Made by a program: the position numbers and the translations under genes
Part shown: piece by piece, positions 1 to 64,000 of the stretch
How the letters are laid out: each line of letters starts with the position of its first letter
Numbering within the stretch: position 1 is the first letter of the stretch
Assembly (NCBI GenBank): GCA_963744655.1
Contig: CAVUUJ010000002.1
Span: forward strand, 1,277,864 to 1,341,863
Direction: 5' to 3'
DNA from: an uncultured bacterium
GTDB taxonomy: Bacteria > Verrucomicrobiota > Kiritimatiellia > PWTM01
Length of the DNA: 64,000 nucleotides
Notes under the pieces: generated by a model
The model's database searches: none
The model's input: the letters and a program-made list of their open reading frames with translations, nothing else
What the model was told of the DNA's origin: nothing

Positions 1-897
1 GTCCTCCACCGTCGTCGTGGCCAGCGCGACCCGCTGGTCGGCGGCGCCGTAGTAGACCAGCAGCCGCCCGTCGGGGTGCTCCACCGCGCCGCTGGTGAAG
101 ACGACGTTCGGCACCTGGCCGAGGCACTCGTAGTCGCGCAGCGGCGCGAGGATGAAGCGGTCGGGCGCGGCGAGCACCTTCGAGGGATCCTCGAGGTCGA
201 GCAGGCAGACGCCGAGGTAGTAGTTCCCCGCCGCCGGCGGGTGCGAGACGGCGTGGTAGATCTCGAGCCAGCCGTGGGGCGTGCGGATCGGCACCGTGCC
301 CGCGCCGTTCTTGGCGAAGCTCCAGCTCGTCTCCGGCAGGCGCAGCGGGCGCGGGTCGCCCCAGTGCAGCAGGTCGGGCGAGTAGCTGACCCAGGCGACG
401 CTGGCCTGGCCGTCGGGGCGCTCCATGCGGCAGTAGCGGCCGCCGATTTTCCCGGGGAAGAGCACGGCGTTGCGGTTGCTGACCGTGGACACGCCGCCGA
501 CGGGTTCGAAGCGGTGGAAGTCGGTCGTGCGCGAGAGGGCCACGGTGCTGCCGAGCCCGTTGAGCCAGGTGCAGTGGTAGCCGTACCAGGCGTCCTCCAT
601 CCGCGTCAGCCGCATGTCGAACCGCACACAGCCGCACTCCTCTTCGAGCGGACGGAGCGGGTAGTCGATCGGCTCGGGGTTCACGTCGAACCGCACGCCG
701 TCGGCGCTGGTGGCGACGTGGAAGCGGCTGCGGCGCCGGTAGTCCTCGACGCGCAGCACGAGCAGGACGCGGTCCTCGAACCAGGTCGCGCCGGCGTTGA
801 AGACCGCCGAGGCCTCCATGGGCAGGTCGTCGGCGGTCAGGATGGGGTTGGCCTCGTGCCGCGTGAGCGGCGAGGGGTCGGACGCGGGCTTCTTCAC
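1..897 (-). CDS. GH130-family glycoside phosphorylase/hydrolase (beta-mannoside phosphorylase-like); 3' end runs off the window
   Basis: Absent from the ORF track because its stop lies left of the window. Manual translation from GTG at 897-895 gives VKKPASDPSPLTRHEANPILTADDLPMEASAVFNAGATWFEDRVLLVLRVED...CTWLNGLGSTVALSRTTDFHRFE...NRNAVLFPGKIGGRYCRMERP...LLVYYGAADQRVALATTTVED. A GGAGA RBS lies just upstream. GTGA start/stop overlap with the upstream gene. Confidence 0.8.
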   Translation of the reverse strand, partial: MKKPASDPSPLTRHEANPILTADDLPMEASAVFNAGATWFEDRVLLVLRVEDYRRRSRFHVATSADGVRFDVNPEPIDYPLRPLEEECGCVRFDMRLTRMEDAWYGYHCTWLNGLGSTVALSRTTDFHRFEPVGGVSTVSNRNAVLFPGKIGGRYCRMERPDGQASVAWVSYSPDLLHWGDPRPLRLPETSWSFAKNGAGTVPIRTPHGWLEIYHAVSHPPAAGNYYLGVCLLDLEDPSKVLAAPDRFILAPLRDYECLGQVPNVVFTSGAVEHPDGRLLVYYGAADQRVALATTTVED

Positions 898-2993
898 GCT
901 CGGGTCTCCTCGTGGGTGTCGGCGGCCCGCGGCGCGAGCCGCGGGACGGCCGGTTTCCGGTACAGCCCGGACGCGAGCGCCAGCAGGGCGGCCGAGCTCC
1001 AGGCGAATTCGTTGTGCCCGTTGGGATAGCCCGTCAGGCTGTCGTTGCACTCGCAGATGGACTCGGTGCGGCCGGCGGCCTCCAGGATGCGGTCGGCGAG
1101 GCGGTCGGCCTCGCGCCGGCGCCCGGCGCGGCAGAGCGCGCCGAGGAACCAGACGTCGCCGTGCAGCCACGTGCGCCCGCGCCAGTAGGCCTGTTGCACG
1201 AGCGCGCCCGGATGCTCCGGCGGCGCGTAAAGCAGGCCGCCGTGCCGGAACGTGGGGTGGGCGAGGTCGATGACCGGGAAGGGCAGCGGGGTGAGGAAGT
1301 GCTCCGGGCTCAACAGGTACCGGTCGCAGGTTTCCGCCGCGCGGCGGCGCGGGGCGAAGCCGGCGTAGACGGGAATGAAGCTGCCGAGCGAGGTCACGCC
1401 GTTGAACCGGCCGGAGGGCAGGTGCAGGTCCTGGTAGGCGCCGGCTTCGGCGTTCCAGAGGCGGCGGTTGATCGCGCCCCGCAGCCGCCGGGCCTCCGCG
1501 CGCCGGCGCGCGGCGTCGGCCCCGAGCCCCAGCGCGTCGGCCATCGCGGCGAGCGCGAGCAGTTCGAGCGCGACGAAGGCGTTGATGTCCGGCGCGGCGT
1601 GCTCGTCGGGCCGCATCGGGCCCGCCGGCCGCTCCGCCCAGGGGGCCTGCGGGCCGTAGGCGTCCGCGAGCCCCGGCGACCAGCGCAGCGCGTCGTCCAG
1701 CCCGTAGCAGTGGCCCCGCGGTGGCACGATCAGACCGTGCCCGCCGCGGAAGCCGAGCCACTTGTCCGCGTAACGGGACAGGGGCGCGTAGGCCCGCTCC
1801 ATCAGCTCGCGGTCGGGCTGGAGGGCGAGGTAGCGGACGAGCCCCCACGCGAGAATCGGCATCTGGTAGCCGGGCCGGTAGCTCCCGGCCTGGTAGGTGC
1901 ACGGCGGGGTGCCGTCCTCCGCGATGCCGCCGGTCAGCACCCGCGCGGCGCCGCGCGCCGTCTCGCGGTCGCCGGTCAGTCCCAGCCCGACCAGGGCGAG
2001 GGCGGTGTCCCAGAACCAGGTGGCGCAGACGCCGGTCTTGCCGGCATGCAGCGTCATGGCGGGCCCGCCGGCGCAGGTCCGGTCGCGGTAGCGCAGGGAC
2101 GAGAGCGTGCCCGCCGCCTTGCGGGCGAGGTCGCGATGCCGCGCCGCCTCGCCCTTCATCGGCGGTAGCCCCGCGTAGAGCGCCTCGTGCCGGTCGAGCA
2201 CGGCGGGCAGCCCCTCGTCCGCCGCCCCGCCGGCGGGCGCGTCGGGCCAGGCCTCGTCCTCGAAGGCGAACCGGACGAGGAAGTCGAAGGTCCTCGCGCC
2301 GCCGCCCTCGAGCGTCACGGCCTGCGGCGCGGAGGCGGCGCGGTTCCCGCCCGGGACGAGCGCGGGCACGCCGGGGCCGGGCTCGAGGAGCGCGCGCGCC
2401 CGGTAGGCGAGGTCCTGGATCTTGTGCCGGTTCGTGAAGACGAGCCCCCCGTCCCCGGGCGCGAACCCGCTGCCGGGGGTTGCGGCGCCCTCGGAGCGCC
2501 ACGCGAGCCGGGCCCGCACCGGGCCCCGTGCCGCGTTGCGGAGTTCGTAGCGGATGCGGAGGACGTCGGCGGCGGCGAACCACGCCAGGCAGCGCACGCG
2601 CACGGGCGGCGCGGGATCGGTGCCGTTCCAGCAGACGAACTCGTCCACGTGCGACCGGTAGTAGTTCATCGAGTTGTAGGCGAGCAGCCGGGCGTGCTGC
2701 GCCGGGTCCATCTCCGGGAAGGCGACGGAGAGGCCGAGCAGCTTGTCGAACAGCGGCCGGGCGTCGAGGGCGTAGACGCCCCAGCAGGTGTCCGGTCCCG
2801 CCCCGGTCCCGGTGCTCTTGAGGAACATGAAGCGACTGCCGGCGTCGCGGAAGGCGAAGGCGCCCGCGAAGGAGGCGTCCATGGTCTCCTCCGGCAGGTG
2901 CCGGCTGAAGCGGACGAGGTTGCGGGTGGAGGCGACGAGTGGCCAGCGGCCGTGCAGGTCAACGGGGATCATGAGGGAGCCTCTGCGGGTCAT
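894..2993 (-). CDS. (alpha/alpha)6-barrel glycoside hydrolase, GH63/MGH1/trehalase-like
   Basis: 699-aa ORF with balanced composition. Motifs WFWDTALALVGL, YQMPILAWG, YWRGRTWLHGDVWF and EFAWSSAALLAL. ATGA overlap with the upstream gene at 2990-2993. Alternative start at M 2972. Confidence 0.75.
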   Translation of the reverse strand: MTRRGSLMIPVDLHGRWPLVASTRNLVRFSRHLPEETMDASFAGAFAFRDAGSRFMFLKSTGTGAGPDTCWGVYALDARPLFDKLLGLSVAFPEMDPAQHARLLAYNSMNYYRSHVDEFVCWNGTDPAPPVRVRCLAWFAAADVLRIRYELRNAARGPVRARLAWRSEGAATPGSGFAPGDGGLVFTNRHKIQDLAYRARALLEPGPGVPALVPGGNRAASAPQAVTLEGGGARTFDFLVRFAFEDEAWPDAPAGGAADEGLPAVLDRHEALYAGLPPMKGEAARHRDLARKAAGTLSSLRYRDRTCAGGPAMTLHAGKTGVCATWFWDTALALVGLGLTGDRETARGAARVLTGGIAEDGTPPCTYQAGSYRPGYQMPILAWGLVRYLALQPDRELMERAYAPLSRYADKWLGFRGGHGLIVPPRGHCYGLDDALRWSPGLADAYGPQAPWAERPAGPMRPDEHAAPDINAFVALELLALAAMADALGLGADAARRRAEARRLRGAINRRLWNAEAGAYQDLHLPSGRFNGVTSLGSFIPVYAGFAPRRRAAETCDRYLLSPEHFLTPLPFPVIDLAHPTFRHGGLLYAPPEHPGALVQQAYWRGRTWLHGDVWFLGALCRAGRRREADRLADRILEAAGRTESICECNDSLTGYPNGHNEFAWSSAALLALASGLYRKPAVPRLAPRAADTHEETRA

Positions 2994-4696
2994 GGCGCGG
3001 CCGGCGCGGCGCCGGCGTCACGGTAGATTTCACGGACGAGGGTGTTTTCCGGGGCGTCGTACCAGCCGGTGTAGAACAGAATGTCGCCGCGCCGCACCGA
3101 GGCCGCCAGCTCCGCGAGCTTCCCCTCGGCGTCGGCGCGGCCGATGCGGTTGACGAAGAACGCTTCCGGATAGGTCCGCAGCGCGTACGGCGGCGGCGCG
3201 GTGAGCTTGTTGTGGTTGAGCTGGGAGTAGGGCGCCGCGTAGGCATAGCAGCGCAGGGTCTCCCACTCGGGCAGGACCAGGATGTCGGGGTGCTCGCGCA
3301 TGAGGTCGCGCAGGAGTTGCGCGTCGGGCAGCGCGGTGTAGCCCGCCGCGTCGGGAATCTTCACGGGGTCGCCGACCCATACGATGTCGGAGTCGAGGTA
3401 GAAGAGCGTGCAGCCCCACCGCTCCGTTGCGTGGCGAATCTTGTCGGAGAGGTTCTTGAACCGCGCCGTGCGATCGCGCCAGGCGACCTGTTCGACCTTG
3501 TCGTCGTAGGCGGGCCGCATCGGGCGCTGCGGCCGGACGCAGATGCCGGTGCGCAGGCCGGCCGCGCGGATCCGGTCGAAGAAGGCGTCCGCGAGCGGCT
3601 TCGCGTCCTCGCCCTCGCCGACCGGGAGCCGCATCTCCGGGGGCAGCGAGCGCGGGTCGCCGAGGAAGCTGATCATGTGCGGGTACTCCTGCCCCTCCAC
3701 GTCCCAGACGACGACGCCCTGCGCGTTCAGGCCGCCCGCGACGCGGACTATGCGGTCGGCGTAGGCGAGCACGTCCGTCTTGAAGGCTTCCCGGCCCTCG
3801 TCGGTGCCGGTGTCCAACTCCTTCGGCTTCTTCACGGAATGGTGCCAGCCGCGGGGGTTGCCCGGCCAGTCCTGCCCGGCGGAAGAGAGCATGCACATGC
3901 CGATGGGGCGCCGGTCGTCCCACGCGAGCTCGAAGGGATACGCTTCCGCAAACCGGCGGCAGAGGTCGGCGACCACGGCGTCGAGCTGCGCGTCGGCGGG
4001 CGCGGCGCGCAAGCTGATCCGCCAGCGGTCCGTGCCGCCCGGCGCGACGGGGCGGTCGATCCAGGGGAACTTCTTCGTCTCCAGCGGGTGGCGCCCGGTG
4101 AAGGCCAGCACGGGGACCTCGGTCTTCCCGGGCCCGCGCGGCTTGCCGAAGCCGGCCGCGAGCGGGCGGGCGACCTGTTCGGCGCAGACGGCGACGAGAC
4201 CACCGGGCCCGCGCGAGGCGACGACGCCGAGGCCCTGCAGGTTGTGGGCGAGGTCCGACTTCATGTAGAAGAGCCAGCTCAGGTTCTCGGTCTCGCGCTC
4301 CCCCTCCAGGCGCAGAACAAGCGGCTCGACGTAGAGCGCGACCAGTTCGCCGGGCGCGTCCTCCGCGACCTGGACGCTCACGTCCACCACGAGCCGGCCG
4401 TTCTCGATCGCGTACGCGGCGCCCACGCGGCCCCAGGGGAAGGCGAGCACGGGACGGCCCGGTTCGCCGCCGGTCGCGGCGTCAAGGTCCGCGGCGACGA
4501 CGTCGCCGTCGGGCTCCCGGAAGAACGCGCCGGTGACCCGGAACGTCCCGTCGGCCAGCAGGTCCCGCCCGCCCGCGCGCAGCGCGGACAGCCCGCCGGG
4601 GCCGGGCGCCGCCTCCAGGCCGGCAGCCCGCACTGCGGGGACGGCAAGGGCGAGACCGACGGCGAGCGCGGCGAGGCAGGGGCGTGTGTGCATCAT
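2990..4696 (-). CDS. secreted hypothetical protein, possibly a glycoside-hydrolase-like TIM barrel (family not assigned)
   Basis: 568-aa ORF. Signal peptide MMHTRPCLAALAVGLALAVPAVRAAG. AGGAG RBS about 8 nt upstream. The C-terminal half (GVVVWDVEGQEYPHMISFLGDP, LFYLDSDIVW, ILVLPEWE) looks enzyme-like. Confidence 0.65.
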   Translation of the reverse strand: MMHTRPCLAALAVGLALAVPAVRAAGLEAAPGPGGLSALRAGGRDLLADGTFRVTGAFFREPDGDVVAADLDAATGGEPGRPVLAFPWGRVGAAYAIENGRLVVDVSVQVAEDAPGELVALYVEPLVLRLEGERETENLSWLFYMKSDLAHNLQGLGVVASRGPGGLVAVCAEQVARPLAAGFGKPRGPGKTEVPVLAFTGRHPLETKKFPWIDRPVAPGGTDRWRISLRAAPADAQLDAVVADLCRRFAEAYPFELAWDDRRPIGMCMLSSAGQDWPGNPRGWHHSVKKPKELDTGTDEGREAFKTDVLAYADRIVRVAGGLNAQGVVVWDVEGQEYPHMISFLGDPRSLPPEMRLPVGEGEDAKPLADAFFDRIRAAGLRTGICVRPQRPMRPAYDDKVEQVAWRDRTARFKNLSDKIRHATERWGCTLFYLDSDIVWVGDPVKIPDAAGYTALPDAQLLRDLMREHPDILVLPEWETLRCYAYAAPYSQLNHNKLTAPPPYALRTYPEAFFVNRIGRADAEGKLAELAASVRRGDILFYTGWYDAPENTLVREIYRDAGAAPAAP

Positions 4697-4712
4697 CTTT
4701 CCGACTCCTCTT

Positions 4713-4742
4713 CCTGCATTTTGACGTCCTGCATTTTGACGT
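4713..4742. repeat. 15-nt tandem direct repeat CCTGCATTTTGACGT x2, followed by CTAACGTC
   Basis: Read directly in the 55-nt gap between two minus-strand genes. The 3' part (GACGTCTAACGTC, 4738-4750) recurs at 19924-19936 and 21028-21040. Confidence 0.8.
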
Positions 4743-4751
4743 CTAACGTCT

Positions 4752-7604
4752 TTATCCTATTTGCGGCCAGTACGTTATGTAGCAAATGGGGTCTGAAACG
4801 GCCCTTAGAGGACCGAAAGGGGGCCGGATTCGGCGTTCTAAGGGGGGCCGCCCGAGGGTTCCACCGGACGCCCGGCGCTTCTCGTGTTGATCAGAGGTCA
4901 TGTCTGATCGGCCCTGCTTCGCGTGCCTGCTTCGGATGGCACCGGACAGCGCCTCATGTTCCCTGCGTCCCTTCTTCCGCCCGCGCGGCGGCGGCTGCAC
5001 GCGGACCGTTCCGCTGCCCGGGCCGCGTGTCGCCCGCGCGGCTGCGGCACGTCCGGCGAGGTCCGGCATCGCCCAGCCGCCGCACACGCGCGCGTCCAGC
5101 TCCCGGGCCGTCGCCGCGAAGGCCGGGTCCGCGGCGAGGTTCGTCAGCTCGCCCGGGTCGTTCTCGAGGTCGTAGAGCTGGTGCCGGTCGCCCTCGCTGT
5201 GCACGTACTTCCATCGCCCGGTGCGGATCATGCGTTCGGCGGTGCCCGCCGAGTAGTACTCGCTGAAGACCGCGTCGGGCCCCGGCGCGGCGGGGTCGTC
5301 GAGGAAGGGCCGCAGCGAGCGCCCGTCGAGCCCGTCCGGCGCCGCCAGCCCGCAGGCGTCGGCGAAGGTCGGGAACAGGTCGACCAGGCCGGCGAGCTGC
5401 GGCCGGACCGCGCCGGCGGCGGGCTCGGCGGGGCGGCGCACCATCAGCGGCACGCGCACGGCGGTGTCGAAGAAGCAGTGCTTCTGCACCATGCCGTGGT
5501 TGAAGAGGTTCTCCCCGTGGTCGGAGGTGTAGACCACCAGCGTACGGCCGGCGAGTCCGAGCCGGTCGAGCGCGTCGAGCACGCGCCCCGCCTGCTCGTC
5601 CATGTAGCTCACGTTCGCGTAGTACGCGGCCATGGCGCAGCGCAGCTCGCGGTCGGTGTACGCCCCCGGCGTGAGGACGGGGAACTCGGGGTTGTCGGCG
5701 ATGGTGTCGGGGAAGCCGTCGCGGGGCTGCGCGAGGTCCGGCGGCAGCTCGATCGTGTCCGGGTCGTACAGGTCGTGGAAGCGCTTCGGCGCGTACATCT
5801 CGTTGTGCGGCTTCTCGAGGCCGACCCAGAGGAAGAACGGCGCGTCCCCGCGGCGCTCGAGGAAGTCGATCGAGCGGTCCGCCACCATGCGGTCGAGGAT
5901 CAGCTCCTCCTCCAGCTCGATGGGTGCGTTGGCCGGGTTGATGCCGTTGCGGGGCGGGGGGGCGTCGGGCGGACGGTACTTCGGCAGGTAGCTGGCGTAC
6001 TTGTAGAAGTTCTCCAGCCCGATCGTGTGCTGGTAGTCGTTCGCCATCGGCGTGTAGATGCGGAGCGCCCGCTCGTCGAAGCCGAGGTCGTTCCCGTCCG
6101 TCTCGCCGGCGACGTGCACCTTGCCGAAGGCGGCGGTGGCGTAGCCGGCCCCGCGGAACAGCTCCCCGAGGAGCGGCAGGCCCATGTCGCGGCGCATGTG
6201 CCCGTGCGTGAGCGTGCCGCAGCGGTGCACGTGGCGGCCGGTGACGAGCGCGGAGCGGCAGGGGCCGCAGAGCGGCGAGGCGGCGTAGGCGCGTTCGAAG
6301 CGCACGGAGGAGGCGGCGAGCCGGTCGAGGTTCGGCGTGCGCACCACGGGATGGCCCGCGCAGCCGAGCGCGTCGAACCGGTGCTGGTCCGAGATGAGGA
6401 AGAGGACGTTGAGGGGCGCAGCGGGCTTCACGCTTCGCGCCCCCGTCCCGTCGTACCCGCCCTCGTCCAGCACGGCGTCGTAGACGGCCTGCAGGTTCTC
6501 CCGCGGGACGAGCGGGGGCAGGTTGTTGCCCTCGCGCATGCCGAAGCGGCCGCCTTCCTTCACCCCGGAGCGGAGGATGTCGCGCGCCGCCGCGTAGCAG
6601 CGTGCGGGCGTGCCGCCGAGGAGCAGCTCGACCGGCGGTCCGCCGGTGATCGTCACCTCCGGCCCGAGTTCGCGCCGGAGCCGGCCGTGGTCGACGGGGA
6701 AACCGGTGTCGAACGCGTTGACGCCGAGCCGCTCGCTGAGGAACGGGAAGTGCCGGGTGGCGTCGCCGCAGAGGTGGATGCCGCGCCGGCGCGCCTCGCG
6801 CGGCGCGGTCCCCATCTCCTCGTACCACAGCTCCATCGCCGGCAGCACGACCTCCTCGAGCAGATCGTGCCCGATGAGCTGGATCGAGTCGTCCGCCAGC
6901 GAGGCCCACTCGTCGCGCTCCGGCCGGCCGGCGATGCGGCGCAGGGCCCGGGTGCGCAGGATGGCCGCCCGCGTGATGTGCAGCAGCAGCTCGCGCGCCT
7001 TCTCCGGCTCCTCGGCCAGCAGCAGGAAGATGTCGGGGCCGAACAGGATCGTCCCCACGGTCAGGGGGCCGTCGAAGACGACGACGAAGGGCACCACCTC
7101 GCCCGCGCGGCCGAGGTGGCGGAACCCCTCCGCCGCCGCGAGCAGCTCCTCGCGGTAGGCGAGCGTGCGGCGGATGAAGGGGTTCTCGAGCGGGCGCGAG
7201 AAGTCGCGGCGCAGGAAGTCGTCCACGTCGTCGAGCCCGAGGAACGGCGCCACGTCGGGCACCTGGCCGTCGTGGAAGGAGGGCTGCCCGCCGAAGTACT
7301 GCCCGTCGTAGGTGTTGTGCCATTCGACCGAGAAGGTCCACCGCTCCGGGAGTTCGGCGACGTGGTCGCTGGAGAGCGAGAGTTCCTCGGCGCAGAACCG
7401 GTCGAAGCGCGCCTGCATGGCGAAACAGGCCTCCGGCTCCCGCAGCATCTGCTCGTAGGTGACACCCTCGGGGTTCCACGCCGGGTTCAGCACGACGACG
7501 CGGCTGTTGCAGCCCCAGTTGAGCGGGACGCGGACCGGCCGCCCGGCCCGGAACGCCTCCATCACCGCGCGCTTCTCCCCGTCGGTCGGGATCGGGTTCT
7601 TCAC
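4752..7604 (-). CDS. fusion protein: N-terminal URO-D/MtaA-like (uroporphyrinogen-decarboxylase superfamily) domain plus C-terminal Cys-type sulfatase
   Basis: 950-aa ORF with a GTG start in a GTGA overlap at 7601-7604. N-terminal half: ADDSIQLIGHDLLEEVVLPAMELWYEE...RGIHLCGDATRHFPFL...GVNAFDTG. C-terminal half: NVLFLISDQHRFDALG, SPLCGPCRSALVTGR (CxPxR), VVYTSDHGENL, DLENDPGELTNL. The last ~100 aa are a basic low-complexity tail read through an intergenic repeat. Confidence 0.8.
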   Translation of the reverse strand: MKNPIPTDGEKRAVMEAFRAGRPVRVPLNWGCNSRVVVLNPAWNPEGVTYEQMLREPEACFAMQARFDRFCAEELSLSSDHVAELPERWTFSVEWHNTYDGQYFGGQPSFHDGQVPDVAPFLGLDDVDDFLRRDFSRPLENPFIRRTLAYREELLAAAEGFRHLGRAGEVVPFVVVFDGPLTVGTILFGPDIFLLLAEEPEKARELLLHITRAAILRTRALRRIAGRPERDEWASLADDSIQLIGHDLLEEVVLPAMELWYEEMGTAPREARRRGIHLCGDATRHFPFLSERLGVNAFDTGFPVDHGRLRRELGPEVTITGGPPVELLLGGTPARCYAAARDILRSGVKEGGRFGMREGNNLPPLVPRENLQAVYDAVLDEGGYDGTGARSVKPAAPLNVLFLISDQHRFDALGCAGHPVVRTPNLDRLAASSVRFERAYAASPLCGPCRSALVTGRHVHRCGTLTHGHMRRDMGLPLLGELFRGAGYATAAFGKVHVAGETDGNDLGFDERALRIYTPMANDYQHTIGLENFYKYASYLPKYRPPDAPPPRNGINPANAPIELEEELILDRMVADRSIDFLERRGDAPFFLWVGLEKPHNEMYAPKRFHDLYDPDTIELPPDLAQPRDGFPDTIADNPEFPVLTPGAYTDRELRCAMAAYYANVSYMDEQAGRVLDALDRLGLAGRTLVVYTSDHGENLFNHGMVQKHCFFDTAVRVPLMVRRPAEPAAGAVRPQLAGLVDLFPTFADACGLAAPDGLDGRSLRPFLDDPAAPGPDAVFSEYYSAGTAERMIRTGRWKYVHSEGDRHQLYDLENDPGELTNLAADPAFAATARELDARVCGGWAMPDLAGRAAAARATRGPGSGTVRVQPPPRGRKKGRREHEALSGAIRSRHAKQGRSDMTSDQHEKRRASGGTLGRPPLERRIRPPFGPLRAVSDPICYITYWPQIG

Positions 7605-10600
7605 GGCGCCGCCTCCACGATCACCTGCCGGTAGCCGTGCCGGCCGACGGGGACGGTGATCGTGTCCCCGCCGTCATGCGAAAGGGGCGCCTCGTCGTCG
7701 GACGACCAGCCCTCCTTGCCGCTGTCGGTGTCCGCCTCCGCGTCCGTCACGCGCCAGCGGGCGGGTGCGGGCAGGCCGAGGGCCTTCGCGTCGAGGCGCA
7801 CGTGCGCGTCGACCGCTTCACCGTAGTTGACCACCGCCACGAGCACCTTGCCCGGCCGCTTCCAGGCGACGAGGTGCACGTCCGGGGCGTCGCAGGCGAG
7901 GCCCGCGTCCCCGCGCCAGGGGGCGACGAAGACCACGTCGTCCGCGTCGATGCCGAAGCGCCGCCGCCCGATCCACACGGGCCGGTTGAGGCCGTTCGCG
8001 TTGGAGGAAGGCAGGATCTCGTAGAGGAGGCAGGCCCCGGTGTAGGCGCGCATCACCTCCGTCTTGCGGCGGGGGTCCCACCGGCCCTGGTACTCGTGCA
8101 GGAACTAGACCGCCAGCCCCCAGGCCGGGCCGTAGGCGAGGCGCAGGCGGTCCGGCGTCCAGAAGTCCATGAAGTCCTTGCCCATCTCCGGGTAGATGAC
8201 GTGGTGCTCGCCGTCGAGCGCGATGTCGGCGGCGCCGAGCCAGGGGCCGATGAAGTTGTTCGTCGTGTGCAGCACGAAGGTGCTGCGCCCGTTCGCCTCG
8301 TGGAACGCCGCCCGCATGCGCAGCAGGAGGCGGCGCACGGCGAAGACGTTGTAGGTGGGCTGTGCACGGCCGTCGGGCAGCCGGTAGCCGCGGCCGGCCT
8401 CGAGGTTGGCGCAGGCCTGCGGGCGGGAGTTGTCCAGGTAGAAGCCGTCGATGCCGCAGGACTCGGCCCACGTGTAGGCGTGGTGGACGATGAAGTCGAC
8501 GAGCGTGTCGTCGAACGCCGAGCCCGTCGCTGACCGAGGTGCGCCACTGGTCGCCGAAGTACGCCACCTCCGGCGCGAAGCGGGCGGCGATGCGCTTCCA
8601 TTCGATGTAGGGCACCGCGGTCGAGCGGCGGGTTGCACCCTCGCCGAAGATGTAGCTGTTGGCCGTTGCGTGCTGCTTCTCCACCAACTCGCGGGACGCC
8701 GCCTCGTCCAGGGGGAAGGGGATGTTGCTCCAGATCAGGTGGCCGCCCTTGGCCTTGATGCCCTGGTAGTCCCTGAACGTGTCGCCGGTCCACCAGCTCT
8801 CCGCGCGCCACCCCTTGCGGACGGGCTTCACGGGCGTGGCCTGGAAGGCGAAGACGAGCGTCCGCGGGCCGTCGATGACGGCCGGGCGGCCGACGAGGTG
8901 GAAGACGAGATCGACGCTTCCCGGGCCGTCGCGCCGCAGCTCGAAGGCGGGCACCCCGTCCGCCTGCACCCAGCCCTCGTCGCTGTCCGCGTACCAGCAC
9001 AGGCCCGCGTCCGGGCCGCCGACGTACACGTAGGGCACGAAGGACCCGACGGCCATCGGGTTGCCGCTGACCTTCCGGCAGTCCCAGAGCCGGCCTTCGC
9101 CCTCCTTCGGGATCGCGCCGTAGTCGAAGCCGTAGCGGATGCCCCGGCCCGCCGCGTGGAACGCGTCGGCCTGCGAGGGGTCGAACGGCACGACCAGGCG
9201 CAGGGCGCCGACCTCGACCGGCTCCGGGCCCGGGTCGAGGGTCAGCTCGTAGCGGAGCATGCCGTCGAACTCGGTGGTGACGGTGGATCGCACCTGCAGC
9301 CCGCCGAGCGTCGCCCCGGCGGCGTGGACGGCGCGGTGCTCCGCCGACGCGACGCGGCGCAGCGAAACCGGCTCGGCCGGCGCGGCCGTCCCGCCGGGCG
9401 CTTCCGCCTCGAGCCGCACCGGCCCGGCCAGCAGCCGGCGGCCCTGGGAGACCACCTGCTCCGGCAGGCCCGCGGCGCCGAGGCGGACCTCGCGGCCCCA
9501 CACGGCGACGGACGTGTCCGAGGCCCGCACCGGGGTCCACGGGTCGATCACGCGCTCGATGTCGCCGTGGGGGGTCTCCCACCAGGTGAAGGCCTCGGCG
9601 GGGTCCTTCTTGCTGAACGTGCTCTCCCGTTCCAGGGCGACGCGGCCGTCCGCGTCGCGCGCGACGAGGCGCGCGGTGTACTCGCCCGACGGCAGGCCCG
9701 GCAGCGGCAGCAGCCCCTCGACGTAGGCCAGGTCGTCGAGCGCCAGGTCCGCCGCCGCCAGCTCGCGGCCGTCCGCGTCGACGACGGAGGCGCGGAACGC
9801 CGCCAGCGTGCCGCGCGCGTCGTAGTTGATGAAATCGCCCGCGACGCGCAGGTAGTCGCGCACGGGGTTGAAGACCAGCTTCAGGCCGACCTCGTCGCCG
9901 CGGTCGTCGAGACGCGGTTCGACCTTCGCGCTGTCGAGTTCACGCAGCGAGGCCCAATCGGCGAGCACCGCGCCGCCGTCGGCCGTGGTGACGGTGATCC
10001 GGTACAGCCCCTCGCCCGGCGGGACCGCCGCCGGGTCGTCGGGCCCGGCAACGGCCGCGCCGCCCGGAAGGTCGAGCATGCCCGAGCGGGCGGCGCCCTC
10101 CGCCTCCAGCGTCCAGCGCAGGGCCGCGGGCTCCTTCGACCAGGCGCCGAGCCGGAACCCGAAAGCGCCGGAGGCGGGATCGCCCACCGCGTCCAGGTGC
10201 ACCGCCGGTGCGGTGCGGGAGAGGACGCAGCGAGAGTGGCTGTCGAGCACGGTGAAGGAACTCGTGCCCTCGATGGAGTTCTGCTCCCACGGCCGCTTGA
10301 AGTTGCGCGCGATGAGCAGCGTCAGCTCCTGCCCGTCCTCGAACGGCCCGTCGAGAAACAGCGAGGCGCGCGGGATAGCCATCTCCCACTCCCACACGTT
10401 GTCGTCCGTGAGGCGGTTGACCGGCTCCCACCCCGACGACCAGCCGATGCGGCTGTTGCCCACGGCGGGCAGGTGCAGGACGTCGTAGCGCGCGCCGGCG
10501 AAGTTGGCGAGGAACTGGAAGAAACAGGGCTGCCCGTCCTCCGTGCGCGTGCCGACGTCGAGGAAGATCTCGTAGCTGTCGTCGAAGACCACGTTCCGTT

Positions 10601-10919
10601 CCGGCATGCGCCGGCGCAGGGCCTGCATCGGCCGCTCGCCGGGGCGCAGCGGGCTCTGCATGGCGACGTAGAGGTGCTCCTCGTCCCAGCAGAGGCGGAA
10701 GGTGGCCTGGCGGACACTCACCTGTCCGCGCTTCGCGCGCAGGCCGCGGACGGCGAGCGCGCCGCGCCATTCGTCGGCGCCGACCGCCCCGTCGATGACC
10801 GGCTTCTCGAGGGCATAGGGGAGGGCGAAGACGGGGCGCCGGTACGCGTCCGGCGCCGCCTCCTGCGCGACGGCTCCCGCGGCAATCAGGAAGAGCGGAA
10901 CGAGGGCGATACGCTTCAT
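7601..10919 (-). pseudogene. giant-paralog family member A (CBM9/DOMON-like N-terminus); disrupted by one frameshift and one in-frame TAG
   Basis: Start MKRIALVPLFLIAAGAVAQ (ATG 10919, AGGAG RBS). The reading frame changes near 8520 (..YFGDQWRTSVSDG | SAFDDTLVDFIVHHAYTW..). An in-frame TAG at 8105-8107 sits between ..GPAWGLAV and FLHEYQGRWDP... The homologous sequence continues to the stop at 7601. Confidence 0.75.
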
Positions 10920-11094
10920 GGGGAATCTCCTTCCGGTCGCCTTGCGCATGAACGGTGCCGCGTTCATGAAGAAGGCAGGCTAGCGGTGTCGCGGGGGGGT
11001 GTCAGGTTCTTTGTTGTCCTGATTGATGCGCTCCGGGAGAGATCAAACCGTTCCCGGTATGCCGCGCGGGAAGGCATGGCGGTCGGTCGGGGGG

Positions 11095-11268
11095 GAGACG
11101 GAGGGCGGAGGGCGGAGGTCGGAGGGCGGAGTTCGGAGTCGGAGGTCGGAGGGCGGAGGGCGGAGGGCGGAGAGCGGAGGTCGGAGGGCGGAGGGCGGAG
11201 GGCGGAGGGCGGAGGTCGGAGAGCGGAGGGCGGAGAGCGGAGGTCGGAGGTCGGAGGTCGGAGGTCGG
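11095..11268. repeat. heptanucleotide tandem array, about 25 units of GAGGKCG (variants GAGAGCG, GAGTTCG)
   Basis: Read directly. The period is 7 and the G-rich strand is the + strand. The array is intergenic between two minus-strand operons. Confidence 0.9.
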
Positions 11269-11413
11269 TCAGGTTTCGCGGGGGGGCAACGGAGGCAACA
11301 GGGGGCGGAGGGCGTTGGGACCGTCGGGCCGTGTAGCAGCGCTCTCAGAGCGCCTGCGTGGCGCGGGGCGGGCCGTCGGACCGTGGAGCGGCCCTGCAAG
11401 GGGGAGGGCGGGA

Positions 11414-12904
11414 TCAGTAGGCGTGCAGGCGGAAGCGGACGGCGGTGACGGTGTCGCCGAACAGGGCGCCGGTGCCGTGGGCGGTCTCGTCGCCGTTGAG
11501 CCGGCGGGCAGCGCGCCAGGCGCCGTCCTCGAACCGGCCCTCGTCGAGCCAGAGCAGCTCGGCGGTCGCGCCCGGGCCGCCGGTCCGCTCGAACGTGAAG
11601 ACGATTCGCTGCCCCACGGCGGTGAAGGTGTCGTCGCCCTCGGCCAGCACCAGCGCGGCGCCGGGCACGGCGGTCTCCCCCGTCGGACCCCGGGTGCGGG
11701 CCCGGAGGCGCCAGCCGTCGAGCTCTGCGTCCCACGTCTCCTCGTCCGCCTGCTGCAGGAAGCCGGCGAGCCGCCCGGCGCCGCGCGCGGCGGCCAGCCG
11801 CGCGCCCATGGGGCGGAGCAGGCGGTAGACCGCTCCGAGCGGCGCGTCCGCGGGGAGGTCCTCGACGCCGAAGGGCGCGAAGCCGAGCGCCTCGTGGCGG
11901 CCGAGGGCGTAGAGGGCGCGCGCGCCGGCGCCGGCGTCGGCCCTGGACTCCGGGATCAGCAGCGGGTTGCCCAGCCGCGTGTAGGCGGCGCAGTAGCCGC
12001 GGAAGTCGGGGTCGTAGATGTCCGGGGCGACGAAGTCGATGCGCGGCGCCGCGGCCCGCCACACGGGCAGCATGCGCGCGGTCGGCCCGCCGCTGGGGTA
12101 GTCGCCGGCCTGGTAGCCCGGGCCGCGGTCGAGCCAGGCGTTGACGCCCATCGGCAGGTCCCACGCCGCCCGGCCCGCGGCCGCCACCGCGTCCACGTAG
12201 CGGGCGATGTGCCAGGCCATGAAGACCTCGGCGGCGTCCTCCCCGAAGACCGCCTCCCAGCCGCCGGCCCCGCGCAGGGGTCGCAGGGGTTCGGCGAAAC
12301 CGTCGTCCGCCTCCTCGAGCGCGCGGAGCAGCCCGGGCGGCACGTCGCCGCGGAAGGCGGCTTCCGCCGCGGGCGAGAAATCGCGCGGGGTGCCGAGGAT
12401 GCCGACCTCGTTTTCCACCTGCACGAACGGAATCGCCCCGGCCGCCCCCGGCCGGCCGCGCAGGTGCGCCATCACCGCGGCGAAGGCGCGGGCGTCGGAC
12501 TCCCGCGTGGCGGCCTCGAAGCAGGAGAGGGTCCACAGCGCCCTGCCCCCGCGGTCCCGCGCGCGGGGGAACCGCCCGCCGCCGGTCTTCACCCACGCGG
12601 GGGCGTAGCAGGAGATGGCGTTCTTGAAGGCGCCGAACCAGAGGGGGACGAAGCGGAGCCCGCGCTCGCGGCAGAGGTCCAGGGCCGTGTCCGCGGACGC
12701 GAAGTCGAAGGCGCCTTCCTCCGGCTCGAGGAGTTCCCAGTACAGCGGCACGAAGGCCGCGTCGCCGCCGAGCGCGGCGAGCCGGTCGAGCGCGGAAGCG
12801 AGGGTCCCGCGCGAGGCGGCGGCGGAGTTGTGCACCTCCCCGCCGAGCAGCGGCGGCAGCGCGGCCAGGGCCGGCGGCAGCGCGGGGGCGCGGGACGCGG
12901 TCAC
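11414..12904 (-). CDS. GH35-like beta-galactosidase-type hydrolase (GH35 N-domain plus DUF5597-type architecture)
   Basis: GTG start in a GTGA overlap at 12901-12904. Motifs LLGGEVHNSAAAS, FVPLYWELLEPEEGAFDF, LRFVPLWFGAFKNAISCYAPAWVKTGGGRFPRA and FVQVENEVG. The longer track ORF (to 14104) is a shadow extension. Confidence 0.75.
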   Translation of the reverse strand: MTASRAPALPPALAALPPLLGGEVHNSAAASRGTLASALDRLAALGGDAAFVPLYWELLEPEEGAFDFASADTALDLCRERGLRFVPLWFGAFKNAISCYAPAWVKTGGGRFPRARDRGGRALWTLSCFEAATRESDARAFAAVMAHLRGRPGAAGAIPFVQVENEVGILGTPRDFSPAAEAAFRGDVPPGLLRALEEADDGFAEPLRPLRGAGGWEAVFGEDAAEVFMAWHIARYVDAVAAAGRAAWDLPMGVNAWLDRGPGYQAGDYPSGGPTARMLPVWRAAAPRIDFVAPDIYDPDFRGYCAAYTRLGNPLLIPESRADAGAGARALYALGRHEALGFAPFGVEDLPADAPLGAVYRLLRPMGARLAAARGAGRLAGFLQQADEETWDAELDGWRLRARTRGPTGETAVPGAALVLAEGDDTFTAVGQRIVFTFERTGGPGATAELLWLDEGRFEDGAWRAARRLNGDETAHGTGALFGDTVTAVRFRLHAY

Positions 12905-14034
12905 GCCTTCACCCGGGCCAGGTCCGGCCCGCCGCGGCCGAGGCCGAGCACCTCGTGGCGGAGGCGCAGGTAGGCGAGGTAGTTGTCGAACGACACGTCC
13001 ATCGGGCAGCAGTGGTCGAGCGTCGGGAAGTACCCGCCGCGCTCCACGGCCGGGCGGACGCGTTCCAGCTCCGCCCGGATCGCGCCGGGGCCGCCGGTCA
13101 GCCGGTGCTTGTGGATGTTGCCCCACCACAGGGCGCGCTCGCCGTAGCGCGCCTGCAGCTCGTTGACGTCCACGCCGGCCTGCGCCTCCAGGGGCCAGAA
13201 CAGCTTCACGCCGCCGTCGAGCCACGCGTCGAGCAGCGGCCGGATGTCGCCGTCGGAGTCGACCGAGACCACGTCGTAACCGTAGCCGCGCGCGAGGTCG
13301 GCGACGCGGCGGTAGCGCGGCACGACCAGCTCCCGGAAATGCGCGGGATTCATGATCGGCCCGTTCTTGAAGCAGATGTCCTCCCAGAAATGCACACCCT
13401 CGGCGGGCGCGCCGCGTTCGCCGAAGATGCGCACCTGCCGCTCGGCGGCCCGGGCGTGGGTCTCGATCATGTCCTCGAGCCACGCCGGGTCGTCGTAGGC
13501 CATCATGGCGAAGACGTTGAACCCGAGCAGGTCGCGCGGCCGGCCCGCGAGGCTGCCCGCGTCGATCCAGACCGGATGCCCCGCGGCGCGGGCGCGCCCG
13601 GCGACCGCCGCCGCCACCGGGTCGTCCGGGCCGGGCAGCGGCGCATCGACGTCCATCCACGCCTTGTAGCGCTCCCACTCGTCGCGGTCGCGGACGGCGG
13701 GCCGGACCTCGTGCGGGATGGTCTTGTGCGAACCCTTGTTGTCCTGGATGACCGACCCGTCCGCGCGCCGCGTGGTCACGGTGGTTTCCGTCTCCTCGAG
13801 CACGTCCGTCTCGAACAGCGGCGTCCGGGGCGGCGCGTACGAGAGGCGCAGGGGGTAGCGGTCGAGCCCGAACGCCTCGCACCACGCGTCGTAATCGCGG
13901 GGATCGAGGTCGGGACTCAGCCCCTCGCCCTGCCACCGCTCGTAGGCGGCGAGCAGCGGCCCGTGGTCGATGTTCGGCGGCGGCACGCCGGGCTCCCGGC
14001 GGACAAAACGACGGTACTGCTCGCGCGGATTCAC
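12901..14034 (-). CDS. URO-D-superfamily protein (uroporphyrinogen decarboxylase-like TIM barrel), DSDGD subtype
   Basis: 377-aa ORF with balanced composition. Motifs FKNGPIMNPAHFRELVVPRYRRVADL, VVSVDSDGDIRPLLDAWLDGGVKLFWPLE and FPTLDHCCPMDV. Alignable with the 25195..26268 product. Confidence 0.75.
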   Translation of the reverse strand: MNPREQYRRFVRREPGVPPPNIDHGPLLAAYERWQGEGLSPDLDPRDYDAWCEAFGLDRYPLRLSYAPPRTPLFETDVLEETETTVTTRRADGSVIQDNKGSHKTIPHEVRPAVRDRDEWERYKAWMDVDAPLPGPDDPVAAAVAGRARAAGHPVWIDAGSLAGRPRDLLGFNVFAMMAYDDPAWLEDMIETHARAAERQVRIFGERGAPAEGVHFWEDICFKNGPIMNPAHFRELVVPRYRRVADLARGYGYDVVSVDSDGDIRPLLDAWLDGGVKLFWPLEAQAGVDVNELQARYGERALWWGNIHKHRLTGGPGAIRAELERVRPAVERGGYFPTLDHCCPMDVSFDNYLAYLRLRHEVLGLGRGGPDLARVKA

Positions 14035-14185
14035 AACATCCTCCCCGGCGGACTGCGCCCGCTCTCCGCCCCGCCGTCCCCGAACGGGACGCGGCGGGCG
14101 GCACGGACCCTACTACGCGGCCCGCGGCCGGGCAAGGGGCGACGGCGGCGGCTGCGGCCGGGCCGGCGGAGGGTCGGACCGTGGG

Positions 14186-14296
14186 GAGACGGAGAGCGGA
14201 GGTCGGAGACCAGAGGTCGGAGGTCGGAGTCCAGAGGTCGGAGGTCGGAGACCAGAGGTCAGAGGTCGGAGTTCAGAGGGCGGAGGGCGGAGGGCG
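14186..14296. repeat. heptanucleotide tandem array, about 16 units (GAGGTCG / GAGACCA / GAGGGCG)
   Basis: Read directly. It opens with the same GGGGAGACG GAGRGCG lead-in as the 11.1-kb array. Confidence 0.9.
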
Positions 14297-14312
14297 GGGT
14301 CGCAGAAAAGGT

Positions 14313-14371
14313 GGTCCGCGCTGGCCCTCCGCCGCCCCTGGGGCTATGGAGGACAAGCCCGAACGCGGGCA
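14313..14371 (+). repeat. dispersed ~60-nt intergenic repeat (core CCCYGGGGCTATGGAGGA), copy 1
   Basis: GGTCCGCGCTGGCCCTCCGCCGCCCCTGGGGCTATGGAGGACAAGCCCGAACGCGGGCA. Reverse-complement copies lie at 40693-40753 and 46758-46815. Confidence 0.8.
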
Positions 14372-14384
14372 AGGCGAACGGCGG

Positions 14385-14428
14385 AGCGGAAAAGAGAACG
14401 GCCCCGCCGGGTTTCCGGCGGGGCCGTT
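14385..14428 (-). terminator. Rho-independent terminator candidate for the decayed PEP-CTERM gene
   Basis: 14-bp perfect stem AACGGCCCCGCCGG / CCGGCGGGGCCGTT with a GTTT loop (14397-14428). On the minus strand it is followed by CTCTTTTCC. It lies 27 nt past the TAG at 14455-14457. Confidence 0.6.
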
Positions 14429-14454
14429 CGTTGCCGTTCGGCTGCGTTCGCCGT

Positions 14455-15235
14455 CTAGCCGCGGCGGCGGCGCAGGACCAGGGCCGCCCCGCCGAGGAGC
14501 AGCAGGCCCACCGAGGCCGGCTCGGGGATGAGGTCTACTCCATCGTCCAGACCGGCCGGTCTGGTTGTTGGACCACTCGATGCCATACTGCGTATGGCAA
14601 ACTGGTGGTCACGGTTGCCATCGCGTCCGCCCGGCGGATGGCGATGCCGAAGTTCTCGACGGGTTCTGGATCATGCGTCGAAGTCGGCCGCGCGCCCCGC
14701 GGCGGTGTCCCGAGATCGAAGGTGAAGGTGTCGGCGGTAGCGGCACCGCCATCCGCGACGCCATCCGAACTCGGCCGCGAAAACGGACTCGTCGCCGAAA
14801 TGCACCATGGAGGGAGGCGTATCGCCCACGGCGAGGGTGGCATCCCAATCGCGACGTGACGCGGAAGAAGGAGATATCGGCAGATCGCCCGTCGTGGGAT
14901 TGAGCCGAATTCCAGAATCTCATCGTGAGCGTCCAAGCCGAAGCCGCCTTCTGGTCCGTAGCGTCTTGGCCGTCAGGTCCACCTTCTCGTAGAATCCAGT
15001 AGGTCCAGGGTCGTTGGGAAACTGCCCGTCCAGGTAGCCAGATTCTGGCATAGCTGGCCGCCGACCTCCTGCATGAATAGTCTGGTCCTCGATACCGTGT
15101 CGACCTGATCTGACGTCCACCCACAGGCGCCGCGTCGGCGCCGATGCCCGAGTCATAGGTCACCAGCGCGGCCATGGCCCCCGTGCCAACCAGCAGGGCG
15201 GCGGCGGCAACGGCCATCCACTTGCACTTTCTCAT
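14455..15235 (-). pseudogene. decayed PEP-CTERM protein gene (multiple frameshifts)
   Basis: The signal peptide MRKCKWMAVAAAALLVGTGAMA (ATG 15235) and the sorting signal DLIPEPASVGLLLLGGAALVLRRRRG* (stop 14455-14457) are in different frames. The span is 781 nt, which is not a multiple of 3. Protein-like segments switch frame several times between them. GC is locally lower. Confidence 0.65.
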
Positions 15236-15371
15236 CCTCTTCTCCCGTGTTGGGGCCGGACTCCGTCGCCGGCCATCTCTTCGCTCCGAACGAAGGCCCG
15301 AAGCACAGTTCACGCTTGCATATCACCAGAAGCTCCTGTTCCAATCAAGCAGATTCGTGTAATGAAGTGAT

Positions 15372-16517
15372 ATGGATACATCGAAACAAGAAGACCATGC
15401 CGGACGGGCCCGGCCGCGCACGGCGGAGGTGGCGGAGAGGGTGCGCGCGATGATCGTAGAGCGCGGGCTGCGGCCGGGCGGCGCGATTCCGACGCGGCGG
15501 GACCTGGCGGACGAGTTGCGCGTGAGCCTGACCTCGGTGCAACGGGGGGTGGCCCGGCTGGTGGAACAGGGCTTCGTGGCGGTGGACGGGACGCGGCGCA
15601 CGGTGGTGGCGGAAACCCCGCCGCACCTGTACCGCTACGCCGTGGTCTTCCCGCAGGAAACGCGGCTGCTGCTGGAGTCGCCGTTCCTGCTGGCGATGTA
15701 CCGCGCGGCGGCGGACCTGCCCGAGCTGGCGCCGCGCGTCTTCGAGCGGCACGCCCTGCCGGACTACTACCCGGGCGTCGGCGCGGCGCCGTTCGCCCGG
15801 CTGGCCGCGGAGGCGCGGGCGCGGCGGCTGGCGGGCCTGCTCTTCGCAGGCGACGCGAGCCAAGCGACCCGGTACGGCCTGGCCCTCGACGGCGCGGCCG
15901 CCCCCCTCGCCGCGGTATGGTACGAGCGCACGAAGTATCCGAACCCGGCGGCGGTGCTGGTGGACGTGGACTGGGGTTCGTTCGTCGCGCGGGCGGTCGA
16001 CCTGGTGGCCGCCGCGGGGCTGAAGCGCATGGCGATCCTCTGGAACGGCAGCCTGCGCGGCGCGGAGGGCATCACGGAGCGCGAGACCGAGCGCGCGGGG
16101 CTCCGGTGTCCGCGCGGCTGGCAGCAGTTCCCCGGTGCCTACCACCCCCAGCCGGCGCGGCACGCGGTGCGGCTGCTGTTCGAGGCGCCGGCGTCGCGGC
16201 GGCCGCAGGCGCTCGTCGTCGCCGACGACGGCCTGACGGGCGCCGTCTGCCGCGAGCTGGTCGACATGGGCCTCGGCTCCGGCCGCGACCCGCTCATCAT
16301 CTCCCACACCAACTACCCGCGCCCGCAGGGCGTCCACCTGCCGGTCACGTGGCTCGGGTTCGACACGCACGAGTGGTTCCGGACCGCCGTGGCGGCGCTG
16401 GAGGCCCGGAAGCCGGGCGACGCGCTGCGGTCTTGCAGGATCCCGGCGCGCACGCCGGAGGAGGTCGCGGCGGCGGGCGAGGCGGCGCACGCGAACGGCG
16501 CGAGGGGGGCGGCGTGA
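15372..16517 (+). CDS. GntR-type HTH regulator with a LacI/periplasmic-binding-like sugar-sensor domain
   Basis: 381-aa ORF. N-terminal winged helix: VAERVRAMIVERGLRPGGAIPTRRDLADELRVSLTSVQRGVARLVEQGFV. Divergent from the PEP-CTERM pseudogene and first gene of a sulfatase operon. Confidence 0.75.
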   Translation: MDTSKQEDHAGRARPRTAEVAERVRAMIVERGLRPGGAIPTRRDLADELRVSLTSVQRGVARLVEQGFVAVDGTRRTVVAETPPHLYRYAVVFPQETRLLLESPFLLAMYRAAADLPELAPRVFERHALPDYYPGVGAAPFARLAAEARARRLAGLLFAGDASQATRYGLALDGAAAPLAAVWYERTKYPNPAAVLVDVDWGSFVARAVDLVAAAGLKRMAILWNGSLRGAEGITERETERAGLRCPRGWQQFPGAYHPQPARHAVRLLFEAPASRRPQALVVADDGLTGAVCRELVDMGLGSGRDPLIISHTNYPRPQGVHLPVTWLGFDTHEWFRTAVAALEARKPGDALRSCRIPARTPEEVAAAGEAAHANGARGAA

Positions 16518-18094
16518 GCGGCGCGCGCGGAAAGGCGAAGGAGCCGGGCGCGGCGCGCGGGGGCGCGAACCTGCTGGTCGTCTGCACGGACCAGCAGCAC
16601 CCGCTGCTCTCCGGCTTCCGCGGCCACCCGTTCGTGGAGACGCCCCACCTCGACCGGCTGGCCGCGCAGGGCGCGCAGTTCACGCGCGCGTACTGTACCA
16701 ACCCCATCTGCACCCCCAGCCGCATGAGCCTGCTGACCGGGCGCTACACGCACGAGATCGGCGTGCCGAACAACGGCTTCCCGCTCGATCCCGCGCTCCC
16801 CACCTGGCCCCGTCTGCTGGACCGCGCGGGCATCGAGAGCACGATGCTCGGCAAGATGGACCTGTGCGGCGACTACCAGGACGGGGGGTTCACGCACCAC
16901 CGGATCATCCGGCGCCGGGCCGCGCACCCGGCGATGACCGCGGAGCCGCCCTACCGCATGACGGCGCCGCTCCGCGAACGGATGCCCGCGGCCAGCCGCT
17001 CGTGGCGCCCCGTGTCGCGCGCCCTGCGCCACGCGGGGCCGCGCACCCACCGCATCCTCTGCCGCGAGAAGTTCGAGGCGAACGAGATCGACGGCGAGAA
17101 CGACGATTTCCTGGGCAACTACGACCACGACGTCATCGTCACCGACTGGGCCGTGGACGCCCTGAAGGAGAAGGGCGCGGCGCATCGCGCGGGCGGGGCG
17201 GCGCCCTGGGCGCTCTACGTCGGCCTGATCCTGCCGCACGAGCCGTTCACCATCCCCGCCGCGTACTACGACCGCTACTACCCCGACCGCGTCGCCCGGC
17301 CGGTCGACGCCCGCTTCCCCAACCCGGACCTGCACCCCGCCCTGCGGTTCCTGCAGCGGGCCCACGGCACGGGCACGCCGACGGAGGACGACCTGCGCCG
17401 CGCGCTGGCCGCGTACTACGGCATGGTGACCTGCGCCGACGAGCTGCTCGGCCGGATCCTCGGCGAGCTCGAGCGGCAGGGCCTGGCGGAGGACACGCTG
17501 GTGGTCTTCACCTCCGACCACGGCGAGTCGCTCGGCGAGCACGGGCTCTTCTTCAAGAAGTGCAGCTACGAGGGCTCCGCCGGCGTCCCGCTCGTCCTGC
17601 GCGGCCCCGGCGTGCCCGCCGGGGCGCGGGTCGACGCGCCGGTGAGCCTGGTCGACCTGCCGCCCACCCTGCTCCGCGCCGCCGGGTTGACGCCGGGGCC
17701 GGGCCTGCCCGGCATGGACCTGCGGGCCGTCGCCGCCGGCGCGCCGCCGCCGCGCGATTTCGCCTTCGCCGAGTACCATGGCTACTTCATGCGGCACGAC
17801 TGGTTCATGACCGTGCACGACGGCATGAAGTACACGTGGTACAGCGACGGCGAGCGGCCCACGCTGTTCGACCTCGAGCGCGACCCGCACGAGCTGCGCG
17901 ACGTGGCCGCCGACCCCGCCTACACGGACCGGCTACGCGCCTGCCGAGAGCGGCTGCTGGCCGTGTGCGATCCCGGGGCCGAAAGCCGCCGGGCCCGGGA
18001 CCTGCTCGGGCTGATCGGCCCGGACGGCGAGGACTACCTGTGCGGGGAGGCGACGGCGCGCGGGTCAACGCCTGACGGGAGGAAGACGCCATGA
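16514..18094 (+). CDS. Cys-type sulfatase with no obvious signal peptide
   Basis: GTG start in a GTGA overlap at 16514-16517. Motifs NLLVVCTDQQH, NPICTPSRMSLLTGR (CxPxR), VVFTSDHGESLGEHG and FDLERDPHELRD. Confidence 0.8.
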   Translation: MSGARGKAKEPGAARGGANLLVVCTDQQHPLLSGFRGHPFVETPHLDRLAAQGAQFTRAYCTNPICTPSRMSLLTGRYTHEIGVPNNGFPLDPALPTWPRLLDRAGIESTMLGKMDLCGDYQDGGFTHHRIIRRRAAHPAMTAEPPYRMTAPLRERMPAASRSWRPVSRALRHAGPRTHRILCREKFEANEIDGENDDFLGNYDHDVIVTDWAVDALKEKGAAHRAGGAAPWALYVGLILPHEPFTIPAAYYDRYYPDRVARPVDARFPNPDLHPALRFLQRAHGTGTPTEDDLRRALAAYYGMVTCADELLGRILGELERQGLAEDTLVVFTSDHGESLGEHGLFFKKCSYEGSAGVPLVLRGPGVPAGARVDAPVSLVDLPPTLLRAAGLTPGPGLPGMDLRAVAAGAPPPRDFAFAEYHGYFMRHDWFMTVHDGMKYTWYSDGERPTLFDLERDPHELRDVAADPAYTDRLRACRERLLAVCDPGAESRRARDLLGLIGPDGEDYLCGEATARGSTPDGRKTP

Positions 18095-19692
18095 CGGACG
18101 GAAGCCGCAGCACGCCACACGAAGCCGGAGAGGCCGCCGGGGGGCCGGACATCGTCCTGGTCCTCTTCGACCAGCTCTCCGCCAAGTGGCTCGAGGCGGC
18201 GCAGGCCGGGGCCTGCCCCGTGCCGCACCTCGACCGGCTCGCGGCCGAGGGCGTCTCTTTCCGCCGCGCGATCACGAGCAACCCCGTCTGCTGCCCCGCG
18301 CGCGCCACGCTCGCCACGGGCCGCACCTCGCGCCAGCACGGCGTGCTCCAGAACGGCTACGCGCTCGACCCCGCAATCCCCACCTTCATGCGCCTGCTCC
18401 AGCAGGCCGGCCGCCGCACCGGCTGCTTCGGCAAGCTGCACCTGCATCCGCACTTCGCCGGGCTGCGCCCGGACTACTCCGTGTACGGGTTCGACGTCAC
18501 GCGCCTCACCGAGGACCCGCGCGGCGGCGCGTGGCTGGACGGGGTGGAAGCGGAGTACCCGGAGCACTACGAGGCGGCGCTGGCCACGATCTGGGCGGGC
18601 TCCATCCCCGAGTTCGCCGCCTACGGCCCGGACCGTCGCGACCTGCGGCCCCGCATCCGCGCGGCGCGCGAGGGGCGGGACTGGACCTCGCCCGAGGTGC
18701 CGGACGGCGACGCGCGCCACGCCGTGCTGCCCTTCCCCGACGAGGTGAGCCAGACGGAGTGGATCACGCGCGGCGCGGAGGCGTTCATCGCGGAGACGCC
18801 GCCGGACCGGGCGCTCTTCGCCCACGTCGGCTACGTCCAGCCGCACAGTCCCTTCCAGGCCCCGGCCGCGTACTTCCGGGACCTGGACGACGCGCGCATC
18901 CCCGACGCCCTCCCCGCGACCTGGCGGGACGACCCGCACCACCCCCGCTGCTGGGACGGAGGCGGCGCGGCGGAGGACCTGCCGCCGGAGCGGGTCCGCT
19001 CCATGCGCCGCTGCTATTTCGCCGACCTCGCCCACCTCGACGCCCAGGTCGGCCGGATTCGCGCCGCGCTGGAAGCCGCCGGGCGGTGGGAGCGCACGCT
19101 GCTCGTCGTCGCGGCCGACCACGGGGAACTGCTCTACGACCACGCCCACCACGGCAAGGGCAACCCGCACTACGACGCCTGCGTGCGCGTGCCGCTGCTC
19201 GTCGCCGGGCCCGGCCTGCGCGGCGGACTCGTCCGCGACGAGTTCGTGCAGCTCGAGGACCTGTTCCCCACGTTCCTCGACGCCGCCGGCCTCGAGGCGC
19301 CCGCGCCCCCCGCCGCCGGCCCCTACCTGCGCGGCGTCCAACCGGCCCGCCTGCCGGGCCGCTCCCTGCTGCCGCTCTGCCGCGGCGAGGCCGCGCCGGC
19401 GGACGGGCGGGACCACGCCTACGCGGAGAGCTACAGCGATATCTTCTCCTGCACGCCCGACGCCTGGGCCCGCACCGTGCGGACCGACCGCTGGCGCTAC
19501 ACCCGGTTCCCCGGCGGCGCCGGGGAGCAGCTCTTCGACCTCGAACGCGACCCCGACGAGCTCGTCAACCGCGTCGCCGACCCCGCCTGCCGGGACGCGC
19601 TGACCGAACTGCGCGAACGGCTGCTCGATGCCGTCATCCTCCAGGACCACCCCCACCCGCCCCGCGGCCTCTTCTCGCACGGCGTGCACTGA
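18091..19692 (+). CDS. Cys-type sulfatase with no obvious signal peptide
   Basis: 533-aa ORF with an ATGA overlap at 18091-18094. Motifs IVLVLFDQLSAKW, NPVCCPARATLATGR, LLVVAADHGELL and FDLERDPDELVN. Confidence 0.8.
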   Translation: MTDGSRSTPHEAGEAAGGPDIVLVLFDQLSAKWLEAAQAGACPVPHLDRLAAEGVSFRRAITSNPVCCPARATLATGRTSRQHGVLQNGYALDPAIPTFMRLLQQAGRRTGCFGKLHLHPHFAGLRPDYSVYGFDVTRLTEDPRGGAWLDGVEAEYPEHYEAALATIWAGSIPEFAAYGPDRRDLRPRIRAAREGRDWTSPEVPDGDARHAVLPFPDEVSQTEWITRGAEAFIAETPPDRALFAHVGYVQPHSPFQAPAAYFRDLDDARIPDALPATWRDDPHHPRCWDGGGAAEDLPPERVRSMRRCYFADLAHLDAQVGRIRAALEAAGRWERTLLVVAADHGELLYDHAHHGKGNPHYDACVRVPLLVAGPGLRGGLVRDEFVQLEDLFPTFLDAAGLEAPAPPAAGPYLRGVQPARLPGRSLLPLCRGEAAPADGRDHAYAESYSDIFSCTPDAWARTVRTDRWRYTRFPGGAGEQLFDLERDPDELVNRVADPACRDALTELRERLLDAVILQDHPHPPRGLFSHGVH

Positions 19693-19915
19693 GCGCCCCT
19701 GCAGGTGTTCAATATTGCCGTCGCGACGGCCGCCCAAACGAAGGTTATCGCCCCCTCGCGCAACATGAGCTGTCAACCAGTTCTCCTCAGGTAGGAGTCC
19801 CGGCATCCCCCTCAAGAGCGTCTCGGAATAGGCCGTGCTTCTGCCGGAGCACTCGGCATCTCTTCATGCTCCTCTGTGCTTTCGGACATTCACCGCCTTC
19901 CACTGCAGTAATGCT

Positions 19916-19946
19916 TCTCCTTCGACGTCTAACGTCGTCGGAATCC
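19916..19946 (+). repeat. 31-bp perfect direct repeat, left copy (TCTCCTTCGACGTCTAACGTCGTCGGAATCC)
   Basis: An identical 31-mer recurs at 21020-21050. The pair brackets the PEP-CTERM cassette. Confidence 0.9.
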
Positions 19947-20024
19947 GAACGGGCCGGAGGCGCCGGCTGGAGCCGAAGGCCGGCGTAGTCATAAAAGACT
20001 AACACAAATTGGAAAAAAGCACTT

Positions 20025-20053
20025 TACAGTTGGGGGGGGGGGGGGGTAGAAAG
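20025..20053 (+). promoter_or_regulatory. candidate sigma70-like promoter TTTACA-N17-TAGAAA whose spacer contains an uninterrupted G14 run (20034-20047)
   Basis: An A-rich tract lies upstream (AAAAGACTAACACAAATTGGAAAAAAGCAC). The same -35/17-nt G-rich spacer/TA-hexamer layout is seen at 26675-26703 and 29027-29055. Confidence 0.45.
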
Positions 20054-20134
20054 GACATCGTAATCGGCGGAGAGGTCCTGTTCAGCATGGGGTCGGCACA
20101 GGCGATGGAAGCCGCCGGATGAGGAGAACAAGAG

Positions 20135-20902
20135 ATGAAGAAGCGAGCAATCAGTGGCCTGATCTGCGTCGGCCTGTTGCTGGTCGCATTGTCGGCCGTG
20201 AGCGTTCATGCGGCGGTCATAACGGGGTTCACGACAGCAGAAGGCTATGACTTCGGAACAACCTACTGGAAGCATCCGAAGACGTTGACCAGCTACACGA
20301 CGGCCAACGGGACCGTCGATGGGACGAACTTCCACGCGGCCGACACGGCGACCGCCCATGCTAACTACTACTACGGCGAGCAGAGCACCGATCCGGGCAG
20401 CTCCGCGGGGCTGCTCGAGAACCTGGACGTCATGACCGGGTACGTCAACATAGCGGGGCAGACGAACTACGACTTCATGTTCAACGCGCCCTACCGCTTC
20501 AGCAGCGCGACGGGCAACCCCGGTAACGATGACGACTTCTTCGTGTTCGAGATATCGCCTAGCGATAGTCCCGACAACGTGACGCTGCAGGCTCTGGACT
20601 CCAGTTCCTCGCCCCTCGGCTCCGCGGTGTTCCTCAACCAGACGGCCATCCCCGGTGACGTGATCCGCTTCCGCGCCCCGAATCCCGCCCAGACTGACAT
20701 GAGCGGGTGGGGGTTCGATTACGACGATTTCGGAGTGGCGGATGCGACCCAGATCGCCGGCCTGCGCATCTACGATAGCCGCTCCGGCGGCGGCTTCGAT
20801 CCGGGCGTCGTAGGCATCAACAATGCCATCCCCGAGCCGGGGACGCTCGGCCTGCTCGGCGTGGCGGTGGCGGCCATGCTGCTCCGCCGGCGCCGTGCGT
20901 AA
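20135..20902 (+). CDS. PEP-CTERM sorting-domain protein
   Basis: 255-aa ORF. Signal peptide MKKRAISGLICVGLLLVALSAVSVHA. C-terminus IPEPGTLGLLGVAVAAMLLRRRRA*. RGGAG-like RBS. Confidence 0.85.
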   Translation: MKKRAISGLICVGLLLVALSAVSVHAAVITGFTTAEGYDFGTTYWKHPKTLTSYTTANGTVDGTNFHAADTATAHANYYYGEQSTDPGSSAGLLENLDVMTGYVNIAGQTNYDFMFNAPYRFSSATGNPGNDDDFFVFEISPSDSPDNVTLQALDSSSSPLGSAVFLNQTAIPGDVIRFRAPNPAQTDMSGWGFDYDDFGVADATQIAGLRIYDSRSGGGFDPGVVGINNAIPEPGTLGLLGVAVAAMLLRRRRA

Positions 20903-20927
20903 CAGACGGCGACAGCGCTCCATTCGG

Positions 20928-20965
20928 GCGGGCCCTCCCGGCGGGAGGGCCCGCTCTTCTTCTTC
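20928..20965 (+). terminator. Rho-independent terminator candidate
   Basis: Stem GCGGGCCCTCCC / GGGAGGGCCCGC with a 3-nt loop, followed by TCTTCTTCTTC. It lies 26 nt after the TAA. Confidence 0.6.
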
Positions 20966-21019
20966 GCCCCCGTCACAGGGGGGGGTGGTGCGTGATTGAG
21001 CGCCCCCGCCGGGCGGGCC

Positions 21020-21050
21020 TCTCCTTCGACGTCTAACGTCGTCGGAATCC
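21020..21050 (+). repeat. 31-bp perfect direct repeat, right copy
   Basis: Identical to 19916-19946. It is followed (21051-21150) by a ~100-nt repeat that also occurs at 4751-4870. Confidence 0.9.
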
Positions 21051-21628
21051 TCCTCATCCATGCGTTACGCGGACAATGGGGGCTGAAATGGCCCTTGGAG
21101 CGTTTCTGAGGGCGGGTTCCGGCGTCTCCAAGGCGGTTTGACCGAGAAGGCGCCCGGGGCGGCCGGGCTCGACAGGCTGCTCTCCTTCACCTGCCCACGT
21201 ACGGAAGAGGCGGGCAGGGCGTTCGGCGCCATTCCGGCAGCGGGGTGCCGCCGTGGCCGGGAAGGTCAGGTCTCTCGGATTCCGCCCTTCGCAGGAGCGT
21301 CGCGTTCCGGGCCGCGGCGGCCCGGGTCCGGTGAGCCCGTCGGACCCGGGCACCGGGTGCGGCCGGTCCCCTTCGCCCGCCGTATCGTGCCCCCCGTTCC
21401 GCGCGGCGCCGGCCGCTGCCGGCCGCGGACCCGCAACACCGGGGCCGGCGGCTTTCGGCCCGGGGGCGGTCGGTGGTTGACGTGACCCGCGGGCCGGTGT
21501 TCTGCTTCGCCCGCACGGAGACGGAGACGCGGGGGAGGGCGGGCCTCCCCGGCGAGGCGTGGATCCGGGCCCGGGTGACCCGGCAGGCGCCTCACCTCGC
21601 GCCGATGTGCACAACAGGAGATCGTCCC

Positions 21629-24600
21629 ATGGCTCTTCGCACCGCGCTTTCCGCCCTGCTCTCCCTGCTCCTCGCCGGCCCCCTGTTCGCGGCCCGGGAA
21701 GGCGAGTACTTCAGGGAAGACCGCAACCTGGGGCAGGTGGACAGGGGGGTCGACCGGATCGAAGGCCTCCTGTTCTGGCTCAAGAGCGATGCGGGCGTGG
21801 AAGTGGACGAGCAGGGCCATGTCGTCGCCTGGACGGACGCGTCCGGCCGCGGGCATGTCTTCGAGGCCCTCCCCGGGGCCGCCCACCCCGCCAGGCTGAC
21901 CCCGGGGGTCGTCCGTGGCCGGCCCGCGCTGACCTTCACGGCCGCCCAGCACAAGCCGGGCGGGCTGGTCAACCGGGAGATCGGTATCGACCCGGCCAAG
22001 GGGCTCTCGCTGGTCCTGCTTGCGCGCGTCGCGGGCATGGATCGCCACGCGTTCCTCGTCGTCTACGGCGACCAGTACAGGACCAAGGGCTCCCTCGGCA
22101 TCGGCTCGACGGGTTACGAGACGTACGGCAAGAGCTGGTGGCGGGTCGTGGCGGACTCGGAGGAGCTCTTCAAGTCCACGGACGACAACATCGCCGGCAA
22201 GGGCTTCGTGCTCTTCGTGGCCGCCTACGATCCGGGCACGAAGACCCTGACCGCCTACCAGGACGGTGTGCAGGTCGGACAACGGGAGTGCGACCTTGCC
22301 CTGGCGCCCGGGCACCCCTTCGGCATCGGCGCGGAACCCCGCGGTCAATGGTCCTTCGGCGGCGAGGTGCTCGAAGCGCTTGCCTACAACCATGCCATGG
22401 ATCGGGACGAGGTGCGGGCTCTCACCCGGGCCATCCTGTCCCGGCATGGTCTCGGGGGCGCGCCCGTGAGTTCCATGGCCCCGCTCCTGCCCTTCGCCTA
22501 CTACCCCTCCAGGAACCAGATGGAGGTGGCCGTGGAGCTGAGCCCGGACCTGCTGCGGAAGGCGGGCACCACGCCCGGGGAGGTCCGGGTTCGCGTGCGC
22601 GACGCCGGGACCCGGGCGGTCGTCGCCACGGGCACGGTGCCGCTCGACGCCCAGGCCCGGGGCCAGGCGCTGTTCGACGTGCCGGACTTACCCGACGGCG
22701 AGTACGCCGTGGAGTACGTCATCGGAAGGCACGTCGAGATCTCGCCCAAGACCTTCCGGCGCATACATTTCCCCTTCGAGACCTCGTCCCTCGGCGAGGA
22801 ACACGAGGTCTACCCCCCGTTCACACCCGTCGAGGTCGAGGGCGCGTCCGTGTCCGTGGTGGGCCGCACCTACACCCTGAACGCCTTCGGTCTCTTCGAC
22901 CAGGTCACCAGCCTCGGCCGCCCCCTCCTGGCCGGCCCCATCGCCCTTCACGGCCGGACCGGGGCCGGCCCGATCCGGTGGCAGCCGGGCGCGCTGGAGG
23001 GCAAGCGCGTCCACGACGACGAGGCGCTCTTCCACGCGGCCTGCGCGGGCTCGGGGGTGCGGGTCCGAACCCGGACCGTGATCCAGGAGGACGGGTGCGC
23101 CCGCATCGACATGATCCTCAAGCCCGGCGCGGACCGGGCCGAGATCGAGCGGCTCGTGCTGGAGATTCCCTTCCGGGACCGCGAGGCCCCCCTGTTTCAC
23201 TACGTCGCGGACAACGGCATGCGCTTCAACTACGCGGGCCGCACCCCGCGGGGCGGCACGATCGAGTGGTACAGCGAGCCGTGGGACGGCTGGGTGCCCA
23301 TCCGGTGGCGCGTCAGGCAGCCCGGCCCGGACGACGGCGTGATCTGGACCGGCGCGCATCCGCGCCAGCACGGCAACACCCAGCGCTGGGATCACCGGCC
23401 GTTCGCGCCCTATATCTGGCTCGGCGCGGAGCAGCGGGGGCTGGCCTTCTTCATGGAGAGCGAACGGGGCTTCGAGACCGACTACCGCACGCCGGTGCAA
23501 CAGCTGATCCGCCGGGGCGACGAGGTGATCCTGCGCGTGGAGATCTTCCAGCGGCCCGTGACCCTCACGCGTCCCCGCCGTCTGACCTTCGGCCTCATGG
23601 CCAGTCCGGGCAAACCGATGGAGGAGCGGTTCCGCACCCGGACCCTGGCCTCGGGCATAGGACCCGTGTCCTGCTGGGGGGGCTGGCAGTGTTCGAGCAA
23701 GTACCCGGACCACCGCGACTGGACCCTCGTGGACCGGATCCAGGAGATCCGCAGGCGGGGCGAGTACACGGAAGCGGACCAGCAGTGGTTCGAAGCCAAG
23801 GCCGAGGACGTCCGGGCGCGCTGGCCCGAGCGCAAGATCAACGGCAGTTCCGACTGGCTCTGGCTCACCACCCTCTTCGCCCGCCGCGCGGCGGAAAAGG
23901 GGGCCGGGCATTCCGGCACTTACTTCGAGGAGCACGCCACCGATCCGCTCCTGCCCGAATGGCAGGTCTTCCAGGACGAGTGGGCCAGTTCCGAGTTCAA
24001 CCGCTTCCGCGAGCGCAGCGCCAACTGGGGCGTCTTCTCGCCGAGTTACCACGATTTCGCGCTCTACATGGCCAACGAGTGGATGCGGCGCGGGGTGAGC
24101 CTCTACTTCGACAACACGAACCCCAAGCGGTGCTACAACGAACGCTTCGGCCCCGCGTTCCGCGGCCCCGACGGCGCCCTGCGCTACGGCATCAGCCTCT
24201 TCGGCCAGCGCCGCTACTACCGGCGCGTGTACAAGCTGCTGAGCAAGTGGAACGAGAAGGGCGCCCCGTACCCGGTCGACTTCACCCTGCACATCACCAA
24301 TACGCAGACGCTTCCGTTCAACACGTGGGCGACCGCCACCCTGGACCTCGAGCAGCGAGCGCACACGCTCAACCCGGAGTTCTTCCCGCCGGAGACCGAG
24401 ATGACCGTGGCCGAACTCACGGCGGGCAGGGGCCGGATCGTCACCGAGCGCGCCCGGGAGCGCCACGCGGCCCGGGAGGAGAAGGCCCGTCGCGCCGGGT
24501 ACCAGCTGCCCTGGCCGCCGGACTACACGCGCACCGTCACCTTCGGCCGCCAGGTCGGAGCCATCCCCCTGGCGCTCGACTTCGTCAGCGGCCACAGCCG

Positions 24601-25141
24601 GCACCATGGCCCCGACTACACGCCGGCGATGGTGCTGCGCAACTGGGCCATGCGCCGCCTTCACGACATCCGCGCGGGGGCCCTGTACTACAAGAGCGCC
24701 GCCCGGGCCCGGGACTACGAGGCCCTCCTGCTCGGCTTCGGGTACGGCGACGCCGACCGGGTGGCGGAGAGCAACTACTGGGAGCCGGACCCCGCCGTCC
24801 GGGTTGGCGACCCCCGCATCAAGTGGATGGCCCTGACCCGGCGCGACCCCGGCGCGGACCCCTTCGGCCTCCTGCTGCTGCAGAGCTACACCCGTGCCGA
24901 CGCGGTGACCGCGCAGGTGACCCTCCCGGGGGCCGCGGCCCTGGTGGACGTGGAAACCCGCGAGCGCATCGCGGTGGCCGGGGACCGGGCCGCCGTGACC
25001 ATGCCCGCCAATTTCTCGACGCGCATGTTCCTCGCGGTCCGGGATCCCGAACGGGCGGCGAGCCTGGCCCGGTCCCAAGGCATACGGGTGGAGGACCTGG
25101 CGCCGCCCCCTGTCCCGGGGTCGGCCGACGGATCGCCCTGA
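21629..25141 (+). CDS. giant-paralog family member B (N-terminal LamG/concanavalin-like module)
   Basis: Start MALRTALSALLSLLLAGPLFA (ATG 21629, CAGGAG RBS 8 nt upstream). LamG-like block: FWLKSDAGVEVDEQGHVVAWTD...FVLFVAAYDPGTKTLTAYQDGVQVG...FGGEVLEALAYNHAMDRDEV. Family motifs FPFETSSLG..VYPPFTPV, LTFGLMASPGKP and SLYFDNTNP. Confidence 0.8.
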   Translation: MALRTALSALLSLLLAGPLFAAREGEYFREDRNLGQVDRGVDRIEGLLFWLKSDAGVEVDEQGHVVAWTDASGRGHVFEALPGAAHPARLTPGVVRGRPALTFTAAQHKPGGLVNREIGIDPAKGLSLVLLARVAGMDRHAFLVVYGDQYRTKGSLGIGSTGYETYGKSWWRVVADSEELFKSTDDNIAGKGFVLFVAAYDPGTKTLTAYQDGVQVGQRECDLALAPGHPFGIGAEPRGQWSFGGEVLEALAYNHAMDRDEVRALTRAILSRHGLGGAPVSSMAPLLPFAYYPSRNQMEVAVELSPDLLRKAGTTPGEVRVRVRDAGTRAVVATGTVPLDAQARGQALFDVPDLPDGEYAVEYVIGRHVEISPKTFRRIHFPFETSSLGEEHEVYPPFTPVEVEGASVSVVGRTYTLNAFGLFDQVTSLGRPLLAGPIALHGRTGAGPIRWQPGALEGKRVHDDEALFHAACAGSGVRVRTRTVIQEDGCARIDMILKPGADRAEIERLVLEIPFRDREAPLFHYVADNGMRFNYAGRTPRGGTIEWYSEPWDGWVPIRWRVRQPGPDDGVIWTGAHPRQHGNTQRWDHRPFAPYIWLGAEQRGLAFFMESERGFETDYRTPVQQLIRRGDEVILRVEIFQRPVTLTRPRRLTFGLMASPGKPMEERFRTRTLASGIGPVSCWGGWQCSSKYPDHRDWTLVDRIQEIRRRGEYTEADQQWFEAKAEDVRARWPERKINGSSDWLWLTTLFARRAAEKGAGHSGTYFEEHATDPLLPEWQVFQDEWASSEFNRFRERSANWGVFSPSYHDFALYMANEWMRRGVSLYFDNTNPKRCYNERFGPAFRGPDGALRYGISLFGQRRYYRRVYKLLSKWNEKGAPYPVDFTLHITNTQTLPFNTWATATLDLEQRAHTLNPEFFPPETEMTVAELTAGRGRIVTERARERHAAREEKARRAGYQLPWPPDYTRTVTFGRQVGAIPLALDFVSGHSRHHGPDYTPAMVLRNWAMRRLHDIRAGALYYKSAARARDYEALLLGFGYGDADRVAESNYWEPDPAVRVGDPRIKWMALTRRDPGADPFGLLLLQSYTRADAVTAQVTLPGAAALVDVETRERIAVAGDRAAVTMPANFSTRMFLAVRDPERAASLARSQGIRVEDLAPPPVPGSADGSP

Positions 25142-25194
25142 ACGCGCCGGGGCCGACCGGCGCGTCCCCCTGGCGCCGGAGAAAGGATGTGTGC

Positions 25195-26268
25195 ATGAAC
25201 GTCGCCGAACGCTACCTGGCTTTCATGAGGTACGAGACGGTGGACCGGCCGCCGCTCGTCCTGCCCGGCGGGATCTTTCCGGTGACCCGGCGGCGCTGGG
25301 AGCGGGAAGGGCTGCCCGCGGGGGTCGACCTCAACGAGTTCTTCGGCGGCGAGCCCATGCCCGTCCGGCCGCTGGCCCTCGACACCCTGCTCCGCCCGCC
25401 CTTCGAGGAAGAGATCCTGGAGGAAACCGGCGAGTTCGTCGTGAAGATCGACCAGCACGGCGTGAAGTGCCGGAACTTCAAGGACGAGACCTCGATGTCC
25501 GAGCATCTCGAGTATCCGGTCAAGGGACCGGAGGACCTGGCCTGGCTGCGCCGGCGTCTCGACCCCGCCGCGCCCGGCCGCATCGCGCCCGACTGGCTTG
25601 AACGGGCGCGGGAGAGCCGGGCGCGCGGGGTGCTGACACAGATCAACGGCGGCATGTACTTCGCCTTCCTCAACGAGCACATGGGCACGGAGGCGGCCCT
25701 CGTGGCCTACTTCGACACCCCCGAACTCGTTCACGAGGTCAACGAGCTGCAGTGCCGCCTCTGCGAGCAGGCCATGAACACGGCGCTGCCCCGCTTCAAG
25801 CCCGACCGCATCGGCTACCACGAGGACATGGCCTACAAGAACGGCAGCATGATCTCGCCGGCCATGTTCCGCGAGTTCATGACGCCCTACTACAAGCGGG
25901 TGACGTCGATCACCTCGCGGCATGGCCTCGACCATCACCTGATGGACAGCGACGGCGATATCCGCGAGCTCATCCCGCTCTGGCTCGAGTGCGGGATCAA
26001 CGCCTTCGCCCCGCTCGAAGTGGCCGCCGGCATGGACGTCGTGGCGCTGCGCGAGGAATACGGCCCGGCGATCAGGATGGAGGGCGGGTTCGACAAGCGC
26101 ATCCTCGCCTCGGACAAGCCCTCCATCCGGCGCGAGTTCGAGCGGCTGGCGCCGGTAATCGACGGCGGCGGCTACCTGCTCAGTTGCGACCACACCGTGC
26201 CGCACAACGTGCCGCTGGAGAACTACGCCTACCTCGTGGAACTGATGAAGGTCCATTTCGGCATGTGA
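25195..26268 (+). CDS. URO-D-superfamily protein, DSDGD subtype
   Basis: ATG 25195 with a GGAGAAAGGA RBS. Motifs YKNGSMISPAMFREFMTPYYKRVTSI, HHLMDSDGDIRELIPLWLECGINAFAPLE and LLSCDHTVPHNV. Confidence 0.8.
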   Translation: MNVAERYLAFMRYETVDRPPLVLPGGIFPVTRRRWEREGLPAGVDLNEFFGGEPMPVRPLALDTLLRPPFEEEILEETGEFVVKIDQHGVKCRNFKDETSMSEHLEYPVKGPEDLAWLRRRLDPAAPGRIAPDWLERARESRARGVLTQINGGMYFAFLNEHMGTEAALVAYFDTPELVHEVNELQCRLCEQAMNTALPRFKPDRIGYHEDMAYKNGSMISPAMFREFMTPYYKRVTSITSRHGLDHHLMDSDGDIRELIPLWLECGINAFAPLEVAAGMDVVALREEYGPAIRMEGGFDKRILASDKPSIRREFERLAPVIDGGGYLLSCDHTVPHNVPLENYAYLVELMKVHFGM

Positions 26269-26674
26269 CCACGCGAAGGCGGCCACGGCCACCGGCCGCC
26301 TGCCGGCCCGGGGCGAAGCGCGAGCCCGGCGCCCGGGGCCTCACCCCGCCATCCCCCGCGGCGGACAGGGGGGGCGTGACGGGTCAGGCCGTGGCACGTG
26401 ATCACGCCTCGCTCGCGGCTCCGGGGCGGCGCGAATCGTGGCGGCGCGGCGCGTGCCCGCCGGTTCGGTGCCGGGAGCGTCGCGCTGTCCGCCCGGCCCC
26501 CGGCGCCGCGCTCCGCAACTCAAGGCCCCGGCTCGGGAGCCCCCCCACCACCGGAGGCGGGCGGACATCGAAAGCCGCTACGCCGGCTTGCCCCCGAACG
26601 CCGCCAGGGCCGAACAGGCCGCGAACAACGGGCTAGTCCATTGGGACTAGGGGCAAGAAAATGCAGAAAGGGGC

Positions 26675-26703
26675 TTGACCTGGATGGGGGCGGGGGGTAA
26701 GAA
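26675..26703 (+). promoter_or_regulatory. candidate promoter TTGACC-N17-TAAGAA (G-rich spacer TGGATGGGGGCGGGGGG)
   Basis: Same architecture and downstream leader (CATCGTAATCGGTGGAGAGGTTCTGTTCGGCATG) as the 20.0-kb cassette. Confidence 0.4.
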
Positions 26704-26766
26704 GGGCATCGTAATCGGTGGAGAGGTTCTGTTCGGCATGCTGCCGGAACAAGAAGGAAGGGGAGA

Positions 26767-27657
26767 ATGATGAAGGTGACTATGTTTCGTCGAGTGACGG
26801 TTGCGGCGTCGATCGCCCTGTTCTGCGGTCTCATGTGGCCCGCGACGGCGGAGGCCACGACCGTCGGCTGGTGGCGCTTCGAGGACGGTGCGTTCCAGGA
26901 GGATTCCGGTCCTAACAACTTTGATCTGACCGTGCCCGCGGGTGACAACAACCCGGTCCAGGTCACTCCCTTGCCGGGCAGCGGCGACGGCAGCGCGTTC
27001 CAGAATCCGATTGCCAAGACCGGCGACTCCAATACCGGCCTTGCCCAATTCACGCCCAGCAGTTCTCGACCCCGGCTGCGTTCAGCGCCGGTTCCTCGTC
27101 GCTCTTCGCACTCGGCGCCGACTACACCTTCGAATTCATGTTCAACCGGGATACCGACGCCTACGGGTTCCTGTTCGCCCAGTGGACGGACGGCGGCGGA
27201 AGTGCCGGTAACACATTCGGCTTAGCCGTCGGCCAGGATGGCTCGGACTACATACGTGTGGCTCGGGGCAGTTCGTCCGCGAACCTCACGGCCGCGGGCG
27301 CGTTTACCACCGGCACGGACTACTATGTCGCCCTGGTCCGGGACGGCACCGCGAATACGGACCTGCTCTACCGCCAGGACCTGACCAACGGTGGGGCCCT
27401 GCAGGTGTTCGATGTCACCGCTGCCACGGCCGGCCAAAACAAGGTCATCGGTGACACGGGTCTCGGATGTGATCATCGGCGCGCTGCGGACGGGGTCTAC
27501 CTCCACCGACCTTCCGTTCAACGGGTTGATCGACGAGCTGCGCATCTCGGACACGGCCCTCGCGCAGAGCGAGCTCCTGGTCGTCCCCGAACCGGCGACG
27601 CTCGGCCTGCTGGGCCTGGCGGGTGTGGCCATGATCCTGCGCCGCCGCCGCGGCTGA
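26767..27657 (+). pseudogene. PEP-CTERM/LamG-like protein gene, copy 1; two compensating frameshifts
   Basis: The N-terminus (MMKVTMFRRVTVAASIALFCGLMWPATAEA...) and the C-terminus (..VVPEPATLGLLGLAGVAMILRRRRG*) are in the same frame. The homologous middle part (27138 ORF: MFNRDTDAYGFLFAQWTDG...) is in another frame. Relative to copy 2 there is a 1-nt deletion at 27061-27070 and a 1-nt insertion at 27449-27460. Confidence 0.7.
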
Positions 27658-27680
27658 CGAACGGCGACAGCGCTGCATTC

Positions 27681-27720
27681 GCGCGGGCCCTCCCGATCGG
27701 GAGGGCCCGCGCTCTTTCTC
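27681..27720 (+). terminator. Rho-independent terminator candidate
   Basis: 14-bp perfect stem GCGCGGGCCCTCCC-GATC-GGGAGGGCCCGCGC followed by TCTTTCTC. Confidence 0.65.
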
Positions 27721-27952
27721 GTCCGGGTGCGGGGGATTGCCCGGCGCGGCCCCGCCCCTCTGCGCCAAGAGGACGAACCGCGAAGAGACGCGAACGGGAC
27801 GGGGGGCCTGGGGAACGGGACATCGAAGGCCTGCGTCGCGTCGTCGCGGTGCAGGCGCGCGGCGGCCGGCCTGCCGCGGACGCATGTCCCGATCGCGGAG
27901 CCGCGTAATCAGCACAACACACTTCCTGACAGCACGGCATGGCTTGGGCAAG

Positions 27953-29002
27953 ATGGCGCACATGGAGCACGTGCGGGTCACGGACGACGAGCGGGGCGTT
28001 CTGCGCGGGCTGGCCGCGCGCGTGGCGGAGCTTGCCGCTGACCCCGCGCAGGAAGCGAAGCGCGAGGCGGTGCGCGCGCTGAACCGGCTCGACCCCGTTC
28101 CGCCGCGCATCTACTGCTTCCCGGAGGCGGCCTGGCTGGAGGCGATCCCGCCGGCCTCGCTCGCCTGTGCCGGCCCGCTGCTCCGCGGCTGGGAAACGCG
28201 GCTTCGCATGGCGATCTACACCGCCGAGGTGCTGCGCGACGACCAGCCGGTGGACGCGGTCTTCAACCTGCCGTGGCACGGGGGCACGACGGGCTGGGGG
28301 CTGGAGGCGGACGTGCGCGCGACGGGCCGGGGCGAGGCGTCGGTCTACTACCTCCACCCCTATTCCGGCTACCGCCTCGCCCGCCCCTCCGACGGCGGCG
28401 CGGTGCACTACGACCCGCCGCTGCGCGAGCACGCGGACCTCGACAAGCTCGGCGCCCCGGAGGTCCGGGTCGACCGCGAGGCGTCGGCGCGGCAGCTCGA
28501 CCTGGCGCGCGAGCTTTTCGACGGCCTGCTCGAGGTCCGCCGCCGCGGCGGCTGGTGGCCGCTGCTCGGCGGCCTCTCCCAGGCCGCCGTGACGCTGCGC
28601 GGCGCGGACGCGCTGATGCTGGACCTCTACGACGACCCGGCGTGGGTGCGCGCCTACCTCGGCCGCCTCGCCGAGGGCCACCACGCCCTGCTCGACCGGC
28701 TCGAGGCCGAGGGTTTCCTCACGCTCAACAACGGGTGCGAGTGGATCCACACGGGCGGGATCGGCACCTCGGACGAGCTGCCCGCGGCGGGGTTCGACCC
28801 CGCGCGGCCGCGCTGCGCGGACCTCTGGGGCGGCGTGGAGAGCCAGGACCTCGTGGGCATCTCCCCCGCGCTCTTCGAGGCCCTCCCCGGGGCCGCCCAC
28901 CACCGGAGGCGGGCGGACATCGAAAGCCGCTACGCCGGCTTGCCCCCGAACGCCGCCAGGGCCGAACAGGCCGCGAACAACGGGCTAGTCCATTGGGACT
29001 AG
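27953..29002 (+). pseudogene. truncated, chimeric duplicate of the 30302..31636 URO-D-like gene
   Basis: Identical to the full copy through ..VGISPALFE (duplication junction at 28880). It then reads into repeat-derived sequence ALPGAAHHRRRADIESRYAGLPPNAARAEQAANNGLVHWD*. Confidence 0.75.
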
Positions 29003-29026
29003 GGGCAAGAAAAAGCAGAAAGGGGC

Positions 29027-29055
29027 TTGACCTGGATGGGGGCGGGGGGTAAGAA
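29027..29055 (+). promoter_or_regulatory. candidate promoter TTGACC-N17-TAAGAA (duplicate of 26675-26703)
   Basis: Identical hexamers and spacer. The same conserved leader follows. Confidence 0.4.
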
Positions 29056-29118
29056 GGGCATCGTAATCGGTGGAGAGGTTCTGTTCGGCATGCTGCCGGA
29101 ACAAGAAGGAAGGGGAGA

Positions 29119-30006
29119 ATGATGAAGGTGACTATGTTTCGTCGAGTGACGGTTGCGGTGTCGATCGCCCTGTTCTGCGGTCTCATGTGGCCCGCGACGG
29201 CGGAGGCCACGACCGTCGGCTGGTGGCGCTTCGAGAACGGTGCGTTCCAGGCGGATTCCGGTCCTAACAACTTTGATCTGACCGTGCCCGCGGGTGACAA
29301 CACCCCGGTCCAGGTCACTCCCTTGCCGGGCAGCGGCAACGGCAGCGCGTTCCAGAATCCGATTGCCAAGACCGGCGACTCCAATACCGGCCTTGCCCAA
29401 TTCACGCCCAGCGGTGCTACGACCCCGGCTGCGTTCAGTGCCGGTTCCTCGTCGCTCTTCGCACTCGGCGCCGACTACACCTTCGAATTCATGTTCAACC
29501 GGCCTGCCGAAACTTACGGGTACCTGTTCGGCCAGTGGACGGACGGCACAGGTGCCGGTAACGTTTTCGGCTTCGCCGTCGGCCAGGGTGGCTCGGACTA
29601 CATACGTGTGGGTCGGAACGCTAATGGCGTGAACCTCACGGACGCGGGCGCGTTTACCACCGGCACGGACTACTATGTCGCCCTGGTCCGGGACGGCACC
29701 GCGGATACGGACCTGCTCTACCGCCAGGACCTGACCAACGGTGGGCCCCTGCAGGTGTTCGATGTCACCGCTGCCACGGCCAGCCAAGACAAGGTCATCG
29801 GTGACACGTCTGCGAAAGTGATCATCGGCGCGCTGCGGACGGGGTCTAGCAGCACCGACATTCCGTTCAGCGGGTTGATCGACGAGCTGCGCATCTCGGA
29901 CACGGCCCTCGCGCAGAGCGAGCTCCTGGTCGTCCCCGAACCGGCGACGCTCGGCCTGCTGGGCCTGGCGGGTGTGGCCATGATCCTGCGCCGCCGCCGC
30001 GGCTGA
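29119..30006 (+). CDS. PEP-CTERM sorting-domain protein with a LamG/concanavalin-like body
   Basis: 295-aa intact ORF. Signal peptide. Motifs GADYTFEFMFNRPAETYGYLFGQWTDG, TDYYVALVRDGTADTDLLYRQD and FSGLIDELRISDTAL. C-terminus VVPEPATLGLLGLAGVAMILRRRRG*. Confidence 0.85.
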   Translation: MMKVTMFRRVTVAVSIALFCGLMWPATAEATTVGWWRFENGAFQADSGPNNFDLTVPAGDNTPVQVTPLPGSGNGSAFQNPIAKTGDSNTGLAQFTPSGATTPAAFSAGSSSLFALGADYTFEFMFNRPAETYGYLFGQWTDGTGAGNVFGFAVGQGGSDYIRVGRNANGVNLTDAGAFTTGTDYYVALVRDGTADTDLLYRQDLTNGGPLQVFDVTAATASQDKVIGDTSAKVIIGALRTGSSSTDIPFSGLIDELRISDTALAQSELLVVPEPATLGLLGLAGVAMILRRRRG

Positions 30007-30029
30007 CGAACGGCGACAGCGCTGCATTC

Positions 30030-30069
30030 GCGCGGGCCCTCCCGATCGGGAGGGCCCGCGCTCTTTCTC
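30030..30069 (+). terminator. Rho-independent terminator candidate (duplicate of 27681-27720)
   Basis: Same perfect 14-bp stem and TCTTTCTC tail. Confidence 0.65.
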
Positions 30070-30301
30070 GTCCGGGTGCGGGGGATTGCCCGGCGCGGCC
30101 CCGCCCCTCTGCGCCAAGAGGACGAACCGCGAAGAGACGCGAACGGGACGGGGGGCCTGGGGAACGGGACATCGAAGGCCTGCGTCGCGTCGTCGCGGTG
30201 CAGGCGCGCGGCGGCCGGCCTGCCGCGGACGCATGTCCCGATCGCGGAGCCGCGTAATCAGCACAACACACTTCCTGACAGCACGGCATGGCTTGGGCAA
30301 G

Positions 30302-31636
30302 ATGGCGCACATGGAGCACGTGCGGGTCACGGACGACGAGCGGGGCGTTCTGCGCGGGCTGGCCGCGCGCGTGGCGGAGCTTGCCGCTGACCCCGCGCAG
30401 GAAGCGAAGCGCGAGGCGGTGCGCGCGCTGAACCGGCTCGACCCCGTTCCGCCGCGCATCTACTGCTTCCCGGAGGCGGCCTGGCTGGAGGCGATCCCGC
30501 CGGCCTCGCTCGCCTGTGCCGGCCCGCTGCTCCGCGGCTGGGAAACGCGGCTTCGCATGGCGATCTACACCGCCGAGGTGCTGCGCGACGACCAGCCGGT
30601 GGACGCGGTCTTCAACCTGCCGTGGCACGGGGGCACGACGGGCTGGGGGCTGGAGGCGGACGTGCGCGCGACGGGCCGGGGCGAGGCGTCGGTCTACTAC
30701 CTCCACCCCTATTCCGGCTACCGCCTCGCCCGCCCCTCCGACGGCGGCGCGGTGCACTACGACCCGCCGCTGCGCGAGCACGCGGACCTCGACAAGCTCG
30801 GCGCCCCGGAGGTCCGGGTCGACCGCGAGGCGTCGGCGCGGCAGCTCGACCTGGCGCGCGAGCTTTTCGACGGCCTGCTCGAGGTCCGCCGCCGCGGCGG
30901 CTGGTGGCCGCTGCTCGGCGGCCTCTCCCAGGCCGCCGTGACGCTGCGCGGCGCGGACGCGCTGATGCTGGACCTCTACGACGACCCGGCGTGGGTGCGC
31001 GCCTACCTCGGCCGCCTCGCCGAGGGCCACCACGCCCTGCTCGACCGGCTCGAGGCCGAGGGTTTCCTCACGCTCAACAACGGGTGCGAGTGGATCCACA
31101 CGGGCGGGATCGGCACCTCGGACGAGCTGCCCGCGGCGGGGTTCGACCCCGCGCGGCCGCGCTGCGCGGACCTCTGGGGCGGCGTGGAGAGCCAGGACCT
31201 CGTGGGCATCTCCCCCGCGCTCTTCGAGGAGTTCTTCCTGCCTGTGTTCCGGCCCGTCGTCGAGCGCTTCGGCCTCGGCTGCTACGGCTGCTGCGAGCCG
31301 CTGCAGGACTGGCTGCCGGCGCTGCGTACGATCCGCAACCTGCGGCGCGTGTCCGTCTCGCCCTGGGCCGACGTGGCGGCCTGCGCGGAGCGCATGGGCC
31401 CGGACCTTGTCTTCTCGCGCAAGCCGTCGCCGACGCCGCTCTCCACCGGGCGGGTGGACGGGGACGCCATCCGGCGCGAGTTGGAGGAGACCTTCCGCAT
31501 CGCGAAGGCGAACGACTGCCGGGTGGAGGTCATGATGAAGGACTTGCAGACCGTGCGCGGCGATACCGCGCGCCTGCGCCGCTGGGTGGAGCTGGCGCGG
31601 GCGGCGCGCGCCGCGGTATACGGGGAGTCGGCATGA
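30302..31636 (+). CDS. distant URO-D-superfamily-like protein (GCYGCCEP subtype)
   Basis: ATG 30302 (MAHMEHVRVTDDERG...). Motif QDLVGISPALFEEFFLPVFRPVVERFGLGCYGCCEPLQDWLPAL matches the ISPxxFxEFxxP block of the other URO-D-like paralogs. ATGA overlap with GH116 at 31633-31636. Confidence 0.65.
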   Translation: MAHMEHVRVTDDERGVLRGLAARVAELAADPAQEAKREAVRALNRLDPVPPRIYCFPEAAWLEAIPPASLACAGPLLRGWETRLRMAIYTAEVLRDDQPVDAVFNLPWHGGTTGWGLEADVRATGRGEASVYYLHPYSGYRLARPSDGGAVHYDPPLREHADLDKLGAPEVRVDREASARQLDLARELFDGLLEVRRRGGWWPLLGGLSQAAVTLRGADALMLDLYDDPAWVRAYLGRLAEGHHALLDRLEAEGFLTLNNGCEWIHTGGIGTSDELPAAGFDPARPRCADLWGGVESQDLVGISPALFEEFFLPVFRPVVERFGLGCYGCCEPLQDWLPALRTIRNLRRVSVSPWADVAACAERMGPDLVFSRKPSPTPLSTGRVDGDAIRRELEETFRIAKANDCRVEVMMKDLQTVRGDTARLRRWVELARAARAAVYGESA

Positions 31637-34290
31637 CCGGGCGCAGCTACGCAGGCGCGGAGACCGCCCAGATTTCCTTCCCGCTCGGCGGGATCGGGGC
31701 GGGCTGCGTCGGCCTCGCCGGCAACGGGCGGCTGGTGGACTGGGAGATCCTCAACCGGCCCGGCAAGGGCTGTCTCAACGGACTCAGCCACTTCGCCGTG
31801 CGCGCGGAGCGCGGCGGCCGGGTGCTGGACGCGCGCGTCCTGCAGGGCGACCTGCCGCCGCCCTACACCGGCGAGTTCGGGCAGCGCCTCTTCACCGGGT
31901 TCGGCTGGGGCCCGCGCCGCGAGAACCTGGCCGGTATGCCGCACTTCCGGGAGCACGTCTTCCGCGCCGCCTTCCCGACGGCGGAGATCGGGTTCGGCGG
32001 CGAGCCCGCCTTTCCGGGGGAGGCCGTGCTCCGCGCCTGGAGCCCCTTCATCCCCGGCCGCGAGGACGACTCCGGCGCGCCGGCGGCCTTCTTCGAGGTC
32101 GAGTTGACGAACCGGTCGGACGAGCCGGTCGACTTCACCGTCGCCGCCGCTCTCTCCAATCCCTTCCCCGGCGACCGGCCCGTTCACGCGCTGCGGCTCG
32201 ACGGCGGCGCCGCCCTGCTGACCGTCGCGAACGAAGCCTGCGCGCCGGACAGCCCGGAGGCGGGCCGGCTCGCGCTGGCCACGGACGCCCCGGACACGAG
32301 CGGCCAGGCGTTCTGGTACCGCGGCCGCTGGGCGGACAGCCTGGAGGTGTACTGGCGGGACCTGCTGGCCGGCGGCCGCTTCCGGGACCGGACCTACGGC
32401 CCCGGCAGCCAGGGCTGCTGGGAACGGCGCGACACCGGCCACCTCGCGGCCCATGCGCCCGCCGCCCCCGGCGCGTCGGTGCGGGTCCGCTTCGTCCTCG
32501 CCTGGCACGTGCCGAACCGGGCCAACGACTGGTCGGCCGACAGCGCCGCCTTCCGCCGCCGGCTGGCGGAGGACGGCGTGCGCAACGCGTGGCGCAACTG
32601 GTACGCGACGCGGTGGCGCGACGCGGAGGATGCGGCCCGGTGGGGGCTGGCGTCGTGGGACGAGCTTCACGGGGAGACCGTGGCGTTCCGCGACGCGCTC
32701 TTCGCCACGAACGCCCCCGCGCCTGTCGTCGAGGCGGTCGCGGCCAACCTCTCCATCCTGCGGTCGGCGACCTGCCTGCGCCTCGAGGACGGCACGTTCT
32801 ACGGATGGGAAGGCGTCGGCGTCGGCGCCGGCAGCTGCGAGGGCTCCTGCACGCACGTCTGGGGCTACGAGCAGGCGCTCGCGTATCTCTTCCCCCGGCT
32901 CGAGCGCTCGATGCGGGAGGCGACGCTGCGCTACGGGGTGGACGAGGCGGGCGGCTGCCACTTCCGGCTGCCGCTCCCGCTGGGCGTGCGCGCGCGGACG
33001 GACGACTTCCGGCCGGCGGCGGACGGGCACTTCGGGGAGATCGTCCGCACGTACCGCGACTGGCGGCTCTCGGGCGAAACGGACTGGATGAGCGCCCGGT
33101 GGCCCGCGGTGCGCCGGATGATCGCCTACGCGTGGAGCCCGGAGAACCCGGACCGGTGGGACCCGGAGCGCACCGGCGTCCTGCACGGGCGCCAGCACCA
33201 CACGCTGGACATGGAGCTGTTCGGGCCGAGCGCCTGGCTGACGGGGATCTACCTGGCCGCCCTCAAGGCCGCCGCCGCCATGGCGGAGGCCTGCGGCGAC
33301 CCGGCCTTCGCGGCGGAGTGCCGCGCGGTCTTCGCGCGCGGAAAGGCCTGGGTCGAGGCACACCTCTTCGACGGCGAGGTCTACGGGCAGGCCGTGGACC
33401 TGGACGACCGCGGCGCGCTGGCGCCCTACGGGGACGCGGACGAAGCCTACTGGGGCGCGGAGCACGGCGAGATCAAGTACCAGGTCGGCGCCGGCGTCGA
33501 GGTGGACATGACGCTGGGGCAGTGGTTCGCCGACCTCTGCGGCCTCGGCGAGATCCTCGACCCCGCGCGCACGGCCTCGACGCTCCGCGCGGTCTTCCGC
33601 CACAACTTCCGCCGCTCGCACCGCGACGCGCCCAACCCGTGGCGGCTGTTCGCGCTCAACGACGAGGCGGGGCTGTGCATGTGCTCCTGGCCGGAAGGCC
33701 GGCGCCGGCCTGCGATCCCGCTGCCCTACGCCGAGGAGACGATGCACGGCTTCGAGTACGCCGTCGCCTGCCAGCTCATCGCCCGCGGCCTGCGCGACGA
33801 GGGACTGGAGATCGTCCGCGGCGTCCGCGACCGCTACGACGGCGAGCGGCGCAACCCGTGGAACGAGATCGAGTGCGGGAGCAACTACGCCCGCTCCCTC
33901 GCCTCCTTCGGGCTGCTCCACGCCTTCAGCGGGTTCCGTTACGACGCGGTCGACCGCTTCCTCGCGCTCGCGCCCGCCGCGGACGGCGCCGGGCCGCTCG
34001 CCTGCTTCTGGTCGACCGGCGCGGCCTGGGGGCTCGTCCGCACCGGGCCGGGCCGGGCCGGGGTGGAGGTCCTGCGCGGAGAACTGGTGCTGGAGGCGGC
34101 GGACTTCGGCTTCGCGCCCGGCACGGTCGAGGCCGGCGGCGAGACCGTTGCCCGGAGCGTGGACGGCACGCGCGTCGTGTTCGCGGCGCCCTGCCGCCTC
34201 CGGCCCGGCCGGCCGCTGCGCGCCGGCCGACGCCCGGCGGGGAAAGGCCCAAAGCGGGCGGCGGCGCGGGGAGGAGCGGCGGGAAGATGA
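31633..34290 (+). CDS. GH116-family beta-glucosidase (GBA2-type)
   Basis: N-terminus ISFPLGGIGAGCVGLAGNGRLVDWEILNRPGK. Motifs GSCTHVWGYEQA, GRQHHTLDMELFG and RNPWNEIECGSNYARSLASF. ATGA overlaps at both ends. Confidence 0.85.
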   Translation: MTGRSYAGAETAQISFPLGGIGAGCVGLAGNGRLVDWEILNRPGKGCLNGLSHFAVRAERGGRVLDARVLQGDLPPPYTGEFGQRLFTGFGWGPRRENLAGMPHFREHVFRAAFPTAEIGFGGEPAFPGEAVLRAWSPFIPGREDDSGAPAAFFEVELTNRSDEPVDFTVAAALSNPFPGDRPVHALRLDGGAALLTVANEACAPDSPEAGRLALATDAPDTSGQAFWYRGRWADSLEVYWRDLLAGGRFRDRTYGPGSQGCWERRDTGHLAAHAPAAPGASVRVRFVLAWHVPNRANDWSADSAAFRRRLAEDGVRNAWRNWYATRWRDAEDAARWGLASWDELHGETVAFRDALFATNAPAPVVEAVAANLSILRSATCLRLEDGTFYGWEGVGVGAGSCEGSCTHVWGYEQALAYLFPRLERSMREATLRYGVDEAGGCHFRLPLPLGVRARTDDFRPAADGHFGEIVRTYRDWRLSGETDWMSARWPAVRRMIAYAWSPENPDRWDPERTGVLHGRQHHTLDMELFGPSAWLTGIYLAALKAAAAMAEACGDPAFAAECRAVFARGKAWVEAHLFDGEVYGQAVDLDDRGALAPYGDADEAYWGAEHGEIKYQVGAGVEVDMTLGQWFADLCGLGEILDPARTASTLRAVFRHNFRRSHRDAPNPWRLFALNDEAGLCMCSWPEGRRRPAIPLPYAEETMHGFEYAVACQLIARGLRDEGLEIVRGVRDRYDGERRNPWNEIECGSNYARSLASFGLLHAFSGFRYDAVDRFLALAPAADGAGPLACFWSTGAAWGLVRTGPGRAGVEVLRGELVLEAADFGFAPGTVEAGGETVARSVDGTRVVFAAPCRLRPGRPLRAGRRPAGKGPKRAAARGGAAGR

Positions 34291-35843
34291 AGAAGGCGCC
34301 GGGCTGGGCCGTGAGACTGGGAGGGATCGCCATGCTGGCTCTTTCCGTTGCGCGCGGGGAAGACGGGCTCCGGCTTCCGAGCGTCTTCTCCGAGGGCATG
34401 GTTCTGCAGCGGGACCTGCCGGTCCCGGTCTGGGGCGAGGCCCGTCCGGGCGCACGGGTGACGGTGCGGTTGTACGACCACGGGCGGCTGCTGGCCGACG
34501 CGTCCGCTACGGCGCGCGCGGACGACGGGGCCTGGCGCGTCGATCTCCCGCCGCAGCCGGCGGGCGGACGGTTCTCGCTGCTCGTCGAGAGCCGCCCGGC
34601 CGGCGCGGACGGGCGGGTCGCGCGGCGGCTTTTCACGAACGTGCTGATCGGCGAGGTGTGGATCCTGTGCGGCCAGTCCAACGCGCTTTTCGCGATGAAC
34701 GGGTGCGCGGAGCGGGAGGACGCGCTTGCCCGGCTCCGGGACTACCCGCTGATTCGCGTCTTCCAGCTCGGCGGCCGGGAGGACGTCCTCGAGGCGCGGG
34801 CGCCCCGGACGGACACGCAAGGGTACTGGGGACCGGCCAAGTGGGAAGAGGCCGCCTACACCGTGCCGCGGTCGAGCGAGACGGACGTGCCCGGCTCCTC
34901 GTCCGCCGTGAGCTACTTCTTCGCCCGGGCCCTCGCCCGGTGGCTGGGCCCCGGCGTGCCGGTGGGCATGATCGAGATCGGGGCCATCCTCCCCGTCGAA
35001 AGCTGGGTCGACGACCGGACCCTGGAGGGGGTCCCCGCCTTGCGCGGGCTGCGGGGCAAGGACTACCCCCACGCCACCGGGCGCGCGTTCAACGCCCTCA
35101 TCGCGCCGCTGGCCCCGTACGCTGTACGCGGCGCCGCCTACTACCAGGGCGAGATGAACGCCGGCCGTCCGGCAGACTACTACCACGGGCTGAAGGCCCT
35201 CGTCGCCGGCTGGCGCCGGGCGTGGGACCGCCCGGATCTGCCCTTCCTGCTCGTGCAGCTGCCGGGCTTCATCGAGCACCTCGCCGGGAAGACGGATCTG
35301 GACATGAACGCCGAGCAGTTGGCCCGCTTCGACGGCCGGAACGCCGATCACCCGTTCTGCCGCATTCGCGAGGCCCAGCGGCGGGTCAGCCGCGAGGTGC
35401 CCGGCGTCGGGCTGGCGGTGACGATCGACACGGGCGAGCGCTTCGACATCCATCCGCCGCGCAAGCGCGCCGCGGGCGAGCGCCTGGCGCTGCAGGCCCG
35501 CAAGGTGGCGTACGGCGACGGGACGGCGGCGGCCGACGGGCCGCGGCCCCGCGCCTTCCGGCGCGAGGGCGGGGCGTACCTCGTCGCCTTCGACGGCGTC
35601 GGCGGCGGCCTGCGGGCCAGGGGCAGGCTGGACGGGTTCGAACTGCGCGACGCGGACGGCGCGTGGCACCCCGCCCCCGCGCGAATCCGCGGCGACACGG
35701 TGGAAGTCCGGGCCGAGGCCGCGGCCGCGCCCACCGGTGTGCGCTACGCCTGGGCCGGGTATCCCCCGACGCCGCTCTACAACGCCGAGGGATTGCCCGC
35801 GACGCCCTTCCACGAACCGCCTGTCGCCTTCGACGTCCCCTGA
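34287..35843 (+). CDS. sialate O-acetylesterase-like (SASA/DUF303-type) carbohydrate esterase, secreted
   Basis: Signal peptide MKKAPGWAVRLGGIAMLALSVARG. Motifs LPSVFSEGMVLQRD, GEVWILCGQSNALFAM, RGAAYYQGEMN, FLLVQLPGF and VRYAWAGYP. Confidence 0.8.
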   Translation: MKKAPGWAVRLGGIAMLALSVARGEDGLRLPSVFSEGMVLQRDLPVPVWGEARPGARVTVRLYDHGRLLADASATARADDGAWRVDLPPQPAGGRFSLLVESRPAGADGRVARRLFTNVLIGEVWILCGQSNALFAMNGCAEREDALARLRDYPLIRVFQLGGREDVLEARAPRTDTQGYWGPAKWEEAAYTVPRSSETDVPGSSSAVSYFFARALARWLGPGVPVGMIEIGAILPVESWVDDRTLEGVPALRGLRGKDYPHATGRAFNALIAPLAPYAVRGAAYYQGEMNAGRPADYYHGLKALVAGWRRAWDRPDLPFLLVQLPGFIEHLAGKTDLDMNAEQLARFDGRNADHPFCRIREAQRRVSREVPGVGLAVTIDTGERFDIHPPRKRAAGERLALQARKVAYGDGTAAADGPRPRAFRREGGAYLVAFDGVGGGLRARGRLDGFELRDADGAWHPAPARIRGDTVEVRAEAAAAPTGVRYAWAGYPPTPLYNAEGLPATPFHEPPVAFDVP

Positions 35844-36119
35844 ACGCGTGAACTCAACGGCGGCACTCCGTCCGCTGAAGGAACTTGTTCGAATCTCTTC
35901 TCTCCCGCAAGGCCGCCAAAATCGCCGAGGTTTTCCTGTTCAGGCAGGCCGTTGACCGTGCGTGCGATGCCACGTTTCATCATGTCCTCACCGAAGTTCA
36001 GCAGGTAACCGAGCTTCAAGCCGGTGAGCTTCACATAGGTCAAGAGCCGCTTCTCGTGGGCCTCGGTGATCCGCTCAACGGACTTCAATCCGGCGCTCGA
36101 TTCAGAAAGAAATGACCGG

Positions 36120-36148
36120 TTGACGTTGTAACGTTGTAGCGCTATGCG
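36120..36148 (+). promoter_or_regulatory. candidate TA promoter TTGACG-N17-TATGCG overlapping the tandem 8-mer ACGTTGTA ACGTTGTA (36123-36138; possible antitoxin operator)
   Basis: Read directly. A GGGAGG RBS at 36160-36165 precedes ATG 36172. Confidence 0.4.
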
Positions 36149-36171
36149 GTTGTCGTGAAGGGAGGTAAGAC

Positions 36172-36594
36172 ATGAGCATCCTGACGAAACGCGCAACGGT
36201 CTATCTTGACCCGGTTCTGCACAAAGCGCTTCGCCTGCAGTCCGTCGAGACCTCACGGTCCGTTTCCGAACTGATCAACGACGCCGTTCGGGACGAACTC
36301 GCCGAAGATGCTCGCGACCTCGCCCAGTTTGATGAGCGAGTGAAGGAGACCACCGTTGACTTCGAGGACTTCGTGAAGAGTCTGCAGCGCGATGGCACGA
36401 TATGGAGTCATCGTCCGCAAGTCCGTCGCAAAGGACATGAGGGGCATCCCGAGGAAGGATGCCCGGCGCCTTGTTGCAGCCATCAAGTCCCTTGCGGACG
36501 ATCCTCGCCCGCCAGGTGCCAAGAAGCTCTCCGGTCAGGAGCGGTACCGTCTCAGGCAGGGGAAGTGCCGAATCCTGTACGAAGTCCGGCATGA
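36172..36594 (+). CDS. ribbon-helix-helix (CopG/RelB-like) antitoxin; the ORF is abnormally extended over the toxin gene
   Basis: MSILTKRATVYLDPVLHKALRLQSVETSRSVSELINDAVRDELAEDARDLAQFDERV... The first ~78 aa look like an antitoxin. The remaining ~60 aa are an out-of-frame overlap with the RelE gene. Confidence 0.65.
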   Translation: MSILTKRATVYLDPVLHKALRLQSVETSRSVSELINDAVRDELAEDARDLAQFDERVKETTVDFEDFVKSLQRDGTIWSHRPQVRRKGHEGHPEEGCPAPCCSHQVPCGRSSPARCQEALRSGAVPSQAGEVPNPVRSPA

Positions 36595-36649
36595 CAGGCT
36601 GATCGTCTGCGTCGTCCGAGCCGGAGGCCGCCGCGACGTCTACCGATGA
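36392..36649 (+). CDS. relE: RelE/ParE-family type II toxin
   Basis: 85 aa: MARYGVIVRKSVAKDMRGIPRKDARRLVAAIKSLADDPRPPGAKKLSGQERYRLRQGKCRILYEVRHDRLIVCVVRAGGRRDVYR. This is a canonical RelE/StbE-like pattern. Confidence 0.85.
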   Translation: MARYGVIVRKSVAKDMRGIPRKDARRLVAAIKSLADDPRPPGAKKLSGQERYRLRQGKCRILYEVRHDRLIVCVVRAGGRRDVYR

Positions 36650-36970
36650 GATAATCGAACAGGGCCCATGGACGGCACGGCGTACAGCCGCCCGTCATGG
36701 CCGGCGATCACCTTGCTCTGGACAACCGTATCGGCCCGGAAGCCTTCGACGAAACGCACGCCCCGGCACACCATGGCCACCGGCACTTGGCGTTCCGCGC
36801 TGAACCCTCGCTTCCGGATCTCATCCGGAAGGACGACTTTGTGGACCGTCTCCAGCCGTTCCGGACCAGGTTCGAGATGAACCGCCATAGCAGCGTCCAC
36901 GATTTTCCGGCTCTTTCGCGAATGCTGTGGGTTGCAGCTTGATTCCGGGCGTCTTGTGTCGCCACGGCGG

Positions 36971-37245
36971 GGTGAAGGTGTCGGGTTTCAGGTGTCGGGT
37001 TTCAGGGTCACTTCCCGAGCCGCAAGGGGTGTGGTTTTCGGTCACGTGCCGGCATTGATCGCCGGACCCGGCTGCCGGGTTCATGGCGCTCTCCTGCCGG
37101 CCTCTGGTGACCCGCATACCTCCGGACGCAGCCGGCACAGCTTGCGGTAGACCTCGAGGTCTTCCACCGCCATGCAGGTCCTCTCTGCCCTCTTTCCGTC
37201 CTGAAACCCGACACCTGAAACCTGAGCCCCGACACCGTTGTCACC
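36971..37245. repeat. imperfect ~40-bp inverted repeats built from 7-nt units (GTGTCGG GTTTCAG x2) flanking ~185 bp
   Basis: Left arm GGTGAAGGTGTCGGGTTTCAGGTGTCGGGTTTCAGGGTCAC. The right arm (37198-37245) is its approximate reverse complement. Confidence 0.7.
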
Positions 37246-37429
37246 GCCTACGGATCACGCCGGGGCTTCGACATGCCGGTCATCCACAGAATTCCAGACA
37301 GACCCCGATTTCTTCGCCTATGCTGTCCTCATCCATCTTCGCGATCTCTGCGCCTTTGCGAGAGTCGTTCCTCCTGTCTTCGAACGCCGGGCCCGCCGGG
37401 AGCCGGCGCGCCCCGACGTCCGCCGACCT

Positions 37430-39673
37430 TTACCGCGTGTGCGGGCAAGCCAGGACGCAGGCCTCGAAGGCGCAGGGGCGGGCCCGTTCGATGGCCGGAA
37501 GCTTGCGCAGCGCTTCCTCCAGCGCTTCGGCGGTCACGTCCTCCGGCGGGCGGACGTCCAGTTGCCAGCCGAGCAGCCCCGGGCCCTCCTCCGCCACGAG
37601 CCCGTGGCGCTTCGACCAGTCGCACCGAACGCGTTCGATCGGGTGGAAGGTCTCGGTCGCGCTTCCCACCGCCACCGTGACGGGCTCGCGGAACGCCCCG
37701 ACCGGGCACACCTCAAGGCAGCGCGAGCAGCCTTCGCAGTCCGGGCGCACGGCGTCGTCCGCCGGTCCCGACACCGGCAGGGGCGCGTCGGTCACGATGC
37801 TGACCGTGCGGAGGTTCGAGCCGTGAACGGGGTGCACCACGTGCCCGCAGCGGCCGAGGCGGCCGAGGCCCGCCGCCACGGCGGCGAAACGGTTGCAGAA
37901 CCAGTCCGGCTGCGTGCCGCGGGAGTTGGCGGTCCCCGACCCGGTGCCCAGCAGGTCGTGGGAGACCCACGCGCGGTGGCCCGCCGCCTCGAGGCGGGCC
38001 GCGACGCGCCACGCCGCCAGCAGCAGCAGCACCTGCGATTCGTACTCGGCCAGGCTCAGCGGGCCGGGCGCCTCGGCCGGGGGCCGCCCGGTACAGGCCA
38101 CGGACTCACGGGGGAGCGGCAGGCCGAGGACGAGGACCGACGCGGCGCCGGGCCAGCGTTCCCCGGGCCCGCGGACGTCCACGGCCTGCTCCGTCACCGC
38201 CGGGTCCATCGGCAGGAACCGGTTCTCGAAGCCTTGCCGGTCCCGGGCCGCCAGGTCCCGCTGGCCGGCCCAGTGCGGCCGGAGCTGCGCGGCCACGTCG
38301 TCGAGGACGCCCGCCGAGGCGACGCCCGAGAGGAAACCCTCGGCGACGCGGTCCGCCTCGCGGCGGAGGTCCTCCAGCCCGGCCCGGACCCGCGCGGGGG
38401 CCGGCAGGCGGGCGGCGGTCGGCTCCAGCGGGGCGGTCGTCAGCACCGTCTGCGTCAGGATCGGCACCCCGGCCTCGATCTCCGCCGCGAACCGCGCCTC
38501 GTCGTGGTCGGTCTCGCAGATCGCGTCGTGGCCGTTCCGTTCCAGCTCGCGGGTGATGTCGTAGGCCGCCTGCGCCAGGATGCGCCCCGCCATCTCGTCC
38601 CGCCGCGGCATCGGCGTCCCGGGCAGGCGCAGGACCACGGTCACGCCGCGGACCGCCCCGGGCAGGTGCGCGTCCATCTCGCCGGCCGCGAGCGGGACGA
38701 CCGCGAGGCCGTCCGCTCCGCGGCCCTCGGCCAGGCCGGCGAGCCGCCACGCGATCGCGCGGCCGGGCGGGGTCTCGCCCGGCACGACGTCGCGCCGGCG
38801 GCGCGGCGCGTCGGTGTAGGCCGGGTCCCGGTACCGGCGCGCCGCGGGGAGGCAGTAGCGGAGGCAGCTTCCCATCTCGCCGCCGCGGAGGCCGTGCCGC
38901 GCGCGGGCCTCCTCGATCGTCTCCGGCGTCACCGTCTCGGGTAGGTCCAGGTCCAGGTCCAGGTCGAAGTGCTCGCCCCAGGCGCAGCGCCAGAGGTTCT
39001 TGCGCGCGTAGCGGTAGACCTTGTCCTCGATCCGGACCTCGTTCCAGCCGTCGACCTCCTTCGAGAGCGCCCCGCTCATGCAGTGTTTGCGGCACAGCAT
39101 GCAGTGGTCGCACACGCTCCCGGGCTCCAGCAGCGGTGTCGGGGTCAGCGCCGCGTCGGTGAGGACCGTGATCCAGCGGTTGCGCGCGCCGAACTCCGGG
39201 GAGATCGCGAGGCCGCTGAAGCCGAACTCCGCCAGCCCGGCCGCCACCGCCGCGTGCATGTGGGAGAGGTCCGGCGCGAAGACCTCCGGCATCTCCTTGT
39301 ACGACCGGTAGCGCCAGCTATTCGAACTGAAGACCGCCACCGCCTCGTGCCCGAGCGACTGCAGGTGGTTGGCGAGCCGGAAGCTCATCTCGTCCAGCCG
39401 CTGGTTCATCCGGTACTGCACGCGGTAGGGGCCGATCTCCTGCGGGTGCGTCCTGCCGCCGAGCTCGATGCAGGCGTCCGGATGGTGCACGGCCATCACG
39501 ACGACGCTGCGCGCCGAGGGCATGATGCCGGCGGGGCTCATGCGGGGCGGCGCGTGCAGGAACCGCTCCACGTTGGCGATGCCGCACAGGTCCGCGCGGA
39601 GCGTCTCCAGGGCGTAGCGCCGAAGGCAGGTCGAGGCCGGGGTCTCGATGGCGGGTTTCTCGGGCATCTTCAT
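37430..39673 (-). CDS. tandem (two-module) QueG/reductive-dehalogenase-like 4Fe-4S protein
   Basis: Start MKMPEKP (ATG 39673, 7 nt after AGGAG; alternative start 39679). Module 1: SHMHAAVAAGLAEFGFSGLAISPEFGARNRWITVLTDAAL...CDHCMLCRKHCMSGAL. Module 2: NRFAAVAAGLGRLGRCGHVVHPVHGSNLRTVSIVTDAPL...CEGCSRCLEVCPVGAF...CAFEACVLACP. The upstream 400 aa of the track ORF are shadow. Confidence 0.7.
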   Translation of the reverse strand: MKMPEKPAIETPASTCLRRYALETLRADLCGIANVERFLHAPPRMSPAGIMPSARSVVVMAVHHPDACIELGGRTHPQEIGPYRVQYRMNQRLDEMSFRLANHLQSLGHEAVAVFSSNSWRYRSYKEMPEVFAPDLSHMHAAVAAGLAEFGFSGLAISPEFGARNRWITVLTDAALTPTPLLEPGSVCDHCMLCRKHCMSGALSKEVDGWNEVRIEDKVYRYARKNLWRCAWGEHFDLDLDLDLPETVTPETIEEARARHGLRGGEMGSCLRYCLPAARRYRDPAYTDAPRRRRDVVPGETPPGRAIAWRLAGLAEGRGADGLAVVPLAAGEMDAHLPGAVRGVTVVLRLPGTPMPRRDEMAGRILAQAAYDITRELERNGHDAICETDHDEARFAAEIEAGVPILTQTVLTTAPLEPTAARLPAPARVRAGLEDLRREADRVAEGFLSGVASAGVLDDVAAQLRPHWAGQRDLAARDRQGFENRFLPMDPAVTEQAVDVRGPGERWPGAASVLVLGLPLPRESVACTGRPPAEAPGPLSLAEYESQVLLLLAAWRVAARLEAAGHRAWVSHDLLGTGSGTANSRGTQPDWFCNRFAAVAAGLGRLGRCGHVVHPVHGSNLRTVSIVTDAPLPVSGPADDAVRPDCEGCSRCLEVCPVGAFREPVTVAVGSATETFHPIERVRCDWSKRHGLVAEEGPGLLGWQLDVRPPEDVTAEALEEALRKLPAIERARPCAFEACVLACPHTR

Positions 39674-39735
39674 CTCCATGCTCCTTTCCGTGCAGACGCG
39701 CGCCATCCTACCGCGGGCTGGACCCGCGCCGCGAA

Positions 39736-40527
39736 ATGCGTATGTTATTCCACTATGCGGAATACGGAGCCGTTTGTCGGGCAAGGGGCAGGGCGGTGAG
39801 CCAGGTGCTGCAGCGGGCCACCCGGCTGCTCGAGGCGCTTGCCCGCCGGCCGGTCTCGCCCCTCGGGCCGCTCGCGCGGCAGGCGCGGATCCCCGCGTCG
39901 ACCGCGGTGCGGCTGCTGCAGGCGCTGGCGGCGCTCGACTGGGTCGAGCAGGTCCGGCCCCGGGGGCCCTACCGCCTCGGGCCGCGCAGCTGGATGCTGA
40001 CCGAACGGTACAACGCCGTGGAGCCCCTGCTGCGGCGGACCCGGCCGCTGCTGGCCACCCTGGCGGCCGAACTGCGCCAGCCGTTCGTCCTGGTCCGCCT
40101 GAGCAACGGGCGGCGCCAGGTGCTCCAGCTGCGGGCTCCGCGCGGGGCGGCGCCCGCCGTGCTGGCACGGACCGAGGGGCACCTCTACGAGACGCCCACC
40201 GGCCGCCTGCTGCTCGCCCACGAGCCCGCCCGGAACCGCAAGCGGCTGCTGGACCGGCTGGGCCTGCCGGCGCCGGAGGTGTGGCGCGGCATCGCGGATC
40301 GCGACGAGCTGGAGGCGGAGCTGCGGGAGCTGCGCCGCGAGGGCTACATCGCGGAGGAGACGGCCCGCTGGCACCACCATGCGGCGTGGATCGGCCGATG
40401 GAACGGCGAGGGCGCCTGCATCGGCACCTTCGCGCCGCCGGGCCGGCTGCACCCGGACACCGGGCCCCGGCTGCGTGCCGCCCGGGAGGCGGTGCGCCGG
40501 CCCGCCCGCCCCCGGCAGGCGTCCTGA
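39736..40527 (+). CDS. IclR-family transcriptional regulator
   Basis: VLQRATRLLEALARRPVSPLGPLARQARIPASTAVRLLQALAALDWVEQ (winged HTH) plus an effector domain. The more likely start is GTG 39796. Divergent from the QueG-like gene. Confidence 0.7.
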   Translation: MRMLFHYAEYGAVCRARGRAVSQVLQRATRLLEALARRPVSPLGPLARQARIPASTAVRLLQALAALDWVEQVRPRGPYRLGPRSWMLTERYNAVEPLLRRTRPLLATLAAELRQPFVLVRLSNGRRQVLQLRAPRGAAPAVLARTEGHLYETPTGRLLLAHEPARNRKRLLDRLGLPAPEVWRGIADRDELEAELRELRREGYIAEETARWHHHAAWIGRWNGEGACIGTFAPPGRLHPDTGPRLRAAREAVRRPARPRQAS

Positions 40528-40692
40528 AAGCTTCGCCCCGCGGTCCTGCCGGTCCACTATCCCCCGCCCCACAGCCCCGCGCTCGCCGCCCGTGCAGCCT
40601 GCGTTGGGGCCAACGCGGGCCACCTGCCGCTGGATACGAGACATACCGCCGGTGGGCGGCGTTAGCCTCAACGCCGCTCTGCTGCGCGCCGT

Positions 40693-40753
40693 CTGCCCGG
40701 GTTGAGGCTCGTTCCTCCATAGCCCCGGGGGCGAGGGAGGGCCAACGCGGGCC
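40693..40753 (-). repeat. dispersed ~60-nt intergenic repeat, copy 2 (reverse orientation)
   Basis: The reverse complement reads GGCCCGCGTTGGCCCTCCCTCGCCCCCGGGGCTATGGAGGAACGAGCCTCAACCCGGGCA. Confidence 0.8.
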
Positions 40754-40838
40754 ACCGGGTCTGCACAGGAGCCAACAGAGGAAACGGAGACCACCCCCTC
40801 CGCCTCCACCTCCGTTACCTCTGTTCCCTCCTGTGCAA

Positions 40839-40868
40839 GAAATCCGAAATCCGAAACCCGAATCCGAC
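40839..40868. repeat. short heptanucleotide array GAAATCC GAAATCC GAAACCC GAATCC
   Basis: Read directly. Intergenic. Confidence 0.8.
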
Positions 40869-40933
40869 CTTCGCAGGGCAATCCGTCCCACCGTCCACCG
40901 ACCTGCCGGCGCGGACGGGAGGGGCGACGCAGG

Positions 40934-43900
40934 CTAGGGCTGGATGCGAAGCCGGTTGAACTGCCGCCCGGTGCCGCCGGGAAGCTCGTGGGTCATCGTG
41001 CGGCGTACCGTCGTGTCCGAGAGCACCTCGTCCTGCACGGCGGGCGAGGGTACGTCGTCCCAGGAGGCCAGGTTGTCCGTCGACTCGAGGACGTAGTCCG
41101 GTTCGCGGTCGCGCGGCTTCTCGAAACTCACCGCGACGCGGGCCGCCCCGCCGCCGGCGGGTTCGACCGCGATGGCGATGCGGCCGCCGTCGGGGTCGGC
41201 GGTCATGCCGCGCAGGCCGAAGCCGAACTCCGCGTCGTTGCGCAGCCCGTCGCCGTCGGGGTCGCGGTCGCCGCCGTCCTCGCCGGGCGGGAAGCCTTCG
41301 CCGCCGGCCCATTCCGTGTAGGTCAGGGGCCGGACGGTGACGAGCGTTTCGGCGAAGCCCGCGACCCCGCCGCCCCAGGCGGTGAGACGCAGGCCGTAGT
41401 CGCCGGGCAGGCCGAAGGCGGCGGTGGTGGCGGGCGCGTCGGGGTCGGCGAAGACCACGGGGGAGGGCCCCGTGGCGCGGCTCCAGGCGGAACTGACCGC
41501 GGTGCCGCCGATGCTGCCGCCGAGGGCTGCGCCCGCGGTGTACGCCACCGTCTGCGGCGGGCCGGCCTGCGCGTCGAGCGCGGGCCGGCGGAACCAGGCG
41601 AGCGTGGCCACCTCGTCGGGGGTCAGCACCCGGTCGTAGAAGCGGAACAGGGCGATCCGCCCGTCGAAGGGTCCGTAGCCCGTGCCGCCGCCCAGCAGGT
41701 CGTTGCCGCCGAGGTGGCCTCCGTCCGCGGTCTCGGCCGACGAGGCGTCGACGATGGTCCCCAGGCCGGAATAGCTGGTTCCGCACCAGTCGTGGACCAC
41801 GGCGGCGGTCTCGGCATCGGCCTCGACGCCGTCGGCGTAGAGCCGGACGACGTCGCCCGCCAGGTCGATCACGCCCACCACGTGCACGAAGCCGTCCCAG
41901 CCCGGCCGCGCCGAGAAGGACGCCTCGGCCAGCGCGCCCTGCGGGGCCGCGCCGCCGTCATCCACCGCGAAGCGCAGCGTGGCGCCCTCGCGCGTGAGCG
42001 AGGCGCCGGTGTCGCCGCCGGTCTCCCACAGCACTTGCTTGCCCCCGCCGGAGGGGTCGTCGGGCCGGAACCACAGCTCCACCGAGGCGCTGCCCGTGCC
42101 GTAGGCGTCGAGGTGCAGACTGCGCCCACCGCTCGGGGGCGCGGCGCCGCTGAAGACATAGGCGGCCTCCAACCCGGCCACCGAGGGCGCGTTGTCGGAG
42201 CCGTCACGCACGACCGCGCCCGCGCCGGTGGCCAGCGCCCAGTCCCGCCCCGTCACGCCCGTGGTGTTCTCCCAGGCCGTGTTGCCGTCGGTGTCCGCCG
42301 TCGCGTCGTAGGCCAGCAGCGGCGGGGACACCGGCACGGCGTTCGTCCCGCCCCCGACGCGCACCGTGATCTCGTCGGTGCGCCCCGGCATGGCCTGGCC
42401 CGGCCAGGAGGCGGCCAGCCGCACGGTGTACTCCCCGTCGGCGGGAAAGGCCACGGCCGTCGCCTGGGCGGCCGGGTCCGACACGGTGGCCGAGCCGGGG
42501 CCGGCTACGGTCCACGCGAACTCCGCCCCGGCCGGGTCCGGGACCTCGTTGACGGTCGCGCCGCCTTCCGCCAGCAGCCGCACGTGCGGGCCCGCCAGGT
42601 TCGCCGGCGCGCTCTGCGGCGAGCGGATCGCCGCGTCCGCGCCCGGCACGGCGTCGTCGTCCTGCTCGAAGGCGAAGATCTCGCGGATCTCGTTCATGGC
42701 CGAGGTCGCGCACCGGAACGTCGCGCCGCGGTCGAGCGTGTCCGCGTCCTGCGCGGCGGCCAGATCGACGGTCTGCCAGGCCGCCCAGTTGGAGCTGTCG
42801 AAGGCCAGGGTGCCGCCCGAAGCGACCGAGAGGTCCGGGTCGCCGGAGAAGGGGGTGACCGTGACCGTGACCGGTCCGCCCGGGTCGTGCGAGAGCCGCG
42901 CGCGCAGCGCGGCCGTTCCGCCTTCGGGCACCGTCACCCGGGTGTGCTCCAGGTCCACCTCGAAGCTCGTGAAGCTGCCGGGGGAGCGCTTGGAGGCGTT
43001 GAGCGAGGTACTGAAGCCGGTGCGCAGCGCCTGGAGGCTAGCCGCGACGTCGGGATGCGCCGCCGCGACGTTCGTCCGCTCCTGGATGTCGCTCTCCAGG
43101 TCGAAGAGTTCGCCGTTCCGGTACTTCCACTTGCCCTGCCTCACGGCCTCGAGCGTGCTGCCCTGCCCTGGTAGATGTAGTGCGCTTCGCGGGGCGAGAC
43201 GGCGCCGGGGGCGCCGGAGAGCAGCGGCCACATGTCGGCCCCGTCGATCACGCGGTCCGTGGGTGGCGCCGCGCCGGCCAGCCCGGCCAGGGTCGGGAGC
43301 AGGTCGATCAACCCGCAGACCTCGTCGCTTTCCAGGCCGGCGGGGATGTGTCCCGGCCAGCGCGCGATGAACGGCACGCGGACGCCGCCCCCGAACGTGG
43401 TATGTTTGCCGTCGCGCAGCGGATACGCGGAGCCGACGGCGTTGTTCGTGGTATTGGGGTTGCTCTTGCTGAGCCACGGGCCGTTGTCGGAGGTGAAGAT
43501 GACGAGGGTGTTGTCGTCAAGCCCGAGGGCCTGGAGGCGGTCGAGCAGCCGCCCCATGCTGTGGTCCAGCTCCATGGCGATGTCGTAGTACCAGCTCACG
43601 CCGCTAGCGCCCTGGAACTTCGGCCAGGTGGTTCCGTCGGCGTTCGTGTAGGTGCTGTCCGAGGGGTACGTTGGCACGTGGGGCATCGTGTGCGCGATGT
43701 ACAGGAAGAACGGTCGGGTCCGGTTGCGCTCGATGAAGTCCAGCGCGCGTTCCGTGTACCGCCAGGTCAGCTGCGCCTGCTCGGACGGCGTCTGGAAGTC
43801 CGCGTCGAGGACCGTCTCGCCGTCGATCAGCGGATAGCCGGGCATGTCGTTGCTGTGCGGCACGGCGAGGCACTCGTCGAAACCGTGCCGGGTGGGCCAC

Positions 43901-44424
43901 AGCTGCATCGGGTTGGCCGCGCCGGTGTAGTAGCCGAGGTGCCACTTGCCGACCATGGCCGTCGCGTACCCCCGCTCCTTGAGCTGTTCCGGCAGGGTCA
44001 CTTCGCGCGTGCCCAGGCCGCCGTTGGTGTGCCCCCAGAAGACGTTGTTGACGCCCACGCGCGGGTGGTAGGAGCCCGTCATCAGGCAGGCGCGCGACGG
44101 CGAGCACAGCGGCGAGGCGTAGAAGGAGGTGAGGCGCGCGCCCTGCGCGGCCATGCCGTCGATGACCGGCGTGAGCAGCCGCGCGTGGTTGGGCTGCGGG
44201 ATGTCCGGGTCCGTGTAGGGAAAGTTCGTCGGGGGCCCGGCGTGGGGGTAGTAGTTCGTCGGGCTGGGGTAGGTCTGCGCCCCGAGGTCGTTGTAGCCGA
44301 AATCGTCACAGAGCACGACGATGAAGTTGGGCGGCCGTTGCGGCTCGGGCACGTCGGCCGGCGCCGTGTACGCCCGGAAGAAGAGGTAGCCGGCGAGGGC
44401 GCGGAGGATCGGGTGCTTCAGCAT
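40934..44424 (-). pseudogene. Cys-type sulfatase fused to PKD-like/LamG modules; broken by a 5-bp tandem duplication
   Basis: Sulfatase part from ATG 44424: NFIVVLCDDFGYNDLG, SPLCSPSRACLMTGS, VIFTSDNGPW. The frame is lost at CTGCC CTGCC (43158-43167), giving a premature stop at 43141. The downstream frame continues STLEAVRQGKWKYRNGELFDLESD..., then the LamG block (ASVELWFRPDD...FDGRIALFRFYDRVLTPDEV) to the stop at 40934. Removing 5 nt gives one 1,161-codon ORF. Confidence 0.8.
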
Positions 44425-44522
44425 CGCGGGTTTCCCGTGGGGCAAGGTCGCGGGCTCGAAGAAGAAGCGGGCGCCCCGGAGACCGGGGCGCCCGCCGCAA
44501 GACAGGCTCGGTTCCGGGGAGG

Positions 44523-45257
44523 TCAGCCGCGGCGCCGGCGCAGCACGAAGGCCATGCCCGCGAGGCCCAGCAGGCCCAGCGTGGCCGGCTCGGGAATCGC
44601 CGTCACCGAGAGGTTGTCGACCAGGCTCTGGGTGCCGGTGATGCTGTCCTCGATCTGGATCCAGAGCTTCTGGCCGTCGGAGACGCCCGTTGCGAGCAGG
44701 CTGTCGGTCAGGCCCTGCTGGACCCGGCCTCCGCTCACCGCGACCCACCCGGCGTCACCGTCCGTGAACGTCGCTGTCTGGTCGAGTATCGCGTGCGAGG
44801 CGTCCGTGGAGAGCTTGGTGCCGTCGGCCGGCGTGAAGCCCGCGCTCGTGGCCACGAGGTAGAGGGTCAAATCCCCGAAAAGGTGGCTGCTGCGATCTCC
44901 GAGGTCGAAGCTCACGTCGAACTGGGTCGGGTTGCCCGTGTTCCACGTGCCGAGGAGCTGGTACACCCCCGCGGGATCGGTCGACTCGGAATTGACGTTC
45001 ACCCAGTACTGGCCTTCCTGCGCATCGGGCACCGTGCTGTTCGTCTCGTCCTGCAGCGTCGACCAGTTGGACCCCGTTTGATCCTCGTACCAGTTGTCGA
45101 TCCCCTGGTAGTTGGTGAAGCCGGTACCGAAGGGGTCTGTTCCGGGCGTTTCCAGTGCCGGGACAGAGATCGGACCGGCCACGATCGTCGCCTGTGCCAG
45201 CGGCGCCGTCAGCGCGACCACCAGCGCGAACACCCATGCTTGCTTGCTCATACTCAT
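44523..45257 (-). CDS. PEP-CTERM sorting-domain protein
   Basis: Start MSMSKQAWVFALVVALTAPLAQA (ATG 45257, AGGAAGGAG RBS). C-terminus AIPEPATLGLLGLAGMAFVLRRRRG*. Confidence 0.85.
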   Translation of the reverse strand: MSMSKQAWVFALVVALTAPLAQATIVAGPISVPALETPGTDPFGTGFTNYQGIDNWYEDQTGSNWSTLQDETNSTVPDAQEGQYWVNVNSESTDPAGVYQLLGTWNTGNPTQFDVSFDLGDRSSHLFGDLTLYLVATSAGFTPADGTKLSTDASHAILDQTATFTDGDAGWVAVSGGRVQQGLTDSLLATGVSDGQKLWIQIEDSITGTQSLVDNLSVTAIPEPATLGLLGLAGMAFVLRRRRG

Positions 45258-45420
45258 CGCTCTCCTTCCTTTCTTTCCGGAAGTTCTCCGGAGTTCCGAA
45301 CCCGCACCGTCCCCACTCCACTCGGGACGCCTCCCACAAGGCATGTTAAGTATCGCCGTCATGTTCTAGGAAGTATCGACAAATCCAGACAATAACTATA
45401 CAGCTACAGACACAGACAAC

Positions 45421-46632
45421 ATGAGATGTGTGCCCCACATTATCCTGGATTTCGACCCCTATCTCCCCTGGTTTCGGCGGGTCCTGGCGGGGGTGGAGGC
45501 CTACGCCGCGCGGTGCGGAGGCTGGCAGTTTCTGTTTCTCCGCATGCTGTCCCGGCAGGCTCTGGGGCGGTTGCCGAAGGAATGGAAAGGTGTGGGGCTG
45601 ATATCCCAAGGCCCGCAGCCGTGGGCGTTGGAGCGGGGGCTGCCCCAGGTGTGCATCGACAGGCCGGGGCAGGCTGTCCCGTGCCCCTGCCTGACCACCC
45701 GGTTCGCCGGGGTGGGGAGGTTGGCGGCCGGGCATCTGGTGGAGGCGGGATACCGGCACCTGGCCGTGCTGGGTCTGGCGCCGCAGGCTTCCGGGGCCGA
45801 CCGGGAGCGCGACGAAGGATTCACCGGGGAGGCGGAGCGCCTGGGGATACCGGTGCATCGGCTGCAGATCTCGGGATGGGACGCCGAACGTCTGCTCGCG
45901 GTATCTCCGGAGGTCTTAAGGGCCTGGGAGAAGATGGTGAAGGATCTCCCGAAACCCCTGGGCGTGTTCGCCCGGAATCTGCGGGAGCTGTACCCGTTAC
46001 ACTTCCTGCTGCGGGAGCTGGGGCTGGAGATCCCGGCGGAGGCGGGGCTGATCGTGGGGGGCGAGGACGAGCAACTGCTCGATGCTCTGCGGCCGTCCGT
46101 GACGGCGATCGATCGGAACGACTGGGGGATCGGCTACCGGGCAGGGGAACTGCTGCGGGCCGTCATGGAGGGTCGGAAGACGCCCGACATCACCTTCGTC
46201 GATCCGGCGGGGGTGATTCCACGGGACAGCACCCGCTTGTGCAGGGGCCGGGATCCGCTCGTGGAGGAGGTGATGGCGGCGATGCGCGCAGGCCTCGCCC
46301 GCCCGGTGAGCCTGCCGGAGCTGGCCCGGAGCTACGGGATGTCCTCCAAGACGCTGGAGCGCCGGTTCCGGTCGGATATGTACCAGACCCCGGGGCGGGT
46401 GCTGATGCGGATGCGGATGGACCGTGCCAAGGAGCTGCTGCGGGACGGACGCCTGTCGAGTTCGGAGATCTCGGAGGCCTGCGGCTACCAGGAAAGCTCC
46501 GCGTTGTCCCGCGCCTTCCGGAAGGAGACCGGGATGAGCCCGCGGGACTGGAGAAAGCGCAGCCAATCCCGGCCGGCCCTGCCGGGGCCGGCCGGGCCGG
46601 CCGAAGCGGTAAGCCCCGGCCGCAGCAGATAG
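45421..46632 (+). CDS. AraC/XylR-type regulator (periplasmic-binding-like sensor plus AraC HTH)
   Basis: 403-aa ORF. C-terminal HTH: SLPELARSYGMSSKTLERRFRSDMYQTPGRVLMRMRMDRAKELLRDGRLSSSEISEACGYQESSALSRAFRKETGMSPRDW. An AT-rich divergent promoter region lies at 45340-45420. Confidence 0.85.
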   Translation: MRCVPHIILDFDPYLPWFRRVLAGVEAYAARCGGWQFLFLRMLSRQALGRLPKEWKGVGLISQGPQPWALERGLPQVCIDRPGQAVPCPCLTTRFAGVGRLAAGHLVEAGYRHLAVLGLAPQASGADRERDEGFTGEAERLGIPVHRLQISGWDAERLLAVSPEVLRAWEKMVKDLPKPLGVFARNLRELYPLHFLLRELGLEIPAEAGLIVGGEDEQLLDALRPSVTAIDRNDWGIGYRAGELLRAVMEGRKTPDITFVDPAGVIPRDSTRLCRGRDPLVEEVMAAMRAGLARPVSLPELARSYGMSSKTLERRFRSDMYQTPGRVLMRMRMDRAKELLRDGRLSSSEISEACGYQESSALSRAFRKETGMSPRDWRKRSQSRPALPGPAGPAEAVSPGRSR

Positions 46633-46757
46633 CGCCCTTTCGAGGTGTCGGCGGGCCGGCCGCGGCTACAGCGCGTGCCGCGAGGCATGCGCGTTCCGCC
46701 GTGTCCTGTAGCCGGGGCGTTGACCCCGGCTTGCCGCGGCACCAGCGCGTCGCATCC

Positions 46758-46815
46758 TGCCCGCGTTGGAGCTTGTCCTCCATAGCCCCGGGGCGGTGGG
46801 CGGCGTTGGCCCCAA
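46758..46815 (-). repeat. dispersed ~60-nt intergenic repeat, copy 3 (reverse orientation)
   Basis: The reverse complement reads ..GGGGCCAACGCCGCCCACCGCCCCGGGGCTATGGAGGACAAGCTCCAACGCGGGCA. Confidence 0.8.
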
Positions 46816-47152
46816 CGCCGCCGTGCGCTTGCGGCACGGTCCCTTCTCCTTCTGATCTCACGCCCGTTCGGGCGCCGGGGAAACCGGCGGCCCGGGACGG
46901 GGGCCTTCGGCCGGCGCCCTCACTCGAGACGCAGAGCCCGCAGAGTCCCGCGGGGCCTCCCGCCGCCTGACGTCCAAGGCGAACCGCCCTCCGCGCACTC
47001 TGCCCCTCGAGCGAGCCCCGGGCACGCCCCGTGCGACCCTGCTCCGCCAAGGGCTTTGTGGGGCAAGCCGACTCCGGCTCCGCGGCCACGGGGCGAGCGG
47101 GCGTGAGATCCCTCCCCGTCCGTTACCGCTGCTCACGGTTCCGGAGATCTGA

Positions 47153-47222
47153 GTGTACGAGTACGTGTACGAGTACGAGGCCTGCGGGCCGTCTTCCCGT
47201 ACTCGTACACCTACTCGTACAC
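47153..47222. repeat. hairpin-forming inverted arrays of 6/12-nt units (GTGTACGAGTAC x2 ... GTACTCGTACAC)
   Basis: The left arm is at 47153-47180 and the right arm at 47197-47222, separated by a 16-nt spacer. Confidence 0.75.
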
Positions 47223-47380
47223 GCGAATCTCCCCCCCCTTCATCCCTCCCGCCGAACAGGTCCTGCCGGCCGTTCTTTACCACGGATCCTCCTTCGCGCT
47301 TCGTGCTTGCGTTACGCGCGGATCGGGGTCCGACCTCCGCTCTCCGCAGGGCAGTCGTCTCACTGCCCCACTGTACGACT

Positions 47381-48907
47381 CTACTCCGCCAGGGGCTTCG
47401 TAGGGCAGGCCGACCCCGGGTCCGCCGGCCGGAGGGGGGCGAGGGGCAGGCGGCGTGCGCCGGGGGGCACGTCGAAGCGCTGGCCGTCGACACGAAGCGT
47501 GAAGGGGGTGTCGGTCTCCACCTCGACGGCGCCGCGGCCGTCGTAGAGGAGGGAGGCGGTGACGCGGCCGAAGCGGAGTCGGCGGACGCCGTGGGGGCCC
47601 CGGTCGCGGCGCAGGCGCCATGTCACGGTGCGCGCCCGGCCGTCGCAGGCGAGGCCGAGGACGTGCTCGACGAGCATGGAGATGGGCCCGAGGGCGGACC
47701 AGCCGCAGAAGTCGGGCCGGACGATCCGGTCGGGGCGCTTGCCCGTGGCGGGGCGGGGTGCGACGGGGGCGTAGGCTTCCCAGATCGTGTGCGGCTCGAC
47801 CGCGCGCCACGCGGCGAGCATGTGGCGCACGAGGCGTTCGGCGGCGTCGGCGGCGAGCCCGGCGAAACCGTTTTCGGCCAGGGCGCGGCAGGCCATGCAG
47901 GCGAGGGGCAGCCAGACGCCGCCGCGCCAGTAGCCGCCGTCGGGGTCGAACGAGGGTTCGTCGCGCGCGACGCTCGGGAAGGGCGCGGGGCCGCCGAAGA
48001 CGGCGGGATCCGCCGCGTGCGCGGCGAGGCGCCGTGCGCGCTCGGGCGGGCAGGCCCCGGCGAGGAGCGGCCAGTAGGCCGCGGGGGTCTTGACCCGGAA
48101 GAAGGCGTGCGGCGCGGCGGCGCGGATGTCGTGGTAGATCCCGTCCCGCTCGTCCCAGTACCGGTCGTTGAGCAGGTCGGCCCGCTCCCGGTGCCGGGCG
48201 CGCCAGGCTTCGGCGCCGGCGGCGTCGCCGAGCGCGCCGGCGATGCGCGCGAGGCGGTCGGCGGCGAGGGCCTGCTGGGCGAGCGCGTCCAGCCAGAGGA
48301 TGTCCGGGTAGCCGTGGCGGGAGTCGTCCGGGCGCGGGCCCGGGGCGGCCCCGCCGCCGCCGCGCGGTGTGTTGTCCATCCCGCTGCAGCAGCCGGCCCA
48401 GTGGTAGCCGAGCAGGACGCGGCGCAGGAAGGTCTCGTTGGGGCTGCAGGGCGGGGGTTCGGGCAGGGGGAGGCGCTCGACGAGGTCGAAGTGCCGCTGG
48501 AGCCAGCGGGCCTCGTAGACGCGGCGCAGCCGGTCGAGGTCGCCGGTGTGCGTGAAGTGCTCCCACTCGACCCACGCGAACAGCGGCGGGTTGTCGAGGT
48601 GGTGGATGCGGAGCCTCGTCGGGGCGCCGTCGTGGAGGGGGCGGTAGAAGTTCTCGAGGCTCTCGACGCCGGGGAAGACGTCCGGGGCGTACTTGCAGAA
48701 CAGCGCCATGAAGCACGTGTCCCAGATCCAGACGACGCCGGGCGTGTGCGCCTCGTCCATGTAGGGCGAGCGGGGCGCCCCGGGCCAGGCGACGACGTGC
48801 TCCCACGCCAGTTCCCACGCCCGGCGGTGCAGCGCGGCGAAGCCGGGCTCGTCCTCGAAGACGACCTCCGGCACGCGCTCCGCCGGGAAGGGCCCCGGCG
48901 GGCTCAA
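47381..48907 (-). CDS. (alpha/alpha)6-barrel glycoside hydrolase, GH63/MGH1/trehalase-like (second copy in the window)
   Basis: Putative TTG start in a TTGA overlap at 48904-48907. Motifs VVWIWDTCFMALF, NPPLFAWVEWEHF, GYHWAGCCSGMDN, GGYWRGGVWLPLACMA and IWEAYAP. The last ~16 codons lie in a dispersed repeat. Confidence 0.7.
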   Translation of the reverse strand: MSPPGPFPAERVPEVVFEDEPGFAALHRRAWELAWEHVVAWPGAPRSPYMDEAHTPGVVWIWDTCFMALFCKYAPDVFPGVESLENFYRPLHDGAPTRLRIHHLDNPPLFAWVEWEHFTHTGDLDRLRRVYEARWLQRHFDLVERLPLPEPPPCSPNETFLRRVLLGYHWAGCCSGMDNTPRGGGGAAPGPRPDDSRHGYPDILWLDALAQQALAADRLARIAGALGDAAGAEAWRARHRERADLLNDRYWDERDGIYHDIRAAAPHAFFRVKTPAAYWPLLAGACPPERARRLAAHAADPAVFGGPAPFPSVARDEPSFDPDGGYWRGGVWLPLACMACRALAENGFAGLAADAAERLVRHMLAAWRAVEPHTIWEAYAPVAPRPATGKRPDRIVRPDFCGWSALGPISMLVEHVLGLACDGRARTVTWRLRRDRGPHGVRRLRFGRVTASLLYDGRGAVEVETDTPFTLRVDGQRFDVPPGARRLPLAPLRPADPGSACPTKPLAE

Positions 48908-51021
48908 GCGCGCTCCACCGCCAGGGCGACGCCCACGCGCGGGTCGCAGGTCACCGTGAGCCGCCCGTCGGGGTCCGGCTCGAGGGCGCCGCCGCCGAGG
49001 AGGTCCTCGAACGCCGCGCGGGGCCGGTCCGCGAAGCGCAGGCGCACGGGGCCGTCGCCCGCGTGGATGACGAACGCGGCGCGCCGGCCGCCGACCGTGC
49101 CGGCCTTGACGTAGACGTAGTCCCCGGCCTCGGCCTCGACGGGCGCGGCGACGCCCGCGCGCCGGGCGACGGCGGCGGCGAAGCGCTCGAACGCGGGGGC
49201 GTACTCCTTCCACGCCGGGGCCCCGACGAGGTCCGCCTCGGCGTAGGGGTCGGCGGCGTAGCAGGCGAGCTGGACGACGCGGCCCTCGCCGACGGGCGTG
49301 TCCGCGATCCGGTCGCCGTCCGGCGCGCCCGCGCGGTCGGCGAGCGGCTCGAGCCACTGGGTGGCGGGCAGCCGGTAGGCGGCACCGTCGAAGGACACGT
49401 CCACGTGCTCGTCCTCGAGCGGGCGGCGGCCGACGGCCACGCGCCCGGTCAGGGCGGCGGTGAAGCGCTCGGCGGGGTCGCGGAAGAAGCCGTGCCGGTC
49501 GTAGGCGCCCGCGCCCGGGTCGCAGAGCAGGGTGCCGCCCGCGCGGACGAAGGCCTCCAGCCGTTCGGCGAGCGGAGCCTCGACGACGGCGGTGCGGGGG
49601 AGGACGAGGAGCTTGAGGCCCTCGATCGCCCCGGGCCGGTGTTCCTCGACGAGGCGGAAGGGGATGTGGCGCTTGAGCAGCGCGCGGCCCCAGCCCTGGA
49701 GCGCGATCTGCGCCCGGCCGCCGCGGCCCTCGCAGGCCCAGTGGAGGTAGTAGCTTTCCGGTGAGAAGAGCACACCCGCCTCGGCGGGCAGGGGGCGGAA
49801 GGAGGCCACCGTTTCGCCGTGGCGCTCGAGCAGCTCGCGCGTGCGGCGCATGGACGCCGCGCGGTCGGCGAAGCAGCCGTCGTGCCCGCTGAAGCCGAAG
49901 CCGCCGGCCTCGGTGGTGAAGACCTCGTCGCGCCAGCACCAGAACAGCACCGTGTCCGCCCCGTTGGCCAGCCCGGTCCAGAGCCAGTTCTGCTGGGGTC
50001 GCCCGGGGACGGGCGGCAGGGGCCGCAGGCCGCAGGAGGCCTGGCCGCCCTGCACCTCGCTCAGCCAGACGCGCTTGCCGCGCGCGGCGGCGGGCAGCGC
50101 CTCGATGCGCGCGGCGAAGTCGGGCGGGTCGGTCAGGCCCCAGAACGGGAAGCTCGAGCAGCCGACGCCGTCGACCCGCTCGGCGTAGTCCCAGTCGTTG
50201 CCGCGGTCGAGCGGGGGCGCTTCGCGGCCGCCGCCCTTGAGGAAGGAGGGCGAGTCGCCGTGCACCGTGGCGGGCCGCGTGCCGTCGAGCCGCCGGAAGA
50301 TCTCGTGGCGGCGCGCGGCGTGCTCCGCGCAGCGCCGGGTGATGAAGCGCGCGAAGGCCATCGCCTCGGTGAACGGGCGGCCGGTGGCGAGCGCCGGACG
50401 GACGTCCTCCCAGCTCGCGTAGCGGCGGCGCCAGGCGCGGTTGAGGCCGTCGAGGCTGCCGTAGTCCGCCTCGAGCCAGGCCCGGAAGGCGGCCAGCGTG
50501 TGCGGGCAGCAGCAGACGAGCTCGCCGGCCTGCACGTTCCAGCGCAGCTCGTTCCAGATGTCCCAGCCCCGCAGGTGGGATGCGCCCTTGTAGCGCTCGA
50601 CGGTGCGCTCGATGAAGGCGGCCATGCGGGCCCAGACGTCCGGGTGGTCGAAGCAGCCGCCCGGGGTGACGCCGAAGTGGCACTCGTTGCGGTTGCCGGA
50701 GGGGACCGGCCGGCCGCGGACGTCGACCAGCTCGCTGCCGGGCACGACGCGGTGGATCCAGTGCGGCTGCAGCTCGGGGATGACGCTGAGGACGACGCCG
50801 AGCCCGTTCTCCGCGGCCAGCCCGACGAGCCGGTCGTAGTCCCCGTACTCGAACCGGCCGGGTTCGGCCTCGACCCAGCTCCACAGCACCCAGAGCTGGA
50901 CGCTGTTGAAGCCGCTCTCGCGGATGGCCCGGAAGTCGGCCTCCCAGTGGCGGTCCTCGGGGAAGGGGGGGCGGTAGTACTGGACGCCCACGGTGAAGGG
51001 GTTCGCGTCGCGTTCGCTCAC
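48904..51021 (-). CDS. GH42-like beta-galactosidase
   Basis: GTG start in a GTGA overlap at 51018-51021. Motifs FTVGVQYYRPPFPEDRHWEADFRAIRESGFNSVQLWVLWSWVEAEPGRFEY, WDIWNELRW and LSEVQGGQAS. Confidence 0.75.
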   Translation of the reverse strand: MSERDANPFTVGVQYYRPPFPEDRHWEADFRAIRESGFNSVQLWVLWSWVEAEPGRFEYGDYDRLVGLAAENGLGVVLSVIPELQPHWIHRVVPGSELVDVRGRPVPSGNRNECHFGVTPGGCFDHPDVWARMAAFIERTVERYKGASHLRGWDIWNELRWNVQAGELVCCCPHTLAAFRAWLEADYGSLDGLNRAWRRRYASWEDVRPALATGRPFTEAMAFARFITRRCAEHAARRHEIFRRLDGTRPATVHGDSPSFLKGGGREAPPLDRGNDWDYAERVDGVGCSSFPFWGLTDPPDFAARIEALPAAARGKRVWLSEVQGGQASCGLRPLPPVPGRPQQNWLWTGLANGADTVLFWCWRDEVFTTEAGGFGFSGHDGCFADRAASMRRTRELLERHGETVASFRPLPAEAGVLFSPESYYLHWACEGRGGRAQIALQGWGRALLKRHIPFRLVEEHRPGAIEGLKLLVLPRTAVVEAPLAERLEAFVRAGGTLLCDPGAGAYDRHGFFRDPAERFTAALTGRVAVGRRPLEDEHVDVSFDGAAYRLPATQWLEPLADRAGAPDGDRIADTPVGEGRVVQLACYAADPYAEADLVGAPAWKEYAPAFERFAAAVARRAGVAAPVEAEAGDYVYVKAGTVGGRRAAFVIHAGDGPVRLRFADRPRAAFEDLLGGGALEPDPDGRLTVTCDPRVGVALAVERA

Positions 51022-54000
51022 GGCCGGTCCTCCGGTGCGGCGTCCGCGGCGGCGACGGGCCGCACGCGGAACGCCTTCAGGTCGTGGCTGCGCAGCGTGA
51101 AGCACAGCCCTTCGGGGCGCACATCCTGCCGCGCCCCGGTCTCGATGTCCACCGTCTCGCAGGGCCCTTGCAGCCCGAGCGCGCCGAGGTCGATCCGCAC
51201 CCGGGCCTCGCGGGACTCGCCGGCGAAGTTGGTGAAGACGCACAGCGCCTCCTCGCCCGGCACGCTGTAGACGATGCCGGGCAGGTCGGGGTCGTCGGCC
51301 GCGACGGGCTGGGGCCGTTCCTCCCAGTAGCGGTAGACGACGACGCCGGGGCGCAGGGCGATGGCGGTGACCGGCTTGCGGAAGAGGTCGTAGACCGGGT
51401 TGGGCGGCGGGATGGCCTGGTGCCACACATAGTGGTCGATGGTGATTTCGTGGACGAGGCACACGCCCATCCAGGTGCGGCTCGTCCAGGGGTCGCCCAC
51501 CAGCGGGCCCTGCTCGTGCAGGAAGAGCGGGATCGCCCCGAGGTGGTCGCCCGTGCTCATGGCGAGCAGGTAGGCGCGGCTGTAGCGGGTGTGGAAGTCG
51601 CCCTCGGAGTGCTTCCACTCGCCGTCGTAGCGGACGGTGTAGAAGGCGTTGATCGGCAGGATCTCCAGCGTGGAGGTGTGGACCATGTTCCAGGGGTAGC
51701 GGCCCTGCTCGTGCAGGAGCCGGAACTGGCGGCGGCCCAGTTCGCGCAGTCCCCACAGTCCGTTCGAGGGGGCGGTCGTGCCGTCGTCGCGGCGGTACGC
51801 CCCGGTGAAGAAGCGGTTGAAGGAGGGCGCGAAGTAGTTGTTGTCGACGTAAATCCCGGTGTTGCCCGCGTGCTCGAAGCTCTTGACGTACCACCAGGCG
51901 GCGAAGTCCAGGTAGGAGGGCGTGGGCACGATGCGGCGCTCGAGCGGTTCGTCGGTGTCGCGGTCGTCGCAGAACGCCCGCACGCCCCACTCGTCCATGA
52001 ACGTCTGGTACTCCTCGATCACGGGCGAGGAGCTGCGGTTGAAGTAGAAGACGAGGGACAGGCCCTCGCGCTGCTGCAGCGTGGTGCGGGCGCATTGCTC
52101 GAGTTCGCGCATCCGGCCCTCGTCCTCCGTGAACTCGGGGTGCGGGGCGAGGTGCCGGCGGTAGGCGGCGAAGCCCTCGCGGAACTCTTCCTCCGCGAAG
52201 GCGCGCCGGTTGGCCCGCCGCACCATGTGCCACAGGGAGAGGTCGCGGTTCGCGGGGTAGACGGAGCCGCAGCAGCCGAGGGCGAACCAGTGGAAGTCGC
52301 AGCCGACGAGGCCCACGCGCCCGGTCCAGTAGCGCGTGCGCCAGTCCGGCGGGCGCGGCTTCACGGGCGAGGCCTGCAGGCCGAAGGTCATCCGGCGCCG
52401 GCCGGCGAAGGTGAGCGGGCGGTTCACGAGGTGGACGCGCAGGACGAGCCGGTCCCCCTCGCGGGAGAGCGAGAGGTTCGGCCGGCCGGGGTCCCATCCC
52501 CAGCCGCGGTCGTTCTCCGCGAACCAGGCGAGCCCGCGGTTGGGGTTGCCGACCCAGCAGTAGGTGCAGAAGTTTCGCGGCAGGCCCCAGGTCTCGAGCC
52601 GCGAGGCGTCCCAGACGACGCCCTCGCCCGCGGGGACCTCGTCGGTGAAGACGGCGAAGCGGCCCGCCGTCGATGAGCGCGTGCAGGAGCGTGGCGTCCG
52701 CCGAGGGCAGGGGCAGCTCGAGGTCGAGCGACTCGACGGTGCGCGACGCGGCGCCGGCGTCGAGCTCGAGGTCGACCCGCAGCATCCCGTCCTCTTCCAG
52801 GGTCGCGTCGATCCGGGCCGCCAGCGGGCCGAGCCCGAAGCGGGAGCGGATCCGCGCGCGGTCGGCCTCGACGGGGCCGATGCGCAGCCGCGCGTCGCGC
52901 GGCGCGGCCTCTTCGCCGTCGAACCGCGCGCGCAGGCGGGGCGGTGCGGCGAGCAGGGGGCGGGTGGCGATGCGCTCGACGCTCGTCGGCCTCGATCTGT
53001 TCCGGCAGGCCGAGGGCGCCGAACCGGTACGCGCGCAGGACGACCTCGAGCGTGCGGCCGCGGCGGCGGATCGGCTCGAACGGCGGGTACACGGCGCGGC
53101 GCGCGCCGAGCGTGTTGCCCTCCCACTCGAAGCGGCGGCGCTCGAACGCGCGGCGCACGGGCTGGGGGTCGAGCCCCCTGCCGCGGACGCGGCAGACGAT
53201 CTCGTAGCCGCCCTCCAGGGGCGGCAGGCGCACGGTGCGCTCGCGGAAGCCCCCGGCGTCGAACCCCTCGCGCGGCAGGCGGAAGCCCGCCGCTTTCCGC
53301 CCGTCCGCCCGCCGGAGCACCTCGAAGGCCAGTGCCCGGAAGGCGGGGCGGCCGAGCAGGTCGCCCGCGAAGGCCCGCACGTGGAGCCGGTCGAGGCCGG
53401 GGTAGTACGCGAAGAGGAAGCGCGGCGTGTCGGCGAGGGTGCGCGCGTCCCAGCGCGGCCCCTCGCGGGGCGTCCAGCGGAGGCAGCGCGCGTAGTCGAA
53501 CGGCCCGTCCTCGCGGCCCGCGCCGCGGACCAGCGCGAAGAGGGAGAAGGCGCCGCTGACGGGGTCGGCCGGCACGCGCAGCCGCCGTTCCGCCGTGCCG
53601 CCGGGCGGGACGGCGACGCGCTCGTCGAGCCGGACCTCCGACTGCTTGTCGCGGGCGAGGTAGAGCTGCACATGCGCTTCGGCGGGCCGGTCGAACGGGT
53701 TGTGGAGGCTCAGCACGGTGTCGAGGCGGCGGCCGGGCAGGGCGGCCTCGTGCCGCACCTGCACCGCGAGTGCGTCGCGGTCGTGGAAGCTCACGCGCAC
53801 GCTGCGGCGCGGGTTGTAGGCGCCCCGGCTGCCGAGGTGGCTCCAGGCCCAGGGCTGCTTCCAGCTCCGGCACAGGTTCACGGCCCAGACGCCGTCGCCG
53901 GCCCGCCGCCCGGGGGCCACGGCCTCGACCGGGACCTCGACCTCGACGTGCCAGGCGCCGTCGTGGAAGCCCTGCGCCCAGCGGTAGCCGCCCTGCCAGC

Positions 54001-54454
54001 CGTAGTAGCGGTTGACGTCCGCGCGGCCGCGCGGGTGGGCGAGGTAGCCCGCGCGCCCGAGGGCGTTGAGCAGGAACTGGTAGGTGGCGCCCTCTTCCGC
54101 GTCGGGGTCGGGGTCGATCCAGACCTCGACCGCGTCGTCGCGTCCGACGAAGACGCTGTCGGCGTCCTGCTCCGCCACGAGCGCGGCGGGCGGGGGCGGC
54201 AGCTCGGAGACGACGGCGAAGTGGAAGTGCGTGGGCGTGGCGGCGATCCACGCCTCGGCGCGGCGCCGGGACAGGGACTCGGCCTCGCCGTCGATGCCCG
54301 CGGGGAAGCCGTCGAGCCGCGCGGCCACGGCCCACTCCCCCGGCTCGACCCGCCCGTCGAGCACGGGCGGGTCGCGGCGCAGCGGCACGCGGTAGCGGTC
54401 CGCGAAGGCGTAGGGCGCCAGGGACGCTGGCACGAAGGGGAGGGGATTGTCCAC
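51018..54454 (-). pseudogene. giant-paralog family member C; two frameshifts
   Basis: Start VDNPLPFVPASLAPYAF (GTG 54454). The frame changes near 52985 (..GLPEQIEADE | VERIATRPLLAAP..) and near 52672 (..LLHALIDGG | RFAVFTDEVPAGEG..). The C-terminal part is homologous to the other members through to the stop at 51018. Confidence 0.75.
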
Positions 54455-54471
54455 CGGCGTCCCTTCCCGCT

Positions 54472-57400
54472 TCAGCGGACCCGCAGGAAGCGCGCCTGGT
54501 GCGGGGCCATCGGCAGGAGCACCGCGCCGTCCTCCGGCGCGAAGTCCTCCTCGGCGGCCACGTCGCGGACCCCGGCGGCAGGCCGGCCGAGCAGGGCGTC
54601 GCCCAGCGCGAGGCGCACGCGCAGCGGCGTCTCCGTCGGGTTGACGACCGCGAGGGCGGCGAGGCCGCTGCCCGCGTGGGCGAAGCCGCCGGCGAGCACG
54701 CGGGCGTCCGAGACCTCCACGAGCCCGCCGGGGTTCCAGTAGCGCACGTGGCGGAGGGCGGGGTCGGCGAGGGGCAGTTCCCGCACGAGCGCGCGGGCGC
54801 GGCCGCCCGGCACCGACAGCCAGTCCCCGGGCGGGCTGCCGACGGGCATGTCGTGCAGCAGGCCGTAGGCGTAGGCCAGGAGGCAGGCTTGGTCCTCCGC
54901 CTCGTTGAGCCGGTCCGCTTCCGCGGTGGGCATGTGCGAGGCCACCATGCCCATGCCGCCCATCGAGACCGTGTAGCCGGCGAAGCGGTCGGGGGTCAGG
55001 CCCTGGTCGATCCAGTCGTCGCCCGCGCGGCGGTGGTACATCGGGCCCTCGACGAACCAGGTGGGGCCGTAGCTGTTCTCGTGGTTGTTGCTCTGCAGCA
55101 GGGCGGGGGGCTTGCCGGAAAGCCACAGGGCGGTGGCGTAGCGGCGGGCGCGCTCCCGGTAGCGGAGCATGGGAGTGAAGGATCGCAGCGCGCCGTCGTC
55201 GCGCCGGTAGGCGCCGCCGGTGAGGTCGCTCCGGAAGACGCCGGCGAACGCGCGCGGATGGGGCTCGTAGCAGTCGAAGAAGCAACCGTTGGCCCCCGTG
55301 GCGTCGCTGATGCGCATCATGTACCAGAGCCAGGCGTCGACGAAGCTGTCGTTCATGACGGAGTAGAACACCGTGAGCTGTTCGGGCCGAATCCAGTAGG
55401 CCGTCCCGCCGTAGTTCGTCCAGCGCGCGAAGTCGGAATCCGGGCGGCGGGTCTCCAGGGTGCGCGAGGAATGCGTCCAGCCGCTGCCGAAGGTGGGGAA
55501 CTCCCGCATCGCGCAGCTCGCGGCGAAGGTGCACCCGTAGAGGGTCAGCGGGTAGCCTTGCTGGAAGCGCTCGAGGCGGACGCGGTAGCGCGAGTTGTGC
55601 CCCGGGGGGGCGTCTTCGGGCCTGAAGTAGTGCGGCGCGTAGCCGTCGCTCTCCCGCAGGAAACGGCGCAGGCCCTCGAGGCCCTCGGCGGTGTCGAGCT
55701 GGAAGCCGTTGACCCCGTCGCCGTAGTAGCGGTAGCCGGCGGTGTCGTGCGAGCGCAGGCCCTGCCAGAAGGCCTGCCGGTAGCCGGCGGCTTTCGGGCG
55801 CGTGGGCGTGGCCGCCAGGGCGAAGTCGATCGTGCGCGGGCGGTCGAGCCGCGTCGGCCGCGCGAACAGGCGCAGGCGCAGGGCCAGTTCGCCGTTCTCG
55901 CGCACGAGCAGGACCTGGTCCTCGCCGTCGGGCACGTTCCAGCCGCGGTCGCTCTCGTTGATCCAGAAGAGGCCGTGGTCGAAGTCGCCCGCGAAGATCA
56001 GCGGCACGAAGTGGCCCGTGAAGGCGGGGTGGGGCTGCAGGTCCGACCCGCGGGCGAGGACGCCCTCGCCCGCCGGGATGGCCCCGAGGCCCTCGATCTC
56101 CGTGAGCCGGCCGAACCGGTAGATCGAGGCGGAGGGGTTGACGGGCACGGTGAGGGTGAGCGCGTCGACGGTGACGGGTTCCGGCGCGTCGAGCGTGAGC
56201 CGCACGCGGTAGTAGCCGTCGTAGTCCAGCCGCCCCTCGACCGCGGCGCGCACGGGGCCGAGCCGAGCGGCGGCGCGGACGTCGGCGGCGAAGCCGTCGG
56301 TCGGCTCCAGTTCGAAGTCGCGCCCGGCGACGGGGCAGGCGTTCGTGGCCAGCTCGTAGCGATCGAACCCCGCGGGGAAGCGGGTCCCGGGCATGCGCTT
56401 GAGGGTGAGGGGGCCTTCGCCGACGGCCCCGACGCGCCGGCCGTCCACGACGGCTTCCAGCCGCACGGGGCCGCCGAGCACGTCCTCGCCCTGCGAGACG
56501 AGGGCGGCGGGCAGGCCGGCGGGCCCGAACCGGTAGGTCCGGCCCCACACGCGCAGCGAGGCGTCGTCGGGGCCGGGCTCCACCGGCGTCCAGGGCGGCA
56601 GGACGACGGCGTCCCGCCCGAGGGTGTTGCGCTCCCACGGGAAGTGTTCCCGGACGAACGGGAGGACGGCCGCGCCGGAGGGCCCGTCCTCCGCGGCCAC
56701 CGCGAGGTCCAGCCGGTACGTGCCGTCGGGCAGGGGATCGGGGAGTTGCAGAAGCACGCGGCCCTCGCTGTTGCTCACGGCGCCCGCGCCTTCGGCGAGC
56801 ACGCGGCCGGCGGCGTCGAGCGCCCGGGCGGTGAGCCGGTCGGCCCGGGTGATCCGCCGGGCTTTCTCGAGGTTCTCGCCGGTGTAGAGCTGCAGGTTGA
56901 GGCGGGTGCTCACGCGCGCCTCGACGCGTTCCGTGTACGGGTCGTAGACGTAGTCGAACGGGACGCTGATCTCCGGTTCCCGGTAGTGCAGCTCGCGCCA
57001 GCGGGCGTGGGCCGCGGCGACGTCGGCCCGGCCGGGCGTGTAGGGCAGTTCGTGGCGGAAGAGCGGGACCTCGCGCCCGGGCAGGCCGGCGGTCAGTTCG
57101 ACGCTCAGCGTGTTCGGGACGCCCGCGGCCGGCTCGACGCCGGACGTTGCCCGCCACTCGAGGCCCCGCTTCGCCTGGCCGGAGCCGTTCCAGGTCCGGT
57201 CCCACGTCGTGCGGCCGCCGGCGGTGTTGGCGAAGCGCGCGGTGAAGGAGGCCGGGGCGTCGGCCTCGCCGGTCAGCAGCAGGCCTCTGAGGTCCGCGTG
57301 GAGCGAGCCCGAGGGCTGGAGCAGGCGCGGGTAGCTGCCGTTCAGCTGGAAGGTTGCGGGCGCCTCCGGGTCGAAGAGGACGGCCGGCATCCGGTCCCAC

Positions 57401-58095
57401 CCGTCCGCCCCGGCGCCGCCCCAGCTCAGGTAGTGCGGATCGGTCGACCACGCGAGGTGCAGCTTCGCCTCGCGCCCGTCGAGCGGGGCCCCGTCGAGCA
57501 GGTCCAGGGGGATGCGCCACTCCACCTGCCACCACAGGCCGGGCACGTGCGCCACGCCGACGTAGTTCCCGACGGCGATGCGGCCGGGGTCGACGGGCAG
57601 GTTCTGCCCGGGGAGCGCCTGCATGCGGTAGGCCCACAGGGCGCCGTTGGGGTTGAGGGCCAGGCGCAGGTAGGGGACGCCGGGCGTGCCGACGCGGGGG
57701 TCGAGCGCCACCTGGACGACGAGGTGGTCGTCGTCGAAGACGGCCGGGTCGTTGGGTTCCGTCGCGCGGGCGACGAAGTGTTCGCCCGCGGGCTCGAGCT
57801 GGACCATGGTGGCCAGGTACAGCGCCGCGTCGTCGTAGGTGATCCACCAGCTCGCGTCGCGGCCGACGGCGGGCGCGCCGGGCAGCCGCGTGTCGCGCAG
57901 GCCGCAGAAGGCGGAGGCGCGGCTCCAGCCGAAGCCCTTGAACGGGCCGCCGGTGCAGTGGGGGGGCACGCCGCGGACGGGCGCGACCCGGACCCAGGGC
58001 GCATCGGGCCCCCCGGGTTCCGGGGCGGCGTGCGCGAACGGGGCGAGGAGAAGGGCGAGGGCCGCCGGGAGGAGTCGTCGCAGGTGCATGGTCAT
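54472..58095 (-). CDS. giant-paralog family member D (secreted)
   Basis: 1,207-aa intact ORF. Signal peptide MTMHLRRLLPAALALLLAPFAHA. Motifs HFPWERNTLG..VLPPWTPV, VWGRTYRFGPAGLPAALVSQG, IDFALAATPTRP and GANGCFFDCYEP. Confidence 0.8.
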   Translation of the reverse strand: MTMHLRRLLPAALALLLAPFAHAAPEPGGPDAPWVRVAPVRGVPPHCTGGPFKGFGWSRASAFCGLRDTRLPGAPAVGRDASWWITYDDAALYLATMVQLEPAGEHFVARATEPNDPAVFDDDHLVVQVALDPRVGTPGVPYLRLALNPNGALWAYRMQALPGQNLPVDPGRIAVGNYVGVAHVPGLWWQVEWRIPLDLLDGAPLDGREAKLHLAWSTDPHYLSWGGAGADGWDRMPAVLFDPEAPATFQLNGSYPRLLQPSGSLHADLRGLLLTGEADAPASFTARFANTAGGRTTWDRTWNGSGQAKRGLEWRATSGVEPAAGVPNTLSVELTAGLPGREVPLFRHELPYTPGRADVAAAHARWRELHYREPEISVPFDYVYDPYTERVEARVSTRLNLQLYTGENLEKARRITRADRLTARALDAAGRVLAEGAGAVSNSEGRVLLQLPDPLPDGTYRLDLAVAAEDGPSGAAVLPFVREHFPWERNTLGRDAVVLPPWTPVEPGPDDASLRVWGRTYRFGPAGLPAALVSQGEDVLGGPVRLEAVVDGRRVGAVGEGPLTLKRMPGTRFPAGFDRYELATNACPVAGRDFELEPTDGFAADVRAAARLGPVRAAVEGRLDYDGYYRVRLTLDAPEPVTVDALTLTVPVNPSASIYRFGRLTEIEGLGAIPAGEGVLARGSDLQPHPAFTGHFVPLIFAGDFDHGLFWINESDRGWNVPDGEDQVLLVRENGELALRLRLFARPTRLDRPRTIDFALAATPTRPKAAGYRQAFWQGLRSHDTAGYRYYGDGVNGFQLDTAEGLEGLRRFLRESDGYAPHYFRPEDAPPGHNSRYRVRLERFQQGYPLTLYGCTFAASCAMREFPTFGSGWTHSSRTLETRRPDSDFARWTNYGGTAYWIRPEQLTVFYSVMNDSFVDAWLWYMMRISDATGANGCFFDCYEPHPRAFAGVFRSDLTGGAYRRDDGALRSFTPMLRYRERARRYATALWLSGKPPALLQSNNHENSYGPTWFVEGPMYHRRAGDDWIDQGLTPDRFAGYTVSMGGMGMVASHMPTAEADRLNEAEDQACLLAYAYGLLHDMPVGSPPGDWLSVPGGRARALVRELPLADPALRHVRYWNPGGLVEVSDARVLAGGFAHAGSGLAALAVVNPTETPLRVRLALGDALLGRPAAGVRDVAAEEDFAPEDGAVLLPMAPHQARFLRVR

Positions 58096-58108
58096 CCTTT
58101 CTGCCGGG

Positions 58109-61100
58109 TCACTCGGCTTCGAACGCGATGAGACGGACGTCGTGCCAGGGCACGTCCACGGGGCCGGCGAGGCGCAGGCCGCCGCCCTCCGCCGGCTCGA
58201 GCGGGACGTCCTTCCAGGTTTCCAGGTCGTAGGCGCGCAGGGGGCGGTCCGCGGCGGCGGCGCCGAGGAGGGCGGCCGGGACGACGACCGTGCCCGCGGC
58301 GTCGAGGTCGCGGCCCTCCGCGGTGTTCACGATCACGGCGACGGCCGTCCGCCGGCCGTCGTGCCGGTAGAGCGACACGGCCAAGGCCGGGTCCGGGGGG
58401 CGGACGGCGTCGCCGGTCCGCCAGTAGCCGCGGAAGAGGCAGGCCCGCGGGTTCTCGTAGTCCACGGCGAAGACCAGCCTGCGCAGCGCGTCCGGCAGGA
58501 ACTCGCCGTCGCCCTCCGCCCCGCCGCGCACGTCGTGCAGCAGGCAGACGGCGGCGACGCTGCGGCGCACCTTGCGGTCCAGCTCCGGCGTCGTGCCGCG
58601 GTAGTGCCGCAGCGAGGGCACGGGCACGAGCATGGTGCTGCGCGTGCGTGTCATGGCGCGCCACTCGGCCAGCGACATCTGCTGCAGCGCCGTGCGGTCC
58701 GGGCCGTCGGCGTAGTAGTCCCCCTCGATCATCCAGAAGTACTGCGTCCAGGCGTAGTCGGTGTGGGCGTGCTGGACGTACTGCGGGGGCCGGGCCAGCC
58801 GCCAGCCGAGCACGTTGAGCCGCTTCGTCAGTTCGCGGCGCCGGGGCTGGTTCCAGACCTCGAGGACCGCGTCCGCGTCCGGGTCGTACTCGCGCACGGT
58901 CCACAGCTGGCTGTCGTCCCACCACGTCCCGTTCACGCCCGCGTCGCGCAGGAGGCGGCGGTGGTTCCAGACGTAGTGGTCGACCAGGCTGCGGGTCCAG
59001 TTCACGCTCGCCGCGCTGACCTGCCGGTCGGCGGTCCACTGCCGGGTGCCGCCGTAGTTCCACCAGCCGAGGTACTCGACCCCGTTGCGCGGGGCGGTCC
59101 AGGCCTGGTCGCCCATCCACTCGCCGCCGAAGGTGTCGGATTCCTCCATGCCGAGGCCGGTCATGACGGTCGAGCCGTACAGGATCACGCGGCCGCCCCC
59201 GCGCGCGGCGGCGTGGCGGTCGACGTTGTGGCCGGGCGCGTAGCGCGCCTCGCTCCGGCCCGACTGGCCGCGGGGACCGTAGAGGAGGAAGCGGCGCAAC
59301 GCGTCGTAGTCCTCGTCCGTGTACAGGTCGTAGCCGTTCACCGAGGCGCCGTAGTAGCGCCAGCCCGACGTGTCCTGGTAGCGGCGCGGGCCGCCCGCGC
59401 GGTAGTCGCGGTCGTTGGGCTTCACGGGCAGGAACTGGAAGGCGAAGTCGACGGGGGGGCGGTCGCGCATGGCCGTGCGCCCGGCGACCAGGCGCACGCG
59501 CAGCCGGACCGTGCCGTCCGGCAGCCGTTCGACGCGCACCGCGGGGTCGTCGCCGGACGTGACCCAGCCCCGGTCGCTCCACGCGTGGAACTGCAGGGCG
59601 CGGTCTCCGTTGCCGACGAGCACGTTCGGCACGAAGCTGCGCCAGTCCTTGCCCGTCGGGGAGGCGCTGCGCCCGAGCGGGAGCAGGTCGGTGGACCGGA
59701 AGTGCACCCCCGCTTCCCGGGGGATGCCGCCGAGGAAGTTGCCGTAGCGCGCGCCGCCCATCCGCTGGACGTACAGCGTGTCCGCCGGGCTGTCCGGCGT
59801 GTCGCGCAGGTCCGCGACGAGGTCCAGGCGCTCGACCTCGGCGCCGCCCTCGACGCGCAGCCGCGCCTGGTACCAGCCGTCGTAGTCCACGAAGCCTTCC
59901 AGCGAAGCGGCCAGCGGGCCGAGCCGGGAGGCGGCGGTGAAGGCGACGCGGTGGTCCGCGGCCTGCGTGAAGACCGGACCTTCGCCTTCGGAGACGACGA
60001 CGGCCCCGTCGACGACCGCCTCCAGGCGCATGGGCGCCGCCAGCAGCGGCGCCGCGGCGCCGGCCGTGCCGGTGGGCGGGTCGAGCAGGGCCTGCCCGAC
60101 GAGCCCGTCGGCGCCGAGCGTGAGCACGCGGCGGAGCCGCGTGTCCGCCAGGCCGCCCTGGCCGTCGAGCGTGAGGCGGCGGGCGGCCGGGTCGGCCGCG
60201 ATCGGGAGGTAGGGCGGGATGACCTCGTCGTCGAGGCCGAGCGTGTTGTGCTCCCAGGGATAGTGCTTGCGGCGGAAGGGGACGACCTTCTCGTCGAGCG
60301 GGCCGCCCGCGTCGTCGAGCAGGCGCACGACGGCCTCGTAGCCGCCGTCCTCCAGGTCCGGCAGGTCGAGGAGCAGTCGCTCCCCGGTCCGGTCCGCGAT
60401 CGCCCCCGCTCCCCGCGCGAGGACCTCGCCGCCGGCGGTCCGCACCTCGCCGGCGAAGCGGCGCGCCGCCTCCACGCCCGGCGGGAGGCCGAAGAAGTCG
60501 AGGTCGACCGTCGCCTCCAGCTTGTTCGCGTACGGCAGGTAGGCCGCGAGGGCCTTCCAGTCGCCCTTGGGCCGGCGTTCCACCCAGGGCCGGATGCGCG
60601 CCGCCACGTAGGCCTCGTCCAGCTTCACGAACGGTTGACGGTGCCGGTAGAGCAGGCGGGGTCCGCCGTCGCGCTGTTCGACGACGCGCAGTTCGACGTG
60701 GTTGCGCTCGCCGTAGCGGGCGAGGTCGACCGCCGCGACCGGCACCTCGGCCTGCCAGAGGAGTTCGGCCGTCGCGCCGGCGTCCGGGTCGGTCGTCCGG
60801 GTCTCCTCGTACACCGCCCGGCCGGAGGGGTCCTCGACGCGGAGCGTCGCCCCGATGCGGCGCGGCGCGCCGCCCGCGGCGACGCCGACGCGCGCGTCGA
60901 GCCGGCCGGCCATGATTTCGCCGAGCCGGTCGAAGGCCACCGCCGGGGCGTCGGAGCGGAAGGTGACGCGCGCGAAGCGCGTCCAGGAGTTCCACGACTG
61001 GGGGACCCACGCGGCGTAGTAGATGCCCGTCGGCTCGTCGGCGCGCACGAGCTGGATCATGAGCGTCCGGCCCTCGAGCGACGCGAGCCCGAGCTGCCGG

Positions 61101-61681
61101 ACGGGGATGGCCATCTCCATCTCCCAGGCCCGGTCCGTGACGTGCGAGCGCACGTCGCCGCCGAAGGACCAGCGGTCCTCCGTGCCGGGCGTGCCGTTGA
61201 AGTGGTGGGCGTCGGACACGACGTCCTTCGCGTTGGTCATGATCTTGTAGAAGCCGCGCGGCGGGGCCGTGGCCTCTTCGGGAGGGCCCGTGCAGATCTG
61301 GATCTCGGTGTGGTCGTCCCAGAGGATGTGGTAGGCGTCGTCGAAGTCCTTGACCCGGGTCACGGGCCAGGTGCCCTCGGGGTGGGGCGAGTGCATGGCG
61401 AGGTAGAGGCGCGCGCCGTCGTAGCCGATGCGCCAGGTCACCTGCTGGAGTTCGGGCACGAGCGTGTAGGGGCCGACGCCCGAGCCGACGGCGGCCATGC
61501 CGGTGAAGGCGGCGGCGCCGCCCCACTCGTCCTCCCCGATGCGCCCGTCGATCACGGGCGCGCGGTCCAGGGCCGGCGCCACGAGTTCGGGGTGGTCGTC
61601 GGCCGCGTGCTCCCGGGCTTGCCCCGCCGGAGGAACCGCCGCCAGCGCCAGGCCCGCCAGGACGAATGCCGTGCGCGTCAT
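58109..61681 (-). CDS. giant-paralog family member E (secreted, CBM9/DOMON-like N-terminus)
   Basis: Start MTRTAFVLAGLALAAVPPAGQA (ATG 61681, GGAGGAGA RBS). Motifs APVIDGRIGEDEWGGAAAF, AWEMEMAIPVRQL, HYPWEHNTLG..VIPPYLP, VDFAFQFLPVKP and GVNGTWWDDSQL. Confidence 0.8.
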   Translation of the reverse strand: MTRTAFVLAGLALAAVPPAGQAREHAADDHPELVAPALDRAPVIDGRIGEDEWGGAAAFTGMAAVGSGVGPYTLVPELQQVTWRIGYDGARLYLAMHSPHPEGTWPVTRVKDFDDAYHILWDDHTEIQICTGPPEEATAPPRGFYKIMTNAKDVVSDAHHFNGTPGTEDRWSFGGDVRSHVTDRAWEMEMAIPVRQLGLASLEGRTLMIQLVRADEPTGIYYAAWVPQSWNSWTRFARVTFRSDAPAVAFDRLGEIMAGRLDARVGVAAGGAPRRIGATLRVEDPSGRAVYEETRTTDPDAGATAELLWQAEVPVAAVDLARYGERNHVELRVVEQRDGGPRLLYRHRQPFVKLDEAYVAARIRPWVERRPKGDWKALAAYLPYANKLEATVDLDFFGLPPGVEAARRFAGEVRTAGGEVLARGAGAIADRTGERLLLDLPDLEDGGYEAVVRLLDDAGGPLDEKVVPFRRKHYPWEHNTLGLDDEVIPPYLPIAADPAARRLTLDGQGGLADTRLRRVLTLGADGLVGQALLDPPTGTAGAAAPLLAAPMRLEAVVDGAVVVSEGEGPVFTQAADHRVAFTAASRLGPLAASLEGFVDYDGWYQARLRVEGGAEVERLDLVADLRDTPDSPADTLYVQRMGGARYGNFLGGIPREAGVHFRSTDLLPLGRSASPTGKDWRSFVPNVLVGNGDRALQFHAWSDRGWVTSGDDPAVRVERLPDGTVRLRVRLVAGRTAMRDRPPVDFAFQFLPVKPNDRDYRAGGPRRYQDTSGWRYYGASVNGYDLYTDEDYDALRRFLLYGPRGQSGRSEARYAPGHNVDRHAAARGGGRVILYGSTVMTGLGMEESDTFGGEWMGDQAWTAPRNGVEYLGWWNYGGTRQWTADRQVSAASVNWTRSLVDHYVWNHRRLLRDAGVNGTWWDDSQLWTVREYDPDADAVLEVWNQPRRRELTKRLNVLGWRLARPPQYVQHAHTDYAWTQYFWMIEGDYYADGPDRTALQQMSLAEWRAMTRTRSTMLVPVPSLRHYRGTTPELDRKVRRSVAAVCLLHDVRGGAEGDGEFLPDALRRLVFAVDYENPRACLFRGYWRTGDAVRPPDPALAVSLYRHDGRRTAVAVIVNTAEGRDLDAAGTVVVPAALLGAAAADRPLRAYDLETWKDVPLEPAEGGGLRLAGPVDVPWHDVRLIAFEAE

Positions 61682-61749
61682 CTTCCGTCTCCTCCACTTC
61701 CCGTCGTGGTTCCCGCGCGCCGCGCGCGGCCGTCGCCCCGTCCCGGCGG

Positions 61750-62523
61750 TCACGGCCCGTAGCGCTCCGCGAAGCGGCCCGCCGTCTCCGCCGTGAAGTA
61801 CCGGGCGCCGGGGTCGTCGCCGGCCCCGTCCGTCAGCGGCGCGGCGTCGAGCCAGGCCCCTTCGAGAACGGTGGTCCGGAGCAGGGCCGCCAGGTCCTCG
61901 CGCGCCGGGAGGCCGATCGCGTACAGCGCCGGGCCGCCGCCCTTTTCGGGGAGCTCGCCCTGTTCCAGTCTCGTGGGCAGGCCGACCAGCGAGACCACCG
62001 CGTCCGCGCGGCCCGCGGCGCGGGCCAGCAGGGCGCGCGCGTCCGCGCCGGTCCACCACAGGCCGCAGTCCACCGGCATCATCGAGGACGTCGCGCGGCG
62101 GCTGCGGAAGGCGGAGGCGGGCAGGCGGGCGAGGCCCTCGCTCACCTCGGGGTCGAGGGGAATGCCCTCGCGCTCCACCACGAGGCCGGCCGACGCGAGC
62201 GCCCGCTCGAGGCGCGACGCCAGTCCCGCCACGCGGCTGCCGACGCCCGCGCCGGTGTCCTCCGGCAGCGTCCAGATCGTGACGCGGCCGCCGGGGTGGC
62301 GCCGCCCCACGTCTTCGGCCACGGCGTCGATCGCCGCGTCGCGCCAGTCGGCGGCCAGCCGGTCGCCCGGCGCGGGCGGCCGGTGCGCGGCGCGGCCCAG
62401 CGCGAGCAGGCAGGCGAGGACCGCGAGACCTGCCGACGCGGGCCCCGCGTGGCGCACGCCGCGGCGTCCGAGCCACGCGAAGGCGACGGTGCCGAGAACC
62501 AACAGCACGATCCATCCGATCAT
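61750..62523 (-). CDS. membrane-anchored hypothetical protein
   Basis: Start MIGWIVLLVLGTVAFAWLG (ATG 62523, GGGAGGGAG RBS). Two N-terminal hydrophobic helices followed by a ~200-aa soluble domain. No family recognised. Confidence 0.6.
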   Translation of the reverse strand: MIGWIVLLVLGTVAFAWLGRRGVRHAGPASAGLAVLACLLALGRAAHRPPAPGDRLAADWRDAAIDAVAEDVGRRHPGGRVTIWTLPEDTGAGVGSRVAGLASRLERALASAGLVVEREGIPLDPEVSEGLARLPASAFRSRRATSSMMPVDCGLWWTGADARALLARAAGRADAVVSLVGLPTRLEQGELPEKGGGPALYAIGLPAREDLAALLRTTVLEGAWLDAAPLTDGAGDDPGARYFTAETAGRFAERYGP

Positions 62524-62804
62524 CGCTCTCTCCCTCCCGCCGGCCGGCCTTCCGGAAGGCGCACGACGGGCCGGGCCGGCAGCGCGGGCGCGTCGTACGA
62601 ACGGCAGGTGCCCGGCTCCGCGCGCCCCGGACCCGCCTTCCGGTGGAGCGGGCCGAGGGGGTTGCCGCGGCGTCCGACCCCGGTCACGCGCGGCGTGTGC
62701 GGGCCGGTCCGCCCCGTGCCGCCGAGGCGGCCGCCCCGGGACCACGGCTTCGCGAACTCGCGCCGCAACGCGCGGGCCGGTGCGTGAAGGGGGCCCATCA
62801 CGCC

Positions 62805-63515
62805 CTACCAGGGATAGTGCGGGGTCTTGTTCGGGTTGAGCGAGCCGCTGGGCAGCGTGGAGATGTCCTCTTCCTCCACGCGCGCGACATGGCCGTCGCC
62901 GAACGAGAGGTTCGCCGCGCCGCGATGCCAGAGCCCGATCTGCGTCGACTGCCACATCTGGTACCAGTGCCCCGTCAGGTATTGCGACAGCGCGACATCC
63001 CCGTAAAGGAAGCGCGAGGAGAGTCGCGGGACCCGGTCGCTCCGCGGCCAGCCCTGGCTCCACGTGTGGACCTTGGCATTCATCGCGTAGCCGGCGCCCC
63101 AGGTGTAATGGAAGGCGTGCGCCTCGCGGGCCGTCTGTATCCAGGCGGGGCAGTAGAGGATCGGGTAGTCGCTCGACTTCCGGCCTGTGCGGTACGTCTG
63201 CGAACCGTCGAGGTACCCGTAGTCGCGCAGGATCGAGGCCCACACACCGTTCCGCTGGAAGGGCGCGCCGGGCGGGGAGCCTGTCCACGTCGGCGGCAGG
63301 AAACCCTGGTCGGCCTCGAACAGAAAGGCCAGGTGGGTCAGGTTGCGCAGGTTGTTCACGCAAACGAGATCGCGCGCCCGTTCGCGGGCGTTGCGCAGCG
63401 CCGGCATCGTCAGGGCGATCAGCGTGGCGATGATCGCTATGACGACGAGCAATTCCACCAGCGTGAAGGCGCGCCGTCCGCCGCACCCGCGTTTTCCGGC
63501 CGCACTCGCTCCCAT
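62805..63515 (-). CDS. prepilin-type N-terminal cleavage/methylation domain protein with an H-X9-DG motif (DUF1559-like pseudopilin)
   Basis: ..[29 protein letters not shown] (class III signal) and [14 protein letters not shown] near the C-terminus. ATG 63515 lies 6 nt after GGAGGA (alternative start 63521). Confidence 0.8.
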
Positions 63516-63631
63516 CGGCATTCCTCCGCGCGATTCCGGACCGCACCCCCCCGGCGCTTGCCCGCCGAACGCGGACGCCATCCTGCGGCCCGCCGGCGGA
63601 GAAGGCAATAAAAGAATCGATATGATAAGAG

Positions 63632-64000
63632 TCAGCCGCCGAGGCCGGCGGCGGCGGGGGTGAAGCCGCGTTCGTGCAGCAGGTCGTAGATGCGGTCCAT
63701 GACCGGGCCCTTGCGGACGATGTCGCTGAACCACCAGGAGAGGCAGGTGGTGTCGGTCATGGCGTCGAGGCAGTAGCGCAGGAAATCGGCCTCGTCGGCG
63801 AAGTCCCGTCCGAGCCGGAGCACGTCGGTCGTGCGGTGCATGTCGGCGGTGAGGTGCAGGGCGAGGACGGCGGTGCCGGAGAAGGCGCGGATCAGCTCCG
63901 CGGGGTCGTCGGAGTTCCCGGGATTCCAGTTCCAGGCCCGGACGCGCTCGAGGCGCCGGAGGTTGTCGAAGTAGGGCCGGCGCCACGTGCAGGAGTGGTA
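63632..64000 (-). CDS. C-terminal part of an unidentified protein; the 5' end lies outside the window
   Basis: Manual translation from the window edge gives [122 protein letters not shown]. Composition is balanced. Confidence 0.55.

Follow-up and report, generated by a model that had tools for sequence, protein, structure and literature searches.

A toxin-antitoxin insert that splits a GxxExxY gene in an uncultured bacterium is probably an integron-type gene cassette at a secondary genomic site

Laboratory work has shown that nearly any part of a genome can receive a cassette from an integron integrase, at GWT sites. In the parts of that work drawn on here, the integrase IntI inserts at genomic attG sites with the consensus 5'-GWT-3' and cleaves after the G; the work also describes SALINs (Loot et al., bioRxiv 10.1101/2022.09.11.507474). 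Integrons have been reported in Verrucomicrobia and Planctomycetes, and the cargo listed for the chromosomal integrons of Vibrio includes toxin-antitoxin (TA) modules (PMC4889954). Here we describe a window, the whole stretch of 64,000 nucleotides that was analysed, in which a minus-strand GxxExxY gene is divided by a 611-nt insert (36096-36706). We consider it likely that this insert is an integron-type gene cassette, a self-regulated RHH/ParE TA pair with its own attC, placed at a secondary genomic site by IntI. It is an instance of the recently described spread of cassettes and no new kind of mobile element.

The locus resembles the SALIN/attG cases, as far as the consulted parts of that paper describe them, in that there is one ORF unit with one attC and no integrase was found nearby, the crossover follows the G in a 5'-GWT-3' target, which is G|AT in this case, the insertion disrupts a gene and precise excision would restore the site. 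Within the same limits it differs in being natural, from an uncultured bacterium of 72.7% GC, rather than an E. coli assay, in having as its target the ORF of another cassette, with the two attCs oppositely oriented, and in its core, which is GTTCGAT or GCTCGAT. It also differs in that attC and target share six identical bases immediately left of the cut, a feature undescribed in those parts of the SALIN work. Like the TA cassettes of sedentary chromosomal integrons, the insert is a small self-promoted type II pair with an attC, whose relatives lie in long, same-strand, TA-rich arrays; unlike them, it stands alone, outside an array, and is decaying. Recchia, Stokes and Hall are said to have described, in 1994-95, the secondary-site insertion of a resistance cassette, aadB, in RSF1010. 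That event was reportedly also a precise GNT-type insertion away from an integron that left the cassette stranded, although cargo, host and integrase class differ and those cases were on plasmids. MITEs and insertion sequences share with the insert its shortness, its lack of autonomy and the direct repeats at both junctions, whereas the insert has no terminal inverted repeats and its repeat is no copy of the ancestral target.

The split GxxExxY gene and its surroundings

GxxExxY genes are small, occur in many copies and have an obscure role. The window copy, on the minus strand, lies in three pieces: a C-terminal piece (..AGLKSVE..NGLPE; 35936-36095) whose stop codon was lost through a 1-nt deletion, a middle piece (VDAAMAVHLE..KVI; 36707-36899) and the true 5' piece (MDEDSIGEEI; 37306-37336, with the ATG at 37336). 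Taken separately, the N-part corresponds to positions 8-72 of the Pfam profile PF13366 and the C-part to positions 75-116. With the 611 nt removed, the frame is restored with no gap relative to 127-aa homologues, and the joined protein covers PF13366 positions 9-116 in one stretch (E 2.5e-26) and also matches TIGR04256 (E 3.6e-25). The junction is gap-free against nine intact homologues (59-76% identity), reading KVIAG|LKSVE here and KVIIELKSVE there, and the DNA of both halves is 84-87% identical to contiguous genes in two related loci, L046 and L047. An earlier note on this DNA had held that the gene was split and that excision would rejoin its halves in frame, and had proposed a search for uninterrupted relatives; the gap-free alignment and the single-stretch profile match bear this out, and such relatives were found.

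The joined ORF is a pseudogene, interrupted by two insertions, without its stop and with a changed motif. The GxxExxY motif is degenerate (ERLETVH), the family's near-invariant Glu is a Gly, and there are substitutions in conserved motifs. Neither the gene nor the TA pair has a second copy in the window. A frameshift had been considered as the cause of the N-terminal disruption and was ruled out, for a second, unrelated insertion of 400 nt (36906-37305) lies there. This element has imperfect 25-nt terminal inverted repeats and inner inverted repeats of 14-nt units, and it is flanked by CGATTT at 36900-36905 and 37306-37311. In L046 the hexamer is single-copy and unchanged, so its doubling in the window is a duplication of target sequence, and the element fits a MITE or insertion sequence with a target-site duplication. 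A small ORF inside it (MAVEDLEVYRKL..) was considered as a remnant of a four-helix-bundle or 23S rRNA IVS protein and rejected; it has no Pfam match and is unlike the IVP protein of L047.

Homology with L046, L047 and L048 sets in at G|TTCGAAGACA after unrelated flanks and extends to ATTCGAAC, delimiting on the minus strand a GxxExxY gene cassette (35845-37384) whose length, the two insertions aside, was about 523 nt. The region forms a low-GC island, on which high-GC reading frames converge from both sides, a plus-strand ORF ending at 35843 and a minus-strand ORF ending at 37430, which we take to be host genes. The lower-GC ORFs of the window that were inspected by eye resemble PEP-CTERM proteins and regulators, not recombinases. 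The cassette carries an attC at 35839-35893 (minus strand; R'' TTCGAAC, R' G|TTCAGG), the R' of which overlaps the stop codon (35841-35843) of the plus-strand ORF. At 29.8 bits (E 8.5e-5) it is the best match in the window to CM R1, the covariance model described below. Since the GxxExxY gene has its own attC, it is also a cassette, disposable DNA that has tolerated two insertions. Targeted capture by a PD-(D/E)XK host gene family, to which the earlier note had pointed, finds no support; the host gene is simply another cassette.

The toxin-antitoxin cassette and its attC site

The TA cassette occupies 36096-36706 on the plus strand, starting (G|)CTCGATTCAG and ending ...CATGGCCGGCG(|ATCACC). 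On the left, the flanks in the other contexts are unrelated and similarity sets in precisely at (G)TTCGATTCAG, and the window reads G|CTCGATTCAG at 36095/36096. The start G|TTCGATTCAG is shared by RHH/ParE cassettes in at least 10 other contexts, where the window has G|CTCGAT. On the right, the cassette runs up to the attC crossover point. In four related loci (L021, L002, L031 and L040) the toxin stop is followed by ATCGAAC, an imperfect palindrome and G|TT, and the window follows this order, its junction G lying at 36706.

A promoter-like TTGACG-N17-TATGCG (36120-36148, plus strand) was read from the sequence; the element is conserved in relatives and lies over a tandem ACGTTGTA ACGTTGTA (36123-36138), which is likely the operator bound by the RHH antitoxin. 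Compared with the TATGAT of relatives, the -10 hexamer is degraded. A sigma-70 scan calls TTGACG-17-TATGAT in L021 and called no promoter in the window copy, because its -10 hexamer ends in G. The RHH-type antitoxin (36172-36405, plus strand) has 77 codons and then TGG, from which the ORF reads on to 36594 (140 aa); the TGG position is a stop in 16 of 16 sampled homologues. It matches RHH weakly (PF20605), and homologues carry PF22180 RH3_dom. The ParE/RelE-family toxin (36392-36649, plus strand; 85 aa) matches PF05016 (ParE_toxin, E 1.1e-7) and overlaps the antitoxin by 14 nt. It has 1865 homologues at E <= 1e-5, with identity of up to 85% among the matches listed, and an exact-protein look-up matched no record. 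The pair thus has the upstream overlapping antitoxin, ParE/RelE toxin domain, DNA-binding antitoxin and promoter repeats of a type II TA system.

Both cassettes are decaying. In the TA copy the apparent signs are the lost antitoxin stop, the weakened -10 hexamer and toxin substitutions absent from homologues: the toxin departs from the consensus (at least 85%) at seven positions, and R5G, N58K, E66R and D67H occur in none of 119 homologues.

The right end of the insert is an attC of 59 nt (36654-36712, plus strand). It comprises the R'' ATCGAAC, the inverse core (36654-36660), L'' GGCCCATGGACGG (36663-36675), L' CCGTCATGGCC (36692-36702), a GGC spacer (36703-36705) and the crossover G at 36706; target sequence (36707-36712) stands in place of the remaining R'. 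Known attC sites are roughly 57-141 nt long. The inverse core is complementary to the CTCGAT of the left terminus if one G.T wobble in the bottom strand is allowed. Cores read ATCGAAC...G|TTCGAT in the relatives of this cassette and xxCCAAC...G|TTGGAC in other cassettes. The core is thus GTTCGAT in relatives and GCTCGAT here and does not follow the textbook GTTRRRY; AAC and GTT are conserved and the RRR positions are C-G-A, so that the textbook consensus is partly matched. The reconstituted bottom strand folds at -18.5 kcal/mol (z -3.4), with bulges chiefly on its 3' arm (the double-prime arm), as in most of the folded, sequence-unrelated attCs.

CM R1 is a covariance model of our own, made from 11 attC sites of other loci with no window sequence; its E-values are rough. 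In the alignment of the 11 sites, 80.6% of cells are paired as against 29-38% with partners slid, and 13 of 19 pairs show compensatory changes. Run unfiltered on both strands of the 64 kb, the model gave two matches only, the TA attC (25.9 bits, E 7.9e-4) and the GxxExxY attC, the next score being 13.4 bits (E 0.85). On 24 related loci, all 31 matches lay on the strand of the cassette genes. Rfam, at gathering thresholds, had no match anywhere in the window.

These results recast the earlier account of the insert. Its inventory of a promoter and operator, an RHH antitoxin and a RelE/ParE toxin as the sole contents stands, with TTGACG-N17-TATGCG and the tandem ACGTTGTA present. Its proposal of mobilisation in trans stands as well: the insert is a discrete, precisely bounded, non-autonomous unit that must be moved in that way, and aligning cassette ends across contexts, as it had suggested, gave a conserved left terminus and an attC right end. 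What falls is the picture of an unusual autonomous TA insertion with no terminal inverted repeats, given that the right end is an attC whose inverse core complements the left terminus.

Relatives of the cassette also point to mobility. Toxin P0002 is identical in three unrelated genomic contexts and P0017 in two, with the 77-aa antitoxin always present. The labels of the MAGs that contain cassette relatives span at least seven bacterial groups, and the nearest named relatives of both cassettes are in Kiritimatiellae and Victivallales MAGs. In L001, L002, L011, L012 and L042, small genes, the majority of them TA pairs, follow one another on one strand with an attC-like site in most of the intervals, and same-strand arrays were found in L001, L012, L042, L051 and L052. 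The last two, from two samples, share a chromosomal neighbourhood and differ in cassette content. No match to Phage_integrase (PF00589) was recorded among the genes called in the fetched loci, where several arrays reach contig ends, and the 10-kb flanks of arrays held no integrase, two arrays ending at the contig end. A regular expression for tyrosine-recombinase box II had no match in the window; as negative evidence this is weak.

The junction hexamer and routes of entry

CCGGCG flanks the insert at both junctions. The left copy (36090-36095) belongs to the target, beside the left junction, and on the minus strand it encodes the Ala-Gly of ..KVIAG LKSVE.., while the right copy (36701-36706) consists of the last two L' stem bases (36701-36702, which pair in the stem), the L'-R' spacer and the crossover G. 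The reconstructed empty target reads ..CCGGCG|ATCACC.., and the hexamer-bearing target is CTTCAATCCGGCGATCACC. The earlier note had taken the hexamers for a 6-bp target-site-like duplication. The repeats are indeed present at both junctions; however, the right one is attC spacer and stem, so there is no target duplication, and the closest intact relatives differ from CCGGCG at two or three of the six positions. The hexamer stands for near-universal Ile/Leu/Val-Glu codons, with Glu in 104 of 106 homologues and Ala-Gly in none. For five extra identical bases at the fixed junction G, the chance probability is about 0.001-0.003.

The TA cassette most probably left another location as an excised circle, which an integron integrase encoded outside the window would then have inserted. 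The insertion would have taken place at 5'-CCGGCG|ATCACC-3', a secondary site that is neither attI nor attC, with the cut after the G of GAT. That site lies in the ORF of the GxxExxY cassette, alone between the two convergent frames taken as host genes. The outcome is a SALIN-like single attC cassette without an integrase, nested in opposite orientation inside another. The data show what the cassette is and where it ends, how its attC is built, the exact empty site and the decay of both genes. We infer the integrase catalysis, the circular intermediate and this order of events from the architecture of the locus. The crossover G|AT fits the 5'-GWT-3' consensus, and no duplication is involved if the right hexamer belongs to the attC. 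Against the integrase reading stand the six identical bases at both junctions, which the single-strand attC pathway would not lead one to expect; in its usual, replication-resolved form that pathway does not explain why the left CCGGCG is identical to the spacer.

Entry of the circular cassette without an integrase, by microhomology-mediated illegitimate recombination or attC-hairpin template switching between CCGGCG copies, would account for that identity and is unlikely. Here the target CCGGCG would already have been present in the decayed GxxExxY pseudogene, and a reciprocal crossover in the shared hexamer gives the observed layout, one copy per junction, with no bases lost or gained. CCGGCG is also very common in the genome (189 plus-strand copies in the 64 kb), and an integrase was found neither by the window search nor among the genes and flanks of the fetched loci. 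Yet the last base of the hexamer is precisely the canonical attC crossover G, and on the left the insert begins with the canonical cassette start, a coincidence if the process were blind to att sites, and the target-side copy needs two or three earlier substitutions relative to close relatives.

We also considered that the shared hexamer marks a 6-bp crossover between L' and R', with two-strand entry into a target that either matched the spacer or was core-like through Ile-Glu-Leu codons (antisense GYTCGAT), the core-like case followed by GC-biased repair; we regard this as quite unlikely. If true, there would be integron integrases that act on genomic sites through a double-strand pathway guided by homology, and a landing pad would be built into GxxExxY cassettes. 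As a classical two-strand tyrosine-recombinase exchange between double-stranded attC and target, with CCGGCG as the overlap, entry is very unlikely. The version of it that we favour starts from a core-like target made by Ile-Glu-Leu codons, with the mismatched overlap repaired towards GC. CCGGCG sits in the L'-R' spacer, where classical cleavage points would fall, and both junctions are reproduced base for base from an ancestral CTTCAAT|TCGATG|ATCACC derived from the sequences of relatives. The antisense of L046 at the site is GCTCGAT, as in the window cassette core. Two or three mismatches in a 6-bp overlap, as this exchange would have, normally block tyrosine recombinases, however, and directional mismatch repair would be required at both junctions. 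Core-like codons occur in one of five sampled relatives, and Ile-Glu-Leu codons are weak as a general mimic of a core site: L046 alone has ATCGAGC, with ATCGGGC in L047 and ATTGAAT in L048-L050. Integron integrases are moreover described, in the parts of the source used here, as exchanging a single strand of the folded attC, the product then being resolved by replication (bioRxiv 10.1101/2022.09.11.507474).

A non-autonomous MITE-like transposon with its transposase in trans and a 6-bp target-site duplication, as the earlier note proposed, is hardly credible: direct 6-bp repeats do stand at both junctions, and the second element in the GxxExxY gene has a 6-bp target duplication with terminal inverted repeats, but the TA insert has no such inverted repeats and no duplication of the original target, its right repeat lies within the attC stem and spacer, CCGGCG is absent at that place in relatives, and the cassette ends are of att type, G|TT, in other contexts.

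Given integrase-mediated insertion at a secondary site as the preferred reading, this locus bears on the question of how cassettes spread. What has been missing as field evidence is natural insertions for which both junctions are available together with a base-perfect empty site; the locus supplies one, in a lineage far from the Gammaproteobacteria, where most integron study sits. The six bases shared by target and attC spacer give a concrete hint on the choice of secondary sites. Where a lone TA pair splits a gene, annotation should include a check for attC before a new kind of mobile element is named. A full-text search of the searchable literature returned no paper pairing GxxExxY with integrons, nor one combining integron, attC and Kiritimatiell-. 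GxxExxY genes that travel as attC cassettes may explain the patchy, multi-copy distribution of the family.

Content and ends of the toxin-antitoxin insert

The minus-strand GxxExxY gene is split in two, as the earlier note held. Against the Pfam profile PF13366 its N-part covers positions 8-72 and its C-part positions 75-116, and once joined the protein aligns in a single stretch to positions 9-116 (E 2.5e-26) and also matches TIGR04256 GxxExxY (E 3.6e-25). CCGGCG does occur at both junctions (36090-36095 and 36701-36706), and precise excision does restore the reading frame: metagenomes hold intact homologues of 127 aa, at most 80% identical, and the junction is gapless in an alignment of the joined protein with nine of them (KVIAG|LKSVE vs KVIIELKSVE). 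The halves are contiguous in the uninterrupted genes of two related loci, L046 and L047, at 84-87% DNA identity. Deleting both insertions in this gene, with one repeat copy each, gives back 127 in-frame codons. The gene has decayed as a pseudogene, with motif residues altered, the family's Glu changed to Gly and the stop codon lost.

The insert (36096-36706, plus strand) contains everything previously ascribed to it, namely a promoter-like TTGACG-N17-TATGCG, tandem ACGTTGTA repeats, an RHH-type antitoxin of 77 codons and a ParE/RelE toxin (PF05016, E 1.1e-7). For the toxin, 1865 homologues reach E <= 1e-5; among the 120 listed, most are 85 aa long, and the best match with a named source is from a Kiritimatiellae MAG. 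MAG labels of relatives span Kiritimatiellae/Kiritimatiellia, Verrucomicrobiota, a planctomycete, Paceibacterota, Sumerlaeia, Deltaproteobacteria and Bacillota. Identical toxins recur in unrelated contexts (P0002 in three, P0017 in two), partnered by a 77-aa antitoxin in every one and often within same-strand arrays of other toxin-antitoxin (TA) pairs. Aligning these contexts for conserved termini revealed a shared left end at (G)TTCGATTCAG, preceded by unrelated flanks, and a right end that runs from the toxin stop through ATCGAAC and an imperfect palindrome to G|TT. The insert ends in the same way, with G|CTCGATTCAG at 36095/36096 and ATCGAAC...CATGGCCGGCG| up to 36706. The insert is not without defined ends: the right one is an attC, the cassette recombination site of integrons, and both ends recur in other contexts.

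The TA copy itself looks degenerate. The antitoxin stop, present in 16/16 homologues, has become TGG (36403-36405), giving a read-through ORF of 140 aa, and the -10 box (36143-36148) reads TATGCG vs TATGAT or TATGCT in relatives. Seven toxin residues depart from the >=85% consensus; of the changes at codons 5, 58, 59, 66 and 67, R5G, N58K, E66R and D67H occur in 0/119 homologues and Y59C in 1/119. Toxin GC3 is 0.73 vs 0.62-0.72 in relatives, and the higher GC of the window's cassette copies fits a prolonged stay in a genome of 72.7% GC. Both this cassette and the GxxExxY cassette around it are decaying.

attC sites and the GxxExxY cassette

Within the arrays, the intervals between small genes on the same strand mostly contain xxCCAAC or xxCGAAC, a palindrome, and C-G|TTGGAC or G|TTCGAT. 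In 11 such sites taken from other loci, the paired share of cells was 80.6%, vs 29-38% with partners slid, and 13/19 pairs carried compensatory changes. Most of the sites that were folded, that of the window among them, have their bulged bases chiefly on the bottom-strand 3' arm; the reconstituted bottom strand of the window site folds at -18.5 kcal/mol (z -3.4). Because of this pairing with compensatory changes, the bulge asymmetry and the fold z, we identify the sites between array genes and at the insert's right end as attC sites. A covariance model from the 11 sites, run unfiltered on both window strands, gave only two significant matches: the TA cassette attC (36654-36712, plus strand, 25.9 bits, E 7.9e-4) and a site at 35839-35893 (minus strand, 29.8 bits, E 8.5e-5). 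The next best was noise (13.4 bits, E 0.85). In 24 related loci, all 31 of 31 matches lay on the cassette-gene strand.

L051 and L052 share a chromosomal neighbourhood and differ in cassette content, as in integron arrays; the array varies between strains while its locus is fixed. The locus lies upstream of a BipA/TypA-like GTPase gene and has the same terminal TA cassette in both samples, and L052 carries four extra upstream TA pairs (MazE-PemK, Phd-PIN, MazE-PIN, MazE-PemK). Weak model matches (~25-27 bits) directly follow a 521-aa GH32 glycoside hydrolase gene (L002, 5948-6010) and a 500-aa sulfatase gene (L054, 9157-9214) beside TA cassettes; cassettes in these arrays may carry large glycan-degrading enzymes. 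At L042 3259-3317, L044 ~1175-1300 and L024 ~5259-5400 the toxin stop is followed by a shared CGATCGGGATAG...CCCAC.CCAC. that is not an attC; this may be a further element that has inserted at the attC or taken its place.

The second attC closes a GxxExxY cassette (35845-37384, minus strand), which forms a low-GC island (55-65% vs 72.7% window GC) flanked by two convergent reading frames of high GC, taken as host genes. The window's minus strand resembles L046, L047 and L048 from G|TTCGAAGACA on (37385/37384), a start preceded by different flanks in all four, and the homology extends to ATTCGAAC, the inverse core of this attC. The R' of this attC, G|TTCAGG, shares bases with the stop codon (35841-35843) of the plus-strand flanking reading frame. 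From these boundaries, the host GxxExxY gene is itself an attC-bearing cassette, inserted alone. No publication linking GxxExxY proteins with integrons was found in the searchable literature library. In L048, a 22-nt inverted repeat (GGAAATGGTGACAGACGCCATC / GATGGTGTCTGTCACCATTTCC, ~1040-1070 and ~1600-1625) surrounds the GxxExxY cassette, as if it had inserted into a hairpin. In L047, a 23S_rRNA_IVP (four-helix-bundle) domain gene directly upstream (270-944) may be a neighbouring cassette.

The second insertion in the GxxExxY reading frame (36906-37305, 400 nt) is unrelated to the TA cassette and looks like a MITE. It has imperfect 25-nt terminal inverted repeats and inner inverted repeats of tandem 14-nt units; the GGTGTCGGGTTTCAGG unit has five matches at <=3 mismatches vs 0.76 expected, 5/5 inside the element. 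CGATTT flanks it at 36900-36905 and 37306-37311 and occurs once, unchanged, in the intact L046; it is a 6-bp duplication of target sequence. Neither the window nor the fetched loci yielded a further copy of the element.

Elsewhere in the window, ORFs at 20123-20902, 27385-27657, 29053-30006 (plus) and 44523-45365 (minus), recognised by eye only, have nearly identical PEP-CTERM-like C-terminal anchors (..PEPATLGLLGLAG.A..LRRRRG), and three of the four sit in lower-GC stretches (~64%).

The shared hexamer and the route of insertion

The two CCGGCG copies had been read as a 6-bp target-site-like duplication. The right copy is cassette sequence, and hence no duplicate of the target: positions 36701-36702 close the L' stem, in which GGCC is paired to the GGCC of L'', and the spacer plus crossover G make up 36703-36706. 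On the target side, the left copy encodes Ala-Gly where homologues have Glu in 104/106 and Ala-Gly in 0/106, and the closest DNA relatives read ATC ATC GAG, ATC ATC GGG and ATC ATT GAA. Five extra matching bases at the junction would arise by chance at ~0.1-0.3%, and by AT-to-GC drift (rate ~0.17 per AT site) at ~1-3%. With both explanations unlikely, the identity is probably a product of the mechanism. CCGGCG takes up the spacer that separates the L' box from the R' box, where a classical tyrosine-recombinase site has its crossover region. The site may have been chosen, or recombination favoured, through a match to the spacer; a two-strand exchange may have left a mismatched overlap then repaired towards GC; or microhomology-mediated integration may have proceeded without an integrase.

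In CCGGCG|ATCACC the TA crossover follows the last G of the hexamer, giving 5'-G|AT-3'. Loot et al. (bioRxiv 10.1101/2022.09.11.507474) showed for IntI1, IntI2 and IntI3 that cassettes are integrated all over the E. coli genome, at sites called attG that share a 5'-GWT-3' consensus and are cleaved after G; they gave lone genomic cassettes the name SALINs. In the features that they describe, a lone attC cassette and a G|AT crossover within the GWT consensus, the window locus is like a SALIN. Integrons are on record in Verrucomicrobia and Planctomycetes (PMC4889954). Here a SALIN-like GxxExxY cassette encloses a SALIN-like TA cassette that points the other way, with insertion presumably catalysed by an integron integrase; none was found in the window by motif regex, nor in the fetched related loci. 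Targeted capture by the PD-(D/E)XK family, as once proposed, has nothing pointing to it. The description of the insert as a minimal, precisely excisable unit mobilised in trans stands; the insert does not represent a novel type of element, because an attC is present and the supposed target-site duplication is not one. Three points are of modest specialist interest: one cassette sits inside another, GxxExxY genes occur as cassettes, and the sequence shared by the two junctions has the length of the spacer.

Follow-up and report, generated by a model that had tools for sequence, protein, structure and literature searches.

According to two reports (PMC7585037; PMC4646009), the class III cobalamin enzymes currently comprise only the reductive dehalogenases (RdhA) and the epoxyqueuosine reductase QueG. 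The window, i.e., the whole stretch of 64,000 nucleotides that was analysed, is a glycan-degradation cluster, and a gene on its minus strand (37430-39673) encodes a 747-aa Fe-S protein in which two modules of the RdhA/QueG type had been predicted in one chain, next to a divergent IclR-type regulator. This locus raises the question of whether such a tandem form is a genuine architecture, to which branch of the superfamily it belongs and on what kind of substrate it could act.

The tandem gene is intact and conserved across phyla

The open reading frame, the peptide stretches and the Cys motifs quoted in the original prediction were all found in the window sequence. The protein starts with MKMPEKP, with AAGGAG located 7 nt upstream of the start, and the gene ends with the stop codon at 37430-37432; besides the translation, its extent as a single gene is supported by full-length homologues, an AlphaFold2 model and Foldseek searches. 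Each of the 120 best homologues listed spans 96-100% of the query, with lengths of 741-827 aa. The set of full-length relatives comprises 161 sequences, and full length was also seen in about 65 representative clusters (50% identity). A relative is encoded in 291 species-level genomes, mostly of Lentisphaerota, Kiritimatiellia/Verrucomicrobiota, Planctomycetota and Armatimonadota, and the hosts are saccharolytic bacteria of gut, sediment and groundwater; the family shows 44-68% identity across phyla and is typically present as one conserved copy. Judging from the 120 best homologues listed and the 291 genomes, the tandem architecture is real and has been conserved. The fusion of two genes by a sequencing or assembly error, which would make the 747-aa ORF an artefact, is for all practical purposes ruled out by the full-length homologues, the 291 genomes and the quality of the full-length AlphaFold2 model (pLDDT 90.6, pTM 0.93), and nothing was found in its favour.

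Two complete modules flank a degenerate core domain

The two halves of the protein are homologous, far above chance. Residues 1-304 and 305-747 align by BLASTP with E=6e-16 and 28% identity over 225 columns, and the profile-profile comparison of the family sub-alignments by hhalign pairs residues 1-296 with residues 430-725 at E=5e-41. Each complete copy consists of an RdhA/QueG-type alpha/beta core followed by a two-cluster ferredoxin domain. Both of the predicted modules are present and complete, but hhalign revealed three core domains instead of two, the extra one (D2) being placed between the modules.

Module 1 opens with the core domain D1 (residues 1-182; 39128-39673, minus strand), a nitroreductase-like alpha/beta core delimited by hhalign, HMMER and column statistics, which aligns to PceA and QueG by HMMER and to D3 by hhalign (E=2e-27). 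D1 carries the motifs HHPD (63-66) and SSNxWRY (116-122) together with the candidate active-site residues Y83, H138 and R166, and about 78 of the invariant columns of a 38-sequence alignment fall in module 1. The ferredoxin domain Fd1 (residues 183-296; 38786-39127, minus strand), defined by invariant columns, by comparison with single-module relatives and by hhalign (E=1.7e-15 against Fd2), contains seven invariant cysteines (C188, C191, C194, C198, C230, C270 and C274), with a first motif C188-x2-C191-x2-C194-x3-C198; M267/E266 are found where relatives place an eighth Cys, the single-module ones having CxxCxxxC there.

In module 2, the core domain D3 (residues 426-640; 37754-38398, minus strand), recognized by hhalign, HMMER, profile search and column statistics, matches PceA 281-350 with E=1.8e-7 in the HMMER alignment and PceA with 1.1e-13 in the profile search. 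It keeps N594 and R622, and the family Tyr column is occupied here by Leu (L539). The ferredoxin domain Fd2 (residues 641-747; 37433-37753, minus strand), identified by its Cys motifs and conserved columns, has eight cysteines (C646, C649, C652, C656, C684, C734, C739 and C743), the second motif being C646-x2-C649-x2-C652-x3-C656, with C734, C739 and C743 further on, and the chain ends four residues past the last Cys motif.

The domain D2 (residues 297-425; 38399-38785, minus strand) matches D1 and D3 almost equally in hhalign (E=1.4e-12 and 1.2e-12, respectively). Neither an AGLG motif nor Cys motifs nor a ferredoxin domain were found in D2, and only two of its columns are invariant. Its assignment as a degenerate core relies on these matches, on its low conservation and on the precedent of the catabolic RdhAs, which contain a vestigial core domain that results from internal duplication and imitates the dimer interface (PMC10463259); the known enzymes are thus not strictly single-module, contrary to what had been assumed. 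In the catabolic RdhAs the vestigial core lies N-terminal to a single module, whereas D2 lies between two complete ones. Enzymes of the NpRdhA type also hold a vestigial core duplicate in the same chain, but they consist of one active module and one dead core, with a C-terminal reductase in some members, while the tandem protein keeps Fe-S ligands and active-site columns in two modules, has an extra dead core and lacks a reductase domain; sequence identity between the two is about 14-20%.

Both modules fall in the RdhA/QueG superfamily

Sequence profiles and predicted fold agree in assigning both modules to the RdhA/QueG (class III B12/Fe-S) superfamily, as originally proposed. The best Foldseek matches of the full-length model were NpRdhA (PDB 4RAS/6ZXX; BhbA type), which ranked first with E 6e-11, PceA, QueG and MMACHC; the E values for PceA and NpRdhA ranged from 1e-8 to 6e-11, and QueG was matched at about 5e-7. 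All 46 matches of the full model listed at E<=1e-3, and all 50 matches listed for module 1 alone, were RdhA, QueG or MMACHC proteins. Sequence matches to PceA, NpRdhA and QueG in the PDB were obtained for both modules. Pfam, for its part, gave only sub-threshold Fer4-type matches on the 747-aa protein and no Radical_SAM match, and the CxxxCxxC motif is absent, in line with the earlier statement that this is not a radical-SAM enzyme.

The fact that Pfam sees nothing but sub-threshold Fer4 domains would suit a corrinoid-free Fe-S oxidoreductase or electron-transfer protein, with cores that bind flavin or nothing, as in the vestigial domain of NpRdhA. Nitroreductase, the parent fold of the cores, binds FMN, the core D2 is clearly degenerate, and corrinoid binding by the tandem protein is a prediction from sequence and model. 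Moreover, the conserved motif AGLG...G...P.FG...R with CxxCxxCxxxC, common to RdhA and QueG, mainly lines Fe-S cluster I and not the corrin (PMC4646009). We nevertheless regard this reading as improbable, since every significant structural neighbour listed binds B12, with no flavin nitroreductase among the significant matches listed, and since conservation within D1 and D3 is among the highest at the columns corresponding to the corrin-facing positions of RdhA and QueG. A corrinoid-processing enzyme, i.e., a CblC/MMACHC-like decyanase or dealkylase with a built-in Fe-S electron supply, appears highly improbable: MMACHC does appear among the significant fold matches, with E 4e-3 (full model) and 5e-4 (module 1), but compared with the RdhA/QueG matches these are weaker by three to seven orders of magnitude; no cobalamin riboswitch, btu or cob gene was found near the tandem gene, and neither control by IclR or AraC nor the sugar operons described below fit such a role.

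Neither a Tat signal nor a membrane anchor was found in the 747-aa protein, whose N-terminus (MKMPEKPAIETPAST) has no RR motif, and no rdhB-like membrane-anchor gene is conserved near the tandem gene in 80 loci. Because the N-terminal Tat motif is missing and there is no RdhB-like or other conserved neighbour apart from the regulator, we infer that the tandem protein, which belongs to the class III [4Fe-4S] reductase superfamily with the RdhA/QueG fold and has a putative corrinoid as its second cofactor, is soluble and cytoplasmic.

The tandem protein is probably distinct from QueG and from the reductive dehalogenases

The active-site columns were compared in 161 tandem and 55 single-module proteins, at the Tyr, His/Asn and Arg positions named as shared or catalytic in PMC4646009. 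The Tyr column (Y83), tentatively placed relative to PceA Y246 by weak local alignments and helix position, holds Tyr in 91% of the first modules, 85% of the second modules and 64% of the single-module proteins. At the next position module 1 has His (95%) and module 2 has Asn (92%), with H138 and N594 aligning to the catalytic Asp of the QueG 'LSDR' motif. The Arg column, aligned with PceA R305, is occupied by Arg in 100, 94 and 95% of module 1, module 2 and single-module sequences, respectively. Module 1 also contains many invariant polar and charged residues, which suggests, at the sequence level, a polar substrate.

Many homologues bear the JGI name 'epoxyqueuosine reductase QueG'. The tandem protein has in common with QueG (PDB 5D08, 5D6S) the minimal layout of core plus ferredoxin domain, a similar predicted fold and a cytoplasmic location, QueG being monomeric and its substrate ring carbohydrate-like (an epoxy-dihydroxycyclopentyl group). 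That it acts as a functional epoxyqueuosine reductase is however very unlikely. The matches to TIGR00276 (2.9e-13, 49.5 bits against a curated cut-off of 200) and to PF08331 (DUF1730; 12.9 bits against 25.1) are weak, and the C-terminal HEAT-repeat tRNA-binding domain, a QueG feature (PMC4646009), is absent, the chain ending at Fd2 with no helical repeats modelled. In addition, GPY replaces the DYH motif, the catalytic Asp (St D130/Bs D134) is replaced by His or Asn, the RdhA-type Arg is present, which QueG lacks, and a dedicated IclR or AraC regulator and sugar-transporter operons do not suit a housekeeping tRNA-modification gene.

The RdhAs, on the other hand, are the best sequence and fold matches, and the tandem protein resembles PceA of Sulfurospirillum multivorans (PDB 4UQU; RDH complex 8Q4H) in its nitroreductase-like core followed by a ferredoxin domain with two cluster motifs, in the AGLG...P.FG...R motif, in the RdhA-type Arg (R305) and in the Asn of module 2 at the position of N272. 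Together with the vestigial core of the NpRdhA-type enzymes, the cytoplasmic location shared with NpRdhA, and the catabolic-type, cytosolic rdhA-like genes reported next to IclR/MarR regulators (PMC12219181), these features would be compatible with a cytoplasmic (catabolic) reductive dehalogenase acting on natural organohalides that are then used as carbon source. Still, we consider this unlikely. TIGR02486 matches two partial stretches (7e-26) with 91.8 bits, below the curated cut-off of 160.35, PF13486 (Dehalogenase) gave no match in the tandem protein even at E<=1, and a reductase is neither fused nor adjacent. Unlike the variable and often multi-copy RdhAs, the tandem family is conserved and typically single-copy, its relatives are located in sugar-transporter operons, and the invariant polar and charged residues of module 1 favour a polar substrate. 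Other differences from PceA and the respiratory RdhAs are the lack of Tat signal and RdhB anchor, the two modules plus dead core on one chain, a module 1 in which His takes the place of the Asn and the cysteines number only seven, and the occurrence of a cytoplasmic, IclR-regulated protein in saccharolytic bacteria.

Since its scores stay under the curated cut-offs for both families and it lacks several features by which they are defined, the tandem protein belongs, on sequence grounds, neither to RdhA nor to QueG, and is a member of a distinct, unnamed clade that includes single-module paralogues. The latter (about 290-370 aa, annotated as 'hypothetical protein' or 'ferredoxin'; e.g., L086 7001-7879 and L020 10056-11006) are 35-43% identical to module 1, with which they have the motifs FWRY, FSHxHAAVAAGLGEFG, RCAW and CxxCxxxC in common, and they are adjoined by the same IclR subfamily. 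They differ from the tandem form in having one module per chain, often as adjacent pairs of two subtypes, in their full eight-Cys complement, against seven in tandem module 1, and in their wider range, reaching Bathyarchaeota and Deltaproteobacteria. A single-module gene lies beside the tandem gene in 8 out of 80 loci.

A conserved IclR partner and a candidate operator

The divergent gene (39796-40527, plus strand) encodes a 243-aa IclR-family transcription regulator, as supported by Pfam, NCBIfam and adjacent orthologues. HTH_IclR scored 35.9 bits, above the Pfam cut-off of 22, IclR_C reached 20.7 bits against a cut-off of 24, NCBIfam models of the IclR type matched at 1e-13 to 1e-7, and the orthologous partners have precomputed PF01614 hits. 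Homology sets the start at GTG 39796, not at ATG 39736, so that the intergenic region, the divergent promoter region common to the reductase and IclR genes by sequence, spans 39674-39795 (no strand assigned). The regulator and the intergenic region are thus as originally described; no match to the sigma-70 consensus was found in 39674-39795.

The pairing itself is real and conserved in evolution. An IclR orthologue adjoins the tandem gene, in varying orientation, in 44 of the 80 non-redundant loci and is its only conserved neighbour, the next-largest cluster of neighbouring genes being found in 6 of the 80. By sequence, the IclR protein of the window belongs to a subfamily that accompanies the enzyme clade.

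The IclR operator had been expected in this same intergenic region, and a candidate was found there, the palindrome TATTCC-ACTATGC-GGAATA (39746-39764, unstranded). It precedes the start codons of the IclR and reductase genes by 32 and 73 bp, respectively, and lies in a local AT-rich stretch, the genome having 73% GC. Besides the inverted repeat itself, recurrence and a weight-matrix scan support it: in 13 further loci, spread over several phyla, an exact TTCC-N7-GGAA is present no more than 160 bp before the partner IclR gene, and 25 of 43 hits of the scan fell in promoter regions, which account for 3.4% of the bases, a strong enrichment. TTCC-N7-GGAA is therefore a conserved candidate operator through which the regulator may act on its own promoter.

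Relatives occur in sugar-uptake operons

The contexts of close relatives point to carbohydrates. In one locus (L089) genes for a sugar-binding protein and two permeases precede a tandem member and a single-module gene; in others (L086/L087) a sugar ABC transporter is found with two single-module genes, a Gfo/Idh/MocA gene and an AraA-like isomerase. An arrangement found twice (L088) consists of IclR, a single-module gene and a GH109-like Gfo/Idh/MocA gene, and in L093 the tandem gene overlaps an SGSH-like sulfatase gene by 4 bp. These operons make the proposed link with carbohydrate catabolism plausible. Among the 80 other loci, sulfatase genes were found in 3 and Gfo/Idh/MocA genes in 6, and only 4 have a URO-D gene at a distance of up to 6 kb from the tandem gene, so that the suggested connection with MtaA-like URO-D paralogues is not supported. 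The carbohydrate link thus derives from a few operons, and the genomes concerned have many such genes in any case.

Discussion

Taken as a whole, the evidence is best explained by a class III corrinoid/Fe-S reductase, neither RdhA nor QueG, controlled by IclR and acting on a carbohydrate-derived substrate, a reading to which we give somewhat better than even chances. The chain would probably fold into an intramolecular pseudo-dimer. It would resemble either the PceA homodimer, whose arrangement a tandem protein could imitate with a single chain, or the catabolic RdhAs, where a dead core stands in for the second subunit. A low-potential donor, ferredoxin or flavodoxin, would reduce the outer cluster, and the inner cluster would relay electrons to a base-off corrinoid, whose Co(I) state could then attack a small metabolite of the cytoplasm, with reductive cleavage or elimination as the reaction. 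Protons would be provided by the Tyr/His-or-Asn/Arg trio, i.e., Y83, H138 and R166 in module 1 and N594 and R622 in module 2. Module 1 would be the main catalytic site, because it is far better conserved and module 2 lacks the Tyr (L539); the two modules may either perform two successive reductions or divide catalysis and electron entry between them. The adjacent, autoregulated IclR would control expression via the TTCC-N7-GGAA palindrome in the common promoter, with the substrate or a pathway intermediate as its probable effector, and the substrate would be a carbohydrate-derived compound.

Two complete modules and a degenerate one, widespread in sugar degraders and with their own IclR, may also define a third functional branch of this enzyme class. 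We put forward tentatively, as a possibility that we would not bet on, that the tandem family and its single-module paralogues form such a branch, with a two-active-site corrinoid/Fe-S reductase working on a carbohydrate-derived metabolite in saccharolytic anaerobes, the hosts being PVC bacteria, Armatimonadota and others.

For genome annotation, the label 'epoxyqueuosine reductase QueG' on many members is a mislabel that would mislead metagenome predictions of queuosine and of B12 dependence. A conserved and widespread clade with two live modules and a dead core would broaden the range of reactions to be expected from such a combination of cofactors, and it stands out further by its own regulator subfamily and by relatives embedded in sugar-uptake operons. 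The tandem protein is also a natural test case for the evolution of homodimeric redox enzymes into fused pseudo-dimers. If the proposed function is true, it would be the first role of class III B12 enzymes in glycan catabolism, and the anaerobic breakdown of glycans by PVC bacteria of gut and sediment would gain a B12-dependent step.

The tandem gene is one open frame encoding two homologous modules

The tandem gene lies on the reverse strand of the window (37430-39673) as one open frame of 747 codons, beginning MKMPEKP and preceded by AAGGAG 7 nt upstream; the mechanically called ORF extends further, to 40891, because stop codons are rare at the GC content of the window (~73%). The original prediction had read its product as two QueG/reductive-dehalogenase-like Fe-S modules fused in one chain. 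Every peptide stretch that it quoted was found in the 747-aa translation, together with both CxxCxxCxxxC motifs (C188-C198 and C646-C656) and distal cysteines (C230, C270 and C274 in module 1; C684, C734, C739 and C743 in module 2). The presence of a duplicated module in one chain was borne out by BLASTP, in which the two halves of the protein are homologous (E=6e-16, 28% identity over 225 columns), and by profile-profile comparison of family sub-alignments, in which residues 1-296 match residues 430-725 at E=5e-41.

The same prediction had named two ORFs joined by a sequencing error as an outcome that would refute it, and this was checked by homology searching. A search of 5.8 billion proteins gave 483 matches; the 120 listed are each 741-827 aa long, with query coverage of 96-100% and identity of 44-68%. 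When module 1 was compared without filters with 1.84 billion cluster representatives, 1356 of them matched at E<=1e-3 and 96 at E<=1e-30; the search recovered ~65 full-length tandem representatives of 725-836 aa and, below them, a long tail of single-module proteins of ~290-370 aa. Since the listed homologues of the first search and the tandem representatives of the second are full length, such a join was ruled out, and the chance that the 747-aa ORF is an artefact is negligible. Scans for sigma-70 promoters and intrinsic terminators around the gene gave no matches. The sequence was found in DNA metagenome runs only (freshwater, marine and wetland sediment, and soil), with no RNA run among them.

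The protein contains three core domains and two ferredoxin domains

Comparison of sub-alignments revealed three core domains, not two. Module 1 is made up of core D1 (residues 1-182) and ferredoxin domain Fd1 (183-296), and module 2 of core D3 (426-640) and ferredoxin domain Fd2 (641-747); between them lies D2 (297-425), a degenerate core without a ferredoxin domain. D1 matches D3 at E=2e-27 and Fd1 matches Fd2 at 1.7e-15, while D2 matches either core at ~1e-12, has neither the AGLG motif nor any Cys motif and retains two invariant columns only. In the 38-sequence alignment ~78 columns are invariant in module 1 versus ~30 in module 2, which on sequence conservation marks module 1 as by far the most constrained part of the protein. 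Fd1 has seven invariant cysteines and Fd2 the full eight; in Fd1, M267-x2-C270-x3-C274 stands where the single-module relatives carry CxxCxxxC, so that one cluster of module 1 may be [3Fe-4S] or have a non-Cys ligand.

An AlphaFold2 model of the full-length protein, built on the 38-sequence alignment, reached a pLDDT of 90.6 and a pTM of 0.93, and in this model the chain is predicted to form one compact particle. Foldseek comparison of the full-length model with the PDB gave 46 matches at E<=1e-3, in the order NpRdhA (6e-11), PceA (1e-8), then the membrane RDH complex and QueG (5e-7). For module 1 modelled alone, all 50 matches listed, each at E<=1e-3, were RdhA, QueG, NpRdhA or MMACHC. Every significant structural neighbour of the two models is therefore a B12-binding protein of nitroreductase-like fold, in agreement with the RdhA/QueG-type core originally proposed. 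We consider corrinoid binding by the tandem protein reasonably probable; a corrinoid-free Fe-S protein is an unlikely reading. Corrinoid processing of the CblC type is very improbable; with the full-length model MMACHC appeared at 4e-3, just above the cut-off and behind the dehalogenases and QueG.

Modelled alone, module 1 fell to a pLDDT of 65, whereas its residues score >90 as part of the full-length model. This drop is compatible with stabilisation between modules, an effect confounded by the shallower alignment (14 versus 38 sequences). Residues 66-79, 117-128 and 227-296 were predicted confidently in the full-length model and at pLDDT <50 in module 1 alone, which hints, subject to the same confounding by alignment depth, at a stabilising effect of the other domains on the active-site loops and on the second half of Fd1.

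The active-site columns are nearer to RdhA than to QueG

Class III enzymes have one common Tyr above the corrin (QueG Y101, PceA Y246); PceA N272 is the counterpart of QueG D130, and PceA R305, which partners the Tyr, has no equivalent in QueG (PMC4646009). In HMMER alignments, PceA R305 falls on R166 and R622, and the Asp of the B. subtilis QueG 'LSDR' motif falls on H138 in module 1 and on N594 in module 2; we infer that residue 168 of the B. subtilis QueG chain is D134, assuming a 34-residue tag. Column statistics were collected from 161 tandem proteins, for modules 1 and 2, and from 55 single-module proteins. The Arg is present in 100% of first modules, 94% of second modules and 95% of single-module proteins, and the His/Asn column holds His in 95% of first modules, Asn in 92% of second modules and His in 67% of single-module proteins. 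The Tyr column (Y83, at the start of a long helix) is occupied by Tyr in 91%, 85% and 64%, respectively, and its equivalence to the catalytic Tyr, which rests on a low-scoring alignment placing PceA F244 on the Y83 column and on the helix-start position, is the weakest link of the comparison. Module 2 of the window protein has Leu (L539) in this column, and the Tyr is also absent from its closest relatives. These conserved columns correspond to corrin-facing positions of RdhA and QueG, and at sequence level the resulting Tyr...Asn/His...Arg signature is nearer to RdhA than to QueG.

The tandem family is a separate clade of the RdhA/QueG superfamily

All scores against the curated profiles of the known enzymes were below cut-off (TIGR02486, 91.8 against 160.35; TIGR00276, 49.5 against 200; PF08331, 12.9 against 25.1), and PF13486 did not match the 747-aa protein at all. 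Respiratory RdhA enzymes have a Tat signal and an RdhB partner, and QueG has a HEAT domain, a DYH motif and a catalytic Asp; the tandem protein has none of these. With scores below the curated cut-offs and the defining features absent, the protein should be filed neither as RdhA nor as QueG, and by sequence comparison the tandem family is placed as a separate clade of the superfamily. Function as a catabolic dehalogenase is regarded as improbable. A true QueG analogue, the role implied by the name 'epoxyqueuosine reductase QueG' that homologues bear in JGI, is highly unlikely.

Catabolic RdhAs contain a vestigial core copy that mimics the PceA dimer interface (PMC10463259). The tandem protein goes further, with two complete modules and one vestigial core per chain, and by analogy this arrangement most simply suggests a covalent pseudo-dimer. 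Class III B12 enzymes are still presented as RdhAs plus QueG in recent papers (PMC4646009; PMC7585037). The architecture and the clade are new here and the reaction is probably new, while the fold and the cofactor logic are already known. Full-text searching, with incomplete coverage, found no description of the tandem family or of its single-module relatives.

Apart from the JGI name, homologues are called 'hypothetical protein' in their sources, and with only sub-threshold Fer4 domains in Pfam the family has no informative annotation. The distribution of the tandem form, which the original prediction had wished to see mapped, is that of a large conserved family spanning several phyla: in GTDB contigs, with one genome per species, a relative was found in 291 stretches. 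Among the best 80 of these, 42 are from Lentisphaerota (Victivallis vadensis included), 11 from Kiritimatiellia/Verrucomicrobiota, 10 from Armatimonadota and 9 from Planctomycetota, the remainder coming from Spirochaetes, Oscillospiraceae, Limnochordia and Sumerlaeota.

An IclR-family regulator is the only conserved partner

The predicted divergent IclR regulator was confirmed as an IclR-family gene, whose start (GTG 39796, protein VSQVLQ...) was set by comparison with orthologues and leaves an intergenic region of 122 bp (39674-39795). When all ORFs within plus or minus 6 kb were clustered all-against-all in 80 non-redundant loci, the IclR gene was the only conserved neighbour (43-44 loci); the next real cluster occurred in 6, and no other operon partner was found in more than 6 of the 80. 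In most cases the IclR gene precedes the tandem gene on the same strand; in some Victivallales it follows it, and in the clade of the window the two are divergent. It is therefore the pairing that is conserved and not an arrangement as an operon. In six Victivallaceae/Lentisphaeria loci without IclR (L019, L023, L032, L036, L038 and L041) an AraC-family gene is a conserved neighbour, which suggests regulator replacement; in L023, the locus inspected, it is divergent and just upstream of the tandem gene. Regulators of either type typically accompany catabolic genes that are induced by their substrate. A search for cobalamin and other riboswitches in the window and in 10 loci without IclR was negative.

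A search of the intergenic region for the IclR operator, as the original prediction had advised, yielded a candidate palindrome in an AT-rich patch (TATTCC-N7-GGAATA, 39746-39764). Thirteen further loci, belonging to Planctomycetota, Phycisphaerae, Armatimonadota, Lentisphaerales and Sumerlaeota, carry an exact TTCC-N7-GGAA in the 160 bp that precede the partner IclR gene, and the consensus is TTCCAC-N3-RTGGAA. With a weight matrix applied to 900 kb, 25 of 43 matches fell inside promoter regions, which make up 3.4% of bases, and a site was found in 20 of 44 IclR-bearing loci versus 1 of 37 without IclR; the matrix was built from 14 of the scored sites and that part of the enrichment is circular, while the imperfect sites of L012, L017, L054 and L073 do not depend on it. 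An operator at this predicted position would make the IclR gene autoregulated and, in the window, would place both divergent promoters under its control.

Relatives occur in sugar operons

A functional link to the MtaA-like URO-D paralogues of the window had also been envisaged and was not supported: URO-D genes occur within 6 kb in 4 of the 80 other loci (sulfatase genes in 3, Gfo/Idh/MocA genes in 6), and the three copies of the window, located at 4752-7673 (-), 12901-14109 (-) and 25081-26268 (+) in its glycan-degradation cluster, are 11-31 kb from the tandem gene. The first of these contains a URO-D domain (residues 182-401) and an SGSH_C-domain sulfatase (422-862) in one stop-free frame, and is either a fusion protein or two same-frame genes.

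Single-module paralogues, 35-43% identical to module 1 and with motifs in common, adjoin the tandem gene in 8 of the 80 loci, often as a pair with one of each subtype. The subtypes measure ~290-315 aa and ~340-370 aa, the longer with an insertion, and often lie side by side as if they formed heterodimers (L086, 5889-7879; L089, 12-1043 and 4537-7873; L020, 10056-12124; L088, 3913-7912). Both are nearer to module 1 than to module 2, so that a plain fusion of the two does not account for the tandem form.

Single-module genes are found inside sugar ABC-transporter or Gfo/Idh/MocA (GH109-like) operons, sometimes each with its own copy of the IclR subfamily. L086/L087 encodes a sugar-binding protein, two permeases, single-module proteins of 346 and 292 aa, Gfo/Idh/MocA, an AraA/FucI-like isomerase and an FAD oxidase; in L089 a sugar ABC transporter and then a 787-aa tandem member lie between two single-module genes; and L088 has two divergent units, in each of which an IclR gene of the same subfamily precedes a single-module gene and a Gfo/Idh/MocA gene of GH109-like type. 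The Bathyarchaeota locus L085 combines a single-module gene with DUF6785, two URO-D genes and a GH2 gene, and L091 carries a divergent aldo-keto-reductase/Fer4 fusion and a sodium:solute symporter. An SGSH-like sulfatase gene shares a 4-bp overlap with the tandem gene in L093 (10313-11803). In Kiritimatiellia, paired single-module genes sit with GH20-like genes and with genes that we read as HGSNAT-like; downstream of the tandem gene in L020, L024, L029 and L039 are GH20-like, HGSNAT-like and possibly GH89-like genes, the last two assignments being our own reading of the sequences. Taken with the SGSH_C sulfatases of the window, the L093 and Kiritimatiellia genes resemble a set for degradation of heparan-type (glucosamine-containing) glycans.

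The window itself is a glycan-degradation cluster with GH116, SASA esterase, GH42, GH130, MGH1-like and GH123-like genes, at least 4 sulfatases and PEP-CTERM proteins. Very large ORFs of 1000-1470 aa, at 7818-10967 (-), 21335-25141 (+) and 54472-62515 (-), have weak GH123_N-like matches alone, some with Laminin_G_3 domains, and may represent an expanded uncharacterised glycoside hydrolase family. At 35777-36900, a region of lower GC content (65.6%) than its surroundings, a parDE-like cassette on the forward strand (RHH antitoxin at ~36172-36400; ParE toxin at 36392-36649, PF05016, 1e-7) appears to have been inserted into a reverse-strand PDDEXK_3 (GxxExxY-type) gene, whose profile positions 8-72 lie at 36640-36900 and 75-116 inside 35777-36256. 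From the sugar operons of the relatives and the glycan cluster of the window, a carbohydrate-derived substrate is the best guess, a tentative one drawn from a few operons, in genomes where genes of this kind abound.

Proposed function

We propose that this cytoplasmic, anchor-less protein, with its superfamily fold, its Fe-S ligands in two sets, its conserved corrin-facing columns and its dedicated regulator with a conserved palindrome, is a corrinoid/Fe-S reductase that acts on a sugar-derived metabolite under an IclR sensor. We hold its superfamily and architecture to be very probable, and the proposal as a whole to be slightly favoured. A base-off corrinoid would be bound in D1, and probably in D3 too, with ferredoxin or flavodoxin feeding electrons in at the outer cluster. 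Reductive cleavage or elimination of the metabolite would be mediated by Co(I), with Y83, H138 and R166 serving for protonation. Module 1 would be the main site and module 2 a second site or, in the window protein, where the Tyr is lacking, an auxiliary or electron-entry module; D2 would act as a structural pseudo-subunit, and the IclR protein would sense the substrate or a pathway intermediate. Tempered by the inferred nature of its cofactor content and substrate, the interest of the family extends to the enzymology of B12 and Fe-S proteins and to the field of anaerobic glycan degradation.

Follow-up and report, generated by a model that had tools for sequence, protein, structure and literature searches.

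Five loci (A-E) in the 64-kb stretch of DNA analysed here (64,000 nucleotides, hereafter the window) are, judged by sequence, a divergent branch or branches of the Pfam family PF19543 (DUF6067, renamed "GH123_N"; InterPro IPR045711). From their homology and family membership, together with the fold, the conserved residues, the genomic context and the state of the reading frames, we think it probable that these DUF6067 paralogues are exported multi-domain retaining glycosidases, of which B, D and E are intact.

Five divergent paralogues of a catalogued family

Searches by tblastn with B, D and E as queries returned exactly five loci in the window. They are listed here with their conserved acidic residues, which in the intact copies are the candidate catalytic residues.

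Member A, 7601..10919, minus strand: disrupted; conceptual product ~1,107 aa; recognisable signal peptide; conserved Asp in GFYLDN (8429-8446) and Glu in IALDGEHH (8201-8224), both minus strand
Member B, 21629..25141, plus strand: intact, 1,170 aa; recognisable signal peptide; LamG-like N-terminal module; candidate residues Asp828 (24110-24112) and Glu908 (24350-24352), both plus strand
Member C, 51018..54454, minus strand: disrupted by two frameshifts; conceptual product ~1,143 aa; no signal peptide seen from the proposed GTG start; conserved Asp in GIYVDNN (51837-51857) and Glu in VRYDGEWK (51612-51635), both minus strand
Member D, 54472..58095, minus strand: intact, 1,207 aa; recognisable signal peptide; candidate residues Asp941 (55273-55275) and Glu1016 (55048-55050), both minus strand
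Member E, 58109..61681, minus strand: intact, 1,190 aa; recognisable signal peptide; candidate residues Asp922 (58916-58918) and Glu986 (58724-58726), both minus strand

In pairwise blastp comparisons the members were 25-36% identical, with E-values from 1e-8 to 1e-72; D and E aligned over their whole length (29% identity, E 1e-70), and the B-C and A-D pairs gave E-values of 1e-56 and 1e-36. The two kinds of search therefore agree with the original prediction, made from the DNA letters and their open reading frames, of a five-member homologous family at these positions. Three members are indeed in tandem: C, D and E follow one another on the minus strand, separated by 13 and 17 nt. The four collinear motifs claimed for the family were all found, the first of them in B-E but not in A, which reads FTWWETPHG...IDPWTP. 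A-E are ancient, very divergent paralogues. Since they are only 25-36% identical, and since B, D and E each have nearer relatives in other genomes (52-62% identity), their specificities probably differ.

The PF19543 model has 969 positions and a gathering threshold of 22 bits. A, once its frame was repaired, and B scored above this threshold (42.2 and 38.3 bits), and E, D and the N-terminal part of C fell below it (20.3, 16.8 and 15.2 bits). C, D and E are linked to the family by their homology to A and B and by PF19543-carrying homologues at 35-56% identity, such as those of E in that range; the homologues of B at 41-62% identity all carry the domain. All 22 family members scanned matched PF19543, and NCBI names one family member "DUF6067 family protein". 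The only stretch of the model aligned by any window protein lies at positions ~305-479 (some 150 positions), and for none of them did we find an alignment across most of the model. Because the alignment is short, D, E and part of C score below threshold and the N-terminal modules differ, we regard A-E as divergent branches for which the Pfam model gives poor coverage.

An exhaustive profile search recovered 15,983, 7,253 and 3,132 cluster representatives at E<=1e-3, 1e-10 and 1e-30, respectively. The relatives found in genomes belong mostly to Planctomycetota, Verrucomicrobiota, Lentisphaerota, Kiritimatiellia, Armatimonadota and Omnitrophota, and are often present in several copies per genome, sometimes in tandem. 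The earlier guess that the proteins might correspond to an uncharacterised DUF was thus correct, the DUF being DUF6067, but the description of the family as undescribed was not, as PF19543 is already catalogued, large and widespread.

We found no assayed member or solved structure for the family. Sumida et al. (2024, PMC11087588) left a deep-sea PF19543 protein, DSSM_1, unassigned and without an assay; in their description it has five domains, among them a GH123-N-like beta-sandwich and a (beta/alpha)8 barrel similar to that of GH66, and lacks DUF4091. DSSM_1 is a core member of PF19543 (409 bits, its first 399 residues aligning to positions 2-337). Its overall plan as described is the same as that of our model of E, the barrels being compared by description only, whereas the N-terminal modules of the window proteins are unlike its first 318 positions.

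Two of the five copies are disrupted

Of the five genes, B, D and E alone are intact. Neither A (3,319 nt) nor C (3,437 nt) has a length divisible by three, and neither is an open reading frame. A contains one frameshift (~8513-8525) and an in-frame TAG (8105-8107), and C contains frameshifts at ~52973-52985 and ~52656-52668, the former lesion being a 7-nt near-tandem duplication (CGAGCG-T-CGAGCG). A scan of codon-position GC over ~35 genes showed the coding signal ending far from the stop of the open reading frame in A and C only, and flagged no further disrupted genes in the window. Both had previously been presented as ordinary members, the broken frames having been missed. We conclude that A and C are inactivated copies, pseudogenes as sequenced.

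It is unlikely that A and C are really intact and that the breaks are errors of sequencing or assembly. The repaired translations aligned full-length with the family HMM (E 6e-175 for A and 3e-182 for C) and kept the conserved Asp and Glu, as such errors would allow, and the source is a 2.16-Mb contig for which the sequencing technology is unspecified. However, all four lesions lie within A and C, which together span 6.8 kb of the window's 64 kb, with no other gene flagged; were errors spread evenly, we estimate the probability of this distribution at ~1e-4. Furthermore, the lesions include a TAG substitution and the 7-nt duplication, neither of which is typical of homopolymer error. Since the repaired translations align full-length with both acidic residues in place, the damage, if real, would be recent. 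The two decaying copies indicate that the family sheds paralogues as well as acquiring them.

Domain architecture

AlphaFold models place a signal peptide first, followed by four beta-sandwich domains, a (beta/alpha)8 barrel and a C-terminal beta-sandwich. The full-length model of E had a pLDDT of 88.4 and a pTM of 0.85, and a model of residues 762-1207 of D had a pLDDT of 84.7. The domains of E are as follows.

Residues 32-240: beta-sandwich
Residues 247-351: Ig-like domain
Residues 376-471: Ig-like domain
Residues 472-751: large beta-sandwich
Residues ~760-1090 (window ~58412-59404): barrel
Residues 1100-1190: C-terminal beta-sandwich

The models suggest a common plan of signal peptide, variable N-terminal beta-sandwich, two Ig-like domains, large beta-sandwich, barrel and C-terminal Greek-key beta-sandwich, in which the variable domain would be LamG-like in B and different, possibly CBM9-like, in A, C, D and E. 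The LamG module previously proposed for B scored just under the Pfam threshold (Laminin_G_3, PF13385; 26.0 against 27.6 bits, E 1.2e-5), and several B-type homologues carry PF13385. The CBM9/DOMON-like module proposed for A, C and E fared less well: a faint match was seen in A only (CBM9_1, PF06452; E 0.037, 14.4 bits, under the 23.4-bit threshold), the N-terminal modules of D and E had no Pfam match, and a 16-sequence profile of the module had none in the PDB. Two distant family members do carry PF06452. D, which was absent from the earlier list, has the same N-terminal module as E.

A barrel of glycosidase-like fold with an invariant Asp and Glu

A Foldseek search with the barrel and C-terminal domain, as modelled for D, gave matches at probability 1.0 and E ~1e-9, with TM scores of 0.40-0.45 and ~10% identity. 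The matched structures included GH13 enzymes (TreS, TVA II and neopullulanase), GH27 (4nx0, 1uas), GH66 (8iub, 5axg) and GH36 (2xn0). The comparison with known folds suggested in the original prediction thus points to a (beta/alpha)8 barrel of glycoside hydrolase type, and in these models the likeness to GH13, GH27, GH66 and GH36 is at the level of fold only. Indeed, Pfam, NCBIfam, PDB profile searches and hhalign revealed no sequence similarity to GH13, GH27/31/36 or GH66: no catalytic-domain model of these families was matched in Pfam, and the barrel profile, compared by hhalign with a GH36 protein and with a GH31-like alignment, reached probabilities below 1%, no higher than negative controls. 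Nor did the C-terminal region match any characterised GH or PL family by sequence; such a match would have made the proteins ordinary. The only related Pfam matches were weak ones, in a few members, to the C-terminal beta-sandwich domains Melibiase_C, Malt_amylase_C and Amylosucrase_C.

Conserved acidic residues, also anticipated in the original prediction, were found on the barrel, which thus has residues of catalytic type: all 197 members examined have the Asp, and 195 of them have the Glu. In the models of both E and D, the Asp is the last residue of its strand and the Glu lies 1-2 residues past a strand; by our own count from secondary-structure strings, the Asp ends barrel strand 4 and the Glu follows one or two strands later. 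Some conserved acidic positions are not kept in every paralogue; D has Gly at position E854 (E numbering), which is Glu in 93% of members.

GH13 belongs to clan GH-H, and GH27, GH31 and GH36 to clan GH-D; these families and GH66 are retaining (beta/alpha)8 glycosidases in which strand 4 carries the Asp nucleophile, a second carboxylate follows strand 5 or 6 (the two lying ~5.5 Å apart in one pocket), and a Greek-key domain forms the C-terminal part. As modelled, the window family likewise has a barrel followed by a beta-sandwich, a strand-4 Asp and a later carboxylate, and N-terminal beta-sandwich domains are common to all of them. However, its N-terminal architecture is much larger, and it lacks a third invariant carboxylate such as GH13 has. 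The Y-F-D-N strand of the family presumably resembles the K-Y-D-N-C nucleophile strand of GH27, which we take as a lead.

Genomic neighbourhood

The window contains genes for sulfatases and for GH42, GH63-like, GH116, GH130 and SASA proteins, together with GntR, AraC and IclR regulators. Those next to the family members are listed here.

4752..7604, minus strand: URO-D-like and sulfatase fusion, a 950-aa open reading frame (Pfam Sulfatase 3e-46, URO-D 1e-11), directly downstream of A, its start overlapping the stop of A
25195..26268, plus strand: URO-D-like gene (Pfam URO-D 2e-13), directly downstream of B
47381..48907, minus strand: GH63-like/MGH1-like hydrolase (Pfam MGH1-like_GH 1e-30), downstream of C-D-E
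48904..50991, minus strand: GH42 beta-galactosidase (Pfam Glyco_hydro_42 8e-40), downstream of C-D-E

Pfam therefore confirms the GH42, GH63-like (MGH1-like) and URO-D-like operon partners named earlier, and in the 47381..50991 region gene ends either overlap by 4 nt or lie tens of nt apart. Across 80 related loci, the recurrent neighbours were DUF1559 proteins, sulfatases, GntR-type sugar regulators and GH31/GH36-like, GH35/42 and beta-helix/GH141-like proteins. Since no neighbour was constant across genomes, context does not fix the substrate.

Proposed function and alternatives

The idea of a glycan-active enzyme gains support from the barrel fold, the Asp and Glu, the signal peptides and the carbohydrate loci, the activity itself being a prediction. 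From the models and the conservation we infer that the barrel would form the active site of a glycoside hydrolase that retains configuration by double displacement. The nucleophile would be the invariant Asp with which strand 4 ends on its C-terminal side, in the "acidic strand" of the original prediction, and the putative acid/base would be the invariant Glu just past strand 6 (strand 5 when one short strand is left out of the barrel count). The signal peptides suggest a periplasmic or extracellular site of action, where the enzymes would likely work with the neighbouring sulfatases, beta-galactosidases and GH63-like, GH116 and GH130 enzymes. The target may be complex glycans, perhaps sulfated and galactose-containing.

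An alternative to which we give a low probability is that the barrel catalyses a reaction other than hydrolysis, being instead a transglycosylase, a phosphorylase, an isomerase-type enzyme (TreS/GlgE-like), or a lyase or esterase. The transferases and isomerases TreS and GlgE were indeed among the top Foldseek matches, and retaining folds evolve transglycosylation easily. Against this, the signal peptides suggest a location outside the cytoplasm, where sugar-phosphate donors would not be expected, the neighbouring enzymes are degradative, and we found no cofactor- or phosphate-binding signature. It is less probable still that the barrel is degenerate and the proteins non-catalytic, with a role in glycan binding, as scaffolds or at the surface. 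Domains of beta-sandwich, CBM-like or Ig-like type do account for about two-thirds of each protein, and two copies out of five, the pseudogenes, are dispensable. However, it is in the barrel that the family is most strongly conserved (Asp 100%, Glu 99%, Arg954 99%, Trp855 99% and Tyr835 98% of 197 members of low pairwise identity), and such conservation is typical of an active site rather than of a degenerate domain.

Finally, it is highly improbable that A-E are GH123-type beta-N-acetylgalactosaminidases, as the Pfam name would imply. PF19543 is titled "Glycoside hydrolase 123, N-terminal domain" and is matched not only by all members scanned but also by the genuine GH123-like proteins DSSM_2 and NgaDssm; these two, however, match positions 191-313 only, and the window proteins 319-479. 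The GH123_cat domain (PF13320/DUF4091), which both of these positive controls match, was found in none of the 22 members at E<=0.01 and in none of B, D and E at E<=1. Catalysis by GH123 enzymes is substrate-assisted and relies on an Asp-Glu pair on strand 4. Their motif is a consecutive catalytic Asp-Glu ("DE") (PMC11087588), whereas the invariant Asp of the window family is followed by Asn in 158 of 197 members (80%), then by Asp (16), Cys (11) or His (4), and this already makes a GH123 assignment unlikely. The family profile retrieved no GH123 chain from the PDB at E<=10, and no GH123 structure was among the best 50 Foldseek matches of either the whole protein or the barrel. DSSM_1, too, was judged structurally distinct from GH123 and not taken as a candidate (Sumida et al. 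2024, PMC11087588). We therefore do not assign the family to GH123, having found neither GH123_cat nor the DE motif in the members scanned. What the window proteins have in common with GH123 (NgaP, CpNga123, BvGH123) and DUF4091 groups 1-4 is the Pfam label and a small beta-sandwich preceding a (beta/alpha)8 barrel; the window proteins have about twice the length.

Significance

PF19543 comprises thousands of proteins of ~1,100 aa in environmental bacteria known as degraders of complex glycans, encoded by genes that are often multi-copy and often lie beside sulfatases and galactosidases. Annotation pipelines call these proteins hypothetical or name them after GH123, an activity that, despite the name, they almost certainly do not have. 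The best reading of the family is as secreted retaining glycosidases without a characterised member. More tentatively, and at somewhat less than an even chance, PF19543 as a whole may be a large, catalytically active glycoside hydrolase family in its own right, mislabelled as a GH123 accessory domain, with the strand-4 Asp as nucleophile, the Glu as acid/base and many specificities for complex, possibly sulfated glycans in Planctomycetota, Verrucomicrobiota and their relatives. If the Asp/Glu barrel works as a glycosidase, a single characterised member would found a new CAZy family, put right a misleading annotation and give a function to thousands of proteins in the carbohydrate loci of these bacteria. 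B, D and E are three intact, divergent paralogues beside likely partner enzymes, with clear targets for mutagenesis.

Five homologous loci, two of them broken

Since the window is 73% G+C and has abundant long spurious ORFs, reading frames were picked by codon-position GC. When the clean translations of B, D and E were used as tblastn queries, five homologous places and no others were found in the window. These are the same five loci that the original prediction had listed as a protein family, and all of the collinear motifs it had described were present in the translations.

Family members in the window
7601..10919, minus strand: A
21629..25141, plus strand: B
51018..54454, minus strand: C
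54472..58095, minus strand: D
58109..61681, minus strand: E

All ten pairs of members are significantly similar, with identities of 25-36%. Examples are D and E (29% over the full length, E about 1e-70), B and C (30%, E 1e-56) and A and D (35%, E 1e-36); the weakest pair is B and E (E 4e-8). The exact B and E sequences were found in a collection of 5.8 billion proteins (P0005 and P0033). Exact D was not found in that collection, its best match being 53% identical; the source annotation may have missed this gene or called it in another way. The strand opposite D carries an open ORF of 1,210 aa (54499..58131, plus strand).

The family is real, but two of its five genes are broken. A and C had been taken for whole genes; the spans assigned to them are not divisible by three, and their frames are interrupted by four lesions.

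Lesions in A and C
8513-8525 (approximate), minus strand: frame shift in A, change of coding frame
8105-8107, minus strand: in-frame TAG in A, a stop inside the coding frame
52973-52985, minus strand: frame shift 1 in C, a 7-nt near-tandem duplication (CGAGCG-T-CGAGCG)
52656-52668, minus strand: frame shift 2 in C, change of coding frame

Deleting TCGAGCG at the first shift in C brings ...ADERIATRPLL... back into frame, and this lesion looks like a replication-slippage mutation and not a base-calling error. Once repaired, both A (E 6e-175) and C (E 3e-182) match the family HMM end to end and keep the key residues, so that the damage, if real, is recent. In a scan of all long ORFs of the window, only A and C showed a coding signal ending far from a stop codon. 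Because all four lesions fall inside 6.8 of the window's 64 kb, and because neither the TAG in A nor the 7-nt duplication in C is a homopolymer slip, we strongly favour real pseudogenes over sequencing error.

A catalogued and very large family

The proteins belong to Pfam PF19543 (DUF6067, "GH123_N"). B (38.3 bits) and repaired A (42.2 bits) score above its 22-bit threshold, while E (20.3 bits), D (16.8 bits) and the N-terminal part of C (15.2 bits) fall under it; all 22 family members scanned match the model, and one carries the NCBI name "DUF6067 family protein". B, D and E have no match in NCBIfam, and neither single-sequence nor profile searches of PDB sequences gave a meaningful match for B, D or the family profile.

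Word-indexed searches returned 4 relatives for D, 28 for B and 23 for the profile. An exhaustive profile search returned 15,983 representatives at E<=1e-3, 7,253 at 1e-10 and 3,132 at 1e-30, and it is this search, not the word-indexed ones, that shows the true size of the family. The species-representative genomes scanned held 123 relatives, most of them from Planctomycetota, Verrucomicrobiota, Lentisphaerota/Victivallales, Kiritimatiellia, Armatimonadota and Omnitrophota. Many genomes have multiple copies, and at 24 of 81 loci at least two members lie within 8 kb of each other, mostly on the same strand. Multi-copy, tandem and deeply divergent paralogues are therefore normal for the family, and the window is a typical case. 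At least two more paralogues lie outside the window on the same 2.16-Mb contig (P0012, 57% identical to B, and P0048, 46% identical to E), giving at least seven copies in the genome.

The suggestion that these proteins belong to a DUF that nobody has characterised, and that they probably act on glycans, was thus right in substance; however, the family had already been catalogued and is very large, so the window adds members to a known uncharacterised kind and does not found a new one.

The GH123 label

Searches for literature on DUF6067, GH123_N, PF19543 or IPR045711 found only a database paper listing the Pfam entry, and those for work tying GH123 to Planctomycetes and related phyla, or on Naumoff's GHL families, found nothing usable. 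The one published comment on the family that we found concerns DSSM_1, a deep-sea protein (Sumida et al, 2024; PMC11087588). It is described there as having five domains, one of them a sandwich like GH123-N and another a (beta/alpha)8 barrel similar to GH66 (3WNM), as lacking both DUF4091 and the DE motif, and as "not assigned" and "not tested".

We scanned the first ~400 residues of three proteins of that study. Over this length DSSM_1 matched PF19543 at positions 2-337 of 969 (409 bits), whereas the genuine GH123-like proteins DSSM_2 and NgaDssm matched only positions 191-313, which correspond to the small beta-sandwich at the N-terminus of GH123. For the window proteins the match covers positions 319-479, past the GH123-like stretch. 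From these ranges, PF19543 models a DSSM_1-like family over its full length, and its likeness to GH123 is confined to a short stretch, about 191-313 of the 969 positions. Against the family HMM, the first ~400 residues of DSSM_1 align in register without reaching significance; its placement in the family comes through the Pfam match and not through that HMM. The GH123 label does not describe the window proteins. Nevertheless, pipelines are likely to be led by the name "GH123, N-terminal domain" into labelling DUF6067 proteins as GH123.

Domain plan and fold

An AlphaFold2 model of E, built from a 55-sequence alignment (pLDDT 88.4, pTM 0.85), gave the following plan.

Predicted domains of E
N-terminus: signal peptide
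Residues 32-240: beta-sandwich
Residues 247-351: Ig-like domain
Residues 376-471: Ig-like domain, carrying the PDLPDGxY motif
Residues 472-751: large beta-sandwich, beginning with the FPWE...PPxTP motif
Residues about 760-1090: (beta/alpha)8 barrel
Residues 1100-1190: C-terminal beta-sandwich

The PDLPDGxY motif lines up with the place where the GH123-N-like sandwich of DSSM_1 ends. The CBM9-like module that had been proposed for the N-termini of A, C and E is a possible one; a profile of the N-terminal module found no match in the PDB.

With the whole E model, Foldseek returned only LacZ/GH2-type multi-domain enzymes (TM 0.16), which reflects generic domain order and is uninformative. A model of the barrel and C-terminal domain of D (residues 762-1207, pLDDT 84.7) matched GH13 enzymes (trehalose synthase, TVA II, neopullulanase and GlgE), GH27 enzymes (beta-L-arabinopyranosidase 4nx0 and rice alpha-galactosidase 1uas), GH66 dextranases (8iub and 5axg) and a GH36 protein (2xn0). 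All of these matches have E about 1e-9, TM 0.40-0.45 and about 10% identity, and the likeness of the predicted barrel is one of fold class, not of membership of those families. GH123 structures were absent from the best 50 matches. When the 197-sequence barrel profile was compared by hhalign with a GH36 protein and a GH31-like alignment from related loci, nothing rose above the controls (the GH42, GH116, GH63-like, URO-D and sulfatase proteins of the window), all probabilities being <1%.

Genes around the family members

C, D and E are arranged head to tail, separated by 13 and 17 nt, and are followed on the same strand by a GH42 and then a GH63-like gene. An ORF of 257 aa with good coding signal (61750-62523) immediately precedes E on its strand. 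A is flanked upstream by DUF5597/GH42-like and URO-D-like genes and downstream by a URO-D-sulfatase fusion, and a URO-D-like gene follows B. This glycan locus thus holds three URO-D-like (uroporphyrinogen decarboxylase / methyltransferase-fold) genes.

URO-D-like genes
4752-7604: fusion with a sulfatase in one 950-aa ORF, directly downstream of A
12901-14034: two genes upstream of A
25195-26268: directly downstream of B

Elsewhere, the window encodes four further sulfatase domains, GH130, GH116, a SASA-type esterase, LamG/PKD and PEP-CTERM proteins, a DUF1559/N-methyl protein, and GntR-, IclR- and AraC-type regulators. Three PEP-CTERM-anchored proteins (one with LamG) and the DUF1559/N-terminal-methylation protein are at 20135-20902, 29119-30006, 44523-45362 and 62805-63986. 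Proteins of these two kinds often occur together in Planctomycetota, Verrucomicrobiota and Lentisphaerota, which fits the distribution of the family's relatives.

Four ORFs have no Pfam match: that upstream of E and those at 2990-4696 (568 aa), 27737-29002 (421 aa) and 30086-31636 (516 aa), the latter three also with good coding signal. Two of the four have weak relatives in 2 of 81 related loci. A 758-aa minus-strand ORF with strong coding signal (37430-39706) adjoins the IclR regulator and has sub-threshold 4Fe-4S (Fer4) matches only, at residues about 657-675. Scans of the window for tRNA and Rfam families found nothing. A lower-GC islet at 35777-36900 holds the following genes.

Genes of the islet
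36392..36649, plus strand: ParE-type toxin gene (PF05016, 32.7 bits)
From 36172, upstream of the ParE-type gene: RHH antitoxin-like ORF (weak PF20605 match)
36640..36900, strand opposite the toxin gene: N-terminal half of a PDDEXK_3 (GxxExxY) gene
Within 35777..36256, strand opposite the toxin gene: C-terminal half of the PDDEXK_3 gene

The toxin gene and the RHH-like ORF sit between the two halves, and a toxin-antitoxin cassette appears to have been inserted into the PDDEXK_3 gene.

In a 7.7-Mb relative (JGI 3300001596, L001/L002 4313-13489), a GH36 (Melibiase) gene has a family member on either side (1,209 and 1,162 aa), with a GH35 gene, GntR/sugar-binding regulators and DUF1559 proteins close by; this locus is compact and could be a second test system. 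Recurrent neighbours at 80 loci were DUF1559 proteins (10), sulfatases (9), GntR/sugar-binding regulators (8), GH31/Melibiase_C-like proteins (6), beta-helix proteins (6), GH35/42 (4) and GH141-like proteins (4). Among the ~80 loci there was no constant partner gene pointing to a substrate (sulfatase about 9 of 81, URO-D-like 3-4 of 81). The neighbours support a role in glycan breakdown without fixing the substrate.

Candidate active site and probable function

In an alignment of the barrel region of 197 family members, the Asp of the C-terminal "acidic strand" picked out in the original prediction is invariant (197/197; D922 in E, D941 in D, D828 in B), and a Glu follows about 65-80 residues later in 195 of the 197 (E986, E1016 and E908, respectively). 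Arg954 (99%), Trp855 (99%) and Tyr835 (98%), in E numbering, are also conserved, as are Tyr1086-Trp1087, Ser898 and Asp901; Glu854 is kept in 93% of members and is Gly in D. Conserved residues of the sandwich are E477, R518, D601, R719 and K754, again in E numbering. In both the E and D models the Asp closes a barrel strand and the Glu comes shortly after a later one. By our own count these would be strands 4 and 6, the latter dropping to strand 5 should one strand of three residues lie outside the barrel, and we infer that the two residues are paired in space. In retaining enzymes of GH13, GH27/31/36 and GH66, the nucleophile is an Asp on strand 4, and strand 5 or 6 carries the acid/base. At the level of fold, the predicted barrel is of this strand-4-Asp retaining type.

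We conclude that the window members are probably secreted retaining glycosidases, of a family without a characterised member. The most probable alternative is a non-hydrolytic enzyme on the same fold. A non-catalytic protein is less probable again, and has the conservation of the Asp and Glu against it. Least probable, despite the Pfam name, is a GH123-type enzyme, as the substrate-assisted "DE" arrangement of GH123 and GH20 is excluded by the residue after the invariant Asp, which is Asn in 80% of members and not Glu.

For glycosidases of this probable retaining kind, what is new here is that the GH123 label is unfit, that the predicted barrel falls, as a fold, with the strand-4-Asp retaining type, and that the family has an invariant Asp/Glu pair, which provides a specific target for testing.
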